A stretch of 64,000 nt of DNA from Myxococcota bacterium (GTDB lineage Bacteria; Myxococcota_A; SURF-8), in NCBI GenBank assembly GCA_963674735.2, contig CAXXQS010000001.1, forward strand, positions 960,001 through 1,024,000. The letters run 5' to 3'. The notes below the pieces were generated by a model. That model saw only the letters and a list, made by a program, of their open reading frames with translations, had not been told where the DNA came from and did not search any database. Positions 1-64,000 of this stretch are shown here, in pieces. The position numbers and the translations under genes were made by a program. Every line of letters starts with the position of its first letter. Position 1 is the first letter of the stretch.

Positions 1-181
1 CATGCGGAGCGGCTTCTCTGCTCTTTATTGGCTAATGTAAAACTTTAAGGATAGGTGTCTTTTTGCAGCAACAGAAAGTGCCTGGAGATCTGTTTGAACC
101 ACTCCAACGGCTAGACTGTGTTTTCGTGAAACTCATTCAAACAGCAAAGGCGTGAGTGCGCCTAATGCTTTCGGAAACTCG

Positions 182-1048
182 TCACTTGGTTTTTTCGGAG
201 GATTTGGTTGTCTTTTTCAGTTTGGTTGTTTTCTTGGGTGTAGCTTTTACCGTGCTTTTAGCTTTCACGCTTTTTGCGGGTGTCGCCTTTTGGGTGGCTT
301 TAGTCTTTGATGTTTTGGCTGGCTTAGCGGCCGCTTTGGTTGGTTTGGCGGCCGCTTTGGTTGGTTTGGCGGCCGCTTTGGTTGGTTTGGCCGCCGCTTT
401 GGTTGGCTTGGCTGCCGCTTTGGTTGGCTTGGCTGCCGCTTTGGTTGGTTTAGCCGCCGCTTTGGTTGGTTTAGCCGCCGCTTTAGTTGATTTAGCTGCC
501 GTTTTGGTTGTTTTACGGCCTGCAGGAACGGTCCCGCCGGATTCTTCGAGTTTTTTAAGTTTCTTTACAAATTCCAAGACGGCTTTTGCATGACCGGCAA
601 TTTTCATTCTCTCAAAAATCTTCTTTATTTTCCCATCCTTGCCGATAACGAAGGTGGTACGGCGCACGCTTGTAAAGGTTTGTCCAAGCAGCGTTTTTTC
701 ACGCCAGACTCCATACTTGGTGGCCACTTTGGAACCGGTGTCGACCAAAAGTGGGAAGGTCAATTTATTCTTCTTACAGAATGCTCGATGACTTTCCATG
801 CTGTCGGGGCTGATGCCTAAAACGATTGTGCCGTTTCGATTGAATTGCGTCTTATAGTTTTGAAATTCCAGGCCTTCCTGCTTGCATCCCGGTGTGTTAT
901 CCTTGGGATAGAAATACAGGATAACGATATTGGCGTTTTTGAAATCTTCCAGACGAACTTTGACTCCGGTTGTAGCCGCCAGAAAGAATTTGGGTGCATC
1001 CATTCCTTCAGACAAATGCGTACCTTTTGCTTTTTTCGCTTCAGCCAT
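182..1048 (-). CDS. bcp: Peroxiredoxin Q/BCP with a C-terminal histone H1-like Lys/Ala/Pro/Thr-rich tail
   Basis: YFYPKDNTPGC peroxidatic motif, GISPD and RTTFVIGKDGKI. Start taken at MAEAKK (1048), which follows an AAGGTG RBS. The tail contains (P/S)TKAAAK x8. Confidence 0.9.
   Translation of the reverse strand: MAEAKKAKGTHLSEGMDAPKFFLAATTGVKVRLEDFKNANIVILYFYPKDNTPGCKQEGLEFQNYKTQFNRNGTIVLGISPDSMESHRAFCKKNKLTFPLLVDTGSKVATKYGVWREKTLLGQTFTSVRRTTFVIGKDGKIKKIFERMKIAGHAKAVLEFVKKLKKLEESGGTVPAGRKTTKTAAKSTKAAAKPTKAAAKPTKAAAKPTKAAAKPTKAAAKPTKAAAKPTKAAAKPTKAAAKPAKTSKTKATQKATPAKSVKAKSTVKATPKKTTKLKKTTKSSEKTK
322..500. repeat. 21-bp coding tandem repeat (about 8 units) encoding PTKAAAK
   Basis: The unit gccgctttggttggtttggc(g/c) recurs with synonymous variation. 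Confidence 0.9.
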
Positions 1049-1160
1049 AAAAACACCTTTCGAAACGCGCCGGACTTTCGGCAAGAGAATCAGAAACTTA
1101 GACCTATATATGTTACACCATTGCAGGGCTGAGAGCAAACGAAAATACCGGAAACGGCGA

Positions 1161-3023
1161 TTAGTCGACCCATGTTTCGTGAATATGTTGGTGTTTGTCG
1201 AGTGGGAAAATCAGACGCACGATGGTTCGATTGTCCTCTCGGCGTAATTCGAGACGGCCTCCATATTGTGAAACGACATGATTGACAAAAGCCAACCCCA
1301 GTCCCACGTGATGGTCCGGATCGGTTGTGTAAAATGGATCTGCCAGGCGAGGGGTTGATTCCGGGTCGAAACCGGGTCCCTTATCTTCGATTTGGATCTC
1401 CAGCCGTCGTCGTCCACTTGATAACGTTCGGTATTGGGAGCGGATATTTACCTGTGGGGGATCGGGTGAGAGGGTTGCCCAGTGGGTCGCGTTGTCAAGC
1501 AAGTGTAGGAAAAGTTGGATAAATGAACGGCGCGACCCGCTCAGCGTGGCGGCCGGCGAGCCGTAATCCGTGTGGATGGTGATGTTTGCCTGTGAAATTC
1601 GATCGCTGAGAATGTTGAGCGCGGGCTTGATCAAATCTTCGACAGGTATACGCTCGTGTTCTTCGTCTTTATCTCCCACTTCCAGACCGGTGAGTGCATC
1701 GCCCAGAGACGAGAGTAAATCTCTGAGTCTTTGAAACTCCGATTGCAACGAGTCTCGGTCGGCTTCGGACAAGGGTTCGTTCGACAATTGATGCAGAACC
1801 GTGTTCAAACGATCGAGAGGGTCCAATGTCTTGGACGCGATCTGAGCCTGTAGATCGGAAATCGCGGCCAATTGTGTTGCCCGCTGCAATCGATACTCCA
1901 TGCCGTACAGATGCGAAGTGTCTGATATCACAATTAAAACACCCGTCGGTCGGGCTTCGGTTCTAATGAGGCGAATCAGAAACTCCGCTTCAAATGTCGA
2001 TCCGTTGGAGCGAACCGCGCGGATCTGGTAGTGCTCGGGAACATCGCCGCCTTCTAGACGGACGCTGTTATCCGCGACAATCAGCGGACGATTGTCGGCA
2101 TGAATCAGAGACGTGTAATGCAGCTTCTGTGAGTCGGCCGGGGCGATACCGAACATCTCGAAAAAAGCCGCATTGGTTTCCACCAGGAAGCCCTTCTCAT
2201 CCAACAGGAGGACCGTCGAGGGGAGAAGGGAAAGCAACGCTTCATGTTTGGTTTTAGTGACGTGCAACGACCGGCTCAGTTCGTCCACCGAACGGAAGAT
2301 ATCGAAAGTATTTCGGGTTTCGTCGCGGATACCACTTTCTCGTTGGATGTAAAAAGAGAGGGGTGGGGCAATCAAGGCGGCCATCACCCACTTTCCAATG
2401 CCTTGTGTGAGTAAGTCGACCCAGTAACTGGTTTCGCCGATCGTTGTTCCCGTAACGAAAATCAGAGAATCGAGTGTGAGAGCGACGGCTAACGCGAGGA
2501 AGAGCTTCAGAGTCGGAGAACGGTGGGGTAGGCGATTTTGCAGAAACTGGTAGACTAAAATCAGTACGACCATATCCGCCACCAAGGCTACGCTCGACCA
2601 GACAAGCTCCTGCCAATGCAAGGCGAGAAAGCTTTGGGGCAGAGGATACGGCAAAGGAGGTGATGCTTTGATGAGCCCCTGAGTGAAGACTTCAAGCAGC
2701 AGAAAGAGGGCCTGAAGAGCGACAACGGACACAATCAGGCGGCGCGCCATACGAGCCCCATCGGAAACATACACCAGCAGTAAGGCAGCGAAAATCGAGG
2801 AAAAATAGGCCACAGAAGCAACCGGAATATCCAATTCGCCGAACTGCAGAGTGTCGATGCCGAGACGAGTCATCCACCACATGTAAATCAGTAACCCACC
2901 GACCAAGATGAAGTAGAGGTCCAGTCCGTAACGACGGCGCAGACGATGAGCTCCGATCAGGGCGAACAGGATGGCGTAGGCCTGCAACAACACTAGTCCG
3001 AGACGCAGGAAATTATCAAGCAT
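1161..3023 (-). CDS. Membrane sensor: VUT/YhhQ-like multi-TM domain + PAS + histidine-kinase-type ATPase; H-box histidine absent
   Basis: About 6-7 hydrophobic segments including LDSLIFV; PAS (LIHADNR...RSNGS); HLLDNA, EDKGPGF, DPFYTT and GLGL boxes. Confidence 0.75.
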   Translation of the reverse strand: MLDNFLRLGLVLLQAYAILFALIGAHRLRRRYGLDLYFILVGGLLIYMWWMTRLGIDTLQFGELDIPVASVAYFSSIFAALLLVYVSDGARMARRLIVSVVALQALFLLLEVFTQGLIKASPPLPYPLPQSFLALHWQELVWSSVALVADMVVLILVYQFLQNRLPHRSPTLKLFLALAVALTLDSLIFVTGTTIGETSYWVDLLTQGIGKWVMAALIAPPLSFYIQRESGIRDETRNTFDIFRSVDELSRSLHVTKTKHEALLSLLPSTVLLLDEKGFLVETNAAFFEMFGIAPADSQKLHYTSLIHADNRPLIVADNSVRLEGGDVPEHYQIRAVRSNGSTFEAEFLIRLIRTEARPTGVLIVISDTSHLYGMEYRLQRATQLAAISDLQAQIASKTLDPLDRLNTVLHQLSNEPLSEADRDSLQSEFQRLRDLLSSLGDALTGLEVGDKDEEHERIPVEDLIKPALNILSDRISQANITIHTDYGSPAATLSGSRRSFIQLFLHLLDNATHWATLSPDPPQVNIRSQYRTLSSGRRRLEIQIEDKGPGFDPESTPRLADPFYTTDPDHHVGLGLAFVNHVVSQYGGRLELRREDNRTIVRLIFPLDKHQHIHETWVD

Positions 3024-3068
3024 GGACTTTCTCCGGATTCATCGAACGCTCCGATCGGGCCGTTTGGT

Positions 3069-5420
3069 TTAGGGTTGCCAGCTTTTACAGCATCGAAAAC
3101 CGACCACCCAGCTTGATTCCGAAATAGCCAAATCGTCACTGCAGGTCGAGTCGATGTTCGCGGAAAATCCTCTTGGTGACATCGCAATATGTCCGGGGGC
3201 ATCGTCGAATTCAACATATTCTCCGACATTGCCGCTTAAATCGAAATGGCCGTTGGATGAGCTACAAAGATAAAGAGAGCCGGACGGGGTGAAGGTGTCG
3301 TACGGGTCCGGTGCGTTGTAGTTACGGTCGTTACACCATGATATGTGGTAATCGTCACCATATGGGTAAATTGTCTGGTCTTCACCCTGGCAGGCGCTTA
3401 ACCACTCCGATTGCTTGCACAGTCGTTTTCCAACGAGTGAACAGGCTAATTGGGCTTCGCCGGGTGTGATCTCGGTCCAGGGTTGACGACCGGGGCGACT
3501 AAAGGCCGAGTCGCCGGAATTGCAAGGTGAGTTGGTGTAGGTGGCGGCATCGCAGGACGCTTCATATCGGTCCATGCAGACTTCCAAACCGGGTAAGGGG
3601 GCCATTCCGGCCGGGCAGGGACTGATATCACAGTAGCCCTGTTCCACGAAAACGGAAAAACCACCCAAATTATCATCCGTGTAGCCATCGTTGATGCCGA
3701 GATACAGCGAGCCGAATTCACCGGCGACAAGCAAATGGCGATCGCCGGCGTAAAAAGGGGTTCCATTGATGTTGATTTTGGCGATCAAACTATAGGGCAG
3801 GGCGCTTTCGTCCGGGCAGTCCGGGCAATCGTGCTCGGCAAGCCCGCTGCTTGTGATACAACCGGTGATTTCCGAGGGAGAGGCGCAGCCGCCCGGGTCG
3901 ACGAACAAACTTTCGCCGCTTTGCAGCACCACCGTCGTCCCCGACCAAGCTTGATGGGCCGGAACCTGGATGATTTGGCGCTTGCAAAGCCGACTGCAGT
4001 CCGGTGCGGGATCCGGGGTGAATTCGATGCAGGGTTGGGTGCTTGCGGCGAAATATGCGGTTTCTTCGGCGGAAACAGCACGTTCCGACAGGTATAGATT
4101 GTCCAGGCTGCCTTTGAAGAAGCGCTCGGGGCTGTCATCTGTATTCAAGGCTGCGCCAATGGTCAGTGGAGCCGCGCTACTGTCGATCAACTGTTGGGTG
4201 GGCAACTCGGCCGGGATCGCAGAAGGTTCTCCATTCTGATACAAATTAAGTGTGGTCCCGTCGAAGGTGGCCGCGATATGATGCCAAAGGCCGCTTGACA
4301 GAGTTTCGCCTTCGATAATCCGGTCTCGGTTGGAGGTTCGGATGCGAAAAACCGGTTTCCCGTTTTCGATGGCCAGCTCGAAGACGGGTGGACTGCCTTT
4401 CGCGATCAAGGTTTGGTTGCCAGACGGCTCACCGTCGAGAAGAACGTGAGCCATCAAGGTGATACCTTCGGTGTAAGGGGCGGCCGATTCAGGCAGAACG
4501 GTGCGGCTGCTGTAGCCATTGAAGCGCAATGCACCGTCCCGTTCGTCGTAATGCTGAAACGCAGCTGAGCCTGAACTCAGCGATTGACGGCATAGGTAGT
4601 CGGGTGTGGCGACGGAGGAATGGGTGTCGAAACTGTAAAGCTGCATTTGACCCGTTGCGGTGCAGGCGATGTTCAGACAGTACCCATCCAGGCATTGTTC
4701 AGCTCCCGAGCATTCAGTGGTGGTGTATCCCAAACCATCTTCGTCGCAAAGACGGGCGATTTGACCCTCGCAATCGCGTGAGTAGGGTGTACAGAGTGGG
4801 TCTTCGCAAACTCCTGTGGCGGGGTTACAGAGCTGTTTTCCTTGGCAAATTTCTTGTTCGAATCCCGAACCGTCGCTTCGGCAACGGCGGGAGGCGACGT
4901 TGGAGACACATTCCGTGCAGTCGGGGAAGCAGGCCATGCCATCCGGCGCGGGTGGACATTCGGCCACCGGTTCCTCATCGTCTGCGTCGTTTTCGGAATC
5001 CGAATCGGAATCGCCATCGGTGTCAGGTTCATCATTTGCGACGCAGCGATCCTCTACGCAGATTTGATCGGATTGACATTCTTCGCAACCGATCCGGCAA
5101 ACGCGGTAGAGCGAATCGCAATACGACTGCGGATCCCAGTTTTCGCAATGGGCATCGGCGAGGCACTCAACGCAGCGACCTGATTCTAGATGGCAATATC
5201 CTTCGATGCAATCGGTATTGACGCGGCAGGATTTGATGCAGCGTTTTGCGGCGGAGCAAAATTTGCCTGCCTCGCAATCGAGATCGGTGGCGCATTCCGC
5301 CAAGGCTTCGCCATCCCCGTCGGCAGGCGAGATGTCGGCTTCTTCGTTGCCCCCGCAACCGACTACGAACAAACCGAAGAGGCACAGGCACAGGAGGAAC
5401 CGGATGACATATCGTGACAT
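3069..5420 (-). CDS. Multidomain lipoprotein: Cys-rich repeats, LamG-like jelly-roll, lectin-like module and C-terminal FGE/SUMF1-like domain
   Basis: Lipobox FVVGC; WHHIAATFDGTTLNLYQNG...FKGSLDNL (LamG); CMDRYE, GKRLC, YPYG, DLSGNVGE, GFRCC (FGE-sulfatase-like). Confidence 0.75.
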   Translation of the reverse strand: MSRYVIRFLLCLCLFGLFVVGCGGNEEADISPADGDGEALAECATDLDCEAGKFCSAAKRCIKSCRVNTDCIEGYCHLESGRCVECLADAHCENWDPQSYCDSLYRVCRIGCEECQSDQICVEDRCVANDEPDTDGDSDSDSENDADDEEPVAECPPAPDGMACFPDCTECVSNVASRRCRSDGSGFEQEICQGKQLCNPATGVCEDPLCTPYSRDCEGQIARLCDEDGLGYTTTECSGAEQCLDGYCLNIACTATGQMQLYSFDTHSSVATPDYLCRQSLSSGSAAFQHYDERDGALRFNGYSSRTVLPESAAPYTEGITLMAHVLLDGEPSGNQTLIAKGSPPVFELAIENGKPVFRIRTSNRDRIIEGETLSSGLWHHIAATFDGTTLNLYQNGEPSAIPAELPTQQLIDSSAAPLTIGAALNTDDSPERFFKGSLDNLYLSERAVSAEETAYFAASTQPCIEFTPDPAPDCSRLCKRQIIQVPAHQAWSGTTVVLQSGESLFVDPGGCASPSEITGCITSSGLAEHDCPDCPDESALPYSLIAKININGTPFYAGDRHLLVAGEFGSLYLGINDGYTDDNLGGFSVFVEQGYCDISPCPAGMAPLPGLEVCMDRYEASCDAATYTNSPCNSGDSAFSRPGRQPWTEITPGEAQLACSLVGKRLCKQSEWLSACQGEDQTIYPYGDDYHISWCNDRNYNAPDPYDTFTPSGSLYLCSSSNGHFDLSGNVGEYVEFDDAPGHIAMSPRGFSANIDSTCSDDLAISESSWVVGFRCCKSWQP

Positions 5421-5547
5421 TCGCGTCGTCCTAACTTGGTCGGAATCAATCGGTACGAAAAGCGTACCGGGAAAATTTCCTAATCATTTAGTCGATCATA
5501 ATTTAGACGCAGATGAAAGTAAAGCGAGTCCTTGGTGCAAACAACAC

Positions 5548-5574
5548 AAAACCCCGCCGCAAGTCGCGACGGGG
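5548..5574 (-). terminator. Probable intrinsic terminator downstream of the 920-aa lipoprotein
   Basis: ccccg...cgggg hairpin with a T-run on the minus strand. Confidence 0.5.
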
Positions 5575-5598
5575 CTGAAAAATAGAGTTGGAATCGTT

Positions 5599-8361
5599 TT
5601 AAAAAGCCGCCTTTTCGAAGGTAAATTCGAAGGCTGCCGGTAAACGTTCAGGTAGCGCTTGATCGGTTTCGATTCCATAGATGCCTTTGATCAGGTTTGC
5701 CGATCCTTCCTGATCGATCCCTCCCACTGTCATCACAATATCAATTAACTCCTGAGCGACGATTTCTCCGTCGATGGTGCCCAGAGAAATGGCCGATACC
5801 TGTTCGTCCGACAAAGCGAGGTCCAGGTGGTAAGTCGGTTCGAAGAGCGATAAGTCTCCGATTTCATTGCCAGATGCATCGTGAACCGTAATTGAGAAAA
5901 GCAGGCTGGTTGCATCCCAGTTCGTTCCGTCAAGCGTGCCGCTGATAGTCTGTTCCGATTCCGGGTCGGGGGTGAGATTCTGGTTGTAATCCTGAGCGAC
6001 AATCAGGTCCATGGTTCCTGATTGAACCGAGACATTCCGAATGCCGAAGAGCATTTGCGGCATGAAACCCGATATGACGCTACCGGCCAGGATGTCGTCC
6101 GGTTGTGTGACGCGCGTATGGTCCTTATCGGTGATAAAAAGGGCGTCAGGGACATTCTCCCAATCTTCGACCAGGGTATCGAATACCTGACCGATCAGGC
6201 TTTCGAGTTGATCGTCACGGCGGGTCCAGAAATGGCCGGTACTGGTTTGCCAGATGTAACCGAATTGATAGGAGGTCAAGCTATCTTTTTCGCGACAGAG
6301 GTACTCGGCCGGATAACGGTAGCAGTTCTCCATGTCATTGAAATAGCTAAGCATTTCTTCGGTAATGGCTTTGGCTTTGGCTAACTCTGCTTCGGCTGAT
6401 TGCTGGGCCTGGGTTTTGATTGCGGCGTCCGGCTCTTCCTCGGCTGCGATGGCGCGTTTTTTCTCTTTATCCCAGTCGCGGGCGGCGATCACACCGGCGT
6501 AAATCGCCAATACATGTTCGATTCGATGAGCATAGACATCCAGGCCTACGCTCAGTTCGCTCAGACGGCAGTCCGCTTCGGATTCGGCGGAGACCGATGC
6601 TTCAAGTCCCTCGAAGGCGGCTTGGTACTCGGTGAGCATCGTTTCGAGATAGTCGTAATCAGTCGATTTCCACGTTGAGAATTCCGAGTCTTCGAGAGCG
6701 AGGATCTTTTTCAACGCAGGTTTGGGACGTCGTGCCAGGATTCCGGCCTGTTCGCCGATTTCGTCCTGCTGCAATTCTCCGGCGATGTAGAAATAAATCA
6801 GGGGATTTTCTTCGTAGAAATGTTTGACTTGCAGATCTCCCATCGCTTTCAACATCCCGATGAGCGACTCGCCGCGCTCGCCATAAAGCGGCTTGAGCCA
6901 GTCGAGATAACGTTCCCAGGTGATAGAGGCGTCGAAGGTGGATTGAGTGAGGAAATGGTCGTACATCCAGTAGGTCCACTCGCGTCCGGATGTGAAGGTG
7001 ACGTGCCCGGAAATGTCGTAGTTTGGCAGGATCTCCGTCATGTCATAATCGCGAGAATAGCCGTAGATCGGCAGTACGAGCGGGGCGTTATTATCGAAGC
7101 CCAGCCACCATGCGGTTTCAGGAAAGTAGACAAGTTCTCGTTTTCCATCGGCTTCTTCGATAAAATCGCGTTGCTGGTGGAAGGTTTCGCAGCTATAAAC
7201 CGGCGCGTCATGCTCCATGTCGTAAAACATCGTGGTGTGGACGAAAGCCCCCAGATTGGTGTCGGCTTGCAGCGGCAGGTGGTAGTAGTACCCGCCCGTT
7301 TCGGATTCGAGGTCGCAGGTGGTGTGAATCCAGGCGAACGCATCGATGTTCGGGTAACTTTCCGCTAAATAGCCGACTGCAATATCAAGCCACTCAAGCA
7401 TGTCGCTATCGGCGGGTTTGGTGAATTCGCTGGAGCCGATCTGGAGACCCAGAAAGTCGAAATCGGCACGGGCGAACTGATCGAGTGTTTCGCGGATCTG
7501 AACCTCGTCGGCTACGGTCTCGCCGCTATCGGGATCGACGTAGTCTTCGCGGATGATCTTGAAGCCGTTTTGCTGCTGGTCGACGAAGCTGACCACGCAA
7601 CCAACCTCAATGTCATATTTGTGGGCTTCTGCGATGACGCTGCTGATATAGGACCACCAGTTCTCCAGGTCAACGGTCTTCAGCATGTGGAAGCTCATCA
7701 TGTTTTGGCGATTGCGTGCCATCCAGCGGATGTAATTGGAGAGATACTCGCGCAGTTCGCCTTGTTCGCCTTTGAGATACCAGTCACTGGCGATAATCGG
7801 GTGTTGGGTGTGTTCGTGGAAGCCGCGCTTATCGAAACGGGGCGTGATGATCGCGTTGCCGTAATCCCAAGGTAAAGTGGCAGCGGAATCGGAGGGAAAG
7901 AAGCTTTCTTCCGGGTGATAATAGCGTGCGCCCAGATCGTGCGCTATTTGGTACAAACCATACATCGCCCCGGTTTGACCGGCGGCCGTGACGGTCAACC
8001 CCGCCTCCTTGTCCCCGTTCGCGAAGGGGGCGATGCTGAAACCTTGCGGGCCATACTCGGAAGAATCGATCCATTCGACCCGGATGAAGCGTCGGATAAT
8101 CGGGGTTCCAGAGTCACTGGGCGGTTCCAAGGCGGCCCCGGTGATTGCCTGCATGGCGGACCGGAGATCCTGCGCAGCATCCATGAGACCGTCTTCGGCA
8201 TCTTCCGGCAACTGGATCTCGATGGCCAGAATGCCGTTGACCGCTAAAAGCGGGGGCGTTTCGACCGGTCCATCGTCGACGTTGTCGGAGGAAGAGGAAC
8301 ACCCCCACAATGAGAGCAAAAATACGATTGCGAGGATGCTTTGGAAACAAATCTTCGGCAT
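5599..8361 (-). CDS. Large lipoprotein of unknown function, possibly glycoside-hydrolase-like (GH20/GH67-type N-terminal domain plus barrel)
   Basis: Lipobox SLWGC; the QGFSI...GAMYGLY...PRFDKRG pattern resembles the hexosaminidase domain-2/barrel junction. Confidence 0.6.
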   Translation of the reverse strand: MPKICFQSILAIVFLLSLWGCSSSSDNVDDGPVETPPLLAVNGILAIEIQLPEDAEDGLMDAAQDLRSAMQAITGAALEPPSDSGTPIIRRFIRVEWIDSSEYGPQGFSIAPFANGDKEAGLTVTAAGQTGAMYGLYQIAHDLGARYYHPEESFFPSDSAATLPWDYGNAIITPRFDKRGFHEHTQHPIIASDWYLKGEQGELREYLSNYIRWMARNRQNMMSFHMLKTVDLENWWSYISSVIAEAHKYDIEVGCVVSFVDQQQNGFKIIREDYVDPDSGETVADEVQIRETLDQFARADFDFLGLQIGSSEFTKPADSDMLEWLDIAVGYLAESYPNIDAFAWIHTTCDLESETGGYYYHLPLQADTNLGAFVHTTMFYDMEHDAPVYSCETFHQQRDFIEEADGKRELVYFPETAWWLGFDNNAPLVLPIYGYSRDYDMTEILPNYDISGHVTFTSGREWTYWMYDHFLTQSTFDASITWERYLDWLKPLYGERGESLIGMLKAMGDLQVKHFYEENPLIYFYIAGELQQDEIGEQAGILARRPKPALKKILALEDSEFSTWKSTDYDYLETMLTEYQAAFEGLEASVSAESEADCRLSELSVGLDVYAHRIEHVLAIYAGVIAARDWDKEKKRAIAAEEEPDAAIKTQAQQSAEAELAKAKAITEEMLSYFNDMENCYRYPAEYLCREKDSLTSYQFGYIWQTSTGHFWTRRDDQLESLIGQVFDTLVEDWENVPDALFITDKDHTRVTQPDDILAGSVISGFMPQMLFGIRNVSVQSGTMDLIVAQDYNQNLTPDPESEQTISGTLDGTNWDATSLLFSITVHDASGNEIGDLSLFEPTYHLDLALSDEQVSAISLGTIDGEIVAQELIDIVMTVGGIDQEGSANLIKGIYGIETDQALPERLPAAFEFTFEKAAF

Positions 8362-8574
8362 ACTAATTCTCCGAATGACGGGTGGTTCAGGAAAGGTTCA
8401 ATCAATGGAAGCCTGGATCATTGTATCCGTATTGGGGATGACGTCAAACATGAATGGTTCGGAAACCGTTGGTTTGTAAAATTCCGGTTTGCCGATGAAT
8501 GCTTGACAGGGTTCCTTTTTGGGGGGATGAATTGAGAAAGGGTTGAATCGACTCCTTAATCTAATGGGAAGGTT

Positions 8575-10665
8575 GTGATGTATCGTTGCGTTAGCCTGTG
8601 CTGGAAGCTGATTTTCGTCCTTGCTCTGATGGGTGGGATGGCTTGTTCCTCTTCGGAGGACGACGATTCCATCGGCGATGGTGATCAGGATCGTGATTTA
8701 TCGGTGGATGGCGATAGGGATTCCGAGGAAGACGGCACGGATGATCGACCAGAGGTCGAACCGGCGATCAACTTGGTAGGGGCGGAATTCGCTGAAAACG
8801 CTTTCCGACTTTACGAATATGCCGAACGGGCGTCCTGGCTGGCGCGTCCTTCCGTCTGGGTGGATGGCGTGAGGTTGGAGGCCGGGCAAGCGGGTGCGTG
8901 CGCACAGGAGGGCGGCTTGCCTTACTGGCGATTGGTTTGTCCGTTGGGAGAGGCGGGAACACTGACCTTCGAAGCGGAACGCATCTATGGAAGCAGCGTC
9001 AGTGAGCATATTTGCCCGGATTGTCAAGCGATCAAGGCGAACCGCTTCATGCTCAAAGCCACCTTCGAGGCTTCCAAGTCCGTGACGGTGAGTCGACTGG
9101 AATTTGGCGGTCCCCTTACGATGGCGGATGCGACTTCCTGGCTGTCGCATGGCTTTCAGTCTTGGTCGTCCAGCGGTATGCTGCAACTAGGGCCGAAGCC
9201 GAGCGATGAAGATCTGCAGATCGCGCTCGAAAAGCGCGGCAATGATGAAACCCGGCGACGAGGAACCGAATTGTCGTGGTTTTACACTCTGGTGGGTGGC
9301 GGCAAGATGTCCACGTTTTTGGGAGCTTTAACGGCATCCGTTTGGAAGCCTTGGTTGCAGGTTTACGAGGAGGAAGACGAACTTAAGCTGTTCGCGCATA
9401 GCGGTGCGACGGCCCAAGTGGCGCTGTCTGCCGGAGAATCGATCCAAAGTGAAATCTGGATGATCGCGATGTCTCAATACGAACAGGAATCGTTATCGCG
9501 ATACGGCGAAAGTCTGGATGCGCGTCGCTTGCAACGAGGCGCAGATGCCGCCGTTGCCGAAGCCGGCTGGAACAGTTGGTATGAACTTTGGGACGATGTG
9601 ACCGAGCAGGATGTGCGTGACAATGCCCCGTTGGCAAAAACCATTCTCGGTCCACATCTCCCGTCAAGCGTTCCCTTGCGTATTGCCATTGATGATGGTT
9701 GGCAGAAAGCCTGGGGTGATTGGACACCCAACGAGAAATTCCCCTCGGGTCTCAACGGTTTGGCGGACGACTTGATCGCCGACGGGTACAAAATGGGCGT
9801 TTGGATGGCGCCGCTTCTCGTCGATGAAGATCTCCCACTGGTTACGGAGCATCCCGATTGGTTTGTCGAAGGTGCGGTTTTCGGACATCCCGACCATGGA
9901 CCGATGCGCGTTCTTGACGTCACCCATCCCGATGCGGCAGCCCACCTCAAGTCGTTTATCAGTCGAGTTGTCGGCTGGGGTTACGATTTCCTCAAACTCG
10001 ACTTTTTGTTTGCCGGAACCTATGAAGGCGGACGGCATGAGACTGTTACCGGTATGCAGGCTTTTACACGGGCTTTGCAATTGCTACGTGAAGGCGCGGG
10101 GGATGACACCATTCTGCTTGGGGTCGGGGTGCCGCCGATTCCGACAATCCGTTACTTCGATGCCTGGCGGGTGGGAACGGATATTGCGTTTGAACTGACC
10201 ACCCCGGCTTGGGCCTTCTCAGTTGACCAGGCCCGCTCCATTGCTGCGCGTTGGCCGATTTGTCAGGCCATGCTATGCGATCCCGATCCCCCTATTTTAC
10301 GTGTGATGCCCCAGAATGAGGTTGAGGGTGGTGTGTGGGTGGTCGCGTTGGCGGGCGGGGCTTTATTTTTGTCGGATTATCTGCCGGATCTCGATCCGCA
10401 ACGATACGCATGGGGGCTCGATGAGTCGACGGTTGAAATGTCGTTAACGGGGACATCGGCTACTCCCGAGGACATCTTCCCGACCGAGCCGCCCGAGTAT
10501 CTCAGCACCTCGGTGGAGGACGGCATTCTTGGGTATAATACGCATGTGATTCCAACGTTTTGGACGCTTCAGGATGGTCGAGATCTTTATTTGAATCCGG
10601 GGGAAGAACCGCTAGACATCAACGGAACGACCGTTCCACCGCATTCGGTGGTCGTCAAACCCTAG
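8575..10665 (+). CDS. GH36-family alpha-galactosidase-like lipoprotein
   Basis: Lipobox GGMAC; GWNSWY, IDDGWQ, GVWMAP, LKLDF (nucleophile) and RVGTD (acid/base) motifs. Confidence 0.8.
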   Translation: MMYRCVSLCWKLIFVLALMGGMACSSSEDDDSIGDGDQDRDLSVDGDRDSEEDGTDDRPEVEPAINLVGAEFAENAFRLYEYAERASWLARPSVWVDGVRLEAGQAGACAQEGGLPYWRLVCPLGEAGTLTFEAERIYGSSVSEHICPDCQAIKANRFMLKATFEASKSVTVSRLEFGGPLTMADATSWLSHGFQSWSSSGMLQLGPKPSDEDLQIALEKRGNDETRRRGTELSWFYTLVGGGKMSTFLGALTASVWKPWLQVYEEEDELKLFAHSGATAQVALSAGESIQSEIWMIAMSQYEQESLSRYGESLDARRLQRGADAAVAEAGWNSWYELWDDVTEQDVRDNAPLAKTILGPHLPSSVPLRIAIDDGWQKAWGDWTPNEKFPSGLNGLADDLIADGYKMGVWMAPLLVDEDLPLVTEHPDWFVEGAVFGHPDHGPMRVLDVTHPDAAAHLKSFISRVVGWGYDFLKLDFLFAGTYEGGRHETVTGMQAFTRALQLLREGAGDDTILLGVGVPPIPTIRYFDAWRVGTDIAFELTTPAWAFSVDQARSIAARWPICQAMLCDPDPPILRVMPQNEVEGGVWVVALAGGALFLSDYLPDLDPQRYAWGLDESTVEMSLTGTSATPEDIFPTEPPEYLSTSVEDGILGYNTHVIPTFWTLQDGRDLYLNPGEEPLDINGTTVPPHSVVVKP

Positions 10666-10734
10666 CGTGGTCGTGTTTCGTGCTCCAGCTATTTCAAGGG
10701 GACGTGTTGGCTCAGTACGAACGGTGTTTCTGTC

Positions 10735-11730
10735 TCAAACGCTACGGCGGCTCTTCGCCGTATGCAGATCCAGCAATGATTCTTCCTTGTCGGAAGCATA
10801 TTTGGCGGAAATTGCGTCTGGCACCGAGTCGGGGAAAAGTCGGCAGTAGATGGCGGGTCCGGCAAAGAAAATTCCGATAACGGCAAGGGCGAGACCGGCT
10901 AAGCCGTCGACGGCATAATGGAAATGTCCGTAAACTGTTGCGATACAGAGGCTAACCCACAGAGGCAGCGTATACCAAAATGCTTTGCGAAACAGTTGCC
11001 AGGTCAGAAAGAGAATAGCCAAGGTGCCTGCGACATGACCAGATGGCATGGCGGAGCCGGGAACATCCGCCCCGGAGAGGAAATTGGCGGCCGCTGCTGA
11101 AATGGGCCCGGCCACGATGTGATGAGCAATTTCAGGGTCGTTGTAAAGAGGACCTTCCACGGGAAGTACGGATTGAATCAGGAAGCATGTAAACATAACC
11201 AGACAGCAGACGAACGCGCTGTAGTTGAATTCTTTCTTTTTCTTTGCGAAGTAGAAATACAACACCAGCCAAGGGGTGAGGTAGTAGCTTAAGTAAGAGA
11301 AGTTCATAAACTCCGATAGCCAGTAGTTGTTACCCAATATGTGAACCAGTTCTTTTCCGGGATTGAAGCCGAATAGAAAGAGGTCCGCTTTAAGCATGAA
11401 AGGATCGAAGGGTTCGGAGAAAAACATGTGGGACACCGGTTGTGTCCAATTGAAGAAAGCGCCAAGCAACAAGGCCGGGTAAAGATAACGGACAAACCGC
11501 AGCAGCGGGTTCTGAATGAGAATATGTGAGCTGCGATCGATCAGCGGAACGGCAATCAGGCTGAAAGCCAGAACCAACAGGTAATTCCCGGCATACTGAA
11601 GCGTTGTTGCGGTTCCCAGTACTTCGAAGCGCGAAAGGATCAACAAGGCCGATATCGCACAGAACAGGACCGTAATTTTATCGACCGGCAACAGCGTTTT
11701 CCAGAAACTACCTAGTTTTGCAGACATCAT
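10735..11730 (-). CDS. PAP2-superfamily membrane phosphoesterase/phosphotransferase (Aur1/IPC-synthase-like)
   Basis: SYLSYY, PVEGP, AMPSGH and HFHYAVD motifs; multiple TM segments. Confidence 0.8.
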   Translation of the reverse strand: MMSAKLGSFWKTLLPVDKITVLFCAISALLILSRFEVLGTATTLQYAGNYLLVLAFSLIAVPLIDRSSHILIQNPLLRFVRYLYPALLLGAFFNWTQPVSHMFFSEPFDPFMLKADLFLFGFNPGKELVHILGNNYWLSEFMNFSYLSYYLTPWLVLYFYFAKKKKEFNYSAFVCCLVMFTCFLIQSVLPVEGPLYNDPEIAHHIVAGPISAAAANFLSGADVPGSAMPSGHVAGTLAILFLTWQLFRKAFWYTLPLWVSLCIATVYGHFHYAVDGLAGLALAVIGIFFAGPAIYCRLFPDSVPDAISAKYASDKEESLLDLHTAKSRRSV

Positions 11731-14283
11731 TCACATCTCTTTGATTGTTTCAGTATGGACTACCGGAGCTTTCACTCGTTCCCGATTTCCGCTTTCAGTG
11801 TATTTCAGCAGAAAGGGCATCAGAAGGATAACGGCCAGCCAGCTTGCCGCGATTCCGATCGTGCCGAATTGGCCAATTGTCTGTAATCCCTTGTGATCCA
11901 CAAATAACAAGCCCATAAAGCCTGCCATGGTCGTGATACTGCTGGCGGAGACCGTTAGACCCGTACTCGCAATGATTCCGGATATGGGAAGTGAACCGCT
12001 TTGTCTATGGCTTAAGTATAGGTGGATTGCGCCATCGATACCAACTCCCAAAATCACCGGAATGACGATGATGTTGTAAAGGCTCAGGCGAATATCCAGC
12101 AATCCCATAATCCCGGCGGTCCATAGCCCGCCCAGTGCCAATACGGCAAACAAAACGATTGTGGGTTTGATCTTTCTCAAGAACAAAAGAAGAATAACGA
12201 CCAGAACAATCGAGACGATGACCAGAAGCCTTAGACCGTCCGACTTGACCATCCGCATGACGTCGGAAAGAATAAAGCGGCTGCTGGCAATGGGCAACCA
12301 CAAACCGCCGAATGTCAGATGTCCGTAACGGTCCTGAAACTCTTGGCCGGAGTATACGTTCCATTCATCGATGTCGGCGTATATGAGTCCGATGTTCCCG
12401 ATTTCTCCGTTGGCTTCGGTTACCATCCGGCGCGCCCATTTCGGCAATTGACTGTGATCGAAGGGCTCGGCTTGGGTCATACCCGCCAGTTCATCGATCA
12501 GCCGTCCCTTGTCTCCATCGATATCCTGAAGCGCTTTTTTCTCAAGAAGCGTTCCGATGCTTTTGATTACTTTGCGACGCTTGACTTGGTCGGCCATCGT
12601 TGGAACAAAGGTGTGGTAGGTGATAAAGCTCTTTATTGTCTCATCTTTCTCCACAACCAGTTTGTTTAGGAGGTAATCGTGAACCTCTTTCATGGTCGCA
12701 CGATCTTTGGCCAGCACGATAGCCGGTGCGGTGCCCGAATCCGTTCCAATGGCGCGCATGTAATCGATGGGAGTCTCGGTGCCGGGAGCCATGATGTTGC
12801 GGATGTCGTATTCGAATTGCGTGTCAGGCGTGTAGGCCGCCAGCCCGGCTATGATGGCTAGGGTGAAGAAAAAGGCATAGGTGGCCGCTCGGTCGAAGTC
12901 CATGCCGAAGTTCAGTCGACCGGCAAAGCCTCCGAATATCGATGTTTTGGGGAGTGTCCGGATTGGACGGATAAGCTGGATGAAGAAAATCAGGGGCGGA
13001 ATCATCAGGATGGATATCGCGGCGCACAACACCAATCCGATCGAGGCCACGACTCCGAACTCGCGAAAACCTTCGAAATGTCCCGTCAGGAGAACCAGCA
13101 ATGCTGCGATGGTCGTCGCGGCGGCGGCAAACAGAACTTGTCCGGTTTCGTACAGACTGGTGTTTAAGGCTTCGGCCAGGGCCTGACCTTTTTGAATTTC
13201 GAGTTGTGCTCGGCGAAAGAGATGAATCCCATAATCGATACCGATACCAACCAGCAAGGCCAGGATAAAAATCGTCAGAACCGTCAAGCGACCATAGGTC
13301 AGTGAAACGATCCCCATCGTGATGCAGGCGGCAGCGATAAGGGGGATAAAGATCACCAAAACGGTACGGAAAGAGCGGAAAAACGCGATGACAATGAGTA
13401 AGACAAGACAAACACTGATCAAGGTCGCCGTTTGCCCATCGCTGGCCAACGCCTTGATTTCGTTGAATTTCCGATAAGCCCCCACGACCTCGGCCCGCAT
13501 GCTGGCGGAGAGACCAGATGGGTCGATGTCTCGAATCAATGCTTCTCCGCGTAAAAGCGCGAATTTGCAGTAATCGACATCGGTCGAGGCCCGATTCAGT
13601 TTGACCAGAATCACGCCGACGTCACCTTCGGGCGCAATCAGGCGGTCGGAATAGACGTCTGGGAGCGTCGGTGTTTTTTTCGTCGTTGAGTCGGAATCAC
13701 AGTTATTGAAAAAAGCGTTGAAGCTGCGGCAAACCTGCGAAGGCAAGCCCATCCTCCAAGGAATGTCTTCGCTGTACCAGTCATCGAGGCCTTCGTCGTA
13801 TTCGCCGTCGAGCAAATCGACCAACCCGGGCATCTTTTTTGCCGACGCCGACGATATCTCTTCTTCAAGCAGAAAATGTAGATTTACGAGTTCTTTTTTC
13901 TCAAGGTAATAGAGGGCATGTTTGCGGAAAAACTCGGTGTTTCTACCTATTTGTACCCAATCCGCGTCTTCCCATTCGGCTTCGATACGCGATTTGAGGA
14001 TGTCCTGCATCTTAGCGATGGCAGCGACATCTCCCGATTTAGACTCGATGGCGATGGTAAAGAAATCAATTGCACCGATGCGGTCTTCGCTGATTTCCAA
14101 CGCGCGCACGGAGTCGGTTCCTTCGGGGAGTAGCGCAGCTAGGTCAGTTTCAATGCTGAGCTTTTGAGTGGCCAGAACCAATCCGATCACGGCGATGATA
14201 AGATAAACGACCAGCAGCATCGCGGGACGTTTTTCTGCTAAACTGATGTACGACTGTACGAATCGCTTGTAGTAATGAGTCAT
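11731..14283 (-). CDS. MMPL/RND-family lipid transporter
   Basis: Two repeats of TM + large loop + 5 TM; GIGIDYGIH and GVGIDGAIH motifs. Confidence 0.88.
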   Translation of the reverse strand: MTHYYKRFVQSYISLAEKRPAMLLVVYLIIAVIGLVLATQKLSIETDLAALLPEGTDSVRALEISEDRIGAIDFFTIAIESKSGDVAAIAKMQDILKSRIEAEWEDADWVQIGRNTEFFRKHALYYLEKKELVNLHFLLEEEISSASAKKMPGLVDLLDGEYDEGLDDWYSEDIPWRMGLPSQVCRSFNAFFNNCDSDSTTKKTPTLPDVYSDRLIAPEGDVGVILVKLNRASTDVDYCKFALLRGEALIRDIDPSGLSASMRAEVVGAYRKFNEIKALASDGQTATLISVCLVLLIVIAFFRSFRTVLVIFIPLIAAACITMGIVSLTYGRLTVLTIFILALLVGIGIDYGIHLFRRAQLEIQKGQALAEALNTSLYETGQVLFAAAATTIAALLVLLTGHFEGFREFGVVASIGLVLCAAISILMIPPLIFFIQLIRPIRTLPKTSIFGGFAGRLNFGMDFDRAATYAFFFTLAIIAGLAAYTPDTQFEYDIRNIMAPGTETPIDYMRAIGTDSGTAPAIVLAKDRATMKEVHDYLLNKLVVEKDETIKSFITYHTFVPTMADQVKRRKVIKSIGTLLEKKALQDIDGDKGRLIDELAGMTQAEPFDHSQLPKWARRMVTEANGEIGNIGLIYADIDEWNVYSGQEFQDRYGHLTFGGLWLPIASSRFILSDVMRMVKSDGLRLLVIVSIVLVVILLLFLRKIKPTIVLFAVLALGGLWTAGIMGLLDIRLSLYNIIVIPVILGVGIDGAIHLYLSHRQSGSLPISGIIASTGLTVSASSITTMAGFMGLLFVDHKGLQTIGQFGTIGIAASWLAVILLMPFLLKYTESGNRERVKAPVVHTETIKEM

Positions 14284-14631
14284 TGTCTACTTCAGGCTAT
14301 CCGGCAAACACCACTCGCGAGCAGTCTCCGATGGTAGGTGCTTGACTTGAATCATGATTTAATTTTTCGAAACGTATCGACATCATCGGGAATAAGGGAG
14401 GTCAGACCCGAAGGTGTGAGCATCATACAGGCAATCCAGGAAAAGTCAAACACTAGTAATGGAAGGTTAAAGACCTTACACTTCAAGCTTTGAAGACCGA
14501 CTCGCCCGAAATGGGGGAGGAGGATACGGAAAAGCGGGCATGAGAACCCGCAGATCGTCATTTGTTATCGCCGATTCCGTGTGTTCGAAAATAGAGGATG
14601 CATCTCCAAATAGAAAAGGAGTGCGGATTTC

Positions 14632-16200
14632 CTATTTCGACGGCACGCAAACGTCGGCGGGGCTGCCGGAACAACAGAGTGGCTCGGAACGTTGGCAGAC
14701 CGAGTTACCCATCGGTTCGCCGTTTAAGCGAGCTTGCGCCCAGGCCAGTTGTTCCGGTAGCGACCAGACCGCGCCCTCGCTATGACCGGCGTCGGCGCAT
14801 TCCAAATAGTCGAGTTGATAGCCGATCGCGCAAAGTTCGTCGAATTCATCCCGTTGTGGAGCCGTGATCACCAAGTCGTCGAGCTCCGATAAGACCACCA
14901 GGGTAGGAGTGTAGCGCAAAACCGGGACGCTGCTGAGGCGAAGTTTGCTTTCCTTGAGGTAGCAATCGAAAGGATCGATCGCATCCCAGTCGCCTGCGCC
15001 GACGGCATCGACGAATTCCGATGCATAAAGATCGGAAATCTGGTCGCCTTCGATATCCTCGCCTACCTTGCATTCTTCTCCATCGATGAAAATGATTTCC
15101 TCGGCATTGTCTGCAAAGAAATAAGGCTCCGAATTACTGAACACGCTTTCCAGATTCGTTGGAGCCCCGTACCAGGCGCGCATGGTTGTTAGGACCGCAG
15201 CCAACGAAACCGTGGGAGGCGAAAAGGACGCAAGTCCGTATTCCACCAAGGCGAGGGTGTCGATAGGCGGCACAGCCGCCACGACACCTCGAACGGAAAA
15301 TTCCGGAGCATAATAAGGGGCATACAACTCGGCAAAGACCGCCGCATGTCCACCCTGGGATCCACCCCATATGATGGTGTCGAGTGATGGCTCAACGCCG
15401 TCTTCCAACTCATCGATCAGGAAAGTACGAGCCGCTCGCAACGCATCCCAAGATCCGAGGGCGACCTGTTCGCCGATGAGGTAACCATGCGTGGTGGTGG
15501 ATGCTGCGCCGAAACCGTTCATCCCGATATAATCGGGTAATACGGTCACGAAGCCCAGCGAACCCAGAAGCGCCGCTTGTGCCTGAGCATCGCCGTGTCG
15601 GCTGGGGGCGCAAGGATCGGAAAAGCCCGAAGTGCCATGCAGGAAGACGGCCTGCGGTTTCGGACCGTCGGGCAAATCGGCGTTGGCTGGAATGGCCAAA
15701 ACAGCAGTGGCTTCGACGGCTTGCCCGCGATCCTGAGTCGTGTAGCGGAAGCGGAAGACGCGACAGCCATAGGGGACGGGAGAGAGTGCGTCGTAGCCCG
15801 CCTGAGACAAAATGCCGTCCACCGCACCCGGGGTCAGGTTGAAGAAGGGATCCTCTTCCCAATCGATCAAACTGCCCAACTGATCGGAGGGTAACAAGGT
15901 ATATTCCGGCATATCGCATAGGGCTACCGGCGGAACCGGAACCGGGACTTCTTCGCCATCGTCATCCGTATCGCCATCGGAACCATCACCGTCTGAGCTG
16001 TCGCCGTCGGGATCGTCGCCGTCAGGATCGTCGCCGTCGGGATCATCGCCATCGGGATCGTCGCCATCAGCGTCGCCGTCCGATTCCACCGTATCCGACT
16101 GGTCTGTGTCGCCGTCGGGATTGCTTGAATCGTCGCCGCAGCCTTGCAGCCATAAGGTGGAAAGAAACAGGATAAAGAATGAATACAAAATCTTGCGCAT
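14632..16200 (-). CDS. Secretory lipase-family alpha/beta hydrolase lipoprotein with DGD-rich linker
   Basis: Lipobox WLQGC; HGTSG, PDYIG, WGGSQGGHA nucleophile elbow; Asp in DDLV, His in AGH. Confidence 0.82.
   Translation of the reverse strand: MRKILYSFFILFLSTLWLQGCGDDSSNPDGDTDQSDTVESDGDADGDDPDGDDPDGDDPDGDDPDGDSSDGDGSDGDTDDDGEEVPVPVPPVALCDMPEYTLLPSDQLGSLIDWEEDPFFNLTPGAVDGILSQAGYDALSPVPYGCRVFRFRYTTQDRGQAVEATAVLAIPANADLPDGPKPQAVFLHGTSGFSDPCAPSRHGDAQAQAALLGSLGFVTVLPDYIGMNGFGAASTTTHGYLIGEQVALGSWDALRAARTFLIDELEDGVEPSLDTIIWGGSQGGHAAVFAELYAPYYAPEFSVRGVVAAVPPIDTLALVEYGLASFSPPTVSLAAVLTTMRAWYGAPTNLESVFSNSEPYFFADNAEEIIFIDGEECKVGEDIEGDQISDLYASEFVDAVGAGDWDAIDPFDCYLKESKLRLSSVPVLRYTPTLVVLSELDDLVITAPQRDEFDELCAIGYQLDYLECADAGHSEGAVWSLPEQLAWAQARLNGEPMGNSVCQRSEPLCCSGSPADVCVPSK
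15955..16120. repeat. 15-bp coding repeat (PDGDD x4 plus degenerate DGD units)
   Basis: tcgccgtcgggatcg-like units in tandem at about 16001-16070. Confidence 0.75.
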
Positions 16201-16477
16201 AATCCACTCCTCGATTTATCGGTCACGGTTTCCTGGAATGCTTGTGTCAAGTATCCAGATTTCAATCGAAGTGCGATCATACGGTATTCTGTCCCAGTCG
16301 CCAAATATAAAACTAATACTGAATCAGACTATTCTCCAGAACCCTGAAAAGGAAAATCGGTAGATGTATTGAAAGTCGTTGAAATGATCGGAGAAAATGT
16401 GCTAGAAAAACAGCGCATTGGATGGATTCAGAAGTAAAACAGGACGCCGCGCAGCGGACCTGTCACAGGAGGTGCTC

Positions 16478-18250
16478 ATGTTTGCGCAGAGATTCGGATG
16501 GCTGATCGTACTGTTTTTGAGCGGATGGCTCGTTGTCGGGTGTGGAGGCGATGAGGATACGTCTACTAATCCCGACGGTGATCAGGATGTAGATTTGGAA
16601 GATGCCTTGGATGGCGATGATCCCGATGGTGATGAGCCCGATGGTGATTTGGACGGTGATACGGATGCGGTCGAAGGACCGATGCCCGATGAAAGCTTGA
16701 CACCACCTCCGCTGCCATCCGATGAATTGGGCTTTGTTCTGCCCGAACGGGAAGCTTTGGGTGAGAATCCGACACAACAGGAGATTACCGATTTCACTAA
16801 AAAAGTGACGGCTTTCTTTAAAGATACCAACTATTTCGATTGGGTTTGGCGCACCAGTCACGGTTTGGATAAAAGCTACGATGCGGACATGATGGACTAC
16901 AAAATGTGGTGGCAGGATTGCGGCATGCGAAAAGAAGGCGACACGATCGTGTTCACGCATACCGGACGTGCCGAGAATATTCTCAAGCGTACTGTCAAGG
17001 TGATGATCAGCGCGGCTTCGGGCTATCAGCTCACCGGCGATGAACGTATGGCGGAAGTGGCCACGCAATTGATGAAGGGTATCGTGGCGTTGTCGTTGGG
17101 AATGGAGTTCGAGAGTGAAGATCCCATCGTGAAGTATTTGCAGGCACGAGCCATTTTCAATCACAATCACAGCTACACCGTGGATGATCGTTCGGTGTCC
17201 GTCGATTACACCCCCATGTATTGGGACGAAACCCACGAACGCTGGTACAAATGGAACGTGCACGTGTTTGAAATTCCGGATAACCCGACCTATGGCCAGA
17301 TCTGGATTTCGAATATGCGTTCCAAAGACGACGTTCCCTACGTTTTCATGAGCCTGCCGACCGTCACCCGTGTTTTTCATGAAACCGATAATGCAGAACT
17401 ACGTGCCGCCGCTGAGTTGTATCTCGAATACATGCGAGGATTTTCGCAGAGCATCGTCGATAGCGACTGGTATATCCTGACCAAATACAATGACGGAAGG
17501 ACGGATATCGCGCTCGATTACACCATCGGGGATACGCTCGAAGAGCATACACCCGCCGATCTGGGAAGCTTCGTCCATTGGGAAATCGTTTACGGTCCGG
17601 AGGCCGAGTGCAATGCCCAATTGGGGGCGGCGATGACCGGTTATGGGTTCCCGGCGGGAAAAGGCGATTGCGGGGGCGGCTCTTTGGGCACACCTGGCTG
17701 GTCCTTAGAGAAAAGCGCTTTTGCCGGAAATTGGTTTAACTACAATATTTACAACTACTTCCACATCGGTGCGTTGGCGTCATCGCATACCTGGGGCTAT
17801 ACGGACATCACATCGTCGCTGATGGACGGTCTGGTGGCTCGTTTCGAGGAAATTCGCACCAATCCGAACATGCCCAACAACGATCACCACGAGTTTGCTT
17901 CGGATAAAGCGGGATGGTTGATTTCGGCGGCGACGCACGGTTATCCGCTCACGGCGCAAGAAGCGCGGCATATCATGCAGTGGTATGGGGAAAGTTCCGA
18001 TTGGTATCGGCCATGGCCGCACTGGGATCCCTGGGCCAGCATGGCCGATGGAGAAGAATTTTCAGATTACAAAGCCCCACGTGACGAGTGGGTGGATGAT
18101 GGTCAGGGCGGCACCATGGAAAAAACCTACGTGCGTCTGGTCGAGATGCCGTACATCTTCGAGTATTGCAATTCGCCTTTACGCGACACCGGGGTTCAAT
18201 TCATCGATTGCGATATCGTGGCCGATCCAACCCAGTGGGGCGAAGAGTAA
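16478..18250 (+). CDS. Lipoprotein of unknown function with DGD-rich linker
   Basis: AGGAGG RBS before ATG 16478; lipobox LVVGC; aromatic-rich globular domain. Confidence 0.75.
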   Translation: MFAQRFGWLIVLFLSGWLVVGCGGDEDTSTNPDGDQDVDLEDALDGDDPDGDEPDGDLDGDTDAVEGPMPDESLTPPPLPSDELGFVLPEREALGENPTQQEITDFTKKVTAFFKDTNYFDWVWRTSHGLDKSYDADMMDYKMWWQDCGMRKEGDTIVFTHTGRAENILKRTVKVMISAASGYQLTGDERMAEVATQLMKGIVALSLGMEFESEDPIVKYLQARAIFNHNHSYTVDDRSVSVDYTPMYWDETHERWYKWNVHVFEIPDNPTYGQIWISNMRSKDDVPYVFMSLPTVTRVFHETDNAELRAAAELYLEYMRGFSQSIVDSDWYILTKYNDGRTDIALDYTIGDTLEEHTPADLGSFVHWEIVYGPEAECNAQLGAAMTGYGFPAGKGDCGGGSLGTPGWSLEKSAFAGNWFNYNIYNYFHIGALASSHTWGYTDITSSLMDGLVARFEEIRTNPNMPNNDHHEFASDKAGWLISAATHGYPLTAQEARHIMQWYGESSDWYRPWPHWDPWASMADGEEFSDYKAPRDEWVDDGQGGTMEKTYVRLVEMPYIFEYCNSPLRDTGVQFIDCDIVADPTQWGEE

Positions 18251-18274
18251 CGTTCTCGTCCAAATTGGTTCGTT

Positions 18275-18303
18275 ACAACGCCGCCCCAAAAGGGCGGCGT
18301 TGT
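18275..18303 (+). terminator. Hairpin terminator
   Basis: Perfect 12-bp stem acaacgccgccc-caaaa-gggcggcgttgt about 25 nt after the stop. Confidence 0.7.
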
Positions 18304-18512
18304 TGCGTTCTGCGTTTCGGGGGAGTTCTTTGTGACCTTGCATCCTTGCACGCCATCCGGTATAAAGGCGTCATCATCCAAGAGAGAGACATCAGCGTTA
18401 TGGCGTGACGCTTTATCGCCATTTTAGAGATATTTTCCGACGTTTTGTCCAGCGGATCGGACCTAAAAGGCGGAATCGGCCTTTTCGCACGAGCGAAGAA
18501 GGGAACCAATCA

Positions 18513-19745
18513 ATGAGCAAAATCGATAAAATCGAGTTATTTCATGTCTGTGTTCCACTTGACAAGCCGTTTTATCCGTCCTGGATTCCCGGCTACCCTC
18601 AGACGCAGGTGCACTATACTTTGGTGCGGCTGACCACCGATGACGGTCTCGTGGGACAGGCGGCCGGTAACGCGTTTACCAAAGAGCGTCAAGGTTTGGG
18701 GGATTTGTTAGGTGGTTTCCTGATGGGGATACAGGCCGACGACCTCGCCGTCGTCCGTGCGCGTTTACGTGAAGCCTCTTACCTGGGGTGGCGCAATGGA
18801 TGGCTTGAGAATGCCTTTTGGGATCTCAAAGGCAAGATTGCGGGCAAACCGGTCTACAAACTGCTTCAGGAGAAGGAAGAAACCGTCGAGAAAGCGACCG
18901 TTTATGCCTCAACCGGCAGCTTGAAAAGCATGGAAGAACGCAAACCCTATCTCGACGACATCCGGGCGAAGGGGGTGAGGGCGGTCAAGATCCGCGTGCA
19001 CGACCCCGAACAGAAGCAGGATATCTCTATCCTGGAGGCGGTGCGCAAGGAATTGGGGGATGATTTCGTGATTGCAGTGGATGCCAACCAGGGGTGGCCG
19101 GTCTCGCTGATCGAGCCGACCACCATCTGGGATTTGGAATATGCCACGAAGTTCGGCAAGGCTTGCGACGAATTGGGGATCGGCTGGATCGAAGAGCCGC
19201 TGGATATGCATGATTGGGACGGCATGGCTGAGTTGCGGAAGCGGGTCCAGACGCCCATTGCGGGCGCGGAGCTACTGGGTGACTGGCATGAGGTGCGGGC
19301 GTTGTTCGAGCGGGACTGTCTGGATATGTACCAACCCGACAGCACCTTCTGCGGCGGTTTGACCGTGGCCAAAAAGGTTATGGATGAATGTCGCAAGCGT
19401 GGATTGCAGTATTCGCCCCATACCTGGACAAACGGAATCGGTTTCATGATCAACTTGCATGCTTATGCTGCCTGGGAAAATCGTAAATATTTGGAATTTC
19501 CTTATGAACCGCCGGGTTGGGTGCCGGAAACGCGCGAAGGTATCATTCCTCCCGTTACGATCAATGGCGATGGAAGCGTCGATGTGTCTCAGGAACCCGG
19601 ATTGGGGCTCCATATCGACGATAAATTGTTGGCGCGTTACGGCAAGTGCTTCTTCAGATTGACTCCTTTCCGGCTGGCGTTGAAAACGATTCGCGAAAAA
19701 GGATTTAAAACCGCTATGGAGATCAAGAAAAAAAAACAAGGATAA
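18513..19745 (+). CDS. Mandelate racemase/muconate lactonizing (enolase superfamily) enzyme
   Basis: WDLKGK, KxR, and the metal ligands in DANQG, IEEP and GAE; PHTW. Start taken at MSKIDK. Confidence 0.88.
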   Translation: MSKIDKIELFHVCVPLDKPFYPSWIPGYPQTQVHYTLVRLTTDDGLVGQAAGNAFTKERQGLGDLLGGFLMGIQADDLAVVRARLREASYLGWRNGWLENAFWDLKGKIAGKPVYKLLQEKEETVEKATVYASTGSLKSMEERKPYLDDIRAKGVRAVKIRVHDPEQKQDISILEAVRKELGDDFVIAVDANQGWPVSLIEPTTIWDLEYATKFGKACDELGIGWIEEPLDMHDWDGMAELRKRVQTPIAGAELLGDWHEVRALFERDCLDMYQPDSTFCGGLTVAKKVMDECRKRGLQYSPHTWTNGIGFMINLHAYAAWENRKYLEFPYEPPGWVPETREGIIPPVTINGDGSVDVSQEPGLGLHIDDKLLARYGKCFFRLTPFRLALKTIREKGFKTAMEIKKKKQG

Positions 19746-19770
19746 TTGTGCGCATCAAACGCATTCAACG

Positions 19771-19803
19771 AAAAACGCCCCTCCGACAATGGAAGGGCGT
19801 TTG
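19771..19803. terminator. Bidirectional intrinsic terminator between convergent genes
   Basis: aaaaacgccc...gggcgttt hairpin. Confidence 0.7.
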
Positions 19804-19827
19804 TGTTTTAGGGCAGGTGTTTAAATT

Positions 19828-21918
19828 CTAGTTGGGTCGTGCATTGATTTTAGTGAGCCGTTGACTGTCGGGCGTGTAGCACAGTGTGCCGCAGCGCAGG
19901 CAACGGGCTGCTTCATGTTTGAGATCCTCTTCCGTGATGGTCTGGTCTACTTCTTCATAGGAGAGGATGCGTTCGGCTGGGTCGAGTTCGTCGAAGCTGA
20001 CGCGCGGAATCGGTTGAACGCCATTGAGTCCTGCTAAAATGGAAACGGTTAACGGCTTTTTCTGTACGTTTTCGGGGACGGACGGCTTTTCACCCATCAG
20101 GTACTGATGGATGGCACGAGCCGCCTTGCGTCCGCCTCCAATTGCCGAAACCGCCAGGTCGGGACCAGTGAAACCATCGCCTGCTACGAAAATGCTGGGC
20201 AGGCCGGTCTGCAGGGTGTCCTCGTCGGCGGCCAGCGTTCCCCAGCGCGTGATTTCGAGTCCGCGTTCTTTGAGATCCTCTTCGACGAAGGAAGGATCGA
20301 CTTTTTGACCGATCGCCGCGATGACCGCATCGAGTTCGAGAACTTTCTCAGATCCTTCTTTGGGTACCGGACGACGACGTCCCGAGGCGTCGGGCTCACC
20401 GAGTTCCATTTCGATGACTTCAAGCCCTTTCAGACGGTTGTTTTCGTCCCCAATGCAGCGGGTGGGGGCGGTAAGAAACATGAACTGGATGCCCTCGTGC
20501 TTGGCCGCTTCGATTTCCACCGGGTTGGCGGGCATTTCTTTCAAGGTGCGGCGATAAATAAGGAAAACTTCCTTCGCGCCCTCGCGCAAGGCGGAGCGGG
20601 CGGCGTCGATGGCCGTGTTGCCTCCACCGATGATCGCAACTCGTTCACCCAGTTCGACTTTTTCACCTTGTTCGCGTTTAGCCAGGAAGTGGATACCGCC
20701 CCAGACACCCTCCATGTCTTCGCCTTCGACGCGCATGGTGGAGTTGATCCAGGCTCCGACGGCGACTAAAACGGCGTCATAGTCGGCTTCCAACTTGCCC
20801 AGGGTGATGTCTTTGCCCAAAGCGACTCCGGTTTTGGCTTCGACACCCATATCGAGAATGCCCTGGATATCCCAATCGAGGATGCGTTTGGGCAGGCGAT
20901 ATTCGGGAATACCGTAACGTAACATGCCACCCAGGTGGTCTTGAGCTTCGAAAAGCGTGGGGTGGTGGCCGACGCGGCGCAGGAAGTAGGCCGCCGATAA
21001 CCCAGCCGGGCCGCCGCCGACTACGGCGATGCGTTTGCCGGTATCGGGCAGACGCGGCAGTTCGATATGCTTGTTGTCTTCTCGCTCCCAATCGGCCACG
21101 AAACGTTTGATTGTGTTGTGGAATACCGGTTCGTCTTCGATGGAGGTTCGGCGGCAGCTGGATTCACAGGGAGCCGGGCAAACGCGTCCACACACGGAAG
21201 GGAGGGGGTTGCGGTCTTTGATAATGCCAAGGGCCCGCTCGTAATCGCCTTCTCCAGCCGCTTTGACATAGGATGGAATGTCGATCTGAGCCGGGCAGAG
21301 CTGGCGACAAGGGGCCAGGCATTCGTCCGTGGTGTTCAGATGGAAAAGCCCGGTAGAGAGCGTTTGCAGTTGAATGACTCCATGGGGGCAGACACGTACG
21401 CAGGCACCGCAGCCACGGCAGGCATCTGCATTGAAATGCGGCCGACCGTCGTCGCCCATGCGGATAGCGTCGAAGGCACAGGCTTCCACGCAGGAACCGT
21501 ACCCCAGACAGCCCAGAGTGCAATTGGAATCGCCATCGTACAGATCGGCCACAGCTTGGCAATCCAGCGCTCCATCGTAGCGGAAAAGTCGTCCGGCGCG
21601 CTCGTTGCTGTTGCAATAGCGGCGTGCGAGGCTGGGTTCTTTGATTTCCACCTTCACGCCCATCACCGCGCCGACTTTCACGGCGGTGTCCGCACCGCCT
21701 GCGACACAGCCGTCGACCGGGGCATCGCCGCGTACAATGGCTTCGGCCATGGCTGCGCAACCGGGATAGCCGCAACCGCCGCAGTTCGCACCGGGCAGGG
21801 CATCGGCTACCGCGTCTATGCGCGGGTCTTGTTCGACGTAAAAGACCTTAGAGGCGAAGGCCAGCCCGGTAGCTGCCAGCAGTCCCAGGCTCAGCATCAG
21901 TAACGAAGCTTCGATCAT
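19828..21918 (-). CDS. rnfB: RnfB fused to a GltD/NfnB-like FAD- and Fe-S-containing NAD(P)H oxidoreductase domain
   Basis: N-terminal anchor, LPGANCGGCGYPGC and ferredoxin motifs; then APCRQLCP, CGRVCPAPCE, GGGPAG, GGGNTA...YRR, AGD and RCLRC. Confidence 0.92.
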   Translation of the reverse strand: MIEASLLMLSLGLLAATGLAFASKVFYVEQDPRIDAVADALPGANCGGCGYPGCAAMAEAIVRGDAPVDGCVAGGADTAVKVGAVMGVKVEIKEPSLARRYCNSNERAGRLFRYDGALDCQAVADLYDGDSNCTLGCLGYGSCVEACAFDAIRMGDDGRPHFNADACRGCGACVRVCPHGVIQLQTLSTGLFHLNTTDECLAPCRQLCPAQIDIPSYVKAAGEGDYERALGIIKDRNPLPSVCGRVCPAPCESSCRRTSIEDEPVFHNTIKRFVADWEREDNKHIELPRLPDTGKRIAVVGGGPAGLSAAYFLRRVGHHPTLFEAQDHLGGMLRYGIPEYRLPKRILDWDIQGILDMGVEAKTGVALGKDITLGKLEADYDAVLVAVGAWINSTMRVEGEDMEGVWGGIHFLAKREQGEKVELGERVAIIGGGNTAIDAARSALREGAKEVFLIYRRTLKEMPANPVEIEAAKHEGIQFMFLTAPTRCIGDENNRLKGLEVIEMELGEPDASGRRRPVPKEGSEKVLELDAVIAAIGQKVDPSFVEEDLKERGLEITRWGTLAADEDTLQTGLPSIFVAGDGFTGPDLAVSAIGGGRKAARAIHQYLMGEKPSVPENVQKKPLTVSILAGLNGVQPIPRVSFDELDPAERILSYEEVDQTITEEDLKHEAARCLRCGTLCYTPDSQRLTKINARPN

Positions 21919-21978
21919 GATGTCCTCTCAGCCGTTTTCGTTATGCATGCCCAGGGAAATCGTCGGGCACGCGTATCT

Positions 21979-22551
21979 TCAGATCATTCCCTTGAAAGCG
22001 AAAAAGGTCAATGACATGAGTCCGGCCGTGACCAGACCCAAGGCTGTTCCCCGCAAGGGTCGTGGCACCGGAGCGAACTCGAATCGCTCGCGAATTCCCG
22101 CAAAGAGAATAAGAGCCAAACCGAAACCCGCAGCCGCAGCAAAGGAGTAAACCAGGCATTCCAAGAAGTTGTGCTCATTCTTGATGTTGATTAGAGCGGC
22201 ACCGAGTACCGCGCAGTTGGTAGTGATCAGCGGTAAAAAGATACCCAGGGCCTGGTAAAGGGTGGGCATCGATTTCCGCAGGAACATTTCCACAAACTGT
22301 ACCAATGCGGCGATGACCAGAATGAAGGCCAGCGTACGCAGATATTGCAGATCGAAGGGAATGAGCAGGAAATATTCAACCATCCAAGCGATGACCGCCG
22401 CCAAAACCAGAATGAACTGAACGGCCAAGGCCATGCCAATGGCGGTTTCCATCTTTTTGGAAACACCCATGAAGGGGCAGTTTCCCAAAAACTGCGCCAG
22501 AAGAATGTTGTTGACGAAAATCGCACTGATGACCAACAGGAAATAATCCAT
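21979..22551 (-). CDS. rnfA: Rnf complex subunit A
   Basis: [25 protein letters not shown] and C-terminal FKGM. Confidence 0.95.
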
Positions 22552-22569
22552 GATCGTCCTCCCTCAGCG

Positions 22570-23190
22570 TCAGCCGGCTTTGGCCACGCGGGGCCGTCCC
22601 AAAACATTCATGATCCCCAGCATCAGTCCCAGGCACACGAAAGCGCCGGGAGCCTGCTGCATGAAGGCGAAGGGCTCGAATTGCGGTCCGAAAAGAGAAT
22701 GCCCGAAAAACTCGCCCTTTCCGAATACTTCACGCAGTGAAGCCAGGGCGACCAGCGAAAGCGTGAAGCCGAGTCCGATGCCCAAGCCGTCTGCCGCCGA
22801 CAGCAAAACGCCGTTTTTACTGGCAAAAGCTTCCGCGCGCCCCAGAATGATGCAGTTGACGACAATCAGGGGGATGAAGATACCCAGACTTTCGGAAATC
22901 GAAAAGAAATAGGCTTTCATCAGGATTTCTACCGCCACCACGAAGCTTGCAATGATGACGATGTAAGCCGCGATACGCACTTCTTTGGGGATGATGTTGC
23001 GGACCGCTGAAATAATCATGTTGGAACAGGCCAACACGAAGATGACCGATACTCCCATGCCGATGGCATTCTCAACGGTGGTTGTGACCGCCAGGGTCGG
23101 GCAGAGGCCCAGGACCAGTCGAAACGGCGGGATTTCTTTCCACAAACCTTTCGTGAATTCCTTTTTGAAGCTCACGTTATTCTCTCCCAC
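22570..23190 (-). CDS. rnfE: Rnf complex subunit E
   Basis: LGLCPTLAVTT, PLIVVNCIILGRAE and PGAF. Confidence 0.95.
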   Translation of the reverse strand: MGENNVSFKKEFTKGLWKEIPPFRLVLGLCPTLAVTTTVENAIGMGVSVIFVLACSNMIISAVRNIIPKEVRIAAYIVIIASFVVAVEILMKAYFFSISESLGIFIPLIVVNCIILGRAEAFASKNGVLLSAADGLGIGLGFTLSLVALASLREVFGKGEFFGHSLFGPQFEPFAFMQQAPGAFVCLGLMLGIMNVLGRPRVAKAG

Positions 23191-23209
23191 TTGCCGGGGT
23201 TTCGAATCT

Positions 23210-23782
23210 CTATGGAACCAGTTTGTCTTTGTGTTCTTTGAATATTGTCAGGCCGTCCTGCAAGGCCGAACAAACGGCCCGCGAGGTGACGGTTGCGCCG
23301 GTTACGGCATCTACTGTGCCCCCATCCGATTTGACCTTGAAAACGGCTTTTGCCAGATCCATGTTTTTAAACTGTTTGGTGAAGCTGTCTTCTTTGGCGC
23401 GGGTGCCGACGCCGGGGGTTTCGCTCATGGTCGTAATTCCGACACCGGCCAGTTTGTCGGCGGTCAGATCGAAGCCGATCATCACCCCCACATCACCGCC
23501 GAAACCTTTGCCCGATGTTTCAAGGGCGATGGCATAGGGCTTATCACCCTTTTTCGCCGTGAAAACGAGAACGTCACGGTCGCCGATTGTTACGCTACGC
23601 CGGTCCTTGAGTAGATCGTTTTCGGCTTCGCCGAGGATCGCGCGTACGGCGGGCATTTGTTTGTTTTCCAAAACCTGCAGCTCGATGCGCTCTTTGGTCA
23701 TGGCGTTGAGCCAGGAGAGCGACAGGCCGCTGATCAAGCAGACAATCGACAAGGACAGCACGATATGCACACTCTTAGGCAT
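23210..23782 (-). CDS. rnfG: Rnf complex subunit G (covalent FMN)
   Basis: N-terminal TM; ETPGVG; DAVTGATVTS flavinylation motif. Confidence 0.93.
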   Translation of the reverse strand: MPKSVHIVLSLSIVCLISGLSLSWLNAMTKERIELQVLENKQMPAVRAILGEAENDLLKDRRSVTIGDRDVLVFTAKKGDKPYAIALETSGKGFGGDVGVMIGFDLTADKLAGVGITTMSETPGVGTRAKEDSFTKQFKNMDLAKAVFKVKSDGGTVDAVTGATVTSRAVCSALQDGLTIFKEHKDKLVP

Positions 23783-24623
23783 GGACTTTCTCCATCGGCT
23801 GCGTTTTGGGTCGGATCAGATCGAGCAGCGGTGAGACCATGTTGCCAAGCAGGATCGCGAAGGGAACCACTTCCATCCAGATCCCGTAAACGCGAATCAG
23901 CATCAGCAACACACCCACCAACACGCCGTAAAGCACTTTGGCCACACAGTTGGCCGGGGAACTGGTTTCGTCGGTGATGAGGAAAAAGGCTGCCAGCCAA
24001 GCGCTGCCGTGGCTCAGTTCCCGCCACATATCCGGAACGGAGGCGGGATAAAGAGCGTGAAACAAAGCCGAGCTTGCAATGAGTCCCGCTAGAAAGGCTA
24101 ATGGTGTTAGGCGGTTGACGAAGCCTAGAACCCAGATCACAATGCCGCCCGCCATAATCGCCCACACGCAAGCCGTACCGAGCTGAACGCCGCCGACCGG
24201 GGCGATGTGGTGCGGCCAGGAAAGCAGGAGGATCAAATAGCCGATCAACGCCGGGTGGAAGGGGTAGCAGCCCAGTCCGCCGAAGATTTGCTTGGCCACC
24301 AAAGATGCCAGCGCCGCACCGATTACCACCACCCACCAGGGCACGGTTGGAGGAAGCAGCAGAGCGAGAATCAGGCCGGTCAGAATTCCGTGACCATCCA
24401 AAGCGTAGAGTGGCTGACGCATGAAATATTGTGCCAGCGCTTCCGACGCGACGGCCGTTGAAACGGCCAGCAGCAAGATGATCAATGCTTTCAAACCGTG
24501 CAGATAGACGGCTGCCGCGGCTCCGGGAAGGAGTGCTACCGCCATCGCGTAATGGTTGCGAACCGTATTGGCGCCGCTTTTCAGGTGCGGCGCCGGTCCA
24601 ACCGTCAGAATCCGATCCGCCAT
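23775..24623 (-). CDS. rnfD: Rnf complex subunit D, short form lacking the periplasmic FMN loop
   Basis: APH, KQIFGGLG..FHPAL, AFFLITD..SSP and FAILLGN. AGGAG RBS before ATG 24623. Confidence 0.88.
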   Translation of the reverse strand: MADRILTVGPAPHLKSGANTVRNHYAMAVALLPGAAAAVYLHGLKALIILLLAVSTAVASEALAQYFMRQPLYALDGHGILTGLILALLLPPTVPWWVVVIGAALASLVAKQIFGGLGCYPFHPALIGYLILLLSWPHHIAPVGGVQLGTACVWAIMAGGIVIWVLGFVNRLTPLAFLAGLIASSALFHALYPASVPDMWRELSHGSAWLAAFFLITDETSSPANCVAKVLYGVLVGVLLMLIRVYGIWMEVVPFAILLGNMVSPLLDLIRPKTQPMEKVHA

Positions 24624-24633
24624 GAATCTCTCC

Positions 24634-25914
24634 TTATCGGGCCAGGTTCTGCTTGGCCAGGGTGAACCACTGGCGCAGAGGCCGTAAACTCGGACACACC
24701 ACGCTGCACAGGCCACAGTCGATGCAGGACTCCAGGTTCGGGGCTTCGGCGTAACGCAAGTATTCGCAATAGCGTCCCATCGCATTGGGTTGCAGATGGG
24801 CCGGACAAACCTTGATACAAGCCCCGCAGTTGACGCAGGGTCGGGTTTGATACTCGTCGGCCGCGGTTGCCGCGATGATCGTCAGTCCTTCGACGCCTGG
24901 GACAATCGGGGTGTCGAGCGAGAAAATCGCTTGCCCGGTGAGCGCGCCGCCGAAAAGGATGCGGTCGAAGGTATTTACCGTGACACGGTTCCGTTGCAGG
25001 ATGTCGCGGACCGTCATCCCGACCGGTGCCCGTAAATTCTTCGTCGCGCCACCTGCGTCTACCAAGGTTAGGTGCAGATGGGTCGGGAGAATACCACGCA
25101 ACAGTACATCGGTGGCGGCCAACGCGAAGCTGACCGGGACGGCGCGCACGCTACCCGACGGTACCCCTTTCGCCACGAGCCCGGACGCAATGACGCGGTC
25201 GAAGCTTTGCGGGTATTGCGGAGAGATTGGCAGAATCTCCAACCCGTCGTGGAAGGACTCGCTGAAAAACCCGGATCCGGATTCAGGAACCGCCAGCACA
25301 ACCCGTGTCGTGTTGAACAGGCGTTTCATCAAAATGGCTGCGTCGGCCAAGGCATCCACACGATCACGTGCCAATTGTTGCCGGGCCTTCAAATGCAGAT
25401 CTTGGTCCGCCGCATTGATTACCAGCACCTGGACGTCGTCTTCCGTCTTCGGCTGGAGCCGTTCGAGCGGCATACCTAACACGAAAGAGGGGAAACCCCA
25501 GTTTTTAAGTTGCTGCCATAGTTGATCCGAAGTGGCTTTGAAGGCGTCGGGAACGGGAGAAACGCCAGGAACATTCGGTTGGAGGTTGGGTTTGACGCGT
25601 ACGGCCGGGGCCGCTCGAAAGTGAACGGGGAAGGGGGCGGTCGTCACTTCCTCGACTTTGCCTGCAAAAGGAGCGAGCCGTTGCGCGTTTTCATTTTCAG
25701 ACAATAGCGTGCCGGGTTCGAGGATATCCCCGTTTTTCAAGGGGGTTGTGCACGGAACATCCTCGTCCGTGACAAGGGGCCAGACCACCTCACTTGCTTC
25801 TAACCCGGTAAAAGGCTGAAGCTCGGAGACAATCAAAAAACGCGCCGCCTTCAATCCGTTAGACCATCCCATGAATGCATTCCTTCGGTCTAGGTTGCCG
25901 GTTTTTGATCTCAT
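24634..25914 (-). CDS. rnfC: Rnf complex subunit C, divergent (alternative start at 25872)
   Basis: APFAGKV, YPQ, SLBB segment APVGM...GGALTG, and two 4Fe-4S motifs (CVNCGACIKVCP, CIDCGLCSVVCP); first gene of the CDGEAB order. Confidence 0.85.
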   Translation of the reverse strand: MRSKTGNLDRRNAFMGWSNGLKAARFLIVSELQPFTGLEASEVVWPLVTDEDVPCTTPLKNGDILEPGTLLSENENAQRLAPFAGKVEEVTTAPFPVHFRAAPAVRVKPNLQPNVPGVSPVPDAFKATSDQLWQQLKNWGFPSFVLGMPLERLQPKTEDDVQVLVINAADQDLHLKARQQLARDRVDALADAAILMKRLFNTTRVVLAVPESGSGFFSESFHDGLEILPISPQYPQSFDRVIASGLVAKGVPSGSVRAVPVSFALAATDVLLRGILPTHLHLTLVDAGGATKNLRAPVGMTVRDILQRNRVTVNTFDRILFGGALTGQAIFSLDTPIVPGVEGLTIIAATAADEYQTRPCVNCGACIKVCPAHLQPNAMGRYCEYLRYAEAPNLESCIDCGLCSVVCPSLRPLRQWFTLAKQNLAR

Positions 25915-26346
25915 CGATCCCCCGATTCAAGCGGGGAATCTCTTCCTTGCAGTCGCAGGGAAGTCATCTTTACAAACGTTTCGTGGCACGAAAGCAAAAT
26001 CGGTTTCGACGCGCCGGAGCGTGGATTCACCTTGGAAAGGCGCTCGACCGGCGGTCGGTACTCAGCATCCAGATCCTTTTAGGACATACGCCAGAACCCG
26101 GCTTCAGTCAACAAAAACCCGCGGAAATTATAGATATTATGTCTGTTATAAAAAATTTTAATTAAAAGATGTACGGACTTTTTCTTGAGCTTCCACCATA
26201 AAAGTGACATCATGCGGCTGTCACGTTGTATTTCACTTCCGGTTTCAGCCGGAAGCCGAGCTTACTTGGTTTGCGATTACATTCAAATTCGCGCTTGCGT
26301 CGTTACTCTATTTATTGCGCGTAACAACCATCACGAGGTCAGGCAC

Positions 26347-28104
26347 GTGAAACCGTTGAAGACCACTTACTTGGGGTTGCTAGTCGGGGCGTGGCTTGTT
26401 GTTGTGGTTCTGGCTGGTGTTGTTCTCAGCATCGAGCCGGGACGGGATACGATGGCAAACCGGTTCGGAGAAGTTGCCTGGGATCACGAACTGCATGCCC
26501 GTGATGCGGTGAAGAACTGTCAGAGCTGCCACCACACCTCCCATCCGGGTGAATCCGATCCGCAGGCATGCCGTAATTGTCACAAAAATCCCAGCCTGTC
26601 AGATTCCGTTTACGCTTTGGCTATGACGGCGAAAAAAGGTCCGGCGGGAAAAGTCGAGAAAGAAGTTCCATCCCGCCGCAAAGCCTTCCACAAAAGTTGC
26701 ATCGGCTGTCATACCGCCGTAGCGAAAGGTCCGGTTGCTTGCCGCGAATGCCACATGCAGGTTTTCCCCACTGAGCAGGGCTCGACGGGTTTCGATCACA
26801 TCGGGTATGCCATCGAGAACGAACAGCGCTGCGAGTCCTGCCACGAGAAAGGGAAACCAGCCAACCTTAAAGGTGCAGAATGGGATAATTGCGCCTCTTG
26901 CCACGCCGAGGGACACATTCACGCTGAATGGGACAAGGAAACGCCGTTTAACCACTACCCGTTGTTCGCCGGAACGGGGGGCGAGGTGGTTTGGGACCAT
27001 CGGGGACATATTCTCGAACACATGGATTTCGAGGGACGTTCGCAGGATTGTCAGAGTTGCCATCACATGGATGCCGAGTTGTCGCCCCAGGCCTATCGCC
27101 GTTGCGATCAGTGCCACAAAGCCGCCGACAGCGAGCCGATGGCCAACGGTAAGGTGATACCCTCACGTAAGCGTGCTTTGCACGGAGTGTGTCTCGATTG
27201 CCATGATGCGCGCGACCGTGCACTTCCGGAAGAGATGCCGAAAAGCTGCAACGACTGCCACCGCAAAGCTCTTCATTACGAGGAAAGCCGCTTCGGACTG
27301 ATCACCTGGTCTCACGATGCCCATGGCAACAATGCCGGAGTCGGATGCACCTACTGCCATCACACGGATCCGGAAGAGGGGCCCATGCAGGCTTGTTCCG
27401 AATGCCATTTCGAGGGTCAGGTTGGTAATTTCAAAACGTTGAAGAATTTGACTCACACGAACTGCGTCAACTGTCATTCGCTGGAACGGGCTGATGTACA
27501 GGACATGCTGAAGTGGAAAAACATTCGTACCTGCGATGCCTGTCACGTTGCCGGACCGAAGGCGAATCTCAATACGGCGCGGGCCACTTACCTGGCGAAA
27601 CATGGGAACCTGACGCTGCAGAGCGTCACGCATTCGCTTTGTTGGAAATGCCACAAGCAAAGCGGGGCGGGACCAGGTGCCGATAATTGCCGTGGCTGCC
27701 ATGCATATCCGCGTGCTCGCCAAACAGCCTATGATGCTATGAAGCAAGCCGAGACAGAGCCGGAAGAATTGACGTTGCCTGAGGTTGAGTCCATTTCGCC
27801 GATGGCTTATCAAACCCATCGGATGCATGTCGATGTGGCGGGGATTCCCTGCTTCGATTGCCATCACAACATGCGTCCCAGCGAAAACGCCAAGCGAATA
27901 CTGAAAGACTTCAACGGCCCGACGGAAGGCTGCAAAATCGGAGGCGTGCTCGACGATTGTCGACCGCAGGCCGAAGATCCGCAACATTGCGCCAACTGTC
28001 ATGGCCAGGCGGCTTATCCGATTTCCGGAGAAAGACAAGCCCTGAGCGGCCTGTGCAACGGCTGTCACCAGGAATTCGGTCTCGAATTGCCGATGGGCGA
28101 TTGA
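26347..28104 (+). CDS. Periplasmic/membrane-anchored class III (c3-type) multiheme cytochrome with 19 CxxCH motifs
   Basis: GTG start after GAGG; N-terminal hydrophobic segment; 19 CxxCH counted; c3 signatures (W/F)DHxxH...CxxCHH. Confidence 0.92.
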   Translation: MKPLKTTYLGLLVGAWLVVVVLAGVVLSIEPGRDTMANRFGEVAWDHELHARDAVKNCQSCHHTSHPGESDPQACRNCHKNPSLSDSVYALAMTAKKGPAGKVEKEVPSRRKAFHKSCIGCHTAVAKGPVACRECHMQVFPTEQGSTGFDHIGYAIENEQRCESCHEKGKPANLKGAEWDNCASCHAEGHIHAEWDKETPFNHYPLFAGTGGEVVWDHRGHILEHMDFEGRSQDCQSCHHMDAELSPQAYRRCDQCHKAADSEPMANGKVIPSRKRALHGVCLDCHDARDRALPEEMPKSCNDCHRKALHYEESRFGLITWSHDAHGNNAGVGCTYCHHTDPEEGPMQACSECHFEGQVGNFKTLKNLTHTNCVNCHSLERADVQDMLKWKNIRTCDACHVAGPKANLNTARATYLAKHGNLTLQSVTHSLCWKCHKQSGAGPGADNCRGCHAYPRARQTAYDAMKQAETEPEELTLPEVESISPMAYQTHRMHVDVAGIPCFDCHHNMRPSENAKRILKDFNGPTEGCKIGGVLDDCRPQAEDPQHCANCHGQAAYPISGERQALSGLCNGCHQEFGLELPMGD

Positions 28105-28215
28105 CCGACTCGAAGATTGATGTCCGGCTTCTAGCCGTGTTTCGGAGATGATTGAAATAATCCTCGCCTGATGGCGGGGATATTTTGTGTATGCATCCCA
28201 GGTTTAGCAAGCAAG

Positions 28216-29574
28216 TCAGTTAGTCGAGAATGGACCGGATCTGTGTTTACGGGGCTCGATCAGGATCAGAGTCATATCCATGACGTTGGTCAAGGTCGGA
28301 CCGGTGATCGAAAGCGAATCGATTGCTTTGAAGAAGTGATACGAGTCGTTATCTTGCAGATACGAGATTGCGGACAAGCCTACTGTGTTTCCGTGTTGCA
28401 CTGTTTTACCGCATGCAAATGCACCTGCGGCATCGGTTGGTCCATCGGAACCATCTGTTCCGGCGCACAAAACATAGATACCCTCCGTGCCGCTGAGTTC
28501 TATCGCCATGGCCAAGGCCAATTCCTGGTTGCGACCACCCTTGCCCTTGCCGTTGATATGGACGGTTGTTTCTCCTCCGGCGACAAGCAGCAAGGGTTTC
28601 AAAAGGGAATCAAGACGTTTCGCCTTTGCCTGATCAGCCAGAATTTTTGCGACATCTCGGGCTTCTCCCTCGATAGCGGAACTCAATATTTCAACATCGA
28701 AATCCAGTTCAGCCGCCGCTAAACACGTGGCCTCTATCGCTAGTTTATTGGTTGCGATCAAGTGGTTGCTGACATGCGAAAGAGACTGCGCGCTTTTCGG
28801 CGTTTCGGATCGCCGTCCCAGGCTTCCTTCTGCAAGATGCTGCATGACGTCATCCGGGAGTTGCTTGGCTATGTCGTATGACTCAATGATTCTTAAACAG
28901 TCGGAAAACGTGGATGAATCCAAAACGGTCGGCCCCGATCCGATAACGGACAGATCATCTCCAATCACATCGGAAACAATCAAAGATATAACGGTCGAAG
29001 GAAGTGCGATTTCCGCCAAACGTCCACCTTTTACGGCGGAGGTGTGCTTGCGGATGGTATTGATTTCGTGGATGGTTGCGCCGCAGCCGAGAAGAGTTTC
29101 GGAAATCTTTTGTTTGTGAGAGAGATCGAGCGGGGCTACCGGAGCGATCATCAAGGCGCTGCTGCCGCCGGTGATACAACAGATCACCAAGTCTTTTTGC
29201 GTGCAATTTTCAAGACGGCGGATGATGGCATGGGTTGCTTCAACGCCATGCATATCCGGAACCGGATGAGAGGCTTCCCAGCAACGAACATACGAAAGCT
29301 CTTGCGCATGACCCGTTTTGACAACGATGTCGCCACCGGAAATGCGGTCTCCCAGCATGTTTTCCAGGGCAATCGCCATGGGTGCAGCGCCTTTGCCTCC
29401 ACCGACGATATGTATGCGTTCGAAAAGACCAAGATCGATGTGGCTGTCTCCTATGTGGAGATAATCGTCTTCCAGGTTTAAATTTCGATAGACGGCCTGA
29501 TCGGTTTTTACCGCCGCAACACCTTTATCGAAAAGCATTTGCAGGATGGAATCGTGTTTAATGGAATGGAGCAT
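28216..29574 (-). CDS. Glycerate kinase type 2 (MOFRL/DUF4147, GckA/TtuD-like)
   Basis: GGGKGA, ASHPVPD, TGGSSAL, SDVIGD, GGETTV, GGRNQE, GTDGSDG and TGPTLTNVMD. Confidence 0.92.
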   Translation of the reverse strand: MLHSIKHDSILQMLFDKGVAAVKTDQAVYRNLNLEDDYLHIGDSHIDLGLFERIHIVGGGKGAAPMAIALENMLGDRISGGDIVVKTGHAQELSYVRCWEASHPVPDMHGVEATHAIIRRLENCTQKDLVICCITGGSSALMIAPVAPLDLSHKQKISETLLGCGATIHEINTIRKHTSAVKGGRLAEIALPSTVISLIVSDVIGDDLSVIGSGPTVLDSSTFSDCLRIIESYDIAKQLPDDVMQHLAEGSLGRRSETPKSAQSLSHVSNHLIATNKLAIEATCLAAAELDFDVEILSSAIEGEARDVAKILADQAKAKRLDSLLKPLLLVAGGETTVHINGKGKGGRNQELALAMAIELSGTEGIYVLCAGTDGSDGPTDAAGAFACGKTVQHGNTVGLSAISYLQDNDSYHFFKAIDSLSITGPTLTNVMDMTLILIEPRKHRSGPFSTN

Positions 29575-29588
29575 ATTCGATGAGACTC

Positions 29589-30872
29589 TCAGACGTTTGG
29601 GTTCAGAGGAATGACATAGGGCCCTTCTGGAATAACGGCTATTCGTCGATCCTCGGATCTTTGCACCCAATCCAGAACTGAACGTTCGAGTTCCGAAACA
29701 TTCAATACGCCGGTAAGGGTGCGTTCTTCTTTATCAAGACCTTCGGTGTAAAGCGCGTAGGATCCTTTCAGCATTACCTCGGCCAGTAACTGCGTTTGCC
29801 ACTCGTCGATGTCGGCGGTCGGTTTGCGTTCAAGTTCTTTCAAGAAACCGGAGGGGCCCAGATTGACCAAACGCTTCTGTGCTTCTCTGAATTTTATCGA
29901 GCCAAATCCTTTTGCGCAGCGAGAGACAACGAACATTTTTCCCTCGGGCGCGAGTGCTCCGGCCGCCCCAACCATTCCTTTGATCGTCTGATAATACGTG
30001 TTATCCAAAGGATGCCCAGCCGAGGTTGTGATAACGGTTGTATAGGGATCATCGATCTGAATTTCACCGTATCTTTTGAAATAGTTCACGGCTTGCAAGT
30101 GGCTTTCGACCAGTTCTCCGAAATTCAGATAACAGATCTTTCTGTTTTCATCCAGGACGACATTTACCGCATAAGTCGGTCCGACTTGTTTGGCGATACG
30201 CAATTGCTCTTCGTGTAAGGGATTGCCGGATAATATGCAGTTCGAAGCTGCAGGCTGACTGAGAACGGAATAGGCATGTAGATGCGAGATCGTTTCAGTC
30301 GAAGCGACGCCCGGTGCAATCAGTTTGCGTCCACCCGAATATCCGGCCATAAAATGCGGTTCAACCAAACCGACAACGATCCTCACGTCTGCCTCGACAA
30401 ACCGCCTGTCCAAGTGAATGGGAGTGCCATTGGGTGTGCTGCCGAGTGATAGATGCCGGCTGCGTTCGGTCGCATCGTGACTGACGACGCGGGTTCGATC
30501 GAAGAGACGGTCGTCCCCAACCGTTTCACGCAAGGTGTCTTGCGAAAGAGGTTCGTGAAGACCCGTTGCGACAAGAATCGTCACGTTGCTTGTGTCGACA
30601 CCGGCCAATTCAAGTTGTTTGACTATTTCAGGAAGAATCAACCCGTTGGGAACGGGGCGGGTATCGTCGCAAATAAGGATACAGACCGATTTATTTCCAC
30701 GGACCGCCTGCACCAACGGCTCCGCTTGCATCGGGGATTCGAGAGACGCAACAAGATGTTTCCGTGGATCATCAAGTGGCTTCATCGGATGCTTGCGAAT
30801 GATCGTTACGTCCAGATCATCGGGAAGCACAAGATTGTATCCGGTCTCACCGTAATAAAGCTTGTAAATCAT
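29589..30872 (-). CDS. larA: Nickel-pincer-dependent lactate racemase family protein (LarA homolog)
   Basis: DDTRP, ATGLH, PHFMAGYSGGRK, GHPLDNTYYQTIKG and IPEGPY. Confidence 0.88.
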   Translation of the reverse strand: MIYKLYYGETGYNLVLPDDLDVTIIRKHPMKPLDDPRKHLVASLESPMQAEPLVQAVRGNKSVCILICDDTRPVPNGLILPEIVKQLELAGVDTSNVTILVATGLHEPLSQDTLRETVGDDRLFDRTRVVSHDATERSRHLSLGSTPNGTPIHLDRRFVEADVRIVVGLVEPHFMAGYSGGRKLIAPGVASTETISHLHAYSVLSQPAASNCILSGNPLHEEQLRIAKQVGPTYAVNVVLDENRKICYLNFGELVESHLQAVNYFKRYGEIQIDDPYTTVITTSAGHPLDNTYYQTIKGMVGAAGALAPEGKMFVVSRCAKGFGSIKFREAQKRLVNLGPSGFLKELERKPTADIDEWQTQLLAEVMLKGSYALYTEGLDKEERTLTGVLNVSELERSVLDWVQRSEDRRIAVIPEGPYVIPLNPNV

Positions 30873-30873
30873 C

Positions 30874-31911
30874 TTACCACTTGGCGTAATGTTCTTCGCA
30901 GAATCCGAACAATTCGATTTCGAAAGATTTCCCATGGTGAACCAAGGTGCCCTTGAATGTCCCGAAAGGCTGGTGCAGACTACTGGCAACCAATCCTAAA
31001 TTGATCTTTTCATACCGTTCGGTGCCGGGTTGAAAGGTTAAATCGAGCAATCCGTCTTCGGTTCTTATTTTCCATGGCTTACCAAGAACATCCTGGGAAT
31101 CGTATTCGAACCCGACACTGGACAGGACACAAGGATCGCCGTCTAGCCATATCGTGTTCTGGCTGTACTGGCCATCCACCAATCCTCTCGAACAGTTAAT
31201 GCCGACCGGGCGACCATCCGAATCTCTTCCAACCGCACAGGCCCAATTCCAGGTCGTTGCGCGCGGGGGAGTAGAAGCCGTCCAATCATAGAGCGCGAGT
31301 GCTGAATCCGACAACCGATACTCCTGGCCATTAACCTTGATGATTCCTTTCGCCAGTTGACCTGCGGATTTGTATGTGTAATGAAAGCCATGCGTATCTT
31401 GCGGACAGAGGGCGGAAACGCCGGTTCCCGGTTCGTTCAGGGTGATATCGGCGCTGAATTCGGGACCGAAGTCAAGTTTGAGATGGCGTTCGCCGTTGTT
31501 GTCGGTGTTATCGGTACGGATATATGTTGTGCCCTTTCTGATTTCACTGATGCCGCTATCGGCGGAGGCAGAAAAGGAAGTTCCTTTTGCCAGCGGCTTT
31601 TTGATGTTGAATTCGATGAGGGACTGCTTTTTGCGGTCGAACAGATAGGCAAAGCCGGTCGCCAAGTATTGAATGTGGGCAATGGCCGCGCCGAGGACAA
31701 AATTTTCGTCGATAACCCCGTAAAATTGCCAGCGTTTAAAACGTTTTTGTTTGCCGCCGATGCCGATGGGGAAGGGAAGGGCTTTGAGCTTTCCGTAATC
31801 GAATTCCTGAGCATTGATTTCCGAGACAGGCCCGGCGAATGTCCCGAATGGGACCGATTTATCAGGCAAAACCAGTTTTTCAGGTGCGGGCTTGAGTGTG
31901 TTCGGACACAT
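30874..31911 (-). CDS. DUF2804-like protein
   Basis: KRWQFY, YTYK, WNWA, NTIWLDG, LDLTFQP and HQPFGTFKG...EEHYAKW. Confidence 0.75.
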   Translation of the reverse strand: MCPNTLKPAPEKLVLPDKSVPFGTFAGPVSEINAQEFDYGKLKALPFPIGIGGKQKRFKRWQFYGVIDENFVLGAAIAHIQYLATGFAYLFDRKKQSLIEFNIKKPLAKGTSFSASADSGISEIRKGTTYIRTDNTDNNGERHLKLDFGPEFSADITLNEPGTGVSALCPQDTHGFHYTYKSAGQLAKGIIKVNGQEYRLSDSALALYDWTASTPPRATTWNWACAVGRDSDGRPVGINCSRGLVDGQYSQNTIWLDGDPCVLSSVGFEYDSQDVLGKPWKIRTEDGLLDLTFQPGTERYEKINLGLVASSLHQPFGTFKGTLVHHGKSFEIELFGFCEEHYAKW

Positions 31912-31926
31912 CTTTCCAAACTCCTG

Positions 31927-32904
31927 TCATTTCAAGGTTTTAGTGAACCAGTCCACAATGGCCGGTAAGACGAGCGGGATGGCATCGTGGAAGATCATGT
32001 GTTTGGTTTCGGGAATTATTTTTATTCGGTCTTCAGGGAAACCGGCCTGATTCCACCATTCTTTGCTGGTTTCGAGAGGCAAGACCTTCTCCCATTCGGA
32101 AATCAGCCCGAGTACGGGGCAAGAGACATGGCCGTAATCGTTTGTTGGCCGATAACCACCGAAGTACGAGGCGACCGAGCGCAAGGTGAGCGCTTGGCAG
32201 TAAATCGGGTCATTCTGAATATTTTCGAAATAGGCGATGAGGTCTGTTTGTGAAGAAAGATCTTTGACTTTCTTGGGGTCCACCAGTTTACGAATCGGAA
32301 TCATCAAGTCCGGTTTGAACTTGTTGACTTGCCTAAGAAACGCATTGAGCAGCCACTTTCCTTTATCCGCCAGTTCTCCCGGATAGATCCAGTTATGACA
32401 GATCGCGCTTTTAATGCCGTCGAGGTCGGGAAGGAGGTAAAAGGTTGTGATTCCGCCTAGGCTTGTTCCGAAAAGACCGATCGAGGCGTTATATGTTTGG
32501 GTCGCGTACTCGATCACGATAGGCATCAATTCCTTGACGTCTTCCACCGAGCAATCGCCGCGCCGCCCGTCCGAAAATCCGTGCCCGGGCCGATCGATGG
32601 CGACAATGTTGAAGCCTGCCTCGGATAGCATAGCTAAAAAGACGAAGTAAAAGCGGGAGTAGTTGCAAATTCCACAATGGAAGATCAACACCGGATCGCT
32701 TGGGTTAGATTCGTAAATGTCGAGATTGATCGATCCTTCTCGAAACGGAATCGAGACAGGTTTGACCCGCGCGTAAAGCTCACCGATTCGGCTTTGTCCC
32801 CCGGCGGCATCGCAAACGACCGGAAGACGTTTTATCAGCGCCGGAAGGCTCTTGTCTGCGTATTGCATCCAATCGTTTTGACTCATGTTCAAGTCCATCT
32901 CCAT
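31927..32904 (-). CDS. Alpha/beta hydrolase (lysophospholipase-like)
   Basis: DRPGHGFSDGRRG, GTSLGG and KHMIFHD. Confidence 0.82.
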   Translation of the reverse strand: MEMDLNMSQNDWMQYADKSLPALIKRLPVVCDAAGGQSRIGELYARVKPVSIPFREGSINLDIYESNPSDPVLIFHCGICNYSRFYFVFLAMLSEAGFNIVAIDRPGHGFSDGRRGDCSVEDVKELMPIVIEYATQTYNASIGLFGTSLGGITTFYLLPDLDGIKSAICHNWIYPGELADKGKWLLNAFLRQVNKFKPDLMIPIRKLVDPKKVKDLSSQTDLIAYFENIQNDPIYCQALTLRSVASYFGGYRPTNDYGHVSCPVLGLISEWEKVLPLETSKEWWNQAGFPEDRIKIIPETKHMIFHDAIPLVLPAIVDWFTKTLK

Positions 32905-33096
32905 GAGTTGCCGTAGTCGGCCGGTCCGACTTTAGAGTGTCGGGTGATGCTAGGTCAGAATGGGCGGGAAATCCAGAAAAAACAGTCACTCATCGAGGAT
33001 CGTAATTGTGGCTCGTTGTTTTCGTTTCAGGCCATCAGACTGAGGCCCTCTTGCTTTTCATCTCTTTACATGGTAGGCCGACAGCGGAGGTGACGC

Positions 33097-33906
33097 ATGA
33101 CGGATGTTCATGATGAGCGCGTATCGTTTGACGATTTGGTTGACATTATGGCCACCCTGCGAGGACCGGATGGGTGCCCTTGGGATCGTAAGCAAACGCT
33201 TGAAACGATTAAGGATTACTTCACGGAAGAAGTTTACGAAGCCTTGGAGGCGATAGACGAAGGTGATTTCGACAAGATCCGAGAAGAACTCGGGGATGTT
33301 TTGTTCGAAGTCTGCTTTCTGGCCCGTCTTTGTGAAGAAAACGGCAGGTTCACGGTTTACGATTCGATTCGCCAGATCCATGACAAATTGATTCGGCGCC
33401 ATCCCCATGTTTTTGGAGATGAGAAGGTTACTGAAGCGGAAGAAGTTCCCGGACGCTGGGCCAAATTGAAAGCGCAGGAAAAGCGAGACAATGGCGAACG
33501 AGTTTCCATTTTGGATGGTGTTCCGAAACGGCTGCCGCCCCTTTTACAGGCACTTCGTATTTCCGAACGAGCGGTTGCTGTCGGGTTCGAGTGGGAAACG
33601 GCCGGTGACGTACTTGAAAAATTGGAAGAGGAAATCGCCGAGTTGAAAGAGGCGATCGAACTGGGAGAGCCGCGCGAACGCTTGGAGGATGAACTGGGAG
33701 ATGTCCTGTTCACGGCCGTTAATGTGGGGCGTAAGCTGGAAATAGGGGCTCACGATTCTCTCACCCGAACCATGAACAAGTTCCGGACGCGTTTCGGATG
33801 GATGGAAAGGCGACTGCGGGAGCAGGGAAAAGAATTGGAAGAACAGGGTATCGAGCAGTTGGAAATGCTGTGGCAAGCGGCAAAGAGAGTGGAACGCGAG
33901 AAATAA
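33097..33906 (+). CDS. mazG: Nucleoside triphosphate pyrophosphohydrolase MazG
   Basis: LRGPDGCPWD, EEVYE, EELGD, KLIRRHPHVF and a second EEIAE/DELGD repeat. Confidence 0.95.
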   Translation: MTDVHDERVSFDDLVDIMATLRGPDGCPWDRKQTLETIKDYFTEEVYEALEAIDEGDFDKIREELGDVLFEVCFLARLCEENGRFTVYDSIRQIHDKLIRRHPHVFGDEKVTEAEEVPGRWAKLKAQEKRDNGERVSILDGVPKRLPPLLQALRISERAVAVGFEWETAGDVLEKLEEEIAELKEAIELGEPRERLEDELGDVLFTAVNVGRKLEIGAHDSLTRTMNKFRTRFGWMERRLREQGKELEEQGIEQLEMLWQAAKRVEREK

Positions 33907-33930
33907 AAAGGGCGGGAATAACCCGCCCTT
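33907..33930. terminator. Terminator between convergent genes
   Basis: aagggcggg-aataa-cccgccctt perfect stem. Confidence 0.75.
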
Positions 33931-33954
33931 GCGATGGATAGCTAAAGAATAGCC

Positions 33955-34716
33955 TTACTTCTTGCGACCTTTCTTCGGTTCTTTTTTGGCCGGTTCGTCT
34001 TTGGTGCGACCTTTTTTGGGAGTCTTGACTTTCTCTTCTTCAACGGCCGGAGCTTTGTCGCCTTTGGCTTTTTTCATCGGATCGATGATTTCTTTTTCTT
34101 TGGTGGGATCCACCTGTACATTGGTGTCGGCCTTCAGGTCTTTCTCGGAAAGCTTGATGGCTTTCAAGAGTTTCGCCCGTTTGGCTTCGACCCCTTTTTT
34201 GTCGGCATTGAAGTAAGTGCGGAAGGCCAGGCGCTTCGCCGCGATCAAGCCGCTTTTACCTTTGCCATCCCAGCCGGTCTTGGCTTTGGTCTGAAGAAGT
34301 CCTTTTTTCTGGGAAAGCAAAGCGGCTTTGACGGTATAGCCGCCATTTTTGTCTTTTTTGAGTGCCAGGCTGACGACGTGGTTGGCTCCCGATTCACCTA
34401 ACACTTTTTGCTGGCAGATCGGGCTGCAACAAGCAAGATCTTTCGGGAAATTCTTTTTGACCATTTCAGCCGCTTTGGCAGCGTCTTCTTGGGAAAGTGC
34501 CGCGACGGACGTTCTCATCGCGGTGAAAGATTTGTTGAATTCTTTCCAGAATGCGGCCAAAGCTTGATCGGAAACCTGGTCGTCGATCCCTTCAAGCGGC
34601 AAGACAACCAATTTCGAGAAAACGGCTTTACTTTCAGCTGCGGCCGGTCCCGCGAACGCCGCCAGCATGACACCAGCCAACACCATCGTAAACAGAACCA
34701 TAAATTTGCTGCGCAT
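33955..34716 (-). CDS. Exported Lys-rich hypothetical protein
   Basis: AGGAGG RBS; signal peptide ending in AAA-E; CCSPIC motif; highly basic C-terminal tail. Confidence 0.75.
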   Translation of the reverse strand: MRSKFMVLFTMVLAGVMLAAFAGPAAAESKAVFSKLVVLPLEGIDDQVSDQALAAFWKEFNKSFTAMRTSVAALSQEDAAKAAEMVKKNFPKDLACCSPICQQKVLGESGANHVVSLALKKDKNGGYTVKAALLSQKKGLLQTKAKTGWDGKGKSGLIAAKRLAFRTYFNADKKGVEAKRAKLLKAIKLSEKDLKADTNVQVDPTKEKEIIDPMKKAKGDKAPAVEEEKVKTPKKGRTKDEPAKKEPKKGRKK

Positions 34717-34935
34717 GTGCTCCTCCTTTAGGAAATAATACCCCTCGGTTCGTATAAGCCATATTTGTAGCTGGAGTCTACCATCATTGAGTAAAAGCGT
34801 CTAGCCATTTTCCTGAAAATGCCATGAACAATTTCGGTGATGGCAGCTGTTGCCAAGTCGGTAATTACGGAACTTGGATTGACTGAGCAGATCGAATATT
34901 CCAGTCGAAATTGAATGGATCGTTCGATTCGGAGG

Positions 34936-36690
34936 TCAATAAGGCTTCAGTTCCTTGTCGCCTGCATATTCGAGATAGGATGGAGCAATCCCGAAACAGC
35001 TATCTATGCGGGAACAGGACTGGCAAGGCTCGGCCTTGACGCCGAGATCCAGGGTGCCTTTGTCGAGCGTGAAGGTCGAGGTCGGCGTGACAACCAGCGC
35101 ATTTTCTTCCAGCGGATGCCACACCAGTTGTTCCTGGCCTTTGAAGAAGCAATAAGGGATGTAGTAACAGCGGATGGGACCCAAGCCTTTGGCTTCAGCA
35201 AAAACAGCCGCTTGTTTGACTGCTTGGGCGGCCTCCGTCATGTTGGGGGCCAGTTCGTCCCAGTGCTGGCGTGCGCGCCCCTCGGCTGTGACAAACCAGA
35301 AATTGAAGGCAGAAGCGCCAAATCCGGAAAACAGTTGTATATGGCGGGTTAGGGTGGGGACTGTCTGGCGGGTGAGAATCACATCGAGTTCCAACTTCAC
35401 CTGCGGTGACAATTCCGCTACATTTGCAACCGCCTGGGTCAAGCTGGCAAATGAACCTAGCGAACCGGTGAGGAAATCGTGAGTTTCGGGGTCGGCCCCA
35501 CGTACTGAAATGTTGAACTTATTGACTCCGGATGTTACCAACGCTTGCAGATAGTCGGAATCCGCCAGCCGGAAGCCGTGTGTTTGAACGGAAATCGTTT
35601 CGAAGTCCAAAGCCTTTGAATAGCGGATCAATTCCTCTAAATCGGAGCGTTCGGTCGGTTCGCCTCCGCCAAAGCGTATGACATGGGGACCGAAAGCCAT
35701 GGCGCGGTCGATTTGATCGAGAACCTGTTGAGTTGTCATGTTATGCGGGAGCAGGTGATCCTCGACCGCACAGTAGCGGCAATTGATCGAGCAACTATAG
35801 CCCGCGATGATATCCAGCATGCGAACACGGGATGATTCACCCGTTTGCGGGTCTTGCCCAAAATCCCAAAATCCTTGGCAAATATTGTCATGGGCGCATC
35901 GAGCGCATTTCGCGTTTTTAAAACGACGCTCTGCCAGCCAGTCACCCAAATTCACTTCGCGTCCATCCACAAACAGCATGCGGCGGCGCGATTTCCCGGT
36001 GTCATGCAGCGCGTAGCTTTCATAACCCGGCATAAAACAAGCCGGTAGGTTAATGGCTTGTATCCTGATCTTGCTGCCGAATTCTTCGATCAAGTCGACA
36101 ATAACCGTGCCCGCTTCATATGGATCGGGCGCCAACTCGGGTTTGACCTCCCCGAAAGGCGTGTAATATTGCAAGTTCCATACGTGGATACCCAAACGTT
36201 CGAGTAGCAAACCCAGTTTGCGCAGATGATGCAGGTTGGAAGCTACCAGTGTTGTATTGACGCCTAAGTCAGGGAAAGAGGGTTGAGCATTCATGATTCC
36301 TTTGACGGTCTGTTTGAAGGAACCGTTCTGGGTGGTCAAACTGTCATGGATGGAGGCGTCTCCACCGTGCAACGACACCAGCAGACGGATGGGGCGTTTA
36401 TTGAGCTGTTCCACTAGCGCGTGGTCGGAAAGCAGGCGACCGTTGGTGGTGACGGTGATGGGCTGCATGCCGACTTCAACGGCATAATCGATCAAGTCGA
36501 AGAAACGAGGGTAGAGAGTTGGTTCCCCGCCATCGATATCAAGGGCAGTGATTCCCTCGCGGAAAGCCTGATCGATGCGTTCTTTTTGCTGAGCAAAATC
36601 TCCGTGGGCGATGCTGCGGTCGGCAATGGCGCAGAAAATGCAATGGTTGTTGCACTTGTAGGTGACGTTGATAATCAGTTTTTCGTCCAT
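34936..36690 (-). CDS. Tandem double radical SAM protein
   Basis: CNNHCIFC + GGEPT and CSINCRYC + GGEPT; each half ends in CxxC-x5-CxG. Confidence 0.9.
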   Translation of the reverse strand: MDEKLIINVTYKCNNHCIFCAIADRSIAHGDFAQQKERIDQAFREGITALDIDGGEPTLYPRFFDLIDYAVEVGMQPITVTTNGRLLSDHALVEQLNKRPIRLLVSLHGGDASIHDSLTTQNGSFKQTVKGIMNAQPSFPDLGVNTTLVASNLHHLRKLGLLLERLGIHVWNLQYYTPFGEVKPELAPDPYEAGTVIVDLIEEFGSKIRIQAINLPACFMPGYESYALHDTGKSRRRMLFVDGREVNLGDWLAERRFKNAKCARCAHDNICQGFWDFGQDPQTGESSRVRMLDIIAGYSCSINCRYCAVEDHLLPHNMTTQQVLDQIDRAMAFGPHVIRFGGGEPTERSDLEELIRYSKALDFETISVQTHGFRLADSDYLQALVTSGVNKFNISVRGADPETHDFLTGSLGSFASLTQAVANVAELSPQVKLELDVILTRQTVPTLTRHIQLFSGFGASAFNFWFVTAEGRARQHWDELAPNMTEAAQAVKQAAVFAEAKGLGPIRCYYIPYCFFKGQEQLVWHPLEENALVVTPTSTFTLDKGTLDLGVKAEPCQSCSRIDSCFGIAPSYLEYAGDKELKPY

Positions 36691-36869
36691 TAAACGATCG
36701 CCTCCACTTGTTCGAGGAAGGTCTTCAAGCTATCAGCAAAGCAGAGGATGGTCAATGGCTTGTGTTTTGTGTGGAAAAGTCATGGTTGCTTGTAAAGCTT
36801 CGGTATCCAGTTTGCCTTATGCTATACTTCCGCCGCAAGCCCCGACGACCGGTGCAGGATGGATGATCA

Positions 36870-37628
36870 ATGAGCGCAAGTCGTTACATTTTATCGATTA
36901 TTTCCATGTCATTTTTGATCTTTGTGATTCTATGGCTTGGCTTTGACGGTATGGCCCTGGCTCAGGACGAGGGGGGACCGCCGTTGGAAGCCGATCCCCC
37001 AGCCTACTTGACTTTCGAGTTGCAAGCCGGTAGCGAGTTTCCACTGTCAATCGGGGCTCGTGGAGTGCTGCACATGCCCTACGGCCTCCATTTCAATTTG
37101 GGTGCGGGGATAATGCCCGAGCCTTATGTTGCTGTGACAAACGCCTTGTTGCAGGGGGTTGGCGCATACGGTGAAAACACGGCCAAACTGGTGGATGTTG
37201 CGTTATCGAATGCCTTGGTGCTGGATTTGCAATTCGGGTGGGATCCCGGATCGCCGGGGGGCTTTTTCTTCGATCTCGGCTATTCGCTTTGTATCCTTGG
37301 TGGACGAGACACCGATATCGATCTTGTCGAAGCGGCAACCGGTGTCGATCTGCGATTTATGCGCTTGGACCCAGAGATGGAAGTCTCAAGCCGATTGCAC
37401 AATTTATCGCTTCATGGCGGTTATATCTTTTTGATCGACCGGAATTGGTCGGTCACGCTGGCTCTTGGAATCGTCAAGACCGTGGCAGCTTCGAATAAGG
37501 TTAGTTTCAAGACCGATACGGCACGCAATAGCGTGGCAGCTTCTGAGATAGACGGCTATCTGAGTGATTTGTACCTGGAATATGGGATTATTCCGACCTT
37601 GTCATTCTATGCCGGATACCGTTTTTAG
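36870..37628 (+). CDS. Putative outer-membrane beta-barrel protein
   Basis: Signal peptide, alternating beta-strand pattern and C-terminal YAGYRF. Confidence 0.6.
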   Translation: MSASRYILSIISMSFLIFVILWLGFDGMALAQDEGGPPLEADPPAYLTFELQAGSEFPLSIGARGVLHMPYGLHFNLGAGIMPEPYVAVTNALLQGVGAYGENTAKLVDVALSNALVLDLQFGWDPGSPGGFFFDLGYSLCILGGRDTDIDLVEAATGVDLRFMRLDPEMEVSSRLHNLSLHGGYIFLIDRNWSVTLALGIVKTVAASNKVSFKTDTARNSVAASEIDGYLSDLYLEYGIIPTLSFYAGYRF

Positions 37629-37648
37629 AAAAGGCTAGAGAAGCGCGA

Positions 37649-38440
37649 ATGTCTCAAGACACGCAGCAGTTACAAAGTAAATCGGCTCTACTGGCCTTTG
37701 TCCGTCAGGTGGGGGAGGTGGGCCTCTTCTTTCTCAATGCGATCAACTGGGCTTTGCGACCTCCCTATCATTTCGGTGAATGGGTTCGCGTGATGAACAG
37801 TCTCGGCTGGCGATGCCTGGTTCCAGTCGTTTTGGTGGTCGGCCCCATGGGGGCGGCTGTCAGCCTGCAGGGAATGAAATTGCTGCAGATGTTCGGTACC
37901 GAGCACATGCTGTCGAGCATGCTTTCTGTGGCGATTCTGCGCGAAATTTCCCCCGTGATGGCGTCCATGATGGTGGCGAGTCAAGCCGGTTCCTCGATTG
38001 CGGCTGAATTGGGGGCGATGCGGGTCAAGGAAGAGATCGATGCGCTGGAAGTGATGGCCGTTAATCCCATCCAGCGACTCGTCGTGCCGCGTTTGCTGGC
38101 TGGCCTGGTTATCACACCGTTTTTGAACGCCTTTGCCAGCTTTGTGGGACTCGTCGGTGGCTACATTGTGGCGGTTCCCATAAAAGGGCAGAATCTCGGC
38201 ACATTTATGAGCAATCTCTATAGTATCGTCGGACCGGAAGATTTAACCATCGGTCTTATCAAGACGTCCTGCTTCGGTCTTGCGATTACGACTATCGCCT
38301 GTTACTACGGCTACAATGTCACCGGCGGAGCCGAGGGTGTGGGGCGCGCCGCCAACCGTACTGTGGTATACAGTGTGGTCGTGGTTTTACTGATCAACTA
38401 TTTCCTCTCTAGTCTATTTTACGGCAAAGTGGTCGGCTGA
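37649..38440 (+). CDS. mlaE: MlaE-family ABC transporter permease
   Basis: REISPV, AAELGAMRVKEEIDALEVMAVNP and GGAEGVGRA. Confidence 0.9.
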   Translation: MSQDTQQLQSKSALLAFVRQVGEVGLFFLNAINWALRPPYHFGEWVRVMNSLGWRCLVPVVLVVGPMGAAVSLQGMKLLQMFGTEHMLSSMLSVAILREISPVMASMMVASQAGSSIAAELGAMRVKEEIDALEVMAVNPIQRLVVPRLLAGLVITPFLNAFASFVGLVGGYIVAVPIKGQNLGTFMSNLYSIVGPEDLTIGLIKTSCFGLAITTIACYYGYNVTGGAEGVGRAANRTVVYSVVVVLLINYFLSSLFYGKVVG

Positions 38441-38549
38441 AAATACCTCTGAATTCGTCTGTAAGTTGTCGGAAAGGTTGACCTTCGGGGAAGAGGGGGA
38501 TATGTTTGTAAACGATATCCAATGAAACCATTAGCGAGGGACTGAAGCG

Positions 38550-39077
38550 ATGGCAATTTTCGAATTTGACGGGCATCGACCGCAGATCGGAAGCCGCTGC
38601 TATGTAGCGGATTCCGCCGAGGTTATCGGCAATGTGACGTTGGGTGAAGGCTGTTATGTCGGACCGGGAGCCGTTATTCGCGGGGATTACGGTCAGATCG
38701 TCATTGGCGCCAATACCGGAGTTGAAGAAAACGTGGTTATCCATGCGCGTCCGGAGGATATCTGTACCATCGGAGAATGGGTGACGCTCGGGCATGGCTG
38801 CATTATTCATACAGCAAAGAAAATCGACGATTACGCGGTTATCGGGATGGGGGCCATCGTGTCGGACTGGGCTGTGGTCGGAAGCTGGGCGGCAGTGGGA
38901 GAGGGTGCGGTGGTTCGCAACAAACAAGAGATACCGGCTGGTGGTATTGCGGTCGGAGTGCCCTGCAAAGTCATCGCCGAAACAAGTGACGAGTGGCGCA
39001 AAACCTGGATGCATTTCAAGGAACGCTATCAGGACTTCGCGCATACCTATCGTGAGCGGCTGAAGAGAATCGATTAA
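38550..39077 (+). CDS. Gamma carbonic anhydrase family (YrdA/PaaY-like) hexapeptide protein
   Basis: AVIRGD, three His in VIH and GHGCIIH, IGMGA, and GVPCK. Confidence 0.88.
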   Translation: MAIFEFDGHRPQIGSRCYVADSAEVIGNVTLGEGCYVGPGAVIRGDYGQIVIGANTGVEENVVIHARPEDICTIGEWVTLGHGCIIHTAKKIDDYAVIGMGAIVSDWAVVGSWAAVGEGAVVRNKQEIPAGGIAVGVPCKVIAETSDEWRKTWMHFKERYQDFAHTYRERLKRID

Positions 39078-39110
39078 GCAGTCGGCGCAGAGTATTCAGG
39101 GGAAATAGAT

Positions 39111-40466
39111 ATGGCGTGGCTGGATCGTGTTTTTGGTTATACGCAAGCCGGTAGCAGTTTTAGGGCGGAAGTCCGGGGAGGATTCACCACTTTTCTGACG
39201 ATGGCCTATATCATCTTTGTTCAGCCTGCCGTGTTAGCCATTGCCGGTATGCCTGCAGAGTCGGTTTTCCTAAGTACTTGTTTGGCTGCTGCATTTGGAA
39301 CGATTCTTATGGGATTGTTGGCGCGTTATCCCATTGCGCTTGCTCCGGGAATGGGAGAAAACTTCTTTTTCGTTTTCTCCGTAGCACTGGTGAAAGTCGG
39401 TGGGGAGCAAGTCGGTTGGCAGGCGGCGCTGGGCGTCGTGTTTATGTCGGGGTTGGTGTTCTTTCTGCTCACGGCTTTTAAAATTCGCGAGATGATTCTC
39501 GAAGCCGTGCCGGCGAGTTTGCGCAATGCCATTGCCGTTGGCATCGGTCTTTTTATCGCGGAAATCGGCTTGTTACATGCCGGGATTATCACGGTCGACA
39601 AAATCAGCTTGTTGCCGAAACTCGGCGACTTCAGTTCTCCGCCCGTTTTTCTAGCCATTTTGGGATTGCTGCTGACTATGGCGCTGATGGCTCGCCAAAT
39701 CCGGGGTGCGATCATGTGGGGAATTCTGGCCACGACGGGGCTGGGATGGTTATTCGGGGTGGTGGAATATGGGGGTATTATTTCGGCTCCTCCTGCCGAT
39801 TTCACCGTGTTTTTCGCTATGGATTTGGGGCGAGTGTTCAGTCATATCGACTTTTTGACCCTGATTCTGGTTTTCCTGTTCATGGATATGTTCGATACGC
39901 TGGGGACGTTGGTGGGGGTCAGCGAACAAGCGGGTTTCATGAATAAAGACGGCAAACTTCCACGTGTCAACCGGGCATTGTTTGCCGACGCCACGGCCAC
40001 GGTAGCCGGTGCCTGCATGGGTACATCCACCGTAACAAGCTATATCGAGTCGGCCTCCGGTGTGGAAGCGGGTGCGCGCACGGGGCTTGCCAACGTGGTG
40101 ACGGGATCCCTATTTTTACTGGCGCTTTTTTTCTTTCCTCTGGTTGCCATGGTTGGTGGAGGCTGGTTGATTCCGGGTAGTCAACCTTCGGCCTATCTTT
40201 ATCCCATCACGGCCCCTGCTTTGATCGTGGTGGGCTCGATGATGGCGCGCAATGTCATGAAAATCGATTGGAGCGAGGTGGGGGAAGCCATCCCCGCATT
40301 TCTGACAATCATCGGTATTCCATTGACATTTTCCATTTCCGACGGCTTGGCATTCGGCTTTATCAGCTACCCTTTCATTAAGCTCTTTGACGGGAAAGGT
40401 CGCGAGGTTTCACCGTTATTGTATTTACTGGCTGTCTTGTTTGTTGCTCGATATGCCTTTTTGTGA
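39111..40466 (+). CDS. NCS2/AzgA-family purine permease
   Basis: TTFLTMAYI, APGMG, FDTLGT and TSYIESASG...GARTG. Confidence 0.92.
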   Translation: MAWLDRVFGYTQAGSSFRAEVRGGFTTFLTMAYIIFVQPAVLAIAGMPAESVFLSTCLAAAFGTILMGLLARYPIALAPGMGENFFFVFSVALVKVGGEQVGWQAALGVVFMSGLVFFLLTAFKIREMILEAVPASLRNAIAVGIGLFIAEIGLLHAGIITVDKISLLPKLGDFSSPPVFLAILGLLLTMALMARQIRGAIMWGILATTGLGWLFGVVEYGGIISAPPADFTVFFAMDLGRVFSHIDFLTLILVFLFMDMFDTLGTLVGVSEQAGFMNKDGKLPRVNRALFADATATVAGACMGTSTVTSYIESASGVEAGARTGLANVVTGSLFLLALFFFPLVAMVGGGWLIPGSQPSAYLYPITAPALIVVGSMMARNVMKIDWSEVGEAIPAFLTIIGIPLTFSISDGLAFGFISYPFIKLFDGKGREVSPLLYLLAVLFVARYAFL

Positions 40467-40473
40467 GACTGAA

Positions 40474-41409
40474 ATGAAGCAGGTACCCCGCATTTCCGTT
40501 TGCTTGGTTTCCTGGAACGGCTGGGACGATCTGGATCGCTGTCTGTCCTCAGTCGAGACCCAAACTCTTGCTCCCTTCGAAGTTCTGCTGAGTGACAATG
40601 ATTCTAAAGACGATACTCCCAAGCGAGTTCGCGAGCATTATCCATGGGTATTGCTGGAGGCATTGGAAGAAAATGTCGGTTTTGCCGAAGGGACCAACCG
40701 CGCGGCAACACGGGCGACGGGCGACTGGCTGTTTGTGGTCAATACCGATACCGAATGGGCCTCAAACCTTATCGAAGTTCTGATTCAGGCAACTGAAACA
40801 TACCGGAATTACCCGATAATTTCTTGTCAGATGCGCAGTATGGCAGATCGGCATACCATCGATTGCAAAGGCATGCGTTTTCTGCCTTCACTGCGGGGGC
40901 AAATGGTTGGGCCGGGTCAAATGGTTGACCCAAACGAAGAGCCTTATCCCATCTTCGGGGCGACAGGCGGAGCCATGCTTGTCCGAAAAGACGTGGTCGA
41001 TGAAATCGGTCTGTACGACTCCGCCTTCTTCTTCAATAACGAAGATGTCGATTTTGCCTTACGCGCTTTAAGTGCCGGTTATCGAACCTTATATCTGCCC
41101 CAGGCTGTCGTCTACCATCGGCGTTCACCCAACGAGGCGCGTATCCCAGAAAAAGTGCTCTACTATATCCAGCGCAACATGGAATTGGCTGTTTTCAAGA
41201 ATATTCCCTGGCCGGTTTGGCTGGCATTAGGCCCTCTGCACCTTGCCTATAACGGCTATCAGCTTGGAAAATGGAGCGCCAGGGGGATGGGTGGGGTTGT
41301 TTTGAAAGCGAAAGTGGATGCGATCAAAATGATGCCGAAGTTGGCTCGAAATCCGATTTCCACGAAGAAATTATTGAAATCATTAGGGCGATTTCGCTTG
41401 AAAGACTAA
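40474..41409 (+). CDS. Family 2 glycosyltransferase
   Basis: VSWN, DNDSKD, NVGFA, NTD, EDVD and VYH. Confidence 0.88.
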   Translation: MKQVPRISVCLVSWNGWDDLDRCLSSVETQTLAPFEVLLSDNDSKDDTPKRVREHYPWVLLEALEENVGFAEGTNRAATRATGDWLFVVNTDTEWASNLIEVLIQATETYRNYPIISCQMRSMADRHTIDCKGMRFLPSLRGQMVGPGQMVDPNEEPYPIFGATGGAMLVRKDVVDEIGLYDSAFFFNNEDVDFALRALSAGYRTLYLPQAVVYHRRSPNEARIPEKVLYYIQRNMELAVFKNIPWPVWLALGPLHLAYNGYQLGKWSARGMGGVVLKAKVDAIKMMPKLARNPISTKKLLKSLGRFRLKD

Positions 41410-41412
41410 CCG

Positions 41413-42912
41413 TTATGAGTTGGACACCTGTTCCGTATCCGATGGCAGATAATACTCGGCCGGTGGGAAGTCGTTGAGATCTTTGGCGATGGCGACTTTC
41501 AGGAAATTGTTGACCCACCGGAAGATATTGTGCTGTTGGATGGAGCGGCGCATGCGACTCATGCGGGCTTGACGTTCTTCCGTAGGCATATGATAGGCAT
41601 GATGGATGGCGTCGGCAACCCCTTCGACATCGAATGGATTGACCATCAACGCTCCGTGTTGCAACTGGGCGGCGGCTCCGGCAAATTCGCTGAGGATCAA
41701 AACGCCGTCTTCTTCCAGGTTACTGGCGCAATACTCTTTGGCGACCAGATTCATTCCGTCTTTCAAGGGGGTAATAAGGGCAATTTCGCAGGTACGATAA
41801 TAGGCCACCAGCTCCGTACGGTTGAGCGGACGGAAGATATACAGGATGGGTGTCCAGCCCGTTTCCGTAAAACGCCCGTTGATTTCACCGACGTAGCGTT
41901 CGATCTGCTGCTTAAGCGCGCGATACTCCTCGACTTCGGTCCGACTGGGGACGACCACCTGAATGAATGTGACATTGCGACGTAATTCGGGATAACGTTC
42001 CAGTGCATTTTCAAAGGCCCGCAATCGGCGCGGAATTCCCTTGGAATAGTCGAGTCGGTCGACTCCCAGAATCAGTTTACGCTTCGGTAGATTGGCGTGA
42101 ATGATCCAGGCTTCATCCGATGCCTCTTTGGTTTCCGCCAATTTGGAGAACTGCTGGTAGTCGATACCGATGGGGAAAGCTCCGATTCGCAGGGAACGAT
42201 CTTGGAACGAGGCGTCGGCCACGGTTCCCGATCCGCTGATTCGAGCGCCGGGCAATAAAGTGCGTACGCATTGAATAAAGTTGCGACGGTCGCGCATGGT
42301 TTGAAAACCGAGTACATCGTATTCCATCAAGGCTTGCAGAATGAGAAAGCGCCAAGGTAGCTTAAGGAAAATATCGAGCGAAGGGAAGGGGATGTGCAGA
42401 AAAAAACCGACTTTACGTTCGTGATTTTGTTTTTTCAACTCCTGTGCGACCAGCATCAGGTGGTAATCTTGCACCCACACAAAATCTTTTTCGGTCGTCG
42501 TTTCAGAGATTGCTTTCGCGAATTTGCAGTTGACGGATTGATAAACCGGCCAGTAATCCGGTGCAAAGTTGCAGCGGGAAGGCAGATCGTGAAACAAGGG
42601 CCATATGATCTCGTTTGAAAAGCCGAAGTAGTAAAGGTCGATTTCCTCTTGCGATAGATCGACCGGTTTCAGCGAGTAACCCGAGTCGGCTGCTCCTTTT
42701 GCCAGCAGGGTTTCCAATTCATGTTCGGACAAACCATTATTGCCTGCTCCACCCAGCCAGCCGATCCAGATGCCGCCGCGGTTACGTAATACCGGACTGA
42801 AGGCCGTCACGAGTCCTCCCGAGCCGGGAGTGACATTCCAATTCCCATGAGGATCGTGTCCGATGACGATCGGCAGGCGGTTGGAAACGATGACCAGGTT
42901 ACGGCTTTCCAT
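41413..42912 (-). CDS. otsA: Trehalose-6-phosphate synthase
   Basis: [29 protein letters not shown] and DGMNLVAKE. Confidence 0.95.
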
Positions 42913-43711
42913 CTTGTTTTCCTAGGGGCGTGTTCGCCCAAGCAATTAAAAAATCTCGCACGGCTTCGATGTTGGGTAAACTGCCTTCTGCAGCCGTATT
43001 TCGAATTCGACTTCCAACCCGGATCCCGATACCTTTTTCTGGCAAAATGCGAAAGGCATCCTCATCGGTTTCGTCGTCCCCCAGATAGACGGGAAACGGT
43101 GGAGACTCGAAGCTCTCGATGAGTTCCAGCAGTGCTTCGCCCTTGCTTCGTCCGGGTGCGCGTACTTCAATTCCACCGTTGAAACGACGGCAGTCGAGGC
43201 CGTATGGAAGGGCGAGTGCGTTCCAGGTTGAATAGATGCGTGTTTCAAGAATCTCCGCTTGTCCATCCGGCAAACCGCGTGTGTGCAGAGCGACCGAGGC
43301 TATTTTTGTTTCGATCTTTCGCTTGGGGACAAGTTCGCGAGCTGCGTTGAGTGCTTTTTGAAGCCCGGCTTTTTCTTTGGAGTTGGGTGGGTGCAAGACT
43401 GTCGCACCATTTGGCGTTCGCCGTTCCCGGCCATGGCTACCGATGATGGTGATACCGAGATCGCCGGTCAGTTGCAAGACTTCACGTACCGGACGTCCGG
43501 AGATCAGAGCCATGCTGGTATCAGGGCGTTCGCGTATTTCACTCAAAACCGGTAGGATACCTTCGAGTGGATACGCATCCATCCGTTGAACCTGAAAAGG
43601 AGCCAACGTGCCATCGTAATCCAAGGCCAGCAACCGCCGGTCGATCGTCGCGAGCTGTTTCCAGAACCCGATGACGGGTTCGTTTTTGTCGGTGAGCCCG
43701 TTCAAGGTCAT
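42899..43711 (-). CDS. otsB: Trehalose-6-phosphate phosphatase
   Basis: HAD motifs LDYDGTL, SGR, KG and GDDETDEDAF. Confidence 0.93.
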   Translation of the reverse strand: MTLNGLTDKNEPVIGFWKQLATIDRRLLALDYDGTLAPFQVQRMDAYPLEGILPVLSEIRERPDTSMALISGRPVREVLQLTGDLGITIIGSHGRERRTPNGATVLHPPNSKEKAGLQKALNAARELVPKRKIETKIASVALHTRGLPDGQAEILETRIYSTWNALALPYGLDCRRFNGGIEVRAPGRSKGEALLELIESFESPPFPVYLGDDETDEDAFRILPEKGIGIRVGSRIRNTAAEGSLPNIEAVRDFLIAWANTPLGKQDGKP

Positions 43712-44943
43712 AACTCGATACGATCTTTGAAGTCGCGAGTTACAGCAACCATGAGGGTCAAATACTCTCGCAGGTGCCGTGTTAAAAGAAAGTTCTCCAA
43801 AACGAAACGGCGAGCTTTGACTCCGATTTCCTCGATTTTCTCGCGGTGAGTCAGCAGATAGCGGATGCGCAAGGCCGCCCCTTCCGGCGTGTTGACGAGA
43901 AATCCCGTATGGTGGTTGATGACCTGCAGCCGAATCCCACCGGTATCTCCGCCGATGACCGGAGTTCCTTTCCAGAGCGCTTCGGTAACGGTTAAGCCGA
44001 AGCCTTCACGGGTGGATTTCTGAAGAACGATGTCGGAGGCTCGCTGAAATGCGTTGATGGTGCGATGAGCGTCGGACGGAAGCATCAGGATATGAATGTC
44101 TGAATCATCGGCCGCCGCCGCCTGAACTTCCCGAAGCACGATCTCGCCTTCTGGATCATCCGATGCCCCTCCGCCTGCCAATACCAATTGAAGCGGTGTA
44201 AACGCCTTGGCTTTACGATAGGCATGAATCACCCCTACCGGATCCTTGAACCGATCGAAACGTGAGACTTGACAGATCATCGGTCGTTCCGGGTCCAGAT
44301 GGAAGCGGGTGTACAGTTCATCGATTTCTTCTTTGGGAAGTTCGACGTTTTTTTCACTCAACGGATCGATGCTGGGGGGAATGAGATAGCTTGGGTGCGG
44401 CAATTTCTGTGCGAAATCGGGAAGCGACCAGACGCTGGCATCGTAGGGTGTAATGAAGTTTTCCAGGTACTTCCATATCGGTCGGTAGGGATGGCTTGCA
44501 TCGATGTGACAGCGCCAAATCCATTTCCCCTTTCGTTCTGGACAGAAACTCAACAAAGGGGCGGGTTGAGGGTCGTGAATGAAGACCACATCCGCTTCTT
44601 CAAGTTTCGTTCGCAGACGTTCGGCATTTTCGGCGTTGGTGCTTTCGAAGGCATCCAATAAAGCTTGTGGAACATGAACGCGGTTTCCCTGTAGGGCATT
44701 GTGAAAATTCTTCGTGCAGTTGTAGAAATCACCTTTTCCAGTGACGACCTCCCACTCGGCATCCATTCCAAGCTCGCGCTTCAGAGGAATCAGGCGATGA
44801 AGAATTTCAGCGACGCCACCGCCTTCCTTGGTGGAATTGATATGGAGAACTTTCATCCCCTTGAGGTCTTCGGCCAATTGTCGCAACTGATCGATGACAT
44901 CGTCACCGACGACGGCCGCATATTGTTCCAGTGTGGCTCCCAT
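43708..44943 (-). CDS. treT: Trehalose glycosyltransferring synthase (GT4)
   Basis: NSTKEGGGVAEIL, HDPQP, WRCHID, SRFDRFKD and EGFGLTVTEA. Confidence 0.88.
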   Translation of the reverse strand: MGATLEQYAAVVGDDVIDQLRQLAEDLKGMKVLHINSTKEGGGVAEILHRLIPLKRELGMDAEWEVVTGKGDFYNCTKNFHNALQGNRVHVPQALLDAFESTNAENAERLRTKLEEADVVFIHDPQPAPLLSFCPERKGKWIWRCHIDASHPYRPIWKYLENFITPYDASVWSLPDFAQKLPHPSYLIPPSIDPLSEKNVELPKEEIDELYTRFHLDPERPMICQVSRFDRFKDPVGVIHAYRKAKAFTPLQLVLAGGGASDDPEGEIVLREVQAAAADDSDIHILMLPSDAHRTINAFQRASDIVLQKSTREGFGLTVTEALWKGTPVIGGDTGGIRLQVINHHTGFLVNTPEGAALRIRYLLTHREKIEEIGVKARRFVLENFLLTRHLREYLTLMVAVTRDFKDRIEL

Positions 44944-45602
44944 CAGACGGCTCCGTTTTCGATGTAGTTGTTAACGATCAGGCTCAGTTGCTCGCGTAGT
45001 TCGGACAGACTCTTGAAGTAGGGGTCGAGGCTGCTCAATTGCAGTAGAAGCTCGGTGTGTTGATCCCCGAAATTTTCAAGCCAAGTGCTGAAATCGTCGG
45101 ACCGGCCGGGGGTACGCGTACGCGCATCGACAAAGTGATAGAAAACGCTGCTGACCGACATGTGAGGAACCAGTGATTTTAAATCCTGCGGATTGTTGAG
45201 TCTCATTTGTGTGTCGAAGACGACGATTTGAGCGCGGGTAAATTGAAACTTTTTATCATTGCGCGCCCAAGGAACCATTTCGGTTTCGTCCAGGCGTTCT
45301 TCGATAACATCAATGAGTTCGAGCCTTAGGTTCTCCATCGTTTCGAAATCGGTAGGATCGATGATGGATAATCGTTCAGCCAGTCGTTCATCGTGCAACC
45401 CATAGTGTGCCCATTGCGCGAAATCGTTTGGGTATTCCGGGTTTTCAAAGGTGGGGCGCAACAACCCACCCCAAAAGTGGTAATAAATACTGTCGGGATC
45501 GATTTCGCGGAGGCGATCGCGCAGTTCACGCAGATTCTGGGCACGCTTGCCTGTCGAGAGGGCCAGGAGCGCACAGTCCTTGACGGCAAAGGATTCACTC
45601 AT
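44943..45602 (-). CDS. DUF5752-like protein (TreT-associated)
   Basis: Internal duplication SIYYHF...NDFAQW / SVFYHF...DDFSTW; stop overlaps the treT start. Confidence 0.75.
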   Translation of the reverse strand: MSESFAVKDCALLALSTGKRAQNLRELRDRLREIDPDSIYYHFWGGLLRPTFENPEYPNDFAQWAHYGLHDERLAERLSIIDPTDFETMENLRLELIDVIEERLDETEMVPWARNDKKFQFTRAQIVVFDTQMRLNNPQDLKSLVPHMSVSSVFYHFVDARTRTPGRSDDFSTWLENFGDQHTELLLQLSSLDPYFKSLSELREQLSLIVNNYIENGAV

Positions 45603-45761
45603 GTGATTCTTCCTCTCTTTTCCATCGTCATTCCCCAAAAATGATGTAGCATTCAATGGTGATTATACGGTAAGAACATCCAATGATCAACCGGCTTCTT
45701 CCGGTATCTGTCAATAATGACATGAAAATACACGTGAATATTCCATTTAAGGTCATTCCGA

Positions 45762-47147
45762 ATGTCCACTGATGTAAAAACAAAAAATCTGACTGAACTG
45801 GGGGCCGGCTCCGCAATTCTCACAATGGCTTTGCCGGCCACCGGAACCATGATGATCGAAGGCCTTTACCATCTCGTGGATACGTTCTGGGTTGGCAAGC
45901 TTGGTGCAACGGCTCTTGCTGCTGCTTCCGCCTCCGCTTTTATCTTGTGGATGTTGTTTTCCAGTTCCGATATCGTCGGCGTATCAACGAATACCCTGGT
46001 TGCACAAAATGTAGGAGCGGGGCGCGACGATCGCATCAAGGATGTCGTGCGTCGGGGCATTGTCGGATCTTTGATTCTCGGCTTGGTTGGCGGGGCGCTT
46101 GTTTTTCCTTTTCGGGAAAGCTATTTTTTGTTGCTTGGCGTCGAAGTCGAGGTGGCTCGCCTGGGGGGCGGGTATCTGGCTCCGTGGCTGTTGGGACTAC
46201 CGGTCATCATGATGACGATTGTCGTGCAGGCGGCTTTCAGGGGGGCAGGAGACGCGAAAACGCCAATGTTATTGATGGGAAGTATGGTCGCGTTCAATGC
46301 CGTGCTGGACCCCCTGCTTATTTTCGGTTGGACTTTGGTTCCGGCTTTTGGGCTCAAAGGCGCCGCTTGGGCTAGCGTTTTTTGTCATCTTCTCGGAAGC
46401 GTAGCTGGGGCGCTGATCTTAAAGAAGAGGGGGCTTTGGCCAGACTGGAATGGTTCCCGATTTTTTTATGTGCGTATGATTGAATGGTGGGAAATGCTTC
46501 GTATTGGCGCGCCTTTGGCCCTAAACGGAATGTTTTTCAGCCTGACGTACATCGGGCTGACCGCCGTTATCGCGATTTTTGGATCGAACGCAATCGCCGC
46601 CATCGGTATCGGGCATCGTCTGGAATCGTTTCCGTGGTTTATCAGCTATGGGTTCTCCGTTGCTGCGGCATCTTTGGTCGGTCAGTATATGGGTGCAGGC
46701 AAACCGGAAGAAGCGGCAAGGGTGGCGTGGCGCTGTTCGGGGATCGCCACTGCTTTTATCGTTGTGTTTTGCTTGGTTATTCTATTATATGTGGAACCGC
46801 TGATTCGGTTTTTCATCGATGATCCGGAAGTCGTGCTGGAAGGAAGTCGCTATTTACGAATTGCCGGGATTTGCTGGATTGTCGGAGTGCTGGAGGTGGT
46901 GTTGACAGGTGCATTTGGAGGCGCGGGACATTCTCTTCCTGCCTTGGCTATCGGGGTTCCATTTACAGCGATTCGTATTCCTATGGCCTATTTGCTTGCG
47001 GTTTCATTGGGAATGGGAGTCGTTGGTGTGTGGTGGGCCATCGGATTGTCGATGGTTGTTAAGGGGCTTTTGATTGGGATATGGTTCAAACGTGGAGGAT
47101 GGAAACACTCGCATATGTCCATTGACACAGTTTCGTCAGGTCTGTGA
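45762..47147 (+). CDS. MATE-family efflux transporter
   Basis: VDTFWVGKLG, RGAGDAKTP, LDPLLIFG and about 12 TM segments. Confidence 0.92.
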   Translation: MSTDVKTKNLTELGAGSAILTMALPATGTMMIEGLYHLVDTFWVGKLGATALAAASASAFILWMLFSSSDIVGVSTNTLVAQNVGAGRDDRIKDVVRRGIVGSLILGLVGGALVFPFRESYFLLLGVEVEVARLGGGYLAPWLLGLPVIMMTIVVQAAFRGAGDAKTPMLLMGSMVAFNAVLDPLLIFGWTLVPAFGLKGAAWASVFCHLLGSVAGALILKKRGLWPDWNGSRFFYVRMIEWWEMLRIGAPLALNGMFFSLTYIGLTAVIAIFGSNAIAAIGIGHRLESFPWFISYGFSVAAASLVGQYMGAGKPEEAARVAWRCSGIATAFIVVFCLVILLYVEPLIRFFIDDPEVVLEGSRYLRIAGICWIVGVLEVVLTGAFGGAGHSLPALAIGVPFTAIRIPMAYLLAVSLGMGVVGVWWAIGLSMVVKGLLIGIWFKRGGWKHSHMSIDTVSSGL

Positions 47148-47295
47148 AACACTGGAATTGACTGAACGAGTTGTGCCTGTTATAGACCGTGAATAGGATC
47201 AGTGAAAGTGGATCAATGGGCTAACTTGACCGCAAGGACAAGTTGTGCCAGGATGCGGGCTCGTGGATCGATATTACGGGGAAAGAGAGATTGAC

Positions 47296-48348
47296 ATGCG
47301 GACACTTCTGGACACACCGGCCCAGTTGGTTGAAAACGGGAAAGTATGCGCGTTTGGGCACTTCAAGACGCCTTTTCGGAACCTCAACATATTAGATGCG
47401 AACATTCGTCCGGATAGTCATGTATGGCCGCAAACTTTCAATCGTTTTCGCCTGAAGGAATGGCAGCATGTGGCCGTGATCCACGATGAGTTGTTCCTGG
47501 GTTTCATGTTGACCACGACCCATTATCTCGATGCTTCGTTCTGTTACGTTGTCGATCGTGAAAGCGGCAAAATTGTCGAACACCACCGTCAAGCTCCACC
47601 TTTTGTGACACGGGTTCCGCAGGAATTGTGGAATGGTGTTGGGGGATATGCCGTTAAAGGCTACGAGATCGGGCTCGAAAATACGCTTGAGATGAAGCGG
47701 CATCGTTATCGTATTAAAATCGAGGCCGAGAAAGGGTTGGCCGCCATTCAGGCCGATCTTACCTTGCACGAAGACTTGTCTACCGGTCAGCCGTTGATCG
47801 TGGTTCTTCCCATCGGTCCCAACCGGCCGCTTTACACCCACAAAATGGTCTGCCCGGCGGAGGGGACACTCAAACTGGGCGATCGCCAGATTACGTTCGA
47901 TCCCATGCATGATGTCGCGCTCTTAGATGTTCAGAAAACGTATTATCCCTACAACACATTCTGGAATTGGGCGACTTTCTATGGTCGTGGTGCATCGGGC
48001 GAGGCTTTGGCGATCAATCTGGTCGAGAACATCATCGATGACGATGAGACCTACAACGAAAACACCTTGTGGGTGGATGGGGCGATTTCGGGGTTGTCGG
48101 CGGTTCGTTTCACGATCAACCCCACCGACATGCTGGCCCCCTGGCACATCACAACCACCGATGGCCGTTGCGATTTGACCTTCACCCCCCAAGGGGAGCG
48201 TGCCGAGCGCATCAATATGGGGCTGATTTTGTCCGACTATCACCAGCCTTATGGAACGTTTTCAGGCCGTGTGGTTGACGATGCCGGTCAAGAACATATC
48301 GTGTCCGATGCCTTCGGAGTCACTGAACATCACCTGGCGCGTTTCTGA
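47296..48348 (+). CDS. DUF2804-like protein (second paralog)
   Basis: LKEWQ, YTHK, WNWA, ENTLWVDG and HQPYGTFSG...EHHLARF. Confidence 0.75.
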   Translation: MRTLLDTPAQLVENGKVCAFGHFKTPFRNLNILDANIRPDSHVWPQTFNRFRLKEWQHVAVIHDELFLGFMLTTTHYLDASFCYVVDRESGKIVEHHRQAPPFVTRVPQELWNGVGGYAVKGYEIGLENTLEMKRHRYRIKIEAEKGLAAIQADLTLHEDLSTGQPLIVVLPIGPNRPLYTHKMVCPAEGTLKLGDRQITFDPMHDVALLDVQKTYYPYNTFWNWATFYGRGASGEALAINLVENIIDDDETYNENTLWVDGAISGLSAVRFTINPTDMLAPWHITTTDGRCDLTFTPQGERAERINMGLILSDYHQPYGTFSGRVVDDAGQEHIVSDAFGVTEHHLARF

Positions 48349-48418
48349 TATCGTTTTCGGATATCCATTTGGATCTTGTTTTTTATACCTGTCATTGGAC
48401 GATGGCAGGTTTTTTTAT

Positions 48419-48445
48419 AAAAAACACCCTGCGTTAGACGCAGGG
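48419..48445 (-). terminator. Probable terminator
   Basis: ccctgcg...cgcaggg stem with a T-run on the minus strand. Confidence 0.5.
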
Positions 48446-48489
48446 CGGAATATGGCGCGAATCGAAGCAATATCCAGTTTGTCGGCTGT

Positions 48490-48969
48490 TTAGGAATCCA
48501 GCTTTTTAAGCTCGTCAAGCAGTTCGATTGAACTCATCGACATAGCTTTAGTCATCAGATCGTTTACTTTTCGTGCGGTTTCTTCGCTGATTGTTTTGAT
48601 TCGTTTCGAATAGGCATTGGTGATGGCTGCCAGTACTTCCTCGAATTCGCAAGGTTTTTGCAAATATTCGTAGGCGCCATCACGGGTGGCACGTTTGGCG
48701 GAATCGATGGTTCCATGCCCGGTGAGAATCACCACCTCCATACGCGAGTCGCGGGCCTTGTAATGCCGCAGTAGCTCTTCGCCTTCCATATCGGGCATTT
48801 TCAAGTCGAACAGGCCGACGTCGAAGGTTTGATTTTCCGTCTCCTTCAGGGCTGTAAGCGGGTGAGAAAAAGATATGACGTCGAGATCGCGAGCCTTCAA
48901 GCGTTTGGCCATGTATTCGAGGAACTCTTCCTCATCGTCCACAAAAAGCAGTTTGATTTTGTCTGCCAT
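48490..48969 (-). CDS. Response regulator (receiver domain plus short tail)
   Basis: VDDE, DLKMP, TGHG and KP. Confidence 0.9.
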   Translation of the reverse strand: MADKIKLLFVDDEEEFLEYMAKRLKARDLDVISFSHPLTALKETENQTFDVGLFDLKMPDMEGEELLRHYKARDSRMEVVILTGHGTIDSAKRATRDGAYEYLQKPCEFEEVLAAITNAYSKRIKTISEETARKVNDLMTKAMSMSSIELLDELKKLDS

Positions 48970-49083
48970 GGTTTGTCCTCACCGATAGATTTTACTCGTC
49001 AAAATTCACAGAGATTATCATACCAAGGACCGCTCCAGACTGCCAACTATTCCATCGATCCGGAGCGATCCCAAACAAAAATG

Positions 49084-50703
49084 TTACTTCGTGGCGTCGA
49101 GGGCGGCTTTCGCGGTTTCAAGCAGATCCGCCGGGAATCCGACAATATTGAAAACCCCCATGAATCCGACGATCCAGACCACAGCCATCGAAAGCACCCA
49201 CAAAAGGAATCCATACTTGATGAAATCCATGGGATGGATCATGCGTTTGCCGGAATCGGGATACATGCCGAGTCCGTAAACAATGGCGTTGTTGGGGGTT
49301 CCGACGATGAGGAAGTGGGCGAAACTGGTCGAGAAAGCCACCGCTAAGCCGATGGCCCAGGGTTCGCCTGCTACACCGCTCATGATCCCCATGGGAATCA
49401 CGATCGGACCAAGCAAAGCCGTGGTTCCGGCGTCCGACATAAAGTTGGTGATCAAGCCCGACATGCCGGACATCCCGATCCACAGGCCAAGTCCCGATTC
49501 CATGCCGACGGACGTCAATACACTCAGCGAGCTTTGCGCCAGCCACAGCGCCGCTCCACTTTCTTTCAGAAGTGCGCCCATGGTCAAGGCACCACAATAC
49601 ATGAACCAAGCATCCCAACTGATGCCGTTTAGGATTTTGCGCCATTCCGTCGTGCGGAAAAGGACCGGAATCACCAAGGCGAGAAGGGCTGGACCTCCGA
49701 GGCCCATTTCCTCGCCACCGAAAATCCATAGAACCAGGATGAGCAACAGCATGCCAAAAGTGACATATTCCTTGTATTTCATCTTCCCCATTTTACGGGT
49801 CTCTTCTTTGATCGCCTTGAGACCGGGGGTGAGATCCTTGGTTTTGATTTTGCCGCCGAAAAGCACCAGCATGTAAACGGCCACCAGAATTCCGAGAATC
49901 GGGACCAGCGGCAGACCGTATTTCATCCACGTGAAGAAATCCATGGGGACGTTGTATTCGGACCAGAGTCCCATCATGATGACATTACGTCCACCGGCCG
50001 CCGGGCTGCCCACTCCACCGACGTTGAGCGAGAAACACAGAGCGAACATCAGAAATTTGGCCAAGGCCGGATCGTGTTCAATCGGGTGTCCGGGTTTGCT
50101 GCGGGCGGCCACCGCGCCGAAGTAAACCGCCGCCATAACCGGGGTCATGAAGGCACACATGGCGTGGGCTGAAATAAACGAACCCAGTATTGACATGCTG
50201 ATGCACATGACGAACACCGGCACAAGGAAACCTTTCGTCCAGCCCAGCATCCAGTTCGCCAGGCGTTTGTGGAGACCGACATCGACGACGGCGACACCCA
50301 TCGCTAAAACACCCAATAAAAACAGGGGTGCATCACCCGCAAAGGTCTTGCCGATCATGTTCATGGGTAGCAGATGGAGGAAGTAGGCCAGCATCGGCAT
50401 CAGGATGCCGGTCAAGCCGATGGGAATGGCTTCGGTGGCGAAAAAAACAATTGCCATGGGGATCAGGCCCAGGACAATCTGGGTTTTGCGCGCTGCACTT
50501 GCCGTGTCGTGGGCGATCTCCCACTCGATCATTTGCTTGGCGACCCCGAATTGGTCAACCGTGTCGATTAGGGATTGGGGAGTCGGCATAAGGAAGCCGA
50601 TAATCAAAAACAGGCCGACTCCGACGCCAAGCCACAAGCCTTTGTTGCCAAGGAATTTCATGAGGGTTCCACCCCCACCGGCCATTTCAATTTCATGACT
50701 CAT
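49084..50703 (-). CDS. SLC13/DASS-family anion (sulfate/dicarboxylate) permease
   Basis: TEAIP, LHKRLA, GSPAAGGRN, TNFMSD and GTPNNAI. Confidence 0.88.
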   Translation of the reverse strand: MSHEIEMAGGGGTLMKFLGNKGLWLGVGVGLFLIIGFLMPTPQSLIDTVDQFGVAKQMIEWEIAHDTASAARKTQIVLGLIPMAIVFFATEAIPIGLTGILMPMLAYFLHLLPMNMIGKTFAGDAPLFLLGVLAMGVAVVDVGLHKRLANWMLGWTKGFLVPVFVMCISMSILGSFISAHAMCAFMTPVMAAVYFGAVAARSKPGHPIEHDPALAKFLMFALCFSLNVGGVGSPAAGGRNVIMMGLWSEYNVPMDFFTWMKYGLPLVPILGILVAVYMLVLFGGKIKTKDLTPGLKAIKEETRKMGKMKYKEYVTFGMLLLILVLWIFGGEEMGLGGPALLALVIPVLFRTTEWRKILNGISWDAWFMYCGALTMGALLKESGAALWLAQSSLSVLTSVGMESGLGLWIGMSGMSGLITNFMSDAGTTALLGPIVIPMGIMSGVAGEPWAIGLAVAFSTSFAHFLIVGTPNNAIVYGLGMYPDSGKRMIHPMDFIKYGFLLWVLSMAVVWIVGFMGVFNIVGFPADLLETAKAALDATK

Positions 50704-51296
50704 GGTCGCTCCTTACCCAATCTTATGTACTGAATTCCTGGTTGCCTGGAGTCTGTCTAATCTTTCATTTACGGGTCAATCAAATTTTTGGTGATCCCGT
50801 CATTCGTTCCTCTGGCTGTTTCATTGCTATCAGCGCTTGGAGTAAACAGCGACCCTAGACCCATAGAGCTGAAGTGTTAAAGATCTGTATCAACTTATTT
50901 CTACACCTGTATGGTTTCACTTCTCGGGGGTCTGGCTCTCTTCTGCTAAACCAATTCGCGAGCCTATTGTCGCGGTGGTCGCCCATTTTTTCAAGCTTAA
51001 AACTTATAGAAAAGGCTTATACTGCTGGTGAAAGAAACTTATAAGAAATAGCTATCTTTATAAATGCTTGAAAATAGAAGGAATAGCGGGTGCTCGGATT
51101 TCTGATTTTCAGTTAGAACTTTTAGTAATTGATCGTTGGAGGATTTCGCAGAGGGAGGGTGGGGCAAACGGGGGAAGCTATGCCTCCCCCAGTCGTTATT
51201 AGGCAGGGGAAAAAGCGGGGAAGGGGGGAAGGATGAAAACGCCAGGTGGAAGCATTGGCAGGGGTATTTTTAGTCCTGATTCGCATTGAATCAGTT

Positions 51297-51713
51297 TTAT
51301 TTGTAAAGAGCGAGGATTGCCTGATCGAGCGCATCCGGGTCAAAAGGCTTTTGCAAAATCGGGATGCCCTGTTTTCGTACCTGATCGATCTCGGTATTTG
51401 GAGTTAATCCTGTAATGACGATAATGGGTATCTCCGGGTGACTGGTGCGTAGATGCTCGATCAAATCAAATCCCGAAGTTCCGGGCATGGTTAGATCTGT
51501 CATTACGAGATCGATTTGACCGTGGTCAGCTTGATCGAGAATTCCGAGAGCTTCTTTGCTGGAGGTTTTGCCCACGCATTCATACCCAAGCAAAAACAAC
51601 CCACGACAAATGCTTTCAACCTGAATCGGCTCATCATCTAGAACAAGGATTTTCATGCCGTGATTTCGAATCCTTTCCAAGTCGTCTTTGATGGTTCCGG
51701 AAAATGCGTGCAT
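51297..51713 (-). CDS. Single-domain response regulator (alternative start at 51656)
   Basis: LDDE, TDLTMP, ITG and KPF. Confidence 0.85.
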   Translation of the reverse strand: MHAFSGTIKDDLERIRNHGMKILVLDDEPIQVESICRGLFLLGYECVGKTSSKEALGILDQADHGQIDLVMTDLTMPGTSGFDLIEHLRTSHPEIPIIVITGLTPNTEIDQVRKQGIPILQKPFDPDALDQAILALYK

Positions 51714-51752
51714 CGCTGATCTCCGTTCTTCAAATTACCTACCTGGATATTA

Positions 51753-51768
51753 AGCAATCTGTGTGCCA
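51753..51768 (-). promoter_or_regulatory. Sigma-54 (-24/-12) promoter
   Basis: The minus strand reads TGGCAC-ACAGA-TTGCT, an exact consensus match, about 40 nt upstream of the CDS and beside an NtrC-type gene. Confidence 0.8.
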
Positions 51769-51981
51769 ACGGATGGTGAACTCTTTAAAAGTCTGTGATA
51801 ACGAGCATTTGTCTTGTGCTTGAGGTGGGGGCGGTTTTCATGCTGTGACTGGGGGATCTATATCAATTCGGAACAGGAAGCGACTTAACACTTTGTATAT
51901 TCTAGTAAATCACCTATATATCTCATTTTGGCATAGCTCAAAACGGAATCATTTCATACTACGAATAAATACGGAGGGCGG

Positions 51982-53346
51982 TTACTTGGTTCCGTAGGCT
52001 TTCAGTTTGCGATGCAAAGTTTGAAGCCCGATACCAAGAACGCGTGCGGTCCGACTTTTATTGTTGTCCAGTGCTTCGTATGTTTGCAGGATATGGCGCC
52101 GTTCGACGGTTTCCAGGGGTTCGAAAGTTATGGTTTCACCCGTGGTGACTGTGGGTGCCGCTTTTTCAATTGTGGGACTGATTTTGATGCGCAATTCACG
52201 CGGCGTGATCACCCCTTTTTCGGCCAAGTTCACAGATGCTTCCATGACTCCTTTGAGCTCGCGTATATTGCCGGGCCAAGCGTAGTTGGTAAGTAGATCG
52301 GTTGCTTCCGGGTGCAGATGCATCTGCGGCTTCAGGCTGTTTTTGATGAATGCTTCTGCCAAAAGCGGGATATCGTCTCGTCGCTCGCGCAAGGGGGGGA
52401 GGTGCAGGTGGGCGAATTGCAGGCGGTAAAACAAGTCCTTGCGGAACTGGCGCTGCTGGACCATCTTCTCCAGATCCTGATTCGTGGCGGCGACGAAACG
52501 CAAATCGGCTGCCTGCGGGCGTGTTGCCCCGACGGCGGTGAATTCGCCTTCCTGTAAGATTCGTAGTAGCTTCCCTTGAATTTCCAAAGAGAGATCGCCG
52601 ATTTCATCAAGGAAAAGGGTGCCGCTTTCCGCCTGCGACATATAACCCTTCTTGTCTCGGTCGGCACCGGTAAAGCTACCTTTGATGTGGCCGAAGAACT
52701 CCGACTCGAATAAGCTTGGAGACAATGCCAGCATATTGACGGGTACGAAATTCGCGCGTTTGCGGCGACTGCTATCGTGAATCGCGCGTGCCAGCAGTTC
52801 TTTGCCCACACCGGTTTCGCCTGTGATGAGGACCGGAATGTCGGAAGAGGCGTGCAATTCGGCTTCGTGCAACAGGCGTAGCATACGCGTATTGCCGGTA
52901 ATAATACCGCTGAAAATCTGCGGTTGCTTGAGTGTTTGTGCGGCGGCTGTTTCCGAGCGAAGCCGAAGGCTTTCGAGCAAACGCTGGCGTTCCAATGCGC
53001 GGTCGAGGGCATGGGTGAGTTGTTCGGGCGTGATCGGTTTGACCATGTAGTCATAGGCTCCCAGTTTGATCGCTTTGATGACCAAAGGGATACTATCGTG
53101 AGCGGTGATCATGATGCACTCGGTTCGTGGGCTTTTCTCTTTGATGATGTGCAACAAGTCGAGCCCGTCCATTCCGGGCATGGTGACATCCAGAAACACG
53201 GCATCGAAGCTCTGTTTCTCCAAAATTGCCGGGACGGTGGTGGGGTCGGACGCGGTGTGCAGATTTTCGTAGCCTTCGATACGCAACATGCGAACTACGC
53301 TGTCGAGAAAGGCTTGCTCATCGTCCACAATCAGTATCGACGTCAT
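51982..53346 (-). CDS. Sigma-54-dependent NtrC-family response regulator
   Basis: Receiver domain, GETGVGKE, GSFTGA, FLDEIG, WPGNIREL and a Fis-type HTH. Confidence 0.95.
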   Translation of the reverse strand: MTSILIVDDEQAFLDSVVRMLRIEGYENLHTASDPTTVPAILEKQSFDAVFLDVTMPGMDGLDLLHIIKEKSPRTECIMITAHDSIPLVIKAIKLGAYDYMVKPITPEQLTHALDRALERQRLLESLRLRSETAAAQTLKQPQIFSGIITGNTRMLRLLHEAELHASSDIPVLITGETGVGKELLARAIHDSSRRKRANFVPVNMLALSPSLFESEFFGHIKGSFTGADRDKKGYMSQAESGTLFLDEIGDLSLEIQGKLLRILQEGEFTAVGATRPQAADLRFVAATNQDLEKMVQQRQFRKDLFYRLQFAHLHLPPLRERRDDIPLLAEAFIKNSLKPQMHLHPEATDLLTNYAWPGNIRELKGVMEASVNLAEKGVITPRELRIKISPTIEKAAPTVTTGETITFEPLETVERRHILQTYEALDNNKSRTARVLGIGLQTLHRKLKAYGTK

Positions 53347-56300
53347 GCGTTCTGCTCCTCGCGATAGGCGGGCAAATCGATGGTGAAGGTCGTTCCTTCA
53401 CCTTCCATGCTTTGCAAGTCCATCCGGCCTTCGTGTTCTTCTACAATGCGGTGCGAAATGGCCAGTCCCAAGCCGGTTCCCGAATCGCGCCCTTTGGTCG
53501 TGAAAAAGGGATCGAAAATCTGGTCGCGAATCGATTCCGGGATACCGCTGCCGTTATCGGCCACCGTCAGTCTTAGCCAGTCGGATAATTCGGGATGCGG
53601 TTGGGCTGTCAGTTTGACCCAACTGTTTTCTTTATCGGCCGCCTGACCGGCATTGATGATCAGGTTGATTAAGACCTGTTCGATCTTACCCGCGTTCATC
53701 ATAACCGGCGGGAGGGTGTCGGCCACGGAAACTGTGAGGTTTTTCACCATTTTCTGCACTTGTTTGCCGATCAGCGTCATGACATGACGGATGACGGTTT
53801 CGATGGACTCGGGTTTACGTTCTTCTATCTCGTGGCTCCGGATATAGTTTTTCAGCTCCCCGACGATACCGGTGATGCGTGAGGAACCATGAGACATGTT
53901 GTCGATAAGCTTGAAGGTGTCGTCCAGGAAGACATCATAGGGCATATTGAGAAAGTGCAAGTTTGGTTTTTCTGCGGCGGCCTCGTCGAGAATCGGCTTG
54001 ATGGCTTCGATGTAACGGCGCAGGATCGGCAGATTGAAGTAGATGAAATTGTTCGGATTGTTTATTTCGTGGGCGACACCGGCAATGATCTGACCCAGTG
54101 CGGCCATTTTTTCCGAGCGGAACATCTGCTGTTCGGCTTGTTTACGCTCGGTAAGATCGAGGAAAGAGGCGACACGTTGGTTGGAGTCGGGTACGAGGTT
54201 GACCATTATCAAGCCGACGTGTGTTTTACCGTTACGATTGACTAGCCGTACTTCGTAGGTATTGGGCGCGTGGGTTTGACCGGATCTGTCAGAATCTATG
54301 TGCTCATTAATGCGGCACACTGAGTCCTTATCGAAAAAGGTGGTCCAGGGCATGTGAGTTTCAATTTCTTCGCGCGGATATCCTACCAGGCTTGCAAAGC
54401 CCGAATTAGCCAAACTGATGATGCCGTTTTCTCCGAAAATAATGGTTCCGGTCCCGGTTGTTTCAAAGATCGTTCGGTAACGGGATTCCGAGGCTTTGAT
54501 GGTTTGTTCAGCTTGTTTGCGTTCCGTAATGTCGAAACTGGTTGAAATATAAGCTTCTTCTCCTTCGTATTCGAATTCTGCCGCCGTCAGTTCGATCCAG
54601 CGTGTTTCCCCATTTTTAAGCCGGACCTTAAGCTCGACCCTTTCTGGAAAAGGCTTGTCATCTTTCATGTATCCGAACTTGAGTCGTTCCATCAAGGTTT
54701 GACTTTCCGAATCAAACATCTCGCTGGGAGATTTCATGGCCTTTAAGTCGTCGATTGAGTAGCCGGTATTTTTGATCGCTGCCCGATTGGCGTATATCAG
54801 ACGTTCGTTGGTGGCGATGAAGATAGCCGCACTGGTGCTGTCGGCCAGAGCGCGGAATTTCTGCTCGCTTTCGACTAGAGCTTGGGTGGTTTTTTTATCT
54901 TCCGTGATTTCCTGGCCAACCCCTTCCATGTAATCTTTTTCCGGAAAGGCGCGGGCCGAGAAACGTGTCCAGATGATCTGGTGGTCCTTTCGGTAGAATG
55001 AAACTTCGAAGTTGTCGATGAGATTGTCGTTTTCTTCGATGTGTCGGTATAGACGATCTCGCTCGTCCGGGGTGACCCAGGCAGATTTCATGCTGAAGTT
55101 ATCGAGAAGGTCATCAATGGTGTCAAAGCCGAAAATAAGCGCCATGGTACGGTTGGCTTCGAGTATTTTACCGTCGCTCATGCGAATGCGGAACAGGCCG
55201 ACCTGAGCATTTTCAAAAATGGTTCGGTACTTGGCTTCCGATTCCTTGAGTGCGGCTTCGGCTCGTCGTCGATCCGTGATATCGAAACTGGTGATGATTT
55301 CCGCTTCTTCACCTTCGATCAGCAAACGACCGATGGTGGTCTCTACCCAACGTTCTTCTCCCGTCGCTGTCCTTAGACGTAGTTCAATCTTCTCGGGCCA
55401 GGGCTGTCCGTCGGCCATAGCGGCAAATGTCTTGACGAGAGTCTGGAGGCTGTCGAGATGAAGAATGTCCTCGTTTTTCAACTGGTTCAATTCTTCCAGG
55501 CTGTAGCCGGTGATGGCGCTGGTCGCCCGGTTTGCGTAGATCACTCGATTGCTTTTATTGATGTGAATGGCGGCGCTGGTCGATTCTGAAAGAACGCGGA
55601 ATTTTCGTTCGCTTTCCATCAACGCTTCTTCGGCACGTTTGCGCTCTGTGATGTCGAAACTGGTGGACAACAAGACGGGGCGGCCTCCCACCTCCAAGCG
55701 TGCGCGACTCATTTCGAACCAGCGTTGATCGCCATGCGCATTGATGATGTCGACTTCCATGCGTGTGGGTTCCGGTTCGCCGCGAGCTGCCAAGGCATCG
55801 GCATGTTCAACAATGGTACGACCCTCTGCGCCCAGCAAACGGTTGGCATCAATTTTACGCAATTCTTCCCAGGAATAACCCGAATTCTGGATCGCAGCCG
55901 GGTTGGCATATACCACGCGGGAGGCTTCGCCGTCGGGTTCGGTCATGAGGATCATGGCGCTGGTGGTTTCCGCCAAGGCACGGAATTTCTCTTCGCTTTC
56001 AATCAGGGCCGCCATGGCCGTCTTTTCGTCGTCGATACTGGTTCCCAAGCCCTCCATATAGCCTTTCTCGGGAAAAAACCTTGGCGCTGAAGCGCACCCA
56101 AACGGGCGAGCCGTCCTTGCGGATATAGCGAGTTTCGAAGCGATTTACCGCTGCCGTGGTCTGGATTTCATGTTGCAAACGTTCATGATCGGCCTGATCG
56201 ATGTAGTTTTCTTCGAGGTTATATTCTTCGATGAATGTCTTGACGTGGGTGTAGCCAAAGGTTTCGGCCATGGCTTTATTGGCGTCCAGGATTTTCCCAT

Positions 56301-57207
56301 GGGTGTCTGTGCGGAAAAGACCGACCTGGGCGTTTTCGAAAATCGTGCGGTAGCGCCGCTCGCTTTCGGCTAGTTGTTCTTCGCGTAGAATCAGTTTGCG
56401 CGACAGAAGGGCCAGTCCTAAGCCTAGCAGAAAGCCGAGGATAAGGGCGAGGTTGACCATGGCAGAGGCGGCGAAGGTGCGTGCGGGTGCGAGTGTGAGC
56501 GTGTAAACACGATCGCCCACTTCGAATGCGTGGGAGGCGCGCATGGGGTGGTGGTCCAGATGGCCAGGGTTGCCGGATTCGTAGACGGGGATTTGGCCAT
56601 CGACGATGCGAACGGCATAGTGCTTGCGAAGATTGGAATCCAGACATTCATCCACGATGGGGTTGATACGAAAGGCCATATTGATGACGCCCTGATGCTC
56701 CCCGTTTTTCACCACCGGGAAATAGGCGGCGATGCCGGTGCCGCCTTGGTATAACTCGATGGGCGGTGTGAAGCGGATATCCCCGGTGGATTCTGCCGAT
56801 CTGAAAAACGGACCAGCAAAAGGGTGTGTACGCAGGTTGCGGCCTAAAGCTTCACGGTTGGGTTTTAGCGGGACCACCCAACGAATGATTCCGTCGGTGT
56901 CCACCCAATTGATAGCCAGCATGCCTTTAAGGTGCCGCTGAATTCCTTCTGCCAGTTGGGTAAAAGCGGCTTGGCTATCGAGGCGTCCGGACTTTCGCGT
57001 TTCCACCAGTTCCTTGGCCCGCAGGATTCGTACTTCAAAATAATCTTCTAGACGGATTGCGACCTGCTCGGAAGTCAGGATCGTATAGGCATGGGCGGAC
57101 TTGAACTCCCGGTGTCGGCCGAAGATGGAAATGCCGATGAAGATGGTGGCGATCAAAGCGAAAATCGCTGTTGGTACCCAGATGGACCGCCGGGAACGCT
57201 TTTGCAT
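53343..57207 (-). pseudogene. CHASE-like + 6 PAS sensor histidine kinase interrupted by a one-base frameshift (ORFs 55999-57207 and 53343-56057)
   Basis: Removing one T from the T6 run (56073-56078) gives FSAKVFPEKGYMEG, matching the paralogous PAS text FSARAFPEKDYMEG. AHEINNP H-box and HATPase are intact. Confidence 0.8.
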
Positions 57208-57260
57208 GAAGATACCTCATCGGCAGAGCGCAGTTGAAAGCCGCTGCCTAGGTTGTATCG

Positions 57261-57291
57261 AAAAGTGGGGAGCTTGGCAAGCCCCCCACTT
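57261..57291 (-). terminator. Intrinsic terminator
   Basis: aagtgggg...ccccactt hairpin followed by Ts on the minus strand. Confidence 0.7.
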
Positions 57292-57327
57292 AGGATGTCG
57301 AGATTAGGGAAGAATCGTATCGTTCCG

Positions 57328-60300
57328 CTATTGGAGCCGAATGCCGAACCAGCGGGCGAAGTCCTGGCCTCCGCATTGCTGGGCCTGGAACCAGCCGCTC
57401 ATCATGCAGCCACCGGTCAGCGTTCCTTCGGCGAGGGTGTAGCAGTAGGGTTGTACGCTGAATTTGATGGTGTTGCCCTCACGAGAACCGCTTAGCAGAG
57501 CTCCGGCCTGATTCCAGGTGTTGGAGTAGGCTCCGCTGATGTCCTGTTCATTCTGGATAAGTTGGAGTGTCCAATTGCCCCACCAGTGGTTGTCGGTAAC
57601 GAGATACCAGGTGCCGGTAACATCTTCGATGTCGGCGGCACAGGTTTCGGTGTTCAGACAGCCAGTGCGCAGCAAGATCGTCTGGCCGGGCAAAACGTTT
57701 TGATAGGAGGTATTGTTGGCCTCGAAGAAGGCGTTGTAGATGCCGTTGAAAACCGTCAGGCTGTAAGCTCCCGCTCCTTGAGCGCCGATGCCTGCATAGG
57801 TCGTGTCGCCGCTGAGACGGTTGGTGATGTACATATGTCCACGTTCGTTGTCTTCGTAGTATTCCTCGGTGTTATTGGGCATACGAGCACCGTTGAGTGT
57901 CACGGTTCCGCTGATCGTAGCCGTTCCCAGGTCGATGTTGCGGGTGGTGGATTGCTGGAAGGTGGCGGCCATGTCGAGCATGATGACCTGAGGCGGCAGA
58001 ACGTTCTGGTAACTGTTGTTGTTACCCTCGAATTTAAGGACGTAATTGCCTGAAAAGATCGTTTGGGAAAAATTAGCCACTCCTTCGCTGCCGATGGTCG
58101 CGCTTAACTGATCGCCGGTGTCCATCCGGACGAATTGGATCCATCCACGACTGTTGTCTTCATAGTATTCCTGGGTGTTATTCGGCATGCGAGCGCCGTT
58201 GAGCGTGACTGCTCCATCGATGGTGACGGTTTTAAGGTCGAAATCGCGCGTGGTATCGACGTTGAGAGTGACGGAATCATCCAACACGATTTCCATGGAT
58301 GGCAGGACGTTTTGGTAGCTGCTGCTGTTGGCTTCGAACTTCAGCCGATAGTCCCCGACAAACACCCGATTCGAATACGTACCCGCGCCCGTGTAGCCAA
58401 CGGGAATGGCTAGATCATCGCCGCTGTCATTCCGCATCAGGATGACCCATCCACGCGTGTTGTCTTCATAGTATTCCTGCGTGTTGTTAGGCATGCGGGC
58501 TCCGTTCAATGTGATCGTGCCGTTTAACGTCGCTGTTATGAGGTCGAAGTTGTAACTCTTGTCCGCATGAACCGCGAGATCGGTTGTCAATACGATAACT
58601 TGGCCGGGCAGGACGTTTTGATAAGAGGTGTTGTTCGCCTCGAAGCGAAGCTGGTAGGTGCCCTGAAATACGTTGATGGAATAGCTTGCCGCTCCGGCAT
58701 AGCCGACGTTGGCATAGTACGTATCGGCCGTGTCGCCGCGAATTACAACAACCCAACCTCGATTGTTGTCTTCATAATATTCTTGCGTGTTGTCGGGCAT
58801 GCGTGTTCCGTTGAGCGTGGCGGTGCCGCTTAGCGTGGCCGTTTTGAGGTCGGCATGAAACGTTGTGTCACCGTTGACGGCGAGATCTTGTTCCAACACG
58901 ATGGTTTGGTTGGGCAGGACGTTTTGATACGAGCTGCTGTTACCCTCGAAGTTCAGGCTATAGCTACCCGTGAATACCTCGACCGAGTAGCTTGCGGCGC
59001 CTGTATAGCCGATGCTGGTGTAGTAGGTGTCCGCGCTGTCTTGACGAATGAGAACGAGATGCCCCCGGGGGTTGTCTTCGTAGTATTCTTGAGTGTTGTT
59101 GGGCATGCGCGCGCCATTGAGAGTCAGGGTGCCGTCCAGGGTCGCCGTTTTAAGATCGAAATTCCGTGTGGTGTCGGCTGCGAACTGCAGGTCTTGCGCC
59201 AGGATGATGGTTTGGTTGGGCAGGACATTCTGATAGCTCGAATTATTGCTCTCGAAATGTAGATCATAGGTGCCTGCGAACAGCGTCGTGGAATAGGTGG
59301 CCGCTCCATCGCTGCCGATGGAGATGTAGTAGGTGCTTTGGGTATCTTTACGGATGAACACCAGGTGGCCACGGGAGTTATCTTCGTAATATTCTTGAGT
59401 GTTGTTGGGCATACGGGAACCATTTAACGTGATTGTGCCATTGATGGTAGCGGTCTCCAAGTCGATGTTGAGGGTGATGTTGCTCTCAATGGGATCCAGA
59501 TCGCAGATCTGTACGCACTGACCCACTTCCACGTCGCAGGCGGAGAAACGGTCGCAGTCGCCGCAGTTTTCGCCGCAAACCGGGTCGGGGCCACATTCCC
59601 GTTCTCCGCATTGCGGCGTGCAGGTGTGGATGCAAGCGCTTTGATCGAAAGACTTGCAGTTCGCCGCGCAGGCCAGATCGCCGCCCCAGTGACCGAAATC
59701 ACTGCAGGTCTTGTTGTCCAGATCGGTACCGTCACAGGTTTCACCGTCGTTGATGCGATTGTTGCCGCAATCTCCGGCATTTTGGCAAGCGCGGCGGTCG
59801 AAATCGGAGCAATTTGGCAAGCAACCCAGGGTACCCGGTCCAAGACCCAAGCCGACACAACTGGCTCCGCCGAGATCGGTGCCGTCGCACACCTCCCCGG
59901 ATTCCAAGCTATTGTTTCCACACTCGATTTTGGGGCCGCAGGCCGATGTGTCGAAAGCGCCGCAGTTCGGTTTGCAGGACAGAGATCCGGGGTTATACCC
60001 CAGCGACTGACAGGTGTTTTCATTCAAGTCAATTCCGTCGCAAAGTTCGACGCCGTCCGTTTTTCCATTTCCACAGGTTTCCGGGGCTTCACAAAAACTG
60101 CGGTCAAAGTCCAGGCAGTCTTCCTGGCATTTGAGAGGGCCGGGTCCGAAACCAATGGAGGCGCAAGTCTCGCTGTTCAAGTCGGTCAGGTCACAGATTT
60201 CGCCCGGTTCGACTCGGCCATTGCCGCAAACGATTCGTGGTCCGCAGGCCGATTCGTCGTAATCCGCACAGTTGGGCAGGCAAGCCAGTGTGCCGCCGTT

Positions 60301-60819
60301 GCGTCCGAGGTCCAAACAAGTCGTGCCGTTCAGTTCCGTTCCGTCACAGGCTTCCGGCGCTTCGACCTGGTCGTTGCCGCAGCTTGCCGGTGCTCCGCAG
60401 CCTGCTAGATCATAAGCGTCACACTCGCTTTTGCAGGCCAGAGGACCGGGACCGAAGCCCAGCTCAAAACAAGACATATCGCCGATATCCGTTCCATCGC
60501 AGGTCTCACCGGGTTCCAGGATGCTGTTGCCGCAAGCGATGGGTTCCAGGCAGTCGCTGGTATCGAATCCATCGCAATCGCGGTTGCAGCCCAGGTTGCC
60601 GCCGCTGAAACCTAAATCGATGCAGGTTTTGCCGTCTAAGTCTTCGCCGTCACACACTTCTTCGCCATCTTGATCGTCGTCGCCGCACTCCGCATCTTTG
60701 TTTGACCCATCCCCATCCGAACCGGAAAGAGCATCACAGCCGGTCATCGCGAGAAGCAAAGCGAGGAGTGTCATGGAAAGGAGAAAAACCGGTAGGGTTT
60801 CAGTCCGTTTGGTGGTCAT
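57328..60819 (-). CDS. Large surface lipoprotein: 7 myxobacterial-type Cys-rich repeats, 6 beta-rich 102-aa repeats and a C-terminal beta domain
   Basis: GGAG RBS; lipobox AMTGC; CG(N/D)...ExCD x7; RMP(N/D)NT(Q/E)EYYEDN x6. Confidence 0.85.
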   Translation of the reverse strand: MTTKRTETLPVFLLSMTLLALLLAMTGCDALSGSDGDGSNKDAECGDDDQDGEEVCDGEDLDGKTCIDLGFSGGNLGCNRDCDGFDTSDCLEPIACGNSILEPGETCDGTDIGDMSCFELGFGPGPLACKSECDAYDLAGCGAPASCGNDQVEAPEACDGTELNGTTCLDLGRNGGTLACLPNCADYDESACGPRIVCGNGRVEPGEICDLTDLNSETCASIGFGPGPLKCQEDCLDFDRSFCEAPETCGNGKTDGVELCDGIDLNENTCQSLGYNPGSLSCKPNCGAFDTSACGPKIECGNNSLESGEVCDGTDLGGASCVGLGLGPGTLGCLPNCSDFDRRACQNAGDCGNNRINDGETCDGTDLDNKTCSDFGHWGGDLACAANCKSFDQSACIHTCTPQCGERECGPDPVCGENCGDCDRFSACDVEVGQCVQICDLDPIESNITLNIDLETATINGTITLNGSRMPNNTQEYYEDNSRGHLVFIRKDTQSTYYISIGSDGAATYSTTLFAGTYDLHFESNNSSYQNVLPNQTIILAQDLQFAADTTRNFDLKTATLDGTLTLNGARMPNNTQEYYEDNPRGHLVLIRQDSADTYYTSIGYTGAASYSVEVFTGSYSLNFEGNSSSYQNVLPNQTIVLEQDLAVNGDTTFHADLKTATLSGTATLNGTRMPDNTQEYYEDNNRGWVVVIRGDTADTYYANVGYAGAASYSINVFQGTYQLRFEANNTSYQNVLPGQVIVLTTDLAVHADKSYNFDLITATLNGTITLNGARMPNNTQEYYEDNTRGWVILMRNDSGDDLAIPVGYTGAGTYSNRVFVGDYRLKFEANSSSYQNVLPSMEIVLDDSVTLNVDTTRDFDLKTVTIDGAVTLNGARMPNNTQEYYEDNSRGWIQFVRMDTGDQLSATIGSEGVANFSQTIFSGNYVLKFEGNNNSYQNVLPPQVIMLDMAATFQQSTTRNIDLGTATISGTVTLNGARMPNNTEEYYEDNERGHMYITNRLSGDTTYAGIGAQGAGAYSLTVFNGIYNAFFEANNTSYQNVLPGQTILLRTGCLNTETCAADIEDVTGTWYLVTDNHWWGNWTLQLIQNEQDISGAYSNTWNQAGALLSGSREGNTIKFSVQPYCYTLAEGTLTGGCMMSGWFQAQQCGGQDFARWFGIRLQ
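57680..59460. repeat. Six 306-bp coding repeats
   Basis: The motif ggcat (MP) recurs at about 57878, 58184, 58490, 58796, 59102 and 59408. Confidence 0.88.
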
Positions 60820-61090
60820 GATCGGTCTCCTGATCGTCAAGGTGTTTGTTGCGGATTTCAGTGCTGACTCAATCGATTATGCCCCTCACATAACATGATC
60901 CTCGTTCATTGACCAGTGAAATGTTGGCAAGCGCCTTTGCTTTGGCAGCTTGTTATTTTCACTTGCCTTTTCAGCGCACTTTCGTGTATTTTCGTTCATC
61001 GAAAACGTGATTGCATCCATGCAAAGCTTTCGCTTTCGAATCGCTTTCACCCGTCCCTCTTCACCAGGTTTTGTTTCATGGAGGGTTGTT

Positions 61091-61951
61091 TTGTCAAGAC
61101 TCGATCGTGATCCTCTAAACAGTTCCGATGCAGACTTCGATGTCCAATATGTACCCGTCGAACCGGGTGTTCGGCTGCGCGTATTATGCTGGTCGCCGAA
61201 GATGGAAAACAAAGGCGAGCCGTTGGTTTTTGTGGCCGGTTGGGTTTCCGTTGTAAATGGCTGGGCCGGACTTTTAAGCGCTTTGGTGTCGGATCGACCG
61301 GTTTATTATATCGAAACAAGGGAAAAAAGTTCGGCCGAGATCCTTCAGCGACGGCTGAAACCGGCTTTTTTTAGTATTGATCGCATGGCCCGCGATATCG
61401 GACAGGCGATTAAGGAACTGCATCTCGATCCGTCTCGGACATTTTTAGCGGGTAGCTCACTGGGGGCAACCACGATTCTCGAATCGTTGAAGTCGGGCTA
61501 TCTGAATGCGAAGGGCGCTTTTCTGATCGGTCCGAATGGAGACTTCCCCGCGCCTCTGGTCATGCGCATGTTGATCTATCTGCCGGCCTTCAGCTACCAT
61601 CTCGTCAAGTACCTCGTTTTGTGGTATTTGCGTCATTTTCGGGTTGATGTACAAAAAGAGCCCGAACAGATGGCGCGCTACGATGCGACGTTGCGTTCGG
61701 CCCATCCGTTGCGGATCAAGCTGTCGGCGCGTGCCGCAGCCGGCTACACGCTTTGGGATGGACTGGAGCAATTGCATCTGCCTGTCGCGTTGCCATATGC
61801 TCCGACGGACAAGCTGCACGATTCCAAGGCGATCGAACGCATGGCCGGTTTGTTGCCGCAGTCCGAATTGGTCGCCTGTGAATCCAACAAATATCTGCAT
61901 TCGGAAAAGCTGGCACGTGAATTCAATGCTTTTGCTGCCGGACTATCGTGA
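61091..61951 (+). CDS. Alpha/beta hydrolase
   Basis: VAGW, GSSLGA and DKLH. TTG start inferred from a GGAGG RBS; the ORF is open from 60950. Confidence 0.75.
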   Translation: MSRLDRDPLNSSDADFDVQYVPVEPGVRLRVLCWSPKMENKGEPLVFVAGWVSVVNGWAGLLSALVSDRPVYYIETREKSSAEILQRRLKPAFFSIDRMARDIGQAIKELHLDPSRTFLAGSSLGATTILESLKSGYLNAKGAFLIGPNGDFPAPLVMRMLIYLPAFSYHLVKYLVLWYLRHFRVDVQKEPEQMARYDATLRSAHPLRIKLSARAAAGYTLWDGLEQLHLPVALPYAPTDKLHDSKAIERMAGLLPQSELVACESNKYLHSEKLAREFNAFAAGLS

Positions 61952-61983
61952 AAATCCACCATTTGTTCGTCGTTTGGTTCCAC

Positions 61984-62014
61984 AAAAAACGCCCGCCTCA
62001 TGAGAAGACGGGCG
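61984..62014. terminator. Probable terminator between convergent genes
   Basis: aaaaaa-cgcccg...cgggcg hairpin. Confidence 0.55.
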
Positions 62015-62038
62015 CGTCACGGTTGGCTACTTTGTCGC

Positions 62039-62533
62039 TTAGACGTCGGTGTTGACGGCCTTCATGACCACATTCGAAAAGCTTTGCATTTCCTCATCGC
62101 TTATTGCCTGCACCTTTTTGACCAAAGCTCCGACCTCCACTTCCGAGATATCGAGCGTCATCGCCAAGTAATAGGGGTCGATTTCGTCGAAATCGGTGGC
62201 TTTACCACATACCGATACTTGGCCGACAATTTCGTTTTCATGAAAGATCGGCACGGCGACTCGTGCCAGTCCGGCTTCGCAGAGATCGATCACCGGAGCT
62301 TTGCTGGCTTTTAGGGCGGCAGTCATAGCCGCGGCGGTTTGACTGCAAACAGCCTGCAGGGTTTCGGTTTTCTCACGGATATGCGCACAGAGAGGGTTTC
62401 GTTCTCCGGCAGACATTAGTATCTTCCCATCTGCATCGGTTAGAGAAACAGGCATGTCGAGATTTTGACAGAGTTTTTCGACGATCCTGAGCCAATCGCT
62501 CTCAGCTTTTACATCCAACACGTGAAGGGCCAT
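62039..62533 (-). CDS. Stand-alone PocR ligand-binding domain protein
   Basis: NPLC..IR......C, CEAGL and VPI.....VG pattern. Confidence 0.75.
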   Translation of the reverse strand: MALHVLDVKAESDWLRIVEKLCQNLDMPVSLTDADGKILMSAGERNPLCAHIREKTETLQAVCSQTAAAMTAALKASKAPVIDLCEAGLARVAVPIFHENEIVGQVSVCGKATDFDEIDPYYLAMTLDISEVEVGALVKKVQAISDEEMQSFSNVVMKAVNTDV

Positions 62534-62593
62534 CGTTTACCTCCCGGGGTTTAGGTTATTCTCGCAATCATCCTAAATTCGCCGGATAGCTTA

Positions 62594-63820
62594 CTACAGG
62601 ACAATGGCGTTGGCCAGAAGCTTCCAAAGGTGAATGCTCCGCCATTTCCGTTTGTAATCCTTAGCGAGGTCGCCGATGCCGTCATAGCAGTTGACGCAAG
62701 GCGTGCAAACCAATTCCGCTTCGGTGCGGTCGATCTGATCAACTTTCACCTTGCCGTAGTAAGTACGGGCTTTGGCAAAGCCGGAAATGAGAGCTCCGCC
62801 GCCGCCGGAACAGCAGTAGTTGTTTTCGCGGTTCGGCCACATTTCCACCCAGTCTTCACAGACATGGTCGAGTACGAAACGCGCGTCATCCATGATATCA
62901 GGATAGTCGTTCATCAGCGATTTGCGCGAAGCGTTACAAGGATCGTGAAGCGTGACCCGCTGGGTGTTCTTGGATTTATCCAGCTTGAAGCGGCCTTCAC
63001 GGATCCATTTCGCGTAAAGGTTGACGACATGAATCAGGTCGAATTTCGGTTTGATACCGAATTTGTCATATCCGGCCACCGTAGCAAAATAGCCATGCCC
63101 GCACTCGGTGTAGGCGATGGCTTTGCAGCCCAGTTGCTCTACGCGTTCGACCTGTTTGCGCAGATTGTTTTCCCAACTTGCCAGATCACCCGAGAACATG
63201 CAGTAATTGGTGCCTTCCCACCACTCGGTGGGGAGAGTCCAGCTGGCATTGGCCGCGTAGAAAACCTTGTAAACATCCTGCATTTCGTCGGGATGGTACT
63301 GGGGTAGTTTGGAATTGATGGTGGCGAAAAACTCCGCGCCTTGTTTGTCGAAGGGAATCTCGAATTCGGGAATCTCGGATTGAAGTTCCTCCATCATCCA
63401 CTCGGCGGTATCCACCCAGTCTTCGACGGAGATCTGCATGTTGTTGCCCTTGTCGCGATGCAGTTCGCAGGTCAGTTGAGCTTTCCCGGGCTTTTTATCC
63501 ATGGGTCGCAGATAGCGGGCCTGGGTGATCATGTTTCCGATTTTCACATCCATCGGGCAGACCCAACTACATTTCTCGCAGCCGGTGCATTGGAAGATGA
63601 AGTCATGATCGATCAGGGTTTGTTCCTCACCCATGAGAACCAGGCGGACGGCTTTGCGCGGGTCCATGTCGGAGTAGCCGTGTAGTGGACAAATGCTGGC
63701 GCACTTTCCGCAGGTCATACAGGTGCTGAGGTTCGCCTTCCATTTGGATTCTTCCAACAGGGTGCGGCGAAGAGGCGTTTCTTTGATTTCATCGATGCGA
63801 ACGCTGTTTTCTTTGCTCAT
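62594..63820 (-). CDS. HdrD/TmcB/HmcF-like Fe-S protein with a CCG domain
   Basis: CMTCGKCASICP, CTGCEKCSWVCP, ECGH, HDPC, CCSGGGG and PCVNC. Confidence 0.88.
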   Translation of the reverse strand: MSKENSVRIDEIKETPLRRTLLEESKWKANLSTCMTCGKCASICPLHGYSDMDPRKAVRLVLMGEEQTLIDHDFIFQCTGCEKCSWVCPMDVKIGNMITQARYLRPMDKKPGKAQLTCELHRDKGNNMQISVEDWVDTAEWMMEELQSEIPEFEIPFDKQGAEFFATINSKLPQYHPDEMQDVYKVFYAANASWTLPTEWWEGTNYCMFSGDLASWENNLRKQVERVEQLGCKAIAYTECGHGYFATVAGYDKFGIKPKFDLIHVVNLYAKWIREGRFKLDKSKNTQRVTLHDPCNASRKSLMNDYPDIMDDARFVLDHVCEDWVEMWPNRENNYCCSGGGGALISGFAKARTYYGKVKVDQIDRTEAELVCTPCVNCYDGIGDLAKDYKRKWRSIHLWKLLANAIVL

Positions 63821-63834
63821 TGATGATGAACTCC

Positions 63835-64000
63835 TTATGCCTGGGCCTGCGTGTCGGCTTCTGCAACCGGCTCGGCAAGCGCATCGTTGAGAATCTGGAC
63901 GAGCCGGTAGGGCTCGTTGGCCGCAATAGAGTGGAATTGGACATTGACACCCGGTTGTGCGATTTCACTCATCATGGCTTTTACGCGAGCTACGCGTTCG
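63835..64000 (-). CDS. 3' end of a CDS entering from beyond the window, possibly an MvhD/FlpD-like C-terminus
   Basis: Open frame ERVARVKAMMSEIAQPGVNVQFHSIAANEPYRLVQIL...QA*; its stop overlaps the AGGAG RBS of the next gene. Confidence 0.5.
   Translation of the reverse strand, partial: ERVARVKAMMSEIAQPGVNVQFHSIAANEPYRLVQILNDALAEPVAEADTQAQA

What the first reader, a model, noticed from the sequence alone, without database searches (positions are those of the whole stretch)
19828..28104. Rewired Rnf complex: possible periplasmic-cytochrome-to-NADP(H) electron conduit
Seen in sequence: rnfCDGEAB order. RnfG keeps its flavinylation motif (TGAT). RnfA and RnfE keep the four Cys (NCPF, TNC, LCPT, VNC). 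RnfB carries an extra flavoenzyme domain. RnfC and RnfD have lost cofactor motifs. A 19-heme cytochrome is divergently transcribed. Established: canonical Rnf runs Fd-B-A/E-G-D-C-NAD+, the A/E Cys bind a membrane [2Fe-2S], and cytochrome-associated Rnfs occur in Desulfovibrio (DhcA) and Methanosarcina (MmcA). Inference: the D-C arm is vestigial or structural, and electrons pass cytochrome <-> RnfG <-> A/E <-> RnfB-GltD <-> NADP(H), coupling periplasmic redox to cytoplasmic NADPH.
Basis: partly seen in the sequence, partly recalled or inferred. Interest (0 to 1): 0.85.

Follow-up and report, generated by a model that had tools for sequence, protein, structure and literature searches.

The report
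Cytochrome-linked Rnf with NADPH input module
This sulfate-reducer gene cluster encodes a variant of the Rnf membrane ion pump that has lost its usual NADH-handling parts, gained an NADPH-type flavoenzyme fused to RnfB, and sits beside a 19-heme cytochrome; it belongs to a large clade that includes the Desulfovibrio Rnf usually assumed to be an ordinary ferredoxin:NAD+ enzyme.

Summary
The minus strand carries rnfC-D-G-E-A-B. RnfB is fused to a GltD/NfnB-type FAD/NADPH module. RnfG keeps TGAT and RnfA/RnfE keep their four Cys. RnfC lacks the FMN and NADH motifs, RnfD lacks the flavinylation loop, and a 19-CxxCH cytochrome is transcribed divergently.

I compared 98 rnf loci. The 73 with a degenerate RnfC form one clade on an RnfA+RnfE tree (SH-aLRT 100). 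Of these, 65 carry a multiheme cytochrome in the locus, against 0 of 25 canonical loci. The flavinylated Thr of RnfD survives in 1% of 74 variant sequences. All eight [4Fe-4S] Cys of RnfC survive in 71 of 71.

The degeneration is clade-wide, not tied to the fusion. It also occurs in 20 Desulfovibrionaceae operons with plain RnfB, the D. vulgaris type. Fifty-two loci carry the fusion. Only the window's subclade (8 of 74) has also deleted the RnfD loop, and 6 of those 8 have 16-19-heme cytochromes beside rnf.

Best reading (0.55): an ion-translocating NAD(P)H:cytochrome c oxidoreductase running GltD-FAD, RnfB, RnfA/E [2Fe-2S], RnfG-FMN, cytochrome. No biochemistry exists, and RnfC's conserved clusters are unexplained. 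It is a new variant of a known kind.

The parts
24634..25872 (-). RnfC-like subunit, 412 aa from M15 (the ORF runs to 25914). The RnfC fold and two [4Fe-4S] motifs are kept (Cys346/349/352/356 and Cys383/386/389/393; DNA 24694-24837). The FMN and NADH motifs are lost.
23775..24623 (-). RnfD, 282 aa from M55 (the ORF runs to 24785). The periplasmic loop with the flavinylation Thr is reduced to 18 residues (about 24162-24215). The positions of the riboflavin ligands read Y120/H123; D218 is kept.
23210..23782 (-). RnfG with an N-terminal anchor and an FMN_bind domain. The flavinylation motif TGAT is at residues 161-164 (DNA 23291-23302). It is Desulfovibrio-type (NF045876).
22570..23190 (-). RnfE, with Cys30 and Cys113 ([2Fe-2S] ligands).
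21979..22551 (-). RnfA, with Cys25 and Cys113 and the T-N pair that aligns with the Na+-site residues T111/N112 of A. woodii.
   Evidence: PMC11889175 passages
21334..21918 (-). RnfB part of the fusion, residues 1-195: a TM helix, the PF04060 Fe-S domain (Cys46/49/54/71) and a dicluster ferredoxin domain (Cys133-177).
19828..21333 (-). GltD/NfnB-type module of the fusion, residues 196-696: the PF14691 two-[4Fe-4S] domain, an FAD site (GGGPAG), an NADPH-type site (GGGNTAIDAAR...YRRT..EMPA) and a C-terminal CxxCxxxC tail.
26347..28104 (+). Membrane-anchored cytochrome c with 19 CxxCH, transcribed divergently from rnfC (the ORF as listed starts at 26185). It is built of class III (c3/c7) repeats.
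25873..26346 (.). Divergent intergenic region between rnfC and the cytochrome gene. No Rex-like operator was found there.
19779..19797 (-). Terminator-like hairpin just after the fusion gene. A second one lies after the cytochrome gene (28160-28181, plus strand). The total count of such sites in the region is at chance level, so only their placement is suggestive.

Best explanation
The locus encodes a cytochrome-linked Rnf that no longer uses RnfC to reach NAD+. It most likely works as an ion-translocating NAD(P)H:cytochrome c oxidoreductase.

Proposed route: NADPH reduces the FAD of the GltD/NfnB-type module fused to RnfB. Electrons then pass through that module's two [4Fe-4S] clusters, the RnfB ferredoxin domain and its mobile Fe-S domain. 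They cross the membrane via the [2Fe-2S] cluster of RnfA/RnfE, where the ion is moved, and reach the covalent FMN of periplasmic RnfG. From there they leave to the membrane-anchored 19-heme cytochrome and on to the periplasmic and membrane redox network of a dsrAB-bearing sulfate reducer. The machine may also run in reverse.

RnfD and RnfC stay as a scaffold. RnfC keeps two Fe-S clusters whose role is unknown.

Shown: gene content, motif losses and retentions, the clade structure and the cytochrome linkage. Inferred: the cofactors, the route, the NADPH preference, the direction and the ion coupling.
For: 1. The wire is intact.
- RnfA Cys25/113 are kept in 72 of 72 variant sequences and RnfE Cys30/113 in 73 of 73.
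- The T/N pair next to RnfA Cys113 is kept in 72 of 72.
- The RnfG motif [STAG]GA[TS] is kept in 74 of 74.
- The Fe-S Cys of the RnfB part and the FAD and NADPH glycine motifs are invariant in 14 fusion homologues.

2. The canonical exit is broken.
- Residues invariant in 26 canonical RnfC survive in 0-9% of 34 variants. In E. coli numbering these are G146, G148, A150, F152, P153, K157, E174, C175, D182, E214, N216, K217, N275 and M342.
- Pfam Complex1_51K scores 168-183 bits in 5 of 5 canonical RnfC. It scores 27.2 bits or less (cut-off 31.2) in 10 of 10 variants, and the SLBB domain is missing in all 10.
- The RnfD flavinylation Thr is kept in 1% of 74 variants, against 92% of 26 canonical sequences. 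The window has deleted the loop entirely.

3. Linkage to a cytochrome.
- A cytochrome with 4 or more hemes lies in 65 of 73 variant loci and in 0 of 25 canonical loci.
- It sits directly upstream of rnfC on the same strand in 57 of 73.
- Homologues of the 19-heme protein lie beside rnf in G036, G018 and G042.

4. The variant is one clade on the RnfA+RnfE tree: 72 rows against 25, SH-aLRT 100.

5. The closest solved relatives of the extra module are the NADPH-binding subunits of NfnABC and StnABC, then NfnB and GltD (447.8 to 233 bits). The three best-aligned chains (9bov_A, 9n5u_A, 8oh5_C) share its YRR(T/S)..EMPA stretch.

6. The conservation gradient fits the route: A/E 88%, B 82%, GltD 78%, G 70%, D 65%, C 42% against L089.

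7. This is the genome's only Rnf/Nqr, so it is not a decaying spare copy.

8. In A. woodii, Na+ is pumped at RnfA/E during [2Fe2S] reduction and transfer to the RnfG FMN (PMC11889175, passages).

9. The literature already floats a cytochrome-pool link for Desulfovibrio Rnf (PMC4287179 and PMC10920352, passages). Fd:NAD+-coupled ion-gradient assays with D. alaskensis membrane vesicles are reported as unsuccessful (PMC4841214, passage).
Against: - There is no biochemical or expression evidence for this locus.
- dhcA mutants of D. alaskensis G20 had no fitness defect where rnf mutants did. [quoted passage not shown]
- The cytochrome is not always adjacent. Three variant loci with 5 kb or more of upstream DNA have none. 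The 19-heme homologue lies 54 kb from rnf in G024 and about 1 Mb away in G012.
- The eight Fe-S Cys of RnfC are invariant in 71 of 71. A purely structural role does not explain that.
- RnfD D218, which aligns with the riboflavin/Na+ Asp, is kept in the window and in 58% of variants.
- NADPH versus NADH rests on family resemblance only.
- The heme potentials, and so the energetics of pumping, are unknown.
- The loss of the RnfC and RnfD sites and the gain of a cytochrome map to a single branch of the tree. The association therefore counts as one evolutionary event, not many independent ones.
Confidence: 0.55

Rival explanations
1. It is still an ordinary ferredoxin:NAD+ oxidoreductase. RnfC binds FMN and NADH through diverged residues. 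The GltD module only adds a second pyridine-nucleotide site, and the cytochrome is a co-located but separate gene.
For: - The full RnfC fold is predicted: pLDDT 92.1, TM 0.81-0.85 to solved RnfC.
- The Fe-S Cys are invariant.
- Genetics in D. alaskensis G20 was read as Fd:NADH pumping, and dhcA was dispensable (PMC4215793, passages).
Against: - Fourteen residues invariant in canonical RnfC are kept in 0-9% of variants, and no replacement motif is conserved. In 45 variant RnfC the only invariant non-Cys positions are five Gly and one Pro.
- The N-domains diverge much faster than in canonical Rnf (ratio 0.41 against 0.92).
- Complex1_51K is below the cut-off in 10 of 10 variants.
- The RnfD Thr is lost, which breaks the G-to-D-to-C chain.
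Confidence: 0.1
2. It is a convergent Nqr-like enzyme. NAD(P)H enters at the fused flavoprotein, as NADH does at NqrF. Electrons end on menaquinone bound at RnfD/RnfC, and the cytochrome is accessory.
For: - The architecture parallels Na+-NQR: a pyridine-nucleotide flavoprotein on the A/E side and an RnfC homologue without FMN.
- NqrA is the second-best fold match (TM 0.65-0.71).
- A published scenario derives NqrA from an RnfC that lost its NAD and FMN sites (PMC4014512, passage).
Against: - Nqr needs the covalent FMN of NqrB and riboflavin to reach quinone. Here the equivalent Thr is kept in 1% of variants, and the residues at the riboflavin positions are poorly kept: N122 27%, N119 47%.
- NqrA lost its Fe-S clusters, whereas this RnfC keeps them.
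- The tight cytochrome linkage (57 of 73 directly upstream) would be unexplained.
Confidence: 0.08
3. It is a flavin-based bifurcating or confurcating Rnf. The NfnB-type FAD splits or merges electron pairs between two branches. One branch goes through RnfB, A/E and G to the cytochrome. The other goes through the retained RnfC [4Fe-4S] clusters to ferredoxin or another cytoplasmic partner.
For: - The best solved homologues of the module are subunits of the electron-bifurcating NfnABC, StnABC and NfnAB enzymes (entry titles).
- RnfC's clusters are invariant although its flavin site is gone.
- The fusion has an extra invariant C-terminal CxxCxxxC.
- Solved Rnf structures put RnfC in firm contact with RnfB (PMC9588780 and PMC11889175, passages).
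Against: - The same module in glutamate synthase transfers electrons without bifurcation (recalled knowledge).
- No second-branch partner is encoded in the locus.
- The 20 plain-RnfB operons keep the RnfC clusters without any GltD module.
Confidence: 0.12
4. The complex mainly runs in reverse. Electrons from the periplasmic cytochrome pool are pushed by the ion gradient into NADP+, or into ferredoxin in the plain-RnfB forms, to supply biosynthetic reductant.
For: - It is the same hardware as the best explanation.
- Rnf is known to be reversible (PMC11889175 and PMC12174285, abstracts and passages).
- rnf is needed for growth of G20 on H2 and formate (PMC4215793, passages).
Against: - No NiFe hydrogenase was found in this 94% complete genome, so a periplasmic H2 source is not evident.
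- Sequence cannot settle the direction.
Confidence: 0.15

Closest known systems
[quoted passage not shown]
   Same: - It falls in the same clade on the RnfA+RnfE tree.
- RnfG passes the DVU2794-specific NCBIfam model.
- A multiheme cytochrome lies next to rnfC.
- The RnfC FMN/NADH motifs are lost in 40 of 40 sampled Desulfovibrionaceae operons, and the RnfD flavinylation motif does not match in 38 of 40. The other two match at other positions.
   Different: - Here RnfB carries a 500-residue GltD/NfnB module. Half of the sampled Desulfovibrionaceae operons (20 of 40) have it too, but the 20 operons with plain RnfB, the form reported for D. vulgaris (RnfB 30.9 kDa, PMC10920352), do not.
- The cytochrome has 19 hemes, its own anchor and a divergent promoter, instead of a 10-heme first gene of the operon.
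- The RnfD loop is deleted outright.
- No apbE/rnfF lies in the operon; two ApbE genes lie elsewhere.
Methanosarcina acetivorans Rnf with MmcA
   Same: The Rnf operon includes a multiheme cytochrome that carries electrons out of the complex to a non-NAD acceptor (10.1101/2022.07.20.500911 and PMC12174285, passages).
   Different: [quoted passage not shown] Here the RnfC and RnfD sites are lost.
- The donor there is ferredoxin. Here a pyridine-nucleotide flavoprotein is fused to RnfB.
- I did not examine the archaeal sequences myself.
Canonical Na+/H+-translocating ferredoxin:NAD+ oxidoreductase (A. woodii, C. tetanomorphum and A. vinelandii structures 9eri, 7zc6, 8ahx)
   Same: - Six homologous subunits in rnfCDGEAB order.
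- The RnfA/E [2Fe-2S] Cys, the RnfG flavinylation site, the RnfB Fe-S domains, and the RnfC fold with its two [4Fe-4S] motifs.
   Different: There is no FMN/NADH site in RnfC, no flavinylation site in RnfD, an added GltD module and a linked cytochrome.
Na+-NQR
   Same: - A pyridine-nucleotide-oxidising flavoprotein feeds the A/E-type (NqrD/E) cluster side.
- The RnfC homologue has no flavin.
   Different: - The input module is unrelated to NqrF.
- The FMN of the NqrB equivalent is lost rather than kept.
- RnfC keeps Fe-S clusters that NqrA lacks.
- There is no sign of a quinone site.
NADPH-binding subunits of NfnABC/StnABC, NfnB and the glutamate synthase small subunit (9bov_A, 9n5u_A, 8oh5_C, 5jca_L, 2vdc_G)
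   Same: The two-[4Fe-4S] N-domain plus the FAD and NADPH Rossmann domains match at 233-448 bits. Only the two top hits are aligned as far as the C-terminal Cys motif.
   Different: Here the module is fused behind a membrane-anchored RnfB and encoded in an rnf operon. Sources label it 'FAD-dependent oxidoreductase' or 'formate dehydrogenase beta subunit'. A 2024 survey read it as loss of rnfB (PMC11434368, passage).

Membership tests
Rnf complex (RnfABCDGE-type electron transport complex) | Six subunits C, D, G, E, A and B encoded together | tested here: met
   Contiguous minus-strand genes with Pfam/NCBIfam matches for each.
Rnf complex (RnfABCDGE-type electron transport complex) | Two Cys each in RnfA and RnfE that ligate the membrane [2Fe-2S] | tested here: met
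   RnfA C25/C113 and RnfE C30/C113. They are conserved in 72 of 72 and 73 of 73 variant sequences. The ligand role comes from PMC11889175 passages.
Rnf complex (RnfABCDGE-type electron transport complex) | Covalent-FMN motif in RnfG | tested here: met
   TGAT at residues 161-164. The motif is present in 74 of 74 variants. Flavinylation itself is not testable here.
Rnf complex (RnfABCDGE-type electron transport complex) | Covalent-FMN Thr in the periplasmic loop of RnfD | tested here: not met
   The loop is cut to 18 residues with no [ST]xA[TS]P motif. RnfD scores below the TIGR01946 cut-off.
Rnf complex (RnfABCDGE-type electron transport complex) | FMN- and NADH-binding NuoF-like module in RnfC | tested here: not met
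   GGAxFP and ECEP are absent. Complex1_51K scores 20 bits against a cut-off of 31.2. TIGR01945 scores 144.9 against 245.95.
Rnf complex (RnfABCDGE-type electron transport complex) | Two [4Fe-4S] motifs in RnfC | tested here: met
   CxxCxxCxxxC appears twice and is invariant in 71 of 71 variants.
Rnf complex (RnfABCDGE-type electron transport complex) | Ferredoxin:NAD+ oxidoreductase activity with ion translocation | not testable with these tools
   This needs enzyme assays.
Desulfovibrio-type (DVU2794-type) cytochrome-associated Rnf | RnfG passes the NF045876 exception model | tested here: met
   222.7 bits against a cut-off of 205.
Desulfovibrio-type (DVU2794-type) cytochrome-associated Rnf | Placement in the clade of cytochrome-linked operons | tested here: met
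   On the RnfA+RnfE tree the variant rows (72) separate from the canonical rows (25) with SH-aLRT 100. This was a quick search without bootstraps.
Desulfovibrio-type (DVU2794-type) cytochrome-associated Rnf | Multiheme cytochrome c gene next to rnfC | tested here: met
   The 19-heme gene lies 474 bp from the rnfC start and is divergent. In the clade, 65 of 73 loci have one.
GltD/NfnB family (NADPH-dependent FAD, two-[4Fe-4S] oxidoreductase module) | PF14691 cluster domain plus Pyr_redox_2 with FAD and NAD(P)H glycine motifs | tested here: met
   PF14691 83.3 bits, PF07992 120.2 bits and NF009410 532.4 bits against 516. The motifs are listed.
GltD/NfnB family (NADPH-dependent FAD, two-[4Fe-4S] oxidoreductase module) | Specificity for NADPH | tested here: inconclusive
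   The YRR(T/S)..EMPA stretch is shared with the three best-aligned solved chains, which belong to NfnABC and StnABC entries. That this motif fixes specificity is recalled knowledge, not tested.
Class III (c3-type) multiheme cytochromes | Repeated CxxCH with bis-His capacity, and export | tested here: met
   PF02085 103.9 bits, 19 CxxCH, 44 His and an N-terminal hydrophobic anchor. It scores below the cut-offs of HmcA (77 against 400) and TmcA (87 against 114), so it is a member of neither.

The most novel reading that the evidence does not exclude
The whole cytochrome-linked Rnf clade cannot reduce NAD+ at RnfC at all. That clade includes the D. vulgaris / D. alaskensis type used in every model of sulfate-reducer energetics. 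These complexes would be ion-translocating (NADPH or ferredoxin):cytochrome c oxidoreductases that connect cytoplasmic reductant to the periplasmic cytochrome network. The NADPH-fed RnfB-GltD form is the widespread and probably older state. The familiar plain-RnfB form is a single nested offshoot within Desulfovibrionaceae.
Probability: 0.45. Interest if true: 0.8.

Novelty: new variant of a known kind. Interest (0 to 1): 0.7.

Why it matters
Rnf is treated as a ferredoxin:NAD+ pump in energy budgets of sulfate reducers, syntrophs and marine Desulfobacterales. Three things follow if this clade instead moves electrons between NADPH (or ferredoxin) and periplasmic cytochromes.
- Models of how sulfate reduction conserves energy change: where NAD(P)H enters the chain, and what DhcA-type cytochromes are for.
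- It offers a natural example of the Rnf pump module (B-A/E-G) working without the D-C return arm. That is a direct test of the recent claim that ions are pumped at RnfA/E.
- It is a second, independent rewiring of Rnf towards a pyridine-nucleotide input, alongside the origin of Na+-NQR.

The fusion protein is currently annotated only as a generic FAD-dependent oxidoreductase, so it is invisible to pathway reconstruction.

Tried and rejected
It gives no information, and I did not repeat it in any form.
- Expression: no RNA holder is listed for this stretch. Three DNA-type rows from one study hold it. I did not lay reads.
- A Rex-type operator, with the consensus recalled from memory, has 4 matches at up to 3 mismatches in the window against 3.0 expected. 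None lies in the rnfC-cytochrome intergenic region.
- The promoter and terminator scans are at chance level overall.
- QrcA was not found above the cut-off in the genome (20.6 bits against 180), and no NiFe hydrogenase was found. I therefore could not name the cytochrome's downstream or upstream partner.
- Taxonomy: cluster look-up of fusion homologues gave no organism names. Placement in Desulfobacterota/Thermodesulfobacteriota rests on the nearest named loci, Atlas taxa and dsrA.
- Whether plain RnfB arose by loss of GltD is unsettled. The RnfA+E tree nests the plain-RnfB operons inside fusion operons. The tree of the RnfB N-domain keeps the plain and fusion forms as separate sides of a branch. 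Loss with fast divergence and replacement both remain possible.
- My regex hits for an RnfD flavinylation motif in 3 variant loci (L021, L120, L128) lie at residues 389/411, 294/378 and 245/329, not in the loop. I treat them as chance.
- Literature: Pereira et al. 2011 is not held. I know it only through citations in other papers.
- Searches, and the passages I read from their hits, turned up no statement that the RnfC or RnfD cofactor sites are lost in Desulfovibrio-type Rnf, and no description of an RnfB-GltD fusion. The one exception is PMC11434368, which reports 'loss of rnfB' with an FAD-dependent oxidoreductase gene at the operon end.
- The 2025 RNF/NQR review has no occurrence of Desulfovibrio, NADPH, sulfate or fused.
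- The library is open-access only, and supplements were closed. They might hold alignments that bear on this.

Full report
**What is in the window**

Six contiguous minus-strand genes encode RnfC, RnfD, RnfG, RnfE, RnfA and an RnfB fusion. A cytochrome gene is transcribed the other way from the same intergenic region.

Likely true starts:
- RnfC starts at M15 (25872).
- RnfD starts at M55 (24623), behind an AAGGAG.
- The cytochrome starts at a GTG (26347), followed by a hydrophobic anchor.

RnfA, RnfE and RnfG pass the curated NCBIfam cut-offs. RnfG fits the Desulfovibrio-specific model NF045876 (222.7 bits, cut-off 205). RnfC (144.9 against 245.95) and RnfD (191.2 against 207.05) fall short.

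The 696-residue RnfB protein has these parts in order:
- a TM helix;
- the RnfB Fe-S domain;
- a dicluster ferredoxin domain;
- a complete GltD/NfnB-type unit: a two-[4Fe-4S] domain, an FAD site, an NADPH-type site and a C-terminal CxxCxxxC.

The cytochrome has 19 CxxCH and 44 His and is built of class III repeats. It passes neither the HmcA nor the TmcA model.

This is the only Rnf/Nqr locus found in the genome, which has 3 contigs and is 94% complete. The genome also encodes DsrA at 569 bits and two ApbE genes elsewhere. No NiFe hydrogenase was found.

**The motif claims**

I aligned the subunits to solved structures.
- Where A. woodii RnfC has GLGGATFPT and NGAECEPYL, this RnfC has unrelated residues. 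Both CxxCxxCxxxCP motifs are kept.
- The RnfD alignment jumps over A. woodii residues 148-186. That stretch contains the FMN-bearing T156 (PMC11889175, passages).
- RnfG has TGAT at residues 161-164. RnfA has C25/C113 and RnfE has C30/C113.

**How general it is**

I assembled 98 rnf loci that hold both rnfC and rnfD, from four sources:
- 20 came from a genome-collection scan with an alignment of fusion homologues. This set is biased towards fusions.
- 18 came from 19 stretches fetched around NF045876-like RnfG genes in a 301-genome sample of the window's own GTDB phylum. One stretch ends before rnfC.
- 40 came from a 61-genome sample of the family of a Pseudodesulfovibrio locus, that is Desulfovibrionaceae. 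In that sample 41 genomes had a match.
- 20 were chosen as canonical RnfD loci from the phylum sample.

E. coli rsx served as an extra reference.

The loci fall into two classes with no intermediates:

| Feature | Canonical (25 loci) | Variant (73 loci) |
|---|---|---|
| GGAxFP in RnfC | all | none |
| [ST]xA[TS]P[LIMV] in RnfD | all | 70 lack it; 3 regex hits lie outside the loop |
| Cytochrome with 4 or more hemes in the fetched stretch | 0 | 65 |
| RnfB | no fusion | 52 fusion, 20 plain, 1 cut by a contig end |

Position of the cytochrome in the 73 variant loci:
- directly upstream of rnfC on the same strand in 57;
- divergent within 1.5 kb in 2;
- on the opposite strand at 1.5-2.4 kb in 2;
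- just downstream of the fusion gene in 3;
- 11.7 kb away in 1;
- not found in 8, of which 5 end less than 1.5 kb upstream of rnfC.

The nearest cytochrome has 4 to 19 hemes; ten hemes is commonest (30 loci).

Pfam gives an independent check. Complex1_51K scores 168-183 bits in 5 of 5 canonical RnfC. It scores at most 27.2 bits (cut-off 31.2) in 10 of 10 variant RnfC, five from each RnfB type.

**Residue-level picture**

RnfC:
- Fourteen positions are invariant in 26 canonical RnfC, around the FMN and NADH site. They are kept in 0-9% of 34 full-length-aligned variants.
- All eight cluster Cys are kept in 71 of 71 variants.
- In 45 variant RnfC, the only other invariant positions are five Gly and one Pro. 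Mean column identity is 31%.
- Relative to RnfA+E, the RnfC N-domains keep 0.92 of the identity in canonical pairs but 0.41 in variant pairs. The ferredoxin domain keeps 0.93 and 0.73.
- An AlphaFold model of the window's RnfC is confident (pLDDT 92.1). It superposes on solved RnfC (TM 0.81-0.85 at 20-21% identity) better than on NqrA (0.65-0.71).
- So the fold and the clusters are kept, and the flavin/NADH chemistry is gone.

RnfD:
- The flavinylated Thr (E. coli T187) is kept in 1% of 74 variants, against 92% of 26 canonical sequences.
- The neighbouring Ala is kept in 11%, and R128 in 0%.
- The positions aligned with the riboflavin ligands are kept in 27-58%. The window has Y120, H123 and D218.
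- The loop is 61-90 residues in canonical RnfD and mostly 50-69 in variants. It is only 18-21 in eight sequences: the window, L088-L091, L096, L097 and L099.

The pump side is untouched. The RnfA and RnfE Cys and the T-N pair beside RnfA Cys113 are kept in 72-73 of 72-73 variants. The RnfG motif is kept in 74 of 74.

**Phylogeny**

On a quick maximum-likelihood tree of concatenated RnfA+RnfE (97 rows), the 25 canonical rows and the 72 variant rows are separated by one branch with SH-aLRT 100.
- The window groups with five relatives from its own order (99).
- The 20 plain-RnfB operons form one nested clade (99) inside Desulfovibrionaceae fusion operons.
- The other variant branches all carry the fusion.

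In the sets not chosen by the fusion, 32 of 52 variant loci with a known RnfB have it.

A tree of the RnfB N-domain keeps plain and fusion forms on separate sides of a branch. Whether plain RnfB is a loss of GltD or a replacement therefore stays open.

The site losses and the cytochrome linkage map to a single branch. The association is one historical event maintained across a wide clade, not many independent replicates. By record titles, that clade includes Desulfobacterales, Desulfovibrionaceae, Desulfarculaceae, Geopsychrobacteraceae and a Fibrobacteraceae MAG.

**The extra module**

Its best solved relatives are the NADPH-binding subunits of the bifurcating NfnABC and StnABC enzymes (447.8, 439.6 and 402.6 bits), followed by NfnB and glutamate synthase small subunits. 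The three best-aligned chains share the YRR(T/S)..EMPA stretch (entry titles). NADPH as the nucleotide is an inference from that family resemblance.

At least 119 of the 120 best database clusters (52-79% identical, full length) carry the same RnfB-plus-GltD domain set. Sources label them 'FAD-dependent oxidoreductase' or 'formate dehydrogenase beta subunit'.

**Local relatives**

Four genomes of the window's family and order carry both this variant and a canonical rnf elsewhere. The window's genome has only the variant.

The 19-heme cytochrome has 44-45% identical homologues in all four relatives searched. The homologue lies beside rnf in G036 and G018 (and in G042). It lies 54 kb away in G024 and about 1 Mb away in G012.

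**Mechanism**

The A. woodii study assigns Na+ binding and translocation to RnfA/E. It is driven by reduction of the [2Fe2S] cluster and its discharge to the RnfG FMN (PMC11889175, passages). Everything from the nucleotide site to RnfG is intact and highly conserved here. Everything after RnfG on the canonical path is broken. A periplasmic multiheme acceptor is encoded alongside.

The simplest working model is an NAD(P)H:cytochrome c oxidoreductase that keeps the Rnf pump. Direction, ion and partner cytochromes are not established.

The invariant RnfC clusters are the main loose end. They argue against a purely vestigial D-C arm. They leave room for a second electron branch, possibly tied to the bifurcation-type flavin of the NfnB family.

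**Literature**

From passages read:
- A link between the rnf-encoded cytochrome and the periplasmic cytochrome pool has been hypothesised for Desulfovibrio (PMC4287179). DvH Rnf has been called 'ferredoxin:cyt c3 or ferredoxin:NAD+ oxidoreductase' (PMC10920352).
- G20 genetics treated it as Fd:NADH and found dhcA dispensable (PMC4215793).
- Vesicle assays for Fd:NAD+-coupled gradients were unsuccessful (PMC4841214).
- A 2024 survey saw 'loss of rnfB' with an FAD-dependent oxidoreductase gene at the operon end in many Desulfovibrionaceae (PMC11434368). My analysis reads that gene as the RnfB-GltD fusion.
- For M. acetivorans, the cofactor sites of RnfB, C, D and G are said to be conserved (10.1101/2022.07.20.500911).
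- In the open-access library and the passages I read, I found no statement of the clade-wide loss of the RnfC and RnfD sites. Pereira et al. 2011 was not available.

**Verdict**

- The degeneration is a clade trait, not a consequence of the fusion.
- RnfC is not simply vestigial.
- The cytochrome linkage is frequent, not absolute.

It is a new variant of a known kind, and it is directly testable.

Noticed in passing
L028-L032, L034, L036-L039, L041, L044 (for example L030:9968-12049 and L039:9950-12052): A second group of RnfB-GltD fusion genes has a TM helix and RnfB Fe-S domain but a lower GltD score (260-364 bits). They stand without any rnf genes within up to 10 kb, in Desulfobacula, Desulfotignum, Desulfosarcina and other MAGs. 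They may serve an rnfCDGEA encoded elsewhere or a different membrane partner.
   Followed up: partly
G036:C1:3462300-3475300 (L146), G024 (L147), G018 (L149), G042 (L150), G048 (L148): Relatives in the window's family and order carry a canonical rnfCDGEAB with all cofactor motifs, in addition to the variant (G048 matched only as canonical). The window's genome has only the variant, in the 94% that is assembled.
   Followed up: partly
L097:6940-8547 and 9416-11368; L099:14160-15713 and 16497-18440: In two more distant members of the loop-deleted subclade, a 16-heme cytochrome and a further ORF of about 650 aa with five CxxCH follow the fusion gene on the same strand. In the other loci the cytochrome precedes rnfC.
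   Followed up: no
window 24634-25872 (RnfC residue 369): A ninth Cys lies between the two cluster motifs of RnfC. It is present in 17 of 71 variant sequences and in 0 of 26 canonical ones.
   Followed up: no
L065 (Salidesulfovibrio brasiliensis JCM 12178), 3132-5245: The fusion gene is split over two frames (458 aa plus 323 aa ORFs), and rnfA is also split. This suggests frameshifts or sequencing errors in that draft.
   Followed up: no
window 28216-32904 (minus strand) and 16418-19745 (plus strand): The flanking genes are unrelated to respiration by Pfam: a glycerate-kinase-like protein (DUF4147/MOFRL), a LarA-like lactate racemase, DUF2804, an alpha/beta hydrolase and an enolase-superfamily protein. 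One 610-aa ORF has no Pfam match.
   Followed up: no
own genome G000:C2:1792113-1792631 and C2:134217-134726: Two genuine NuoF/HydB-type FMN-binding modules (164-170 bits) exist elsewhere. NADH-linked flavoproteins are therefore present outside Rnf.
   Followed up: no
The DVU2794-type RnfG model passes its cut-off in 40 of 61 sampled Desulfovibrionaceae genomes but in only 8 of 301 genomes of the window's GTDB phylum. That family is evidently classified in a different GTDB phylum from the window's organism.
   Followed up: no
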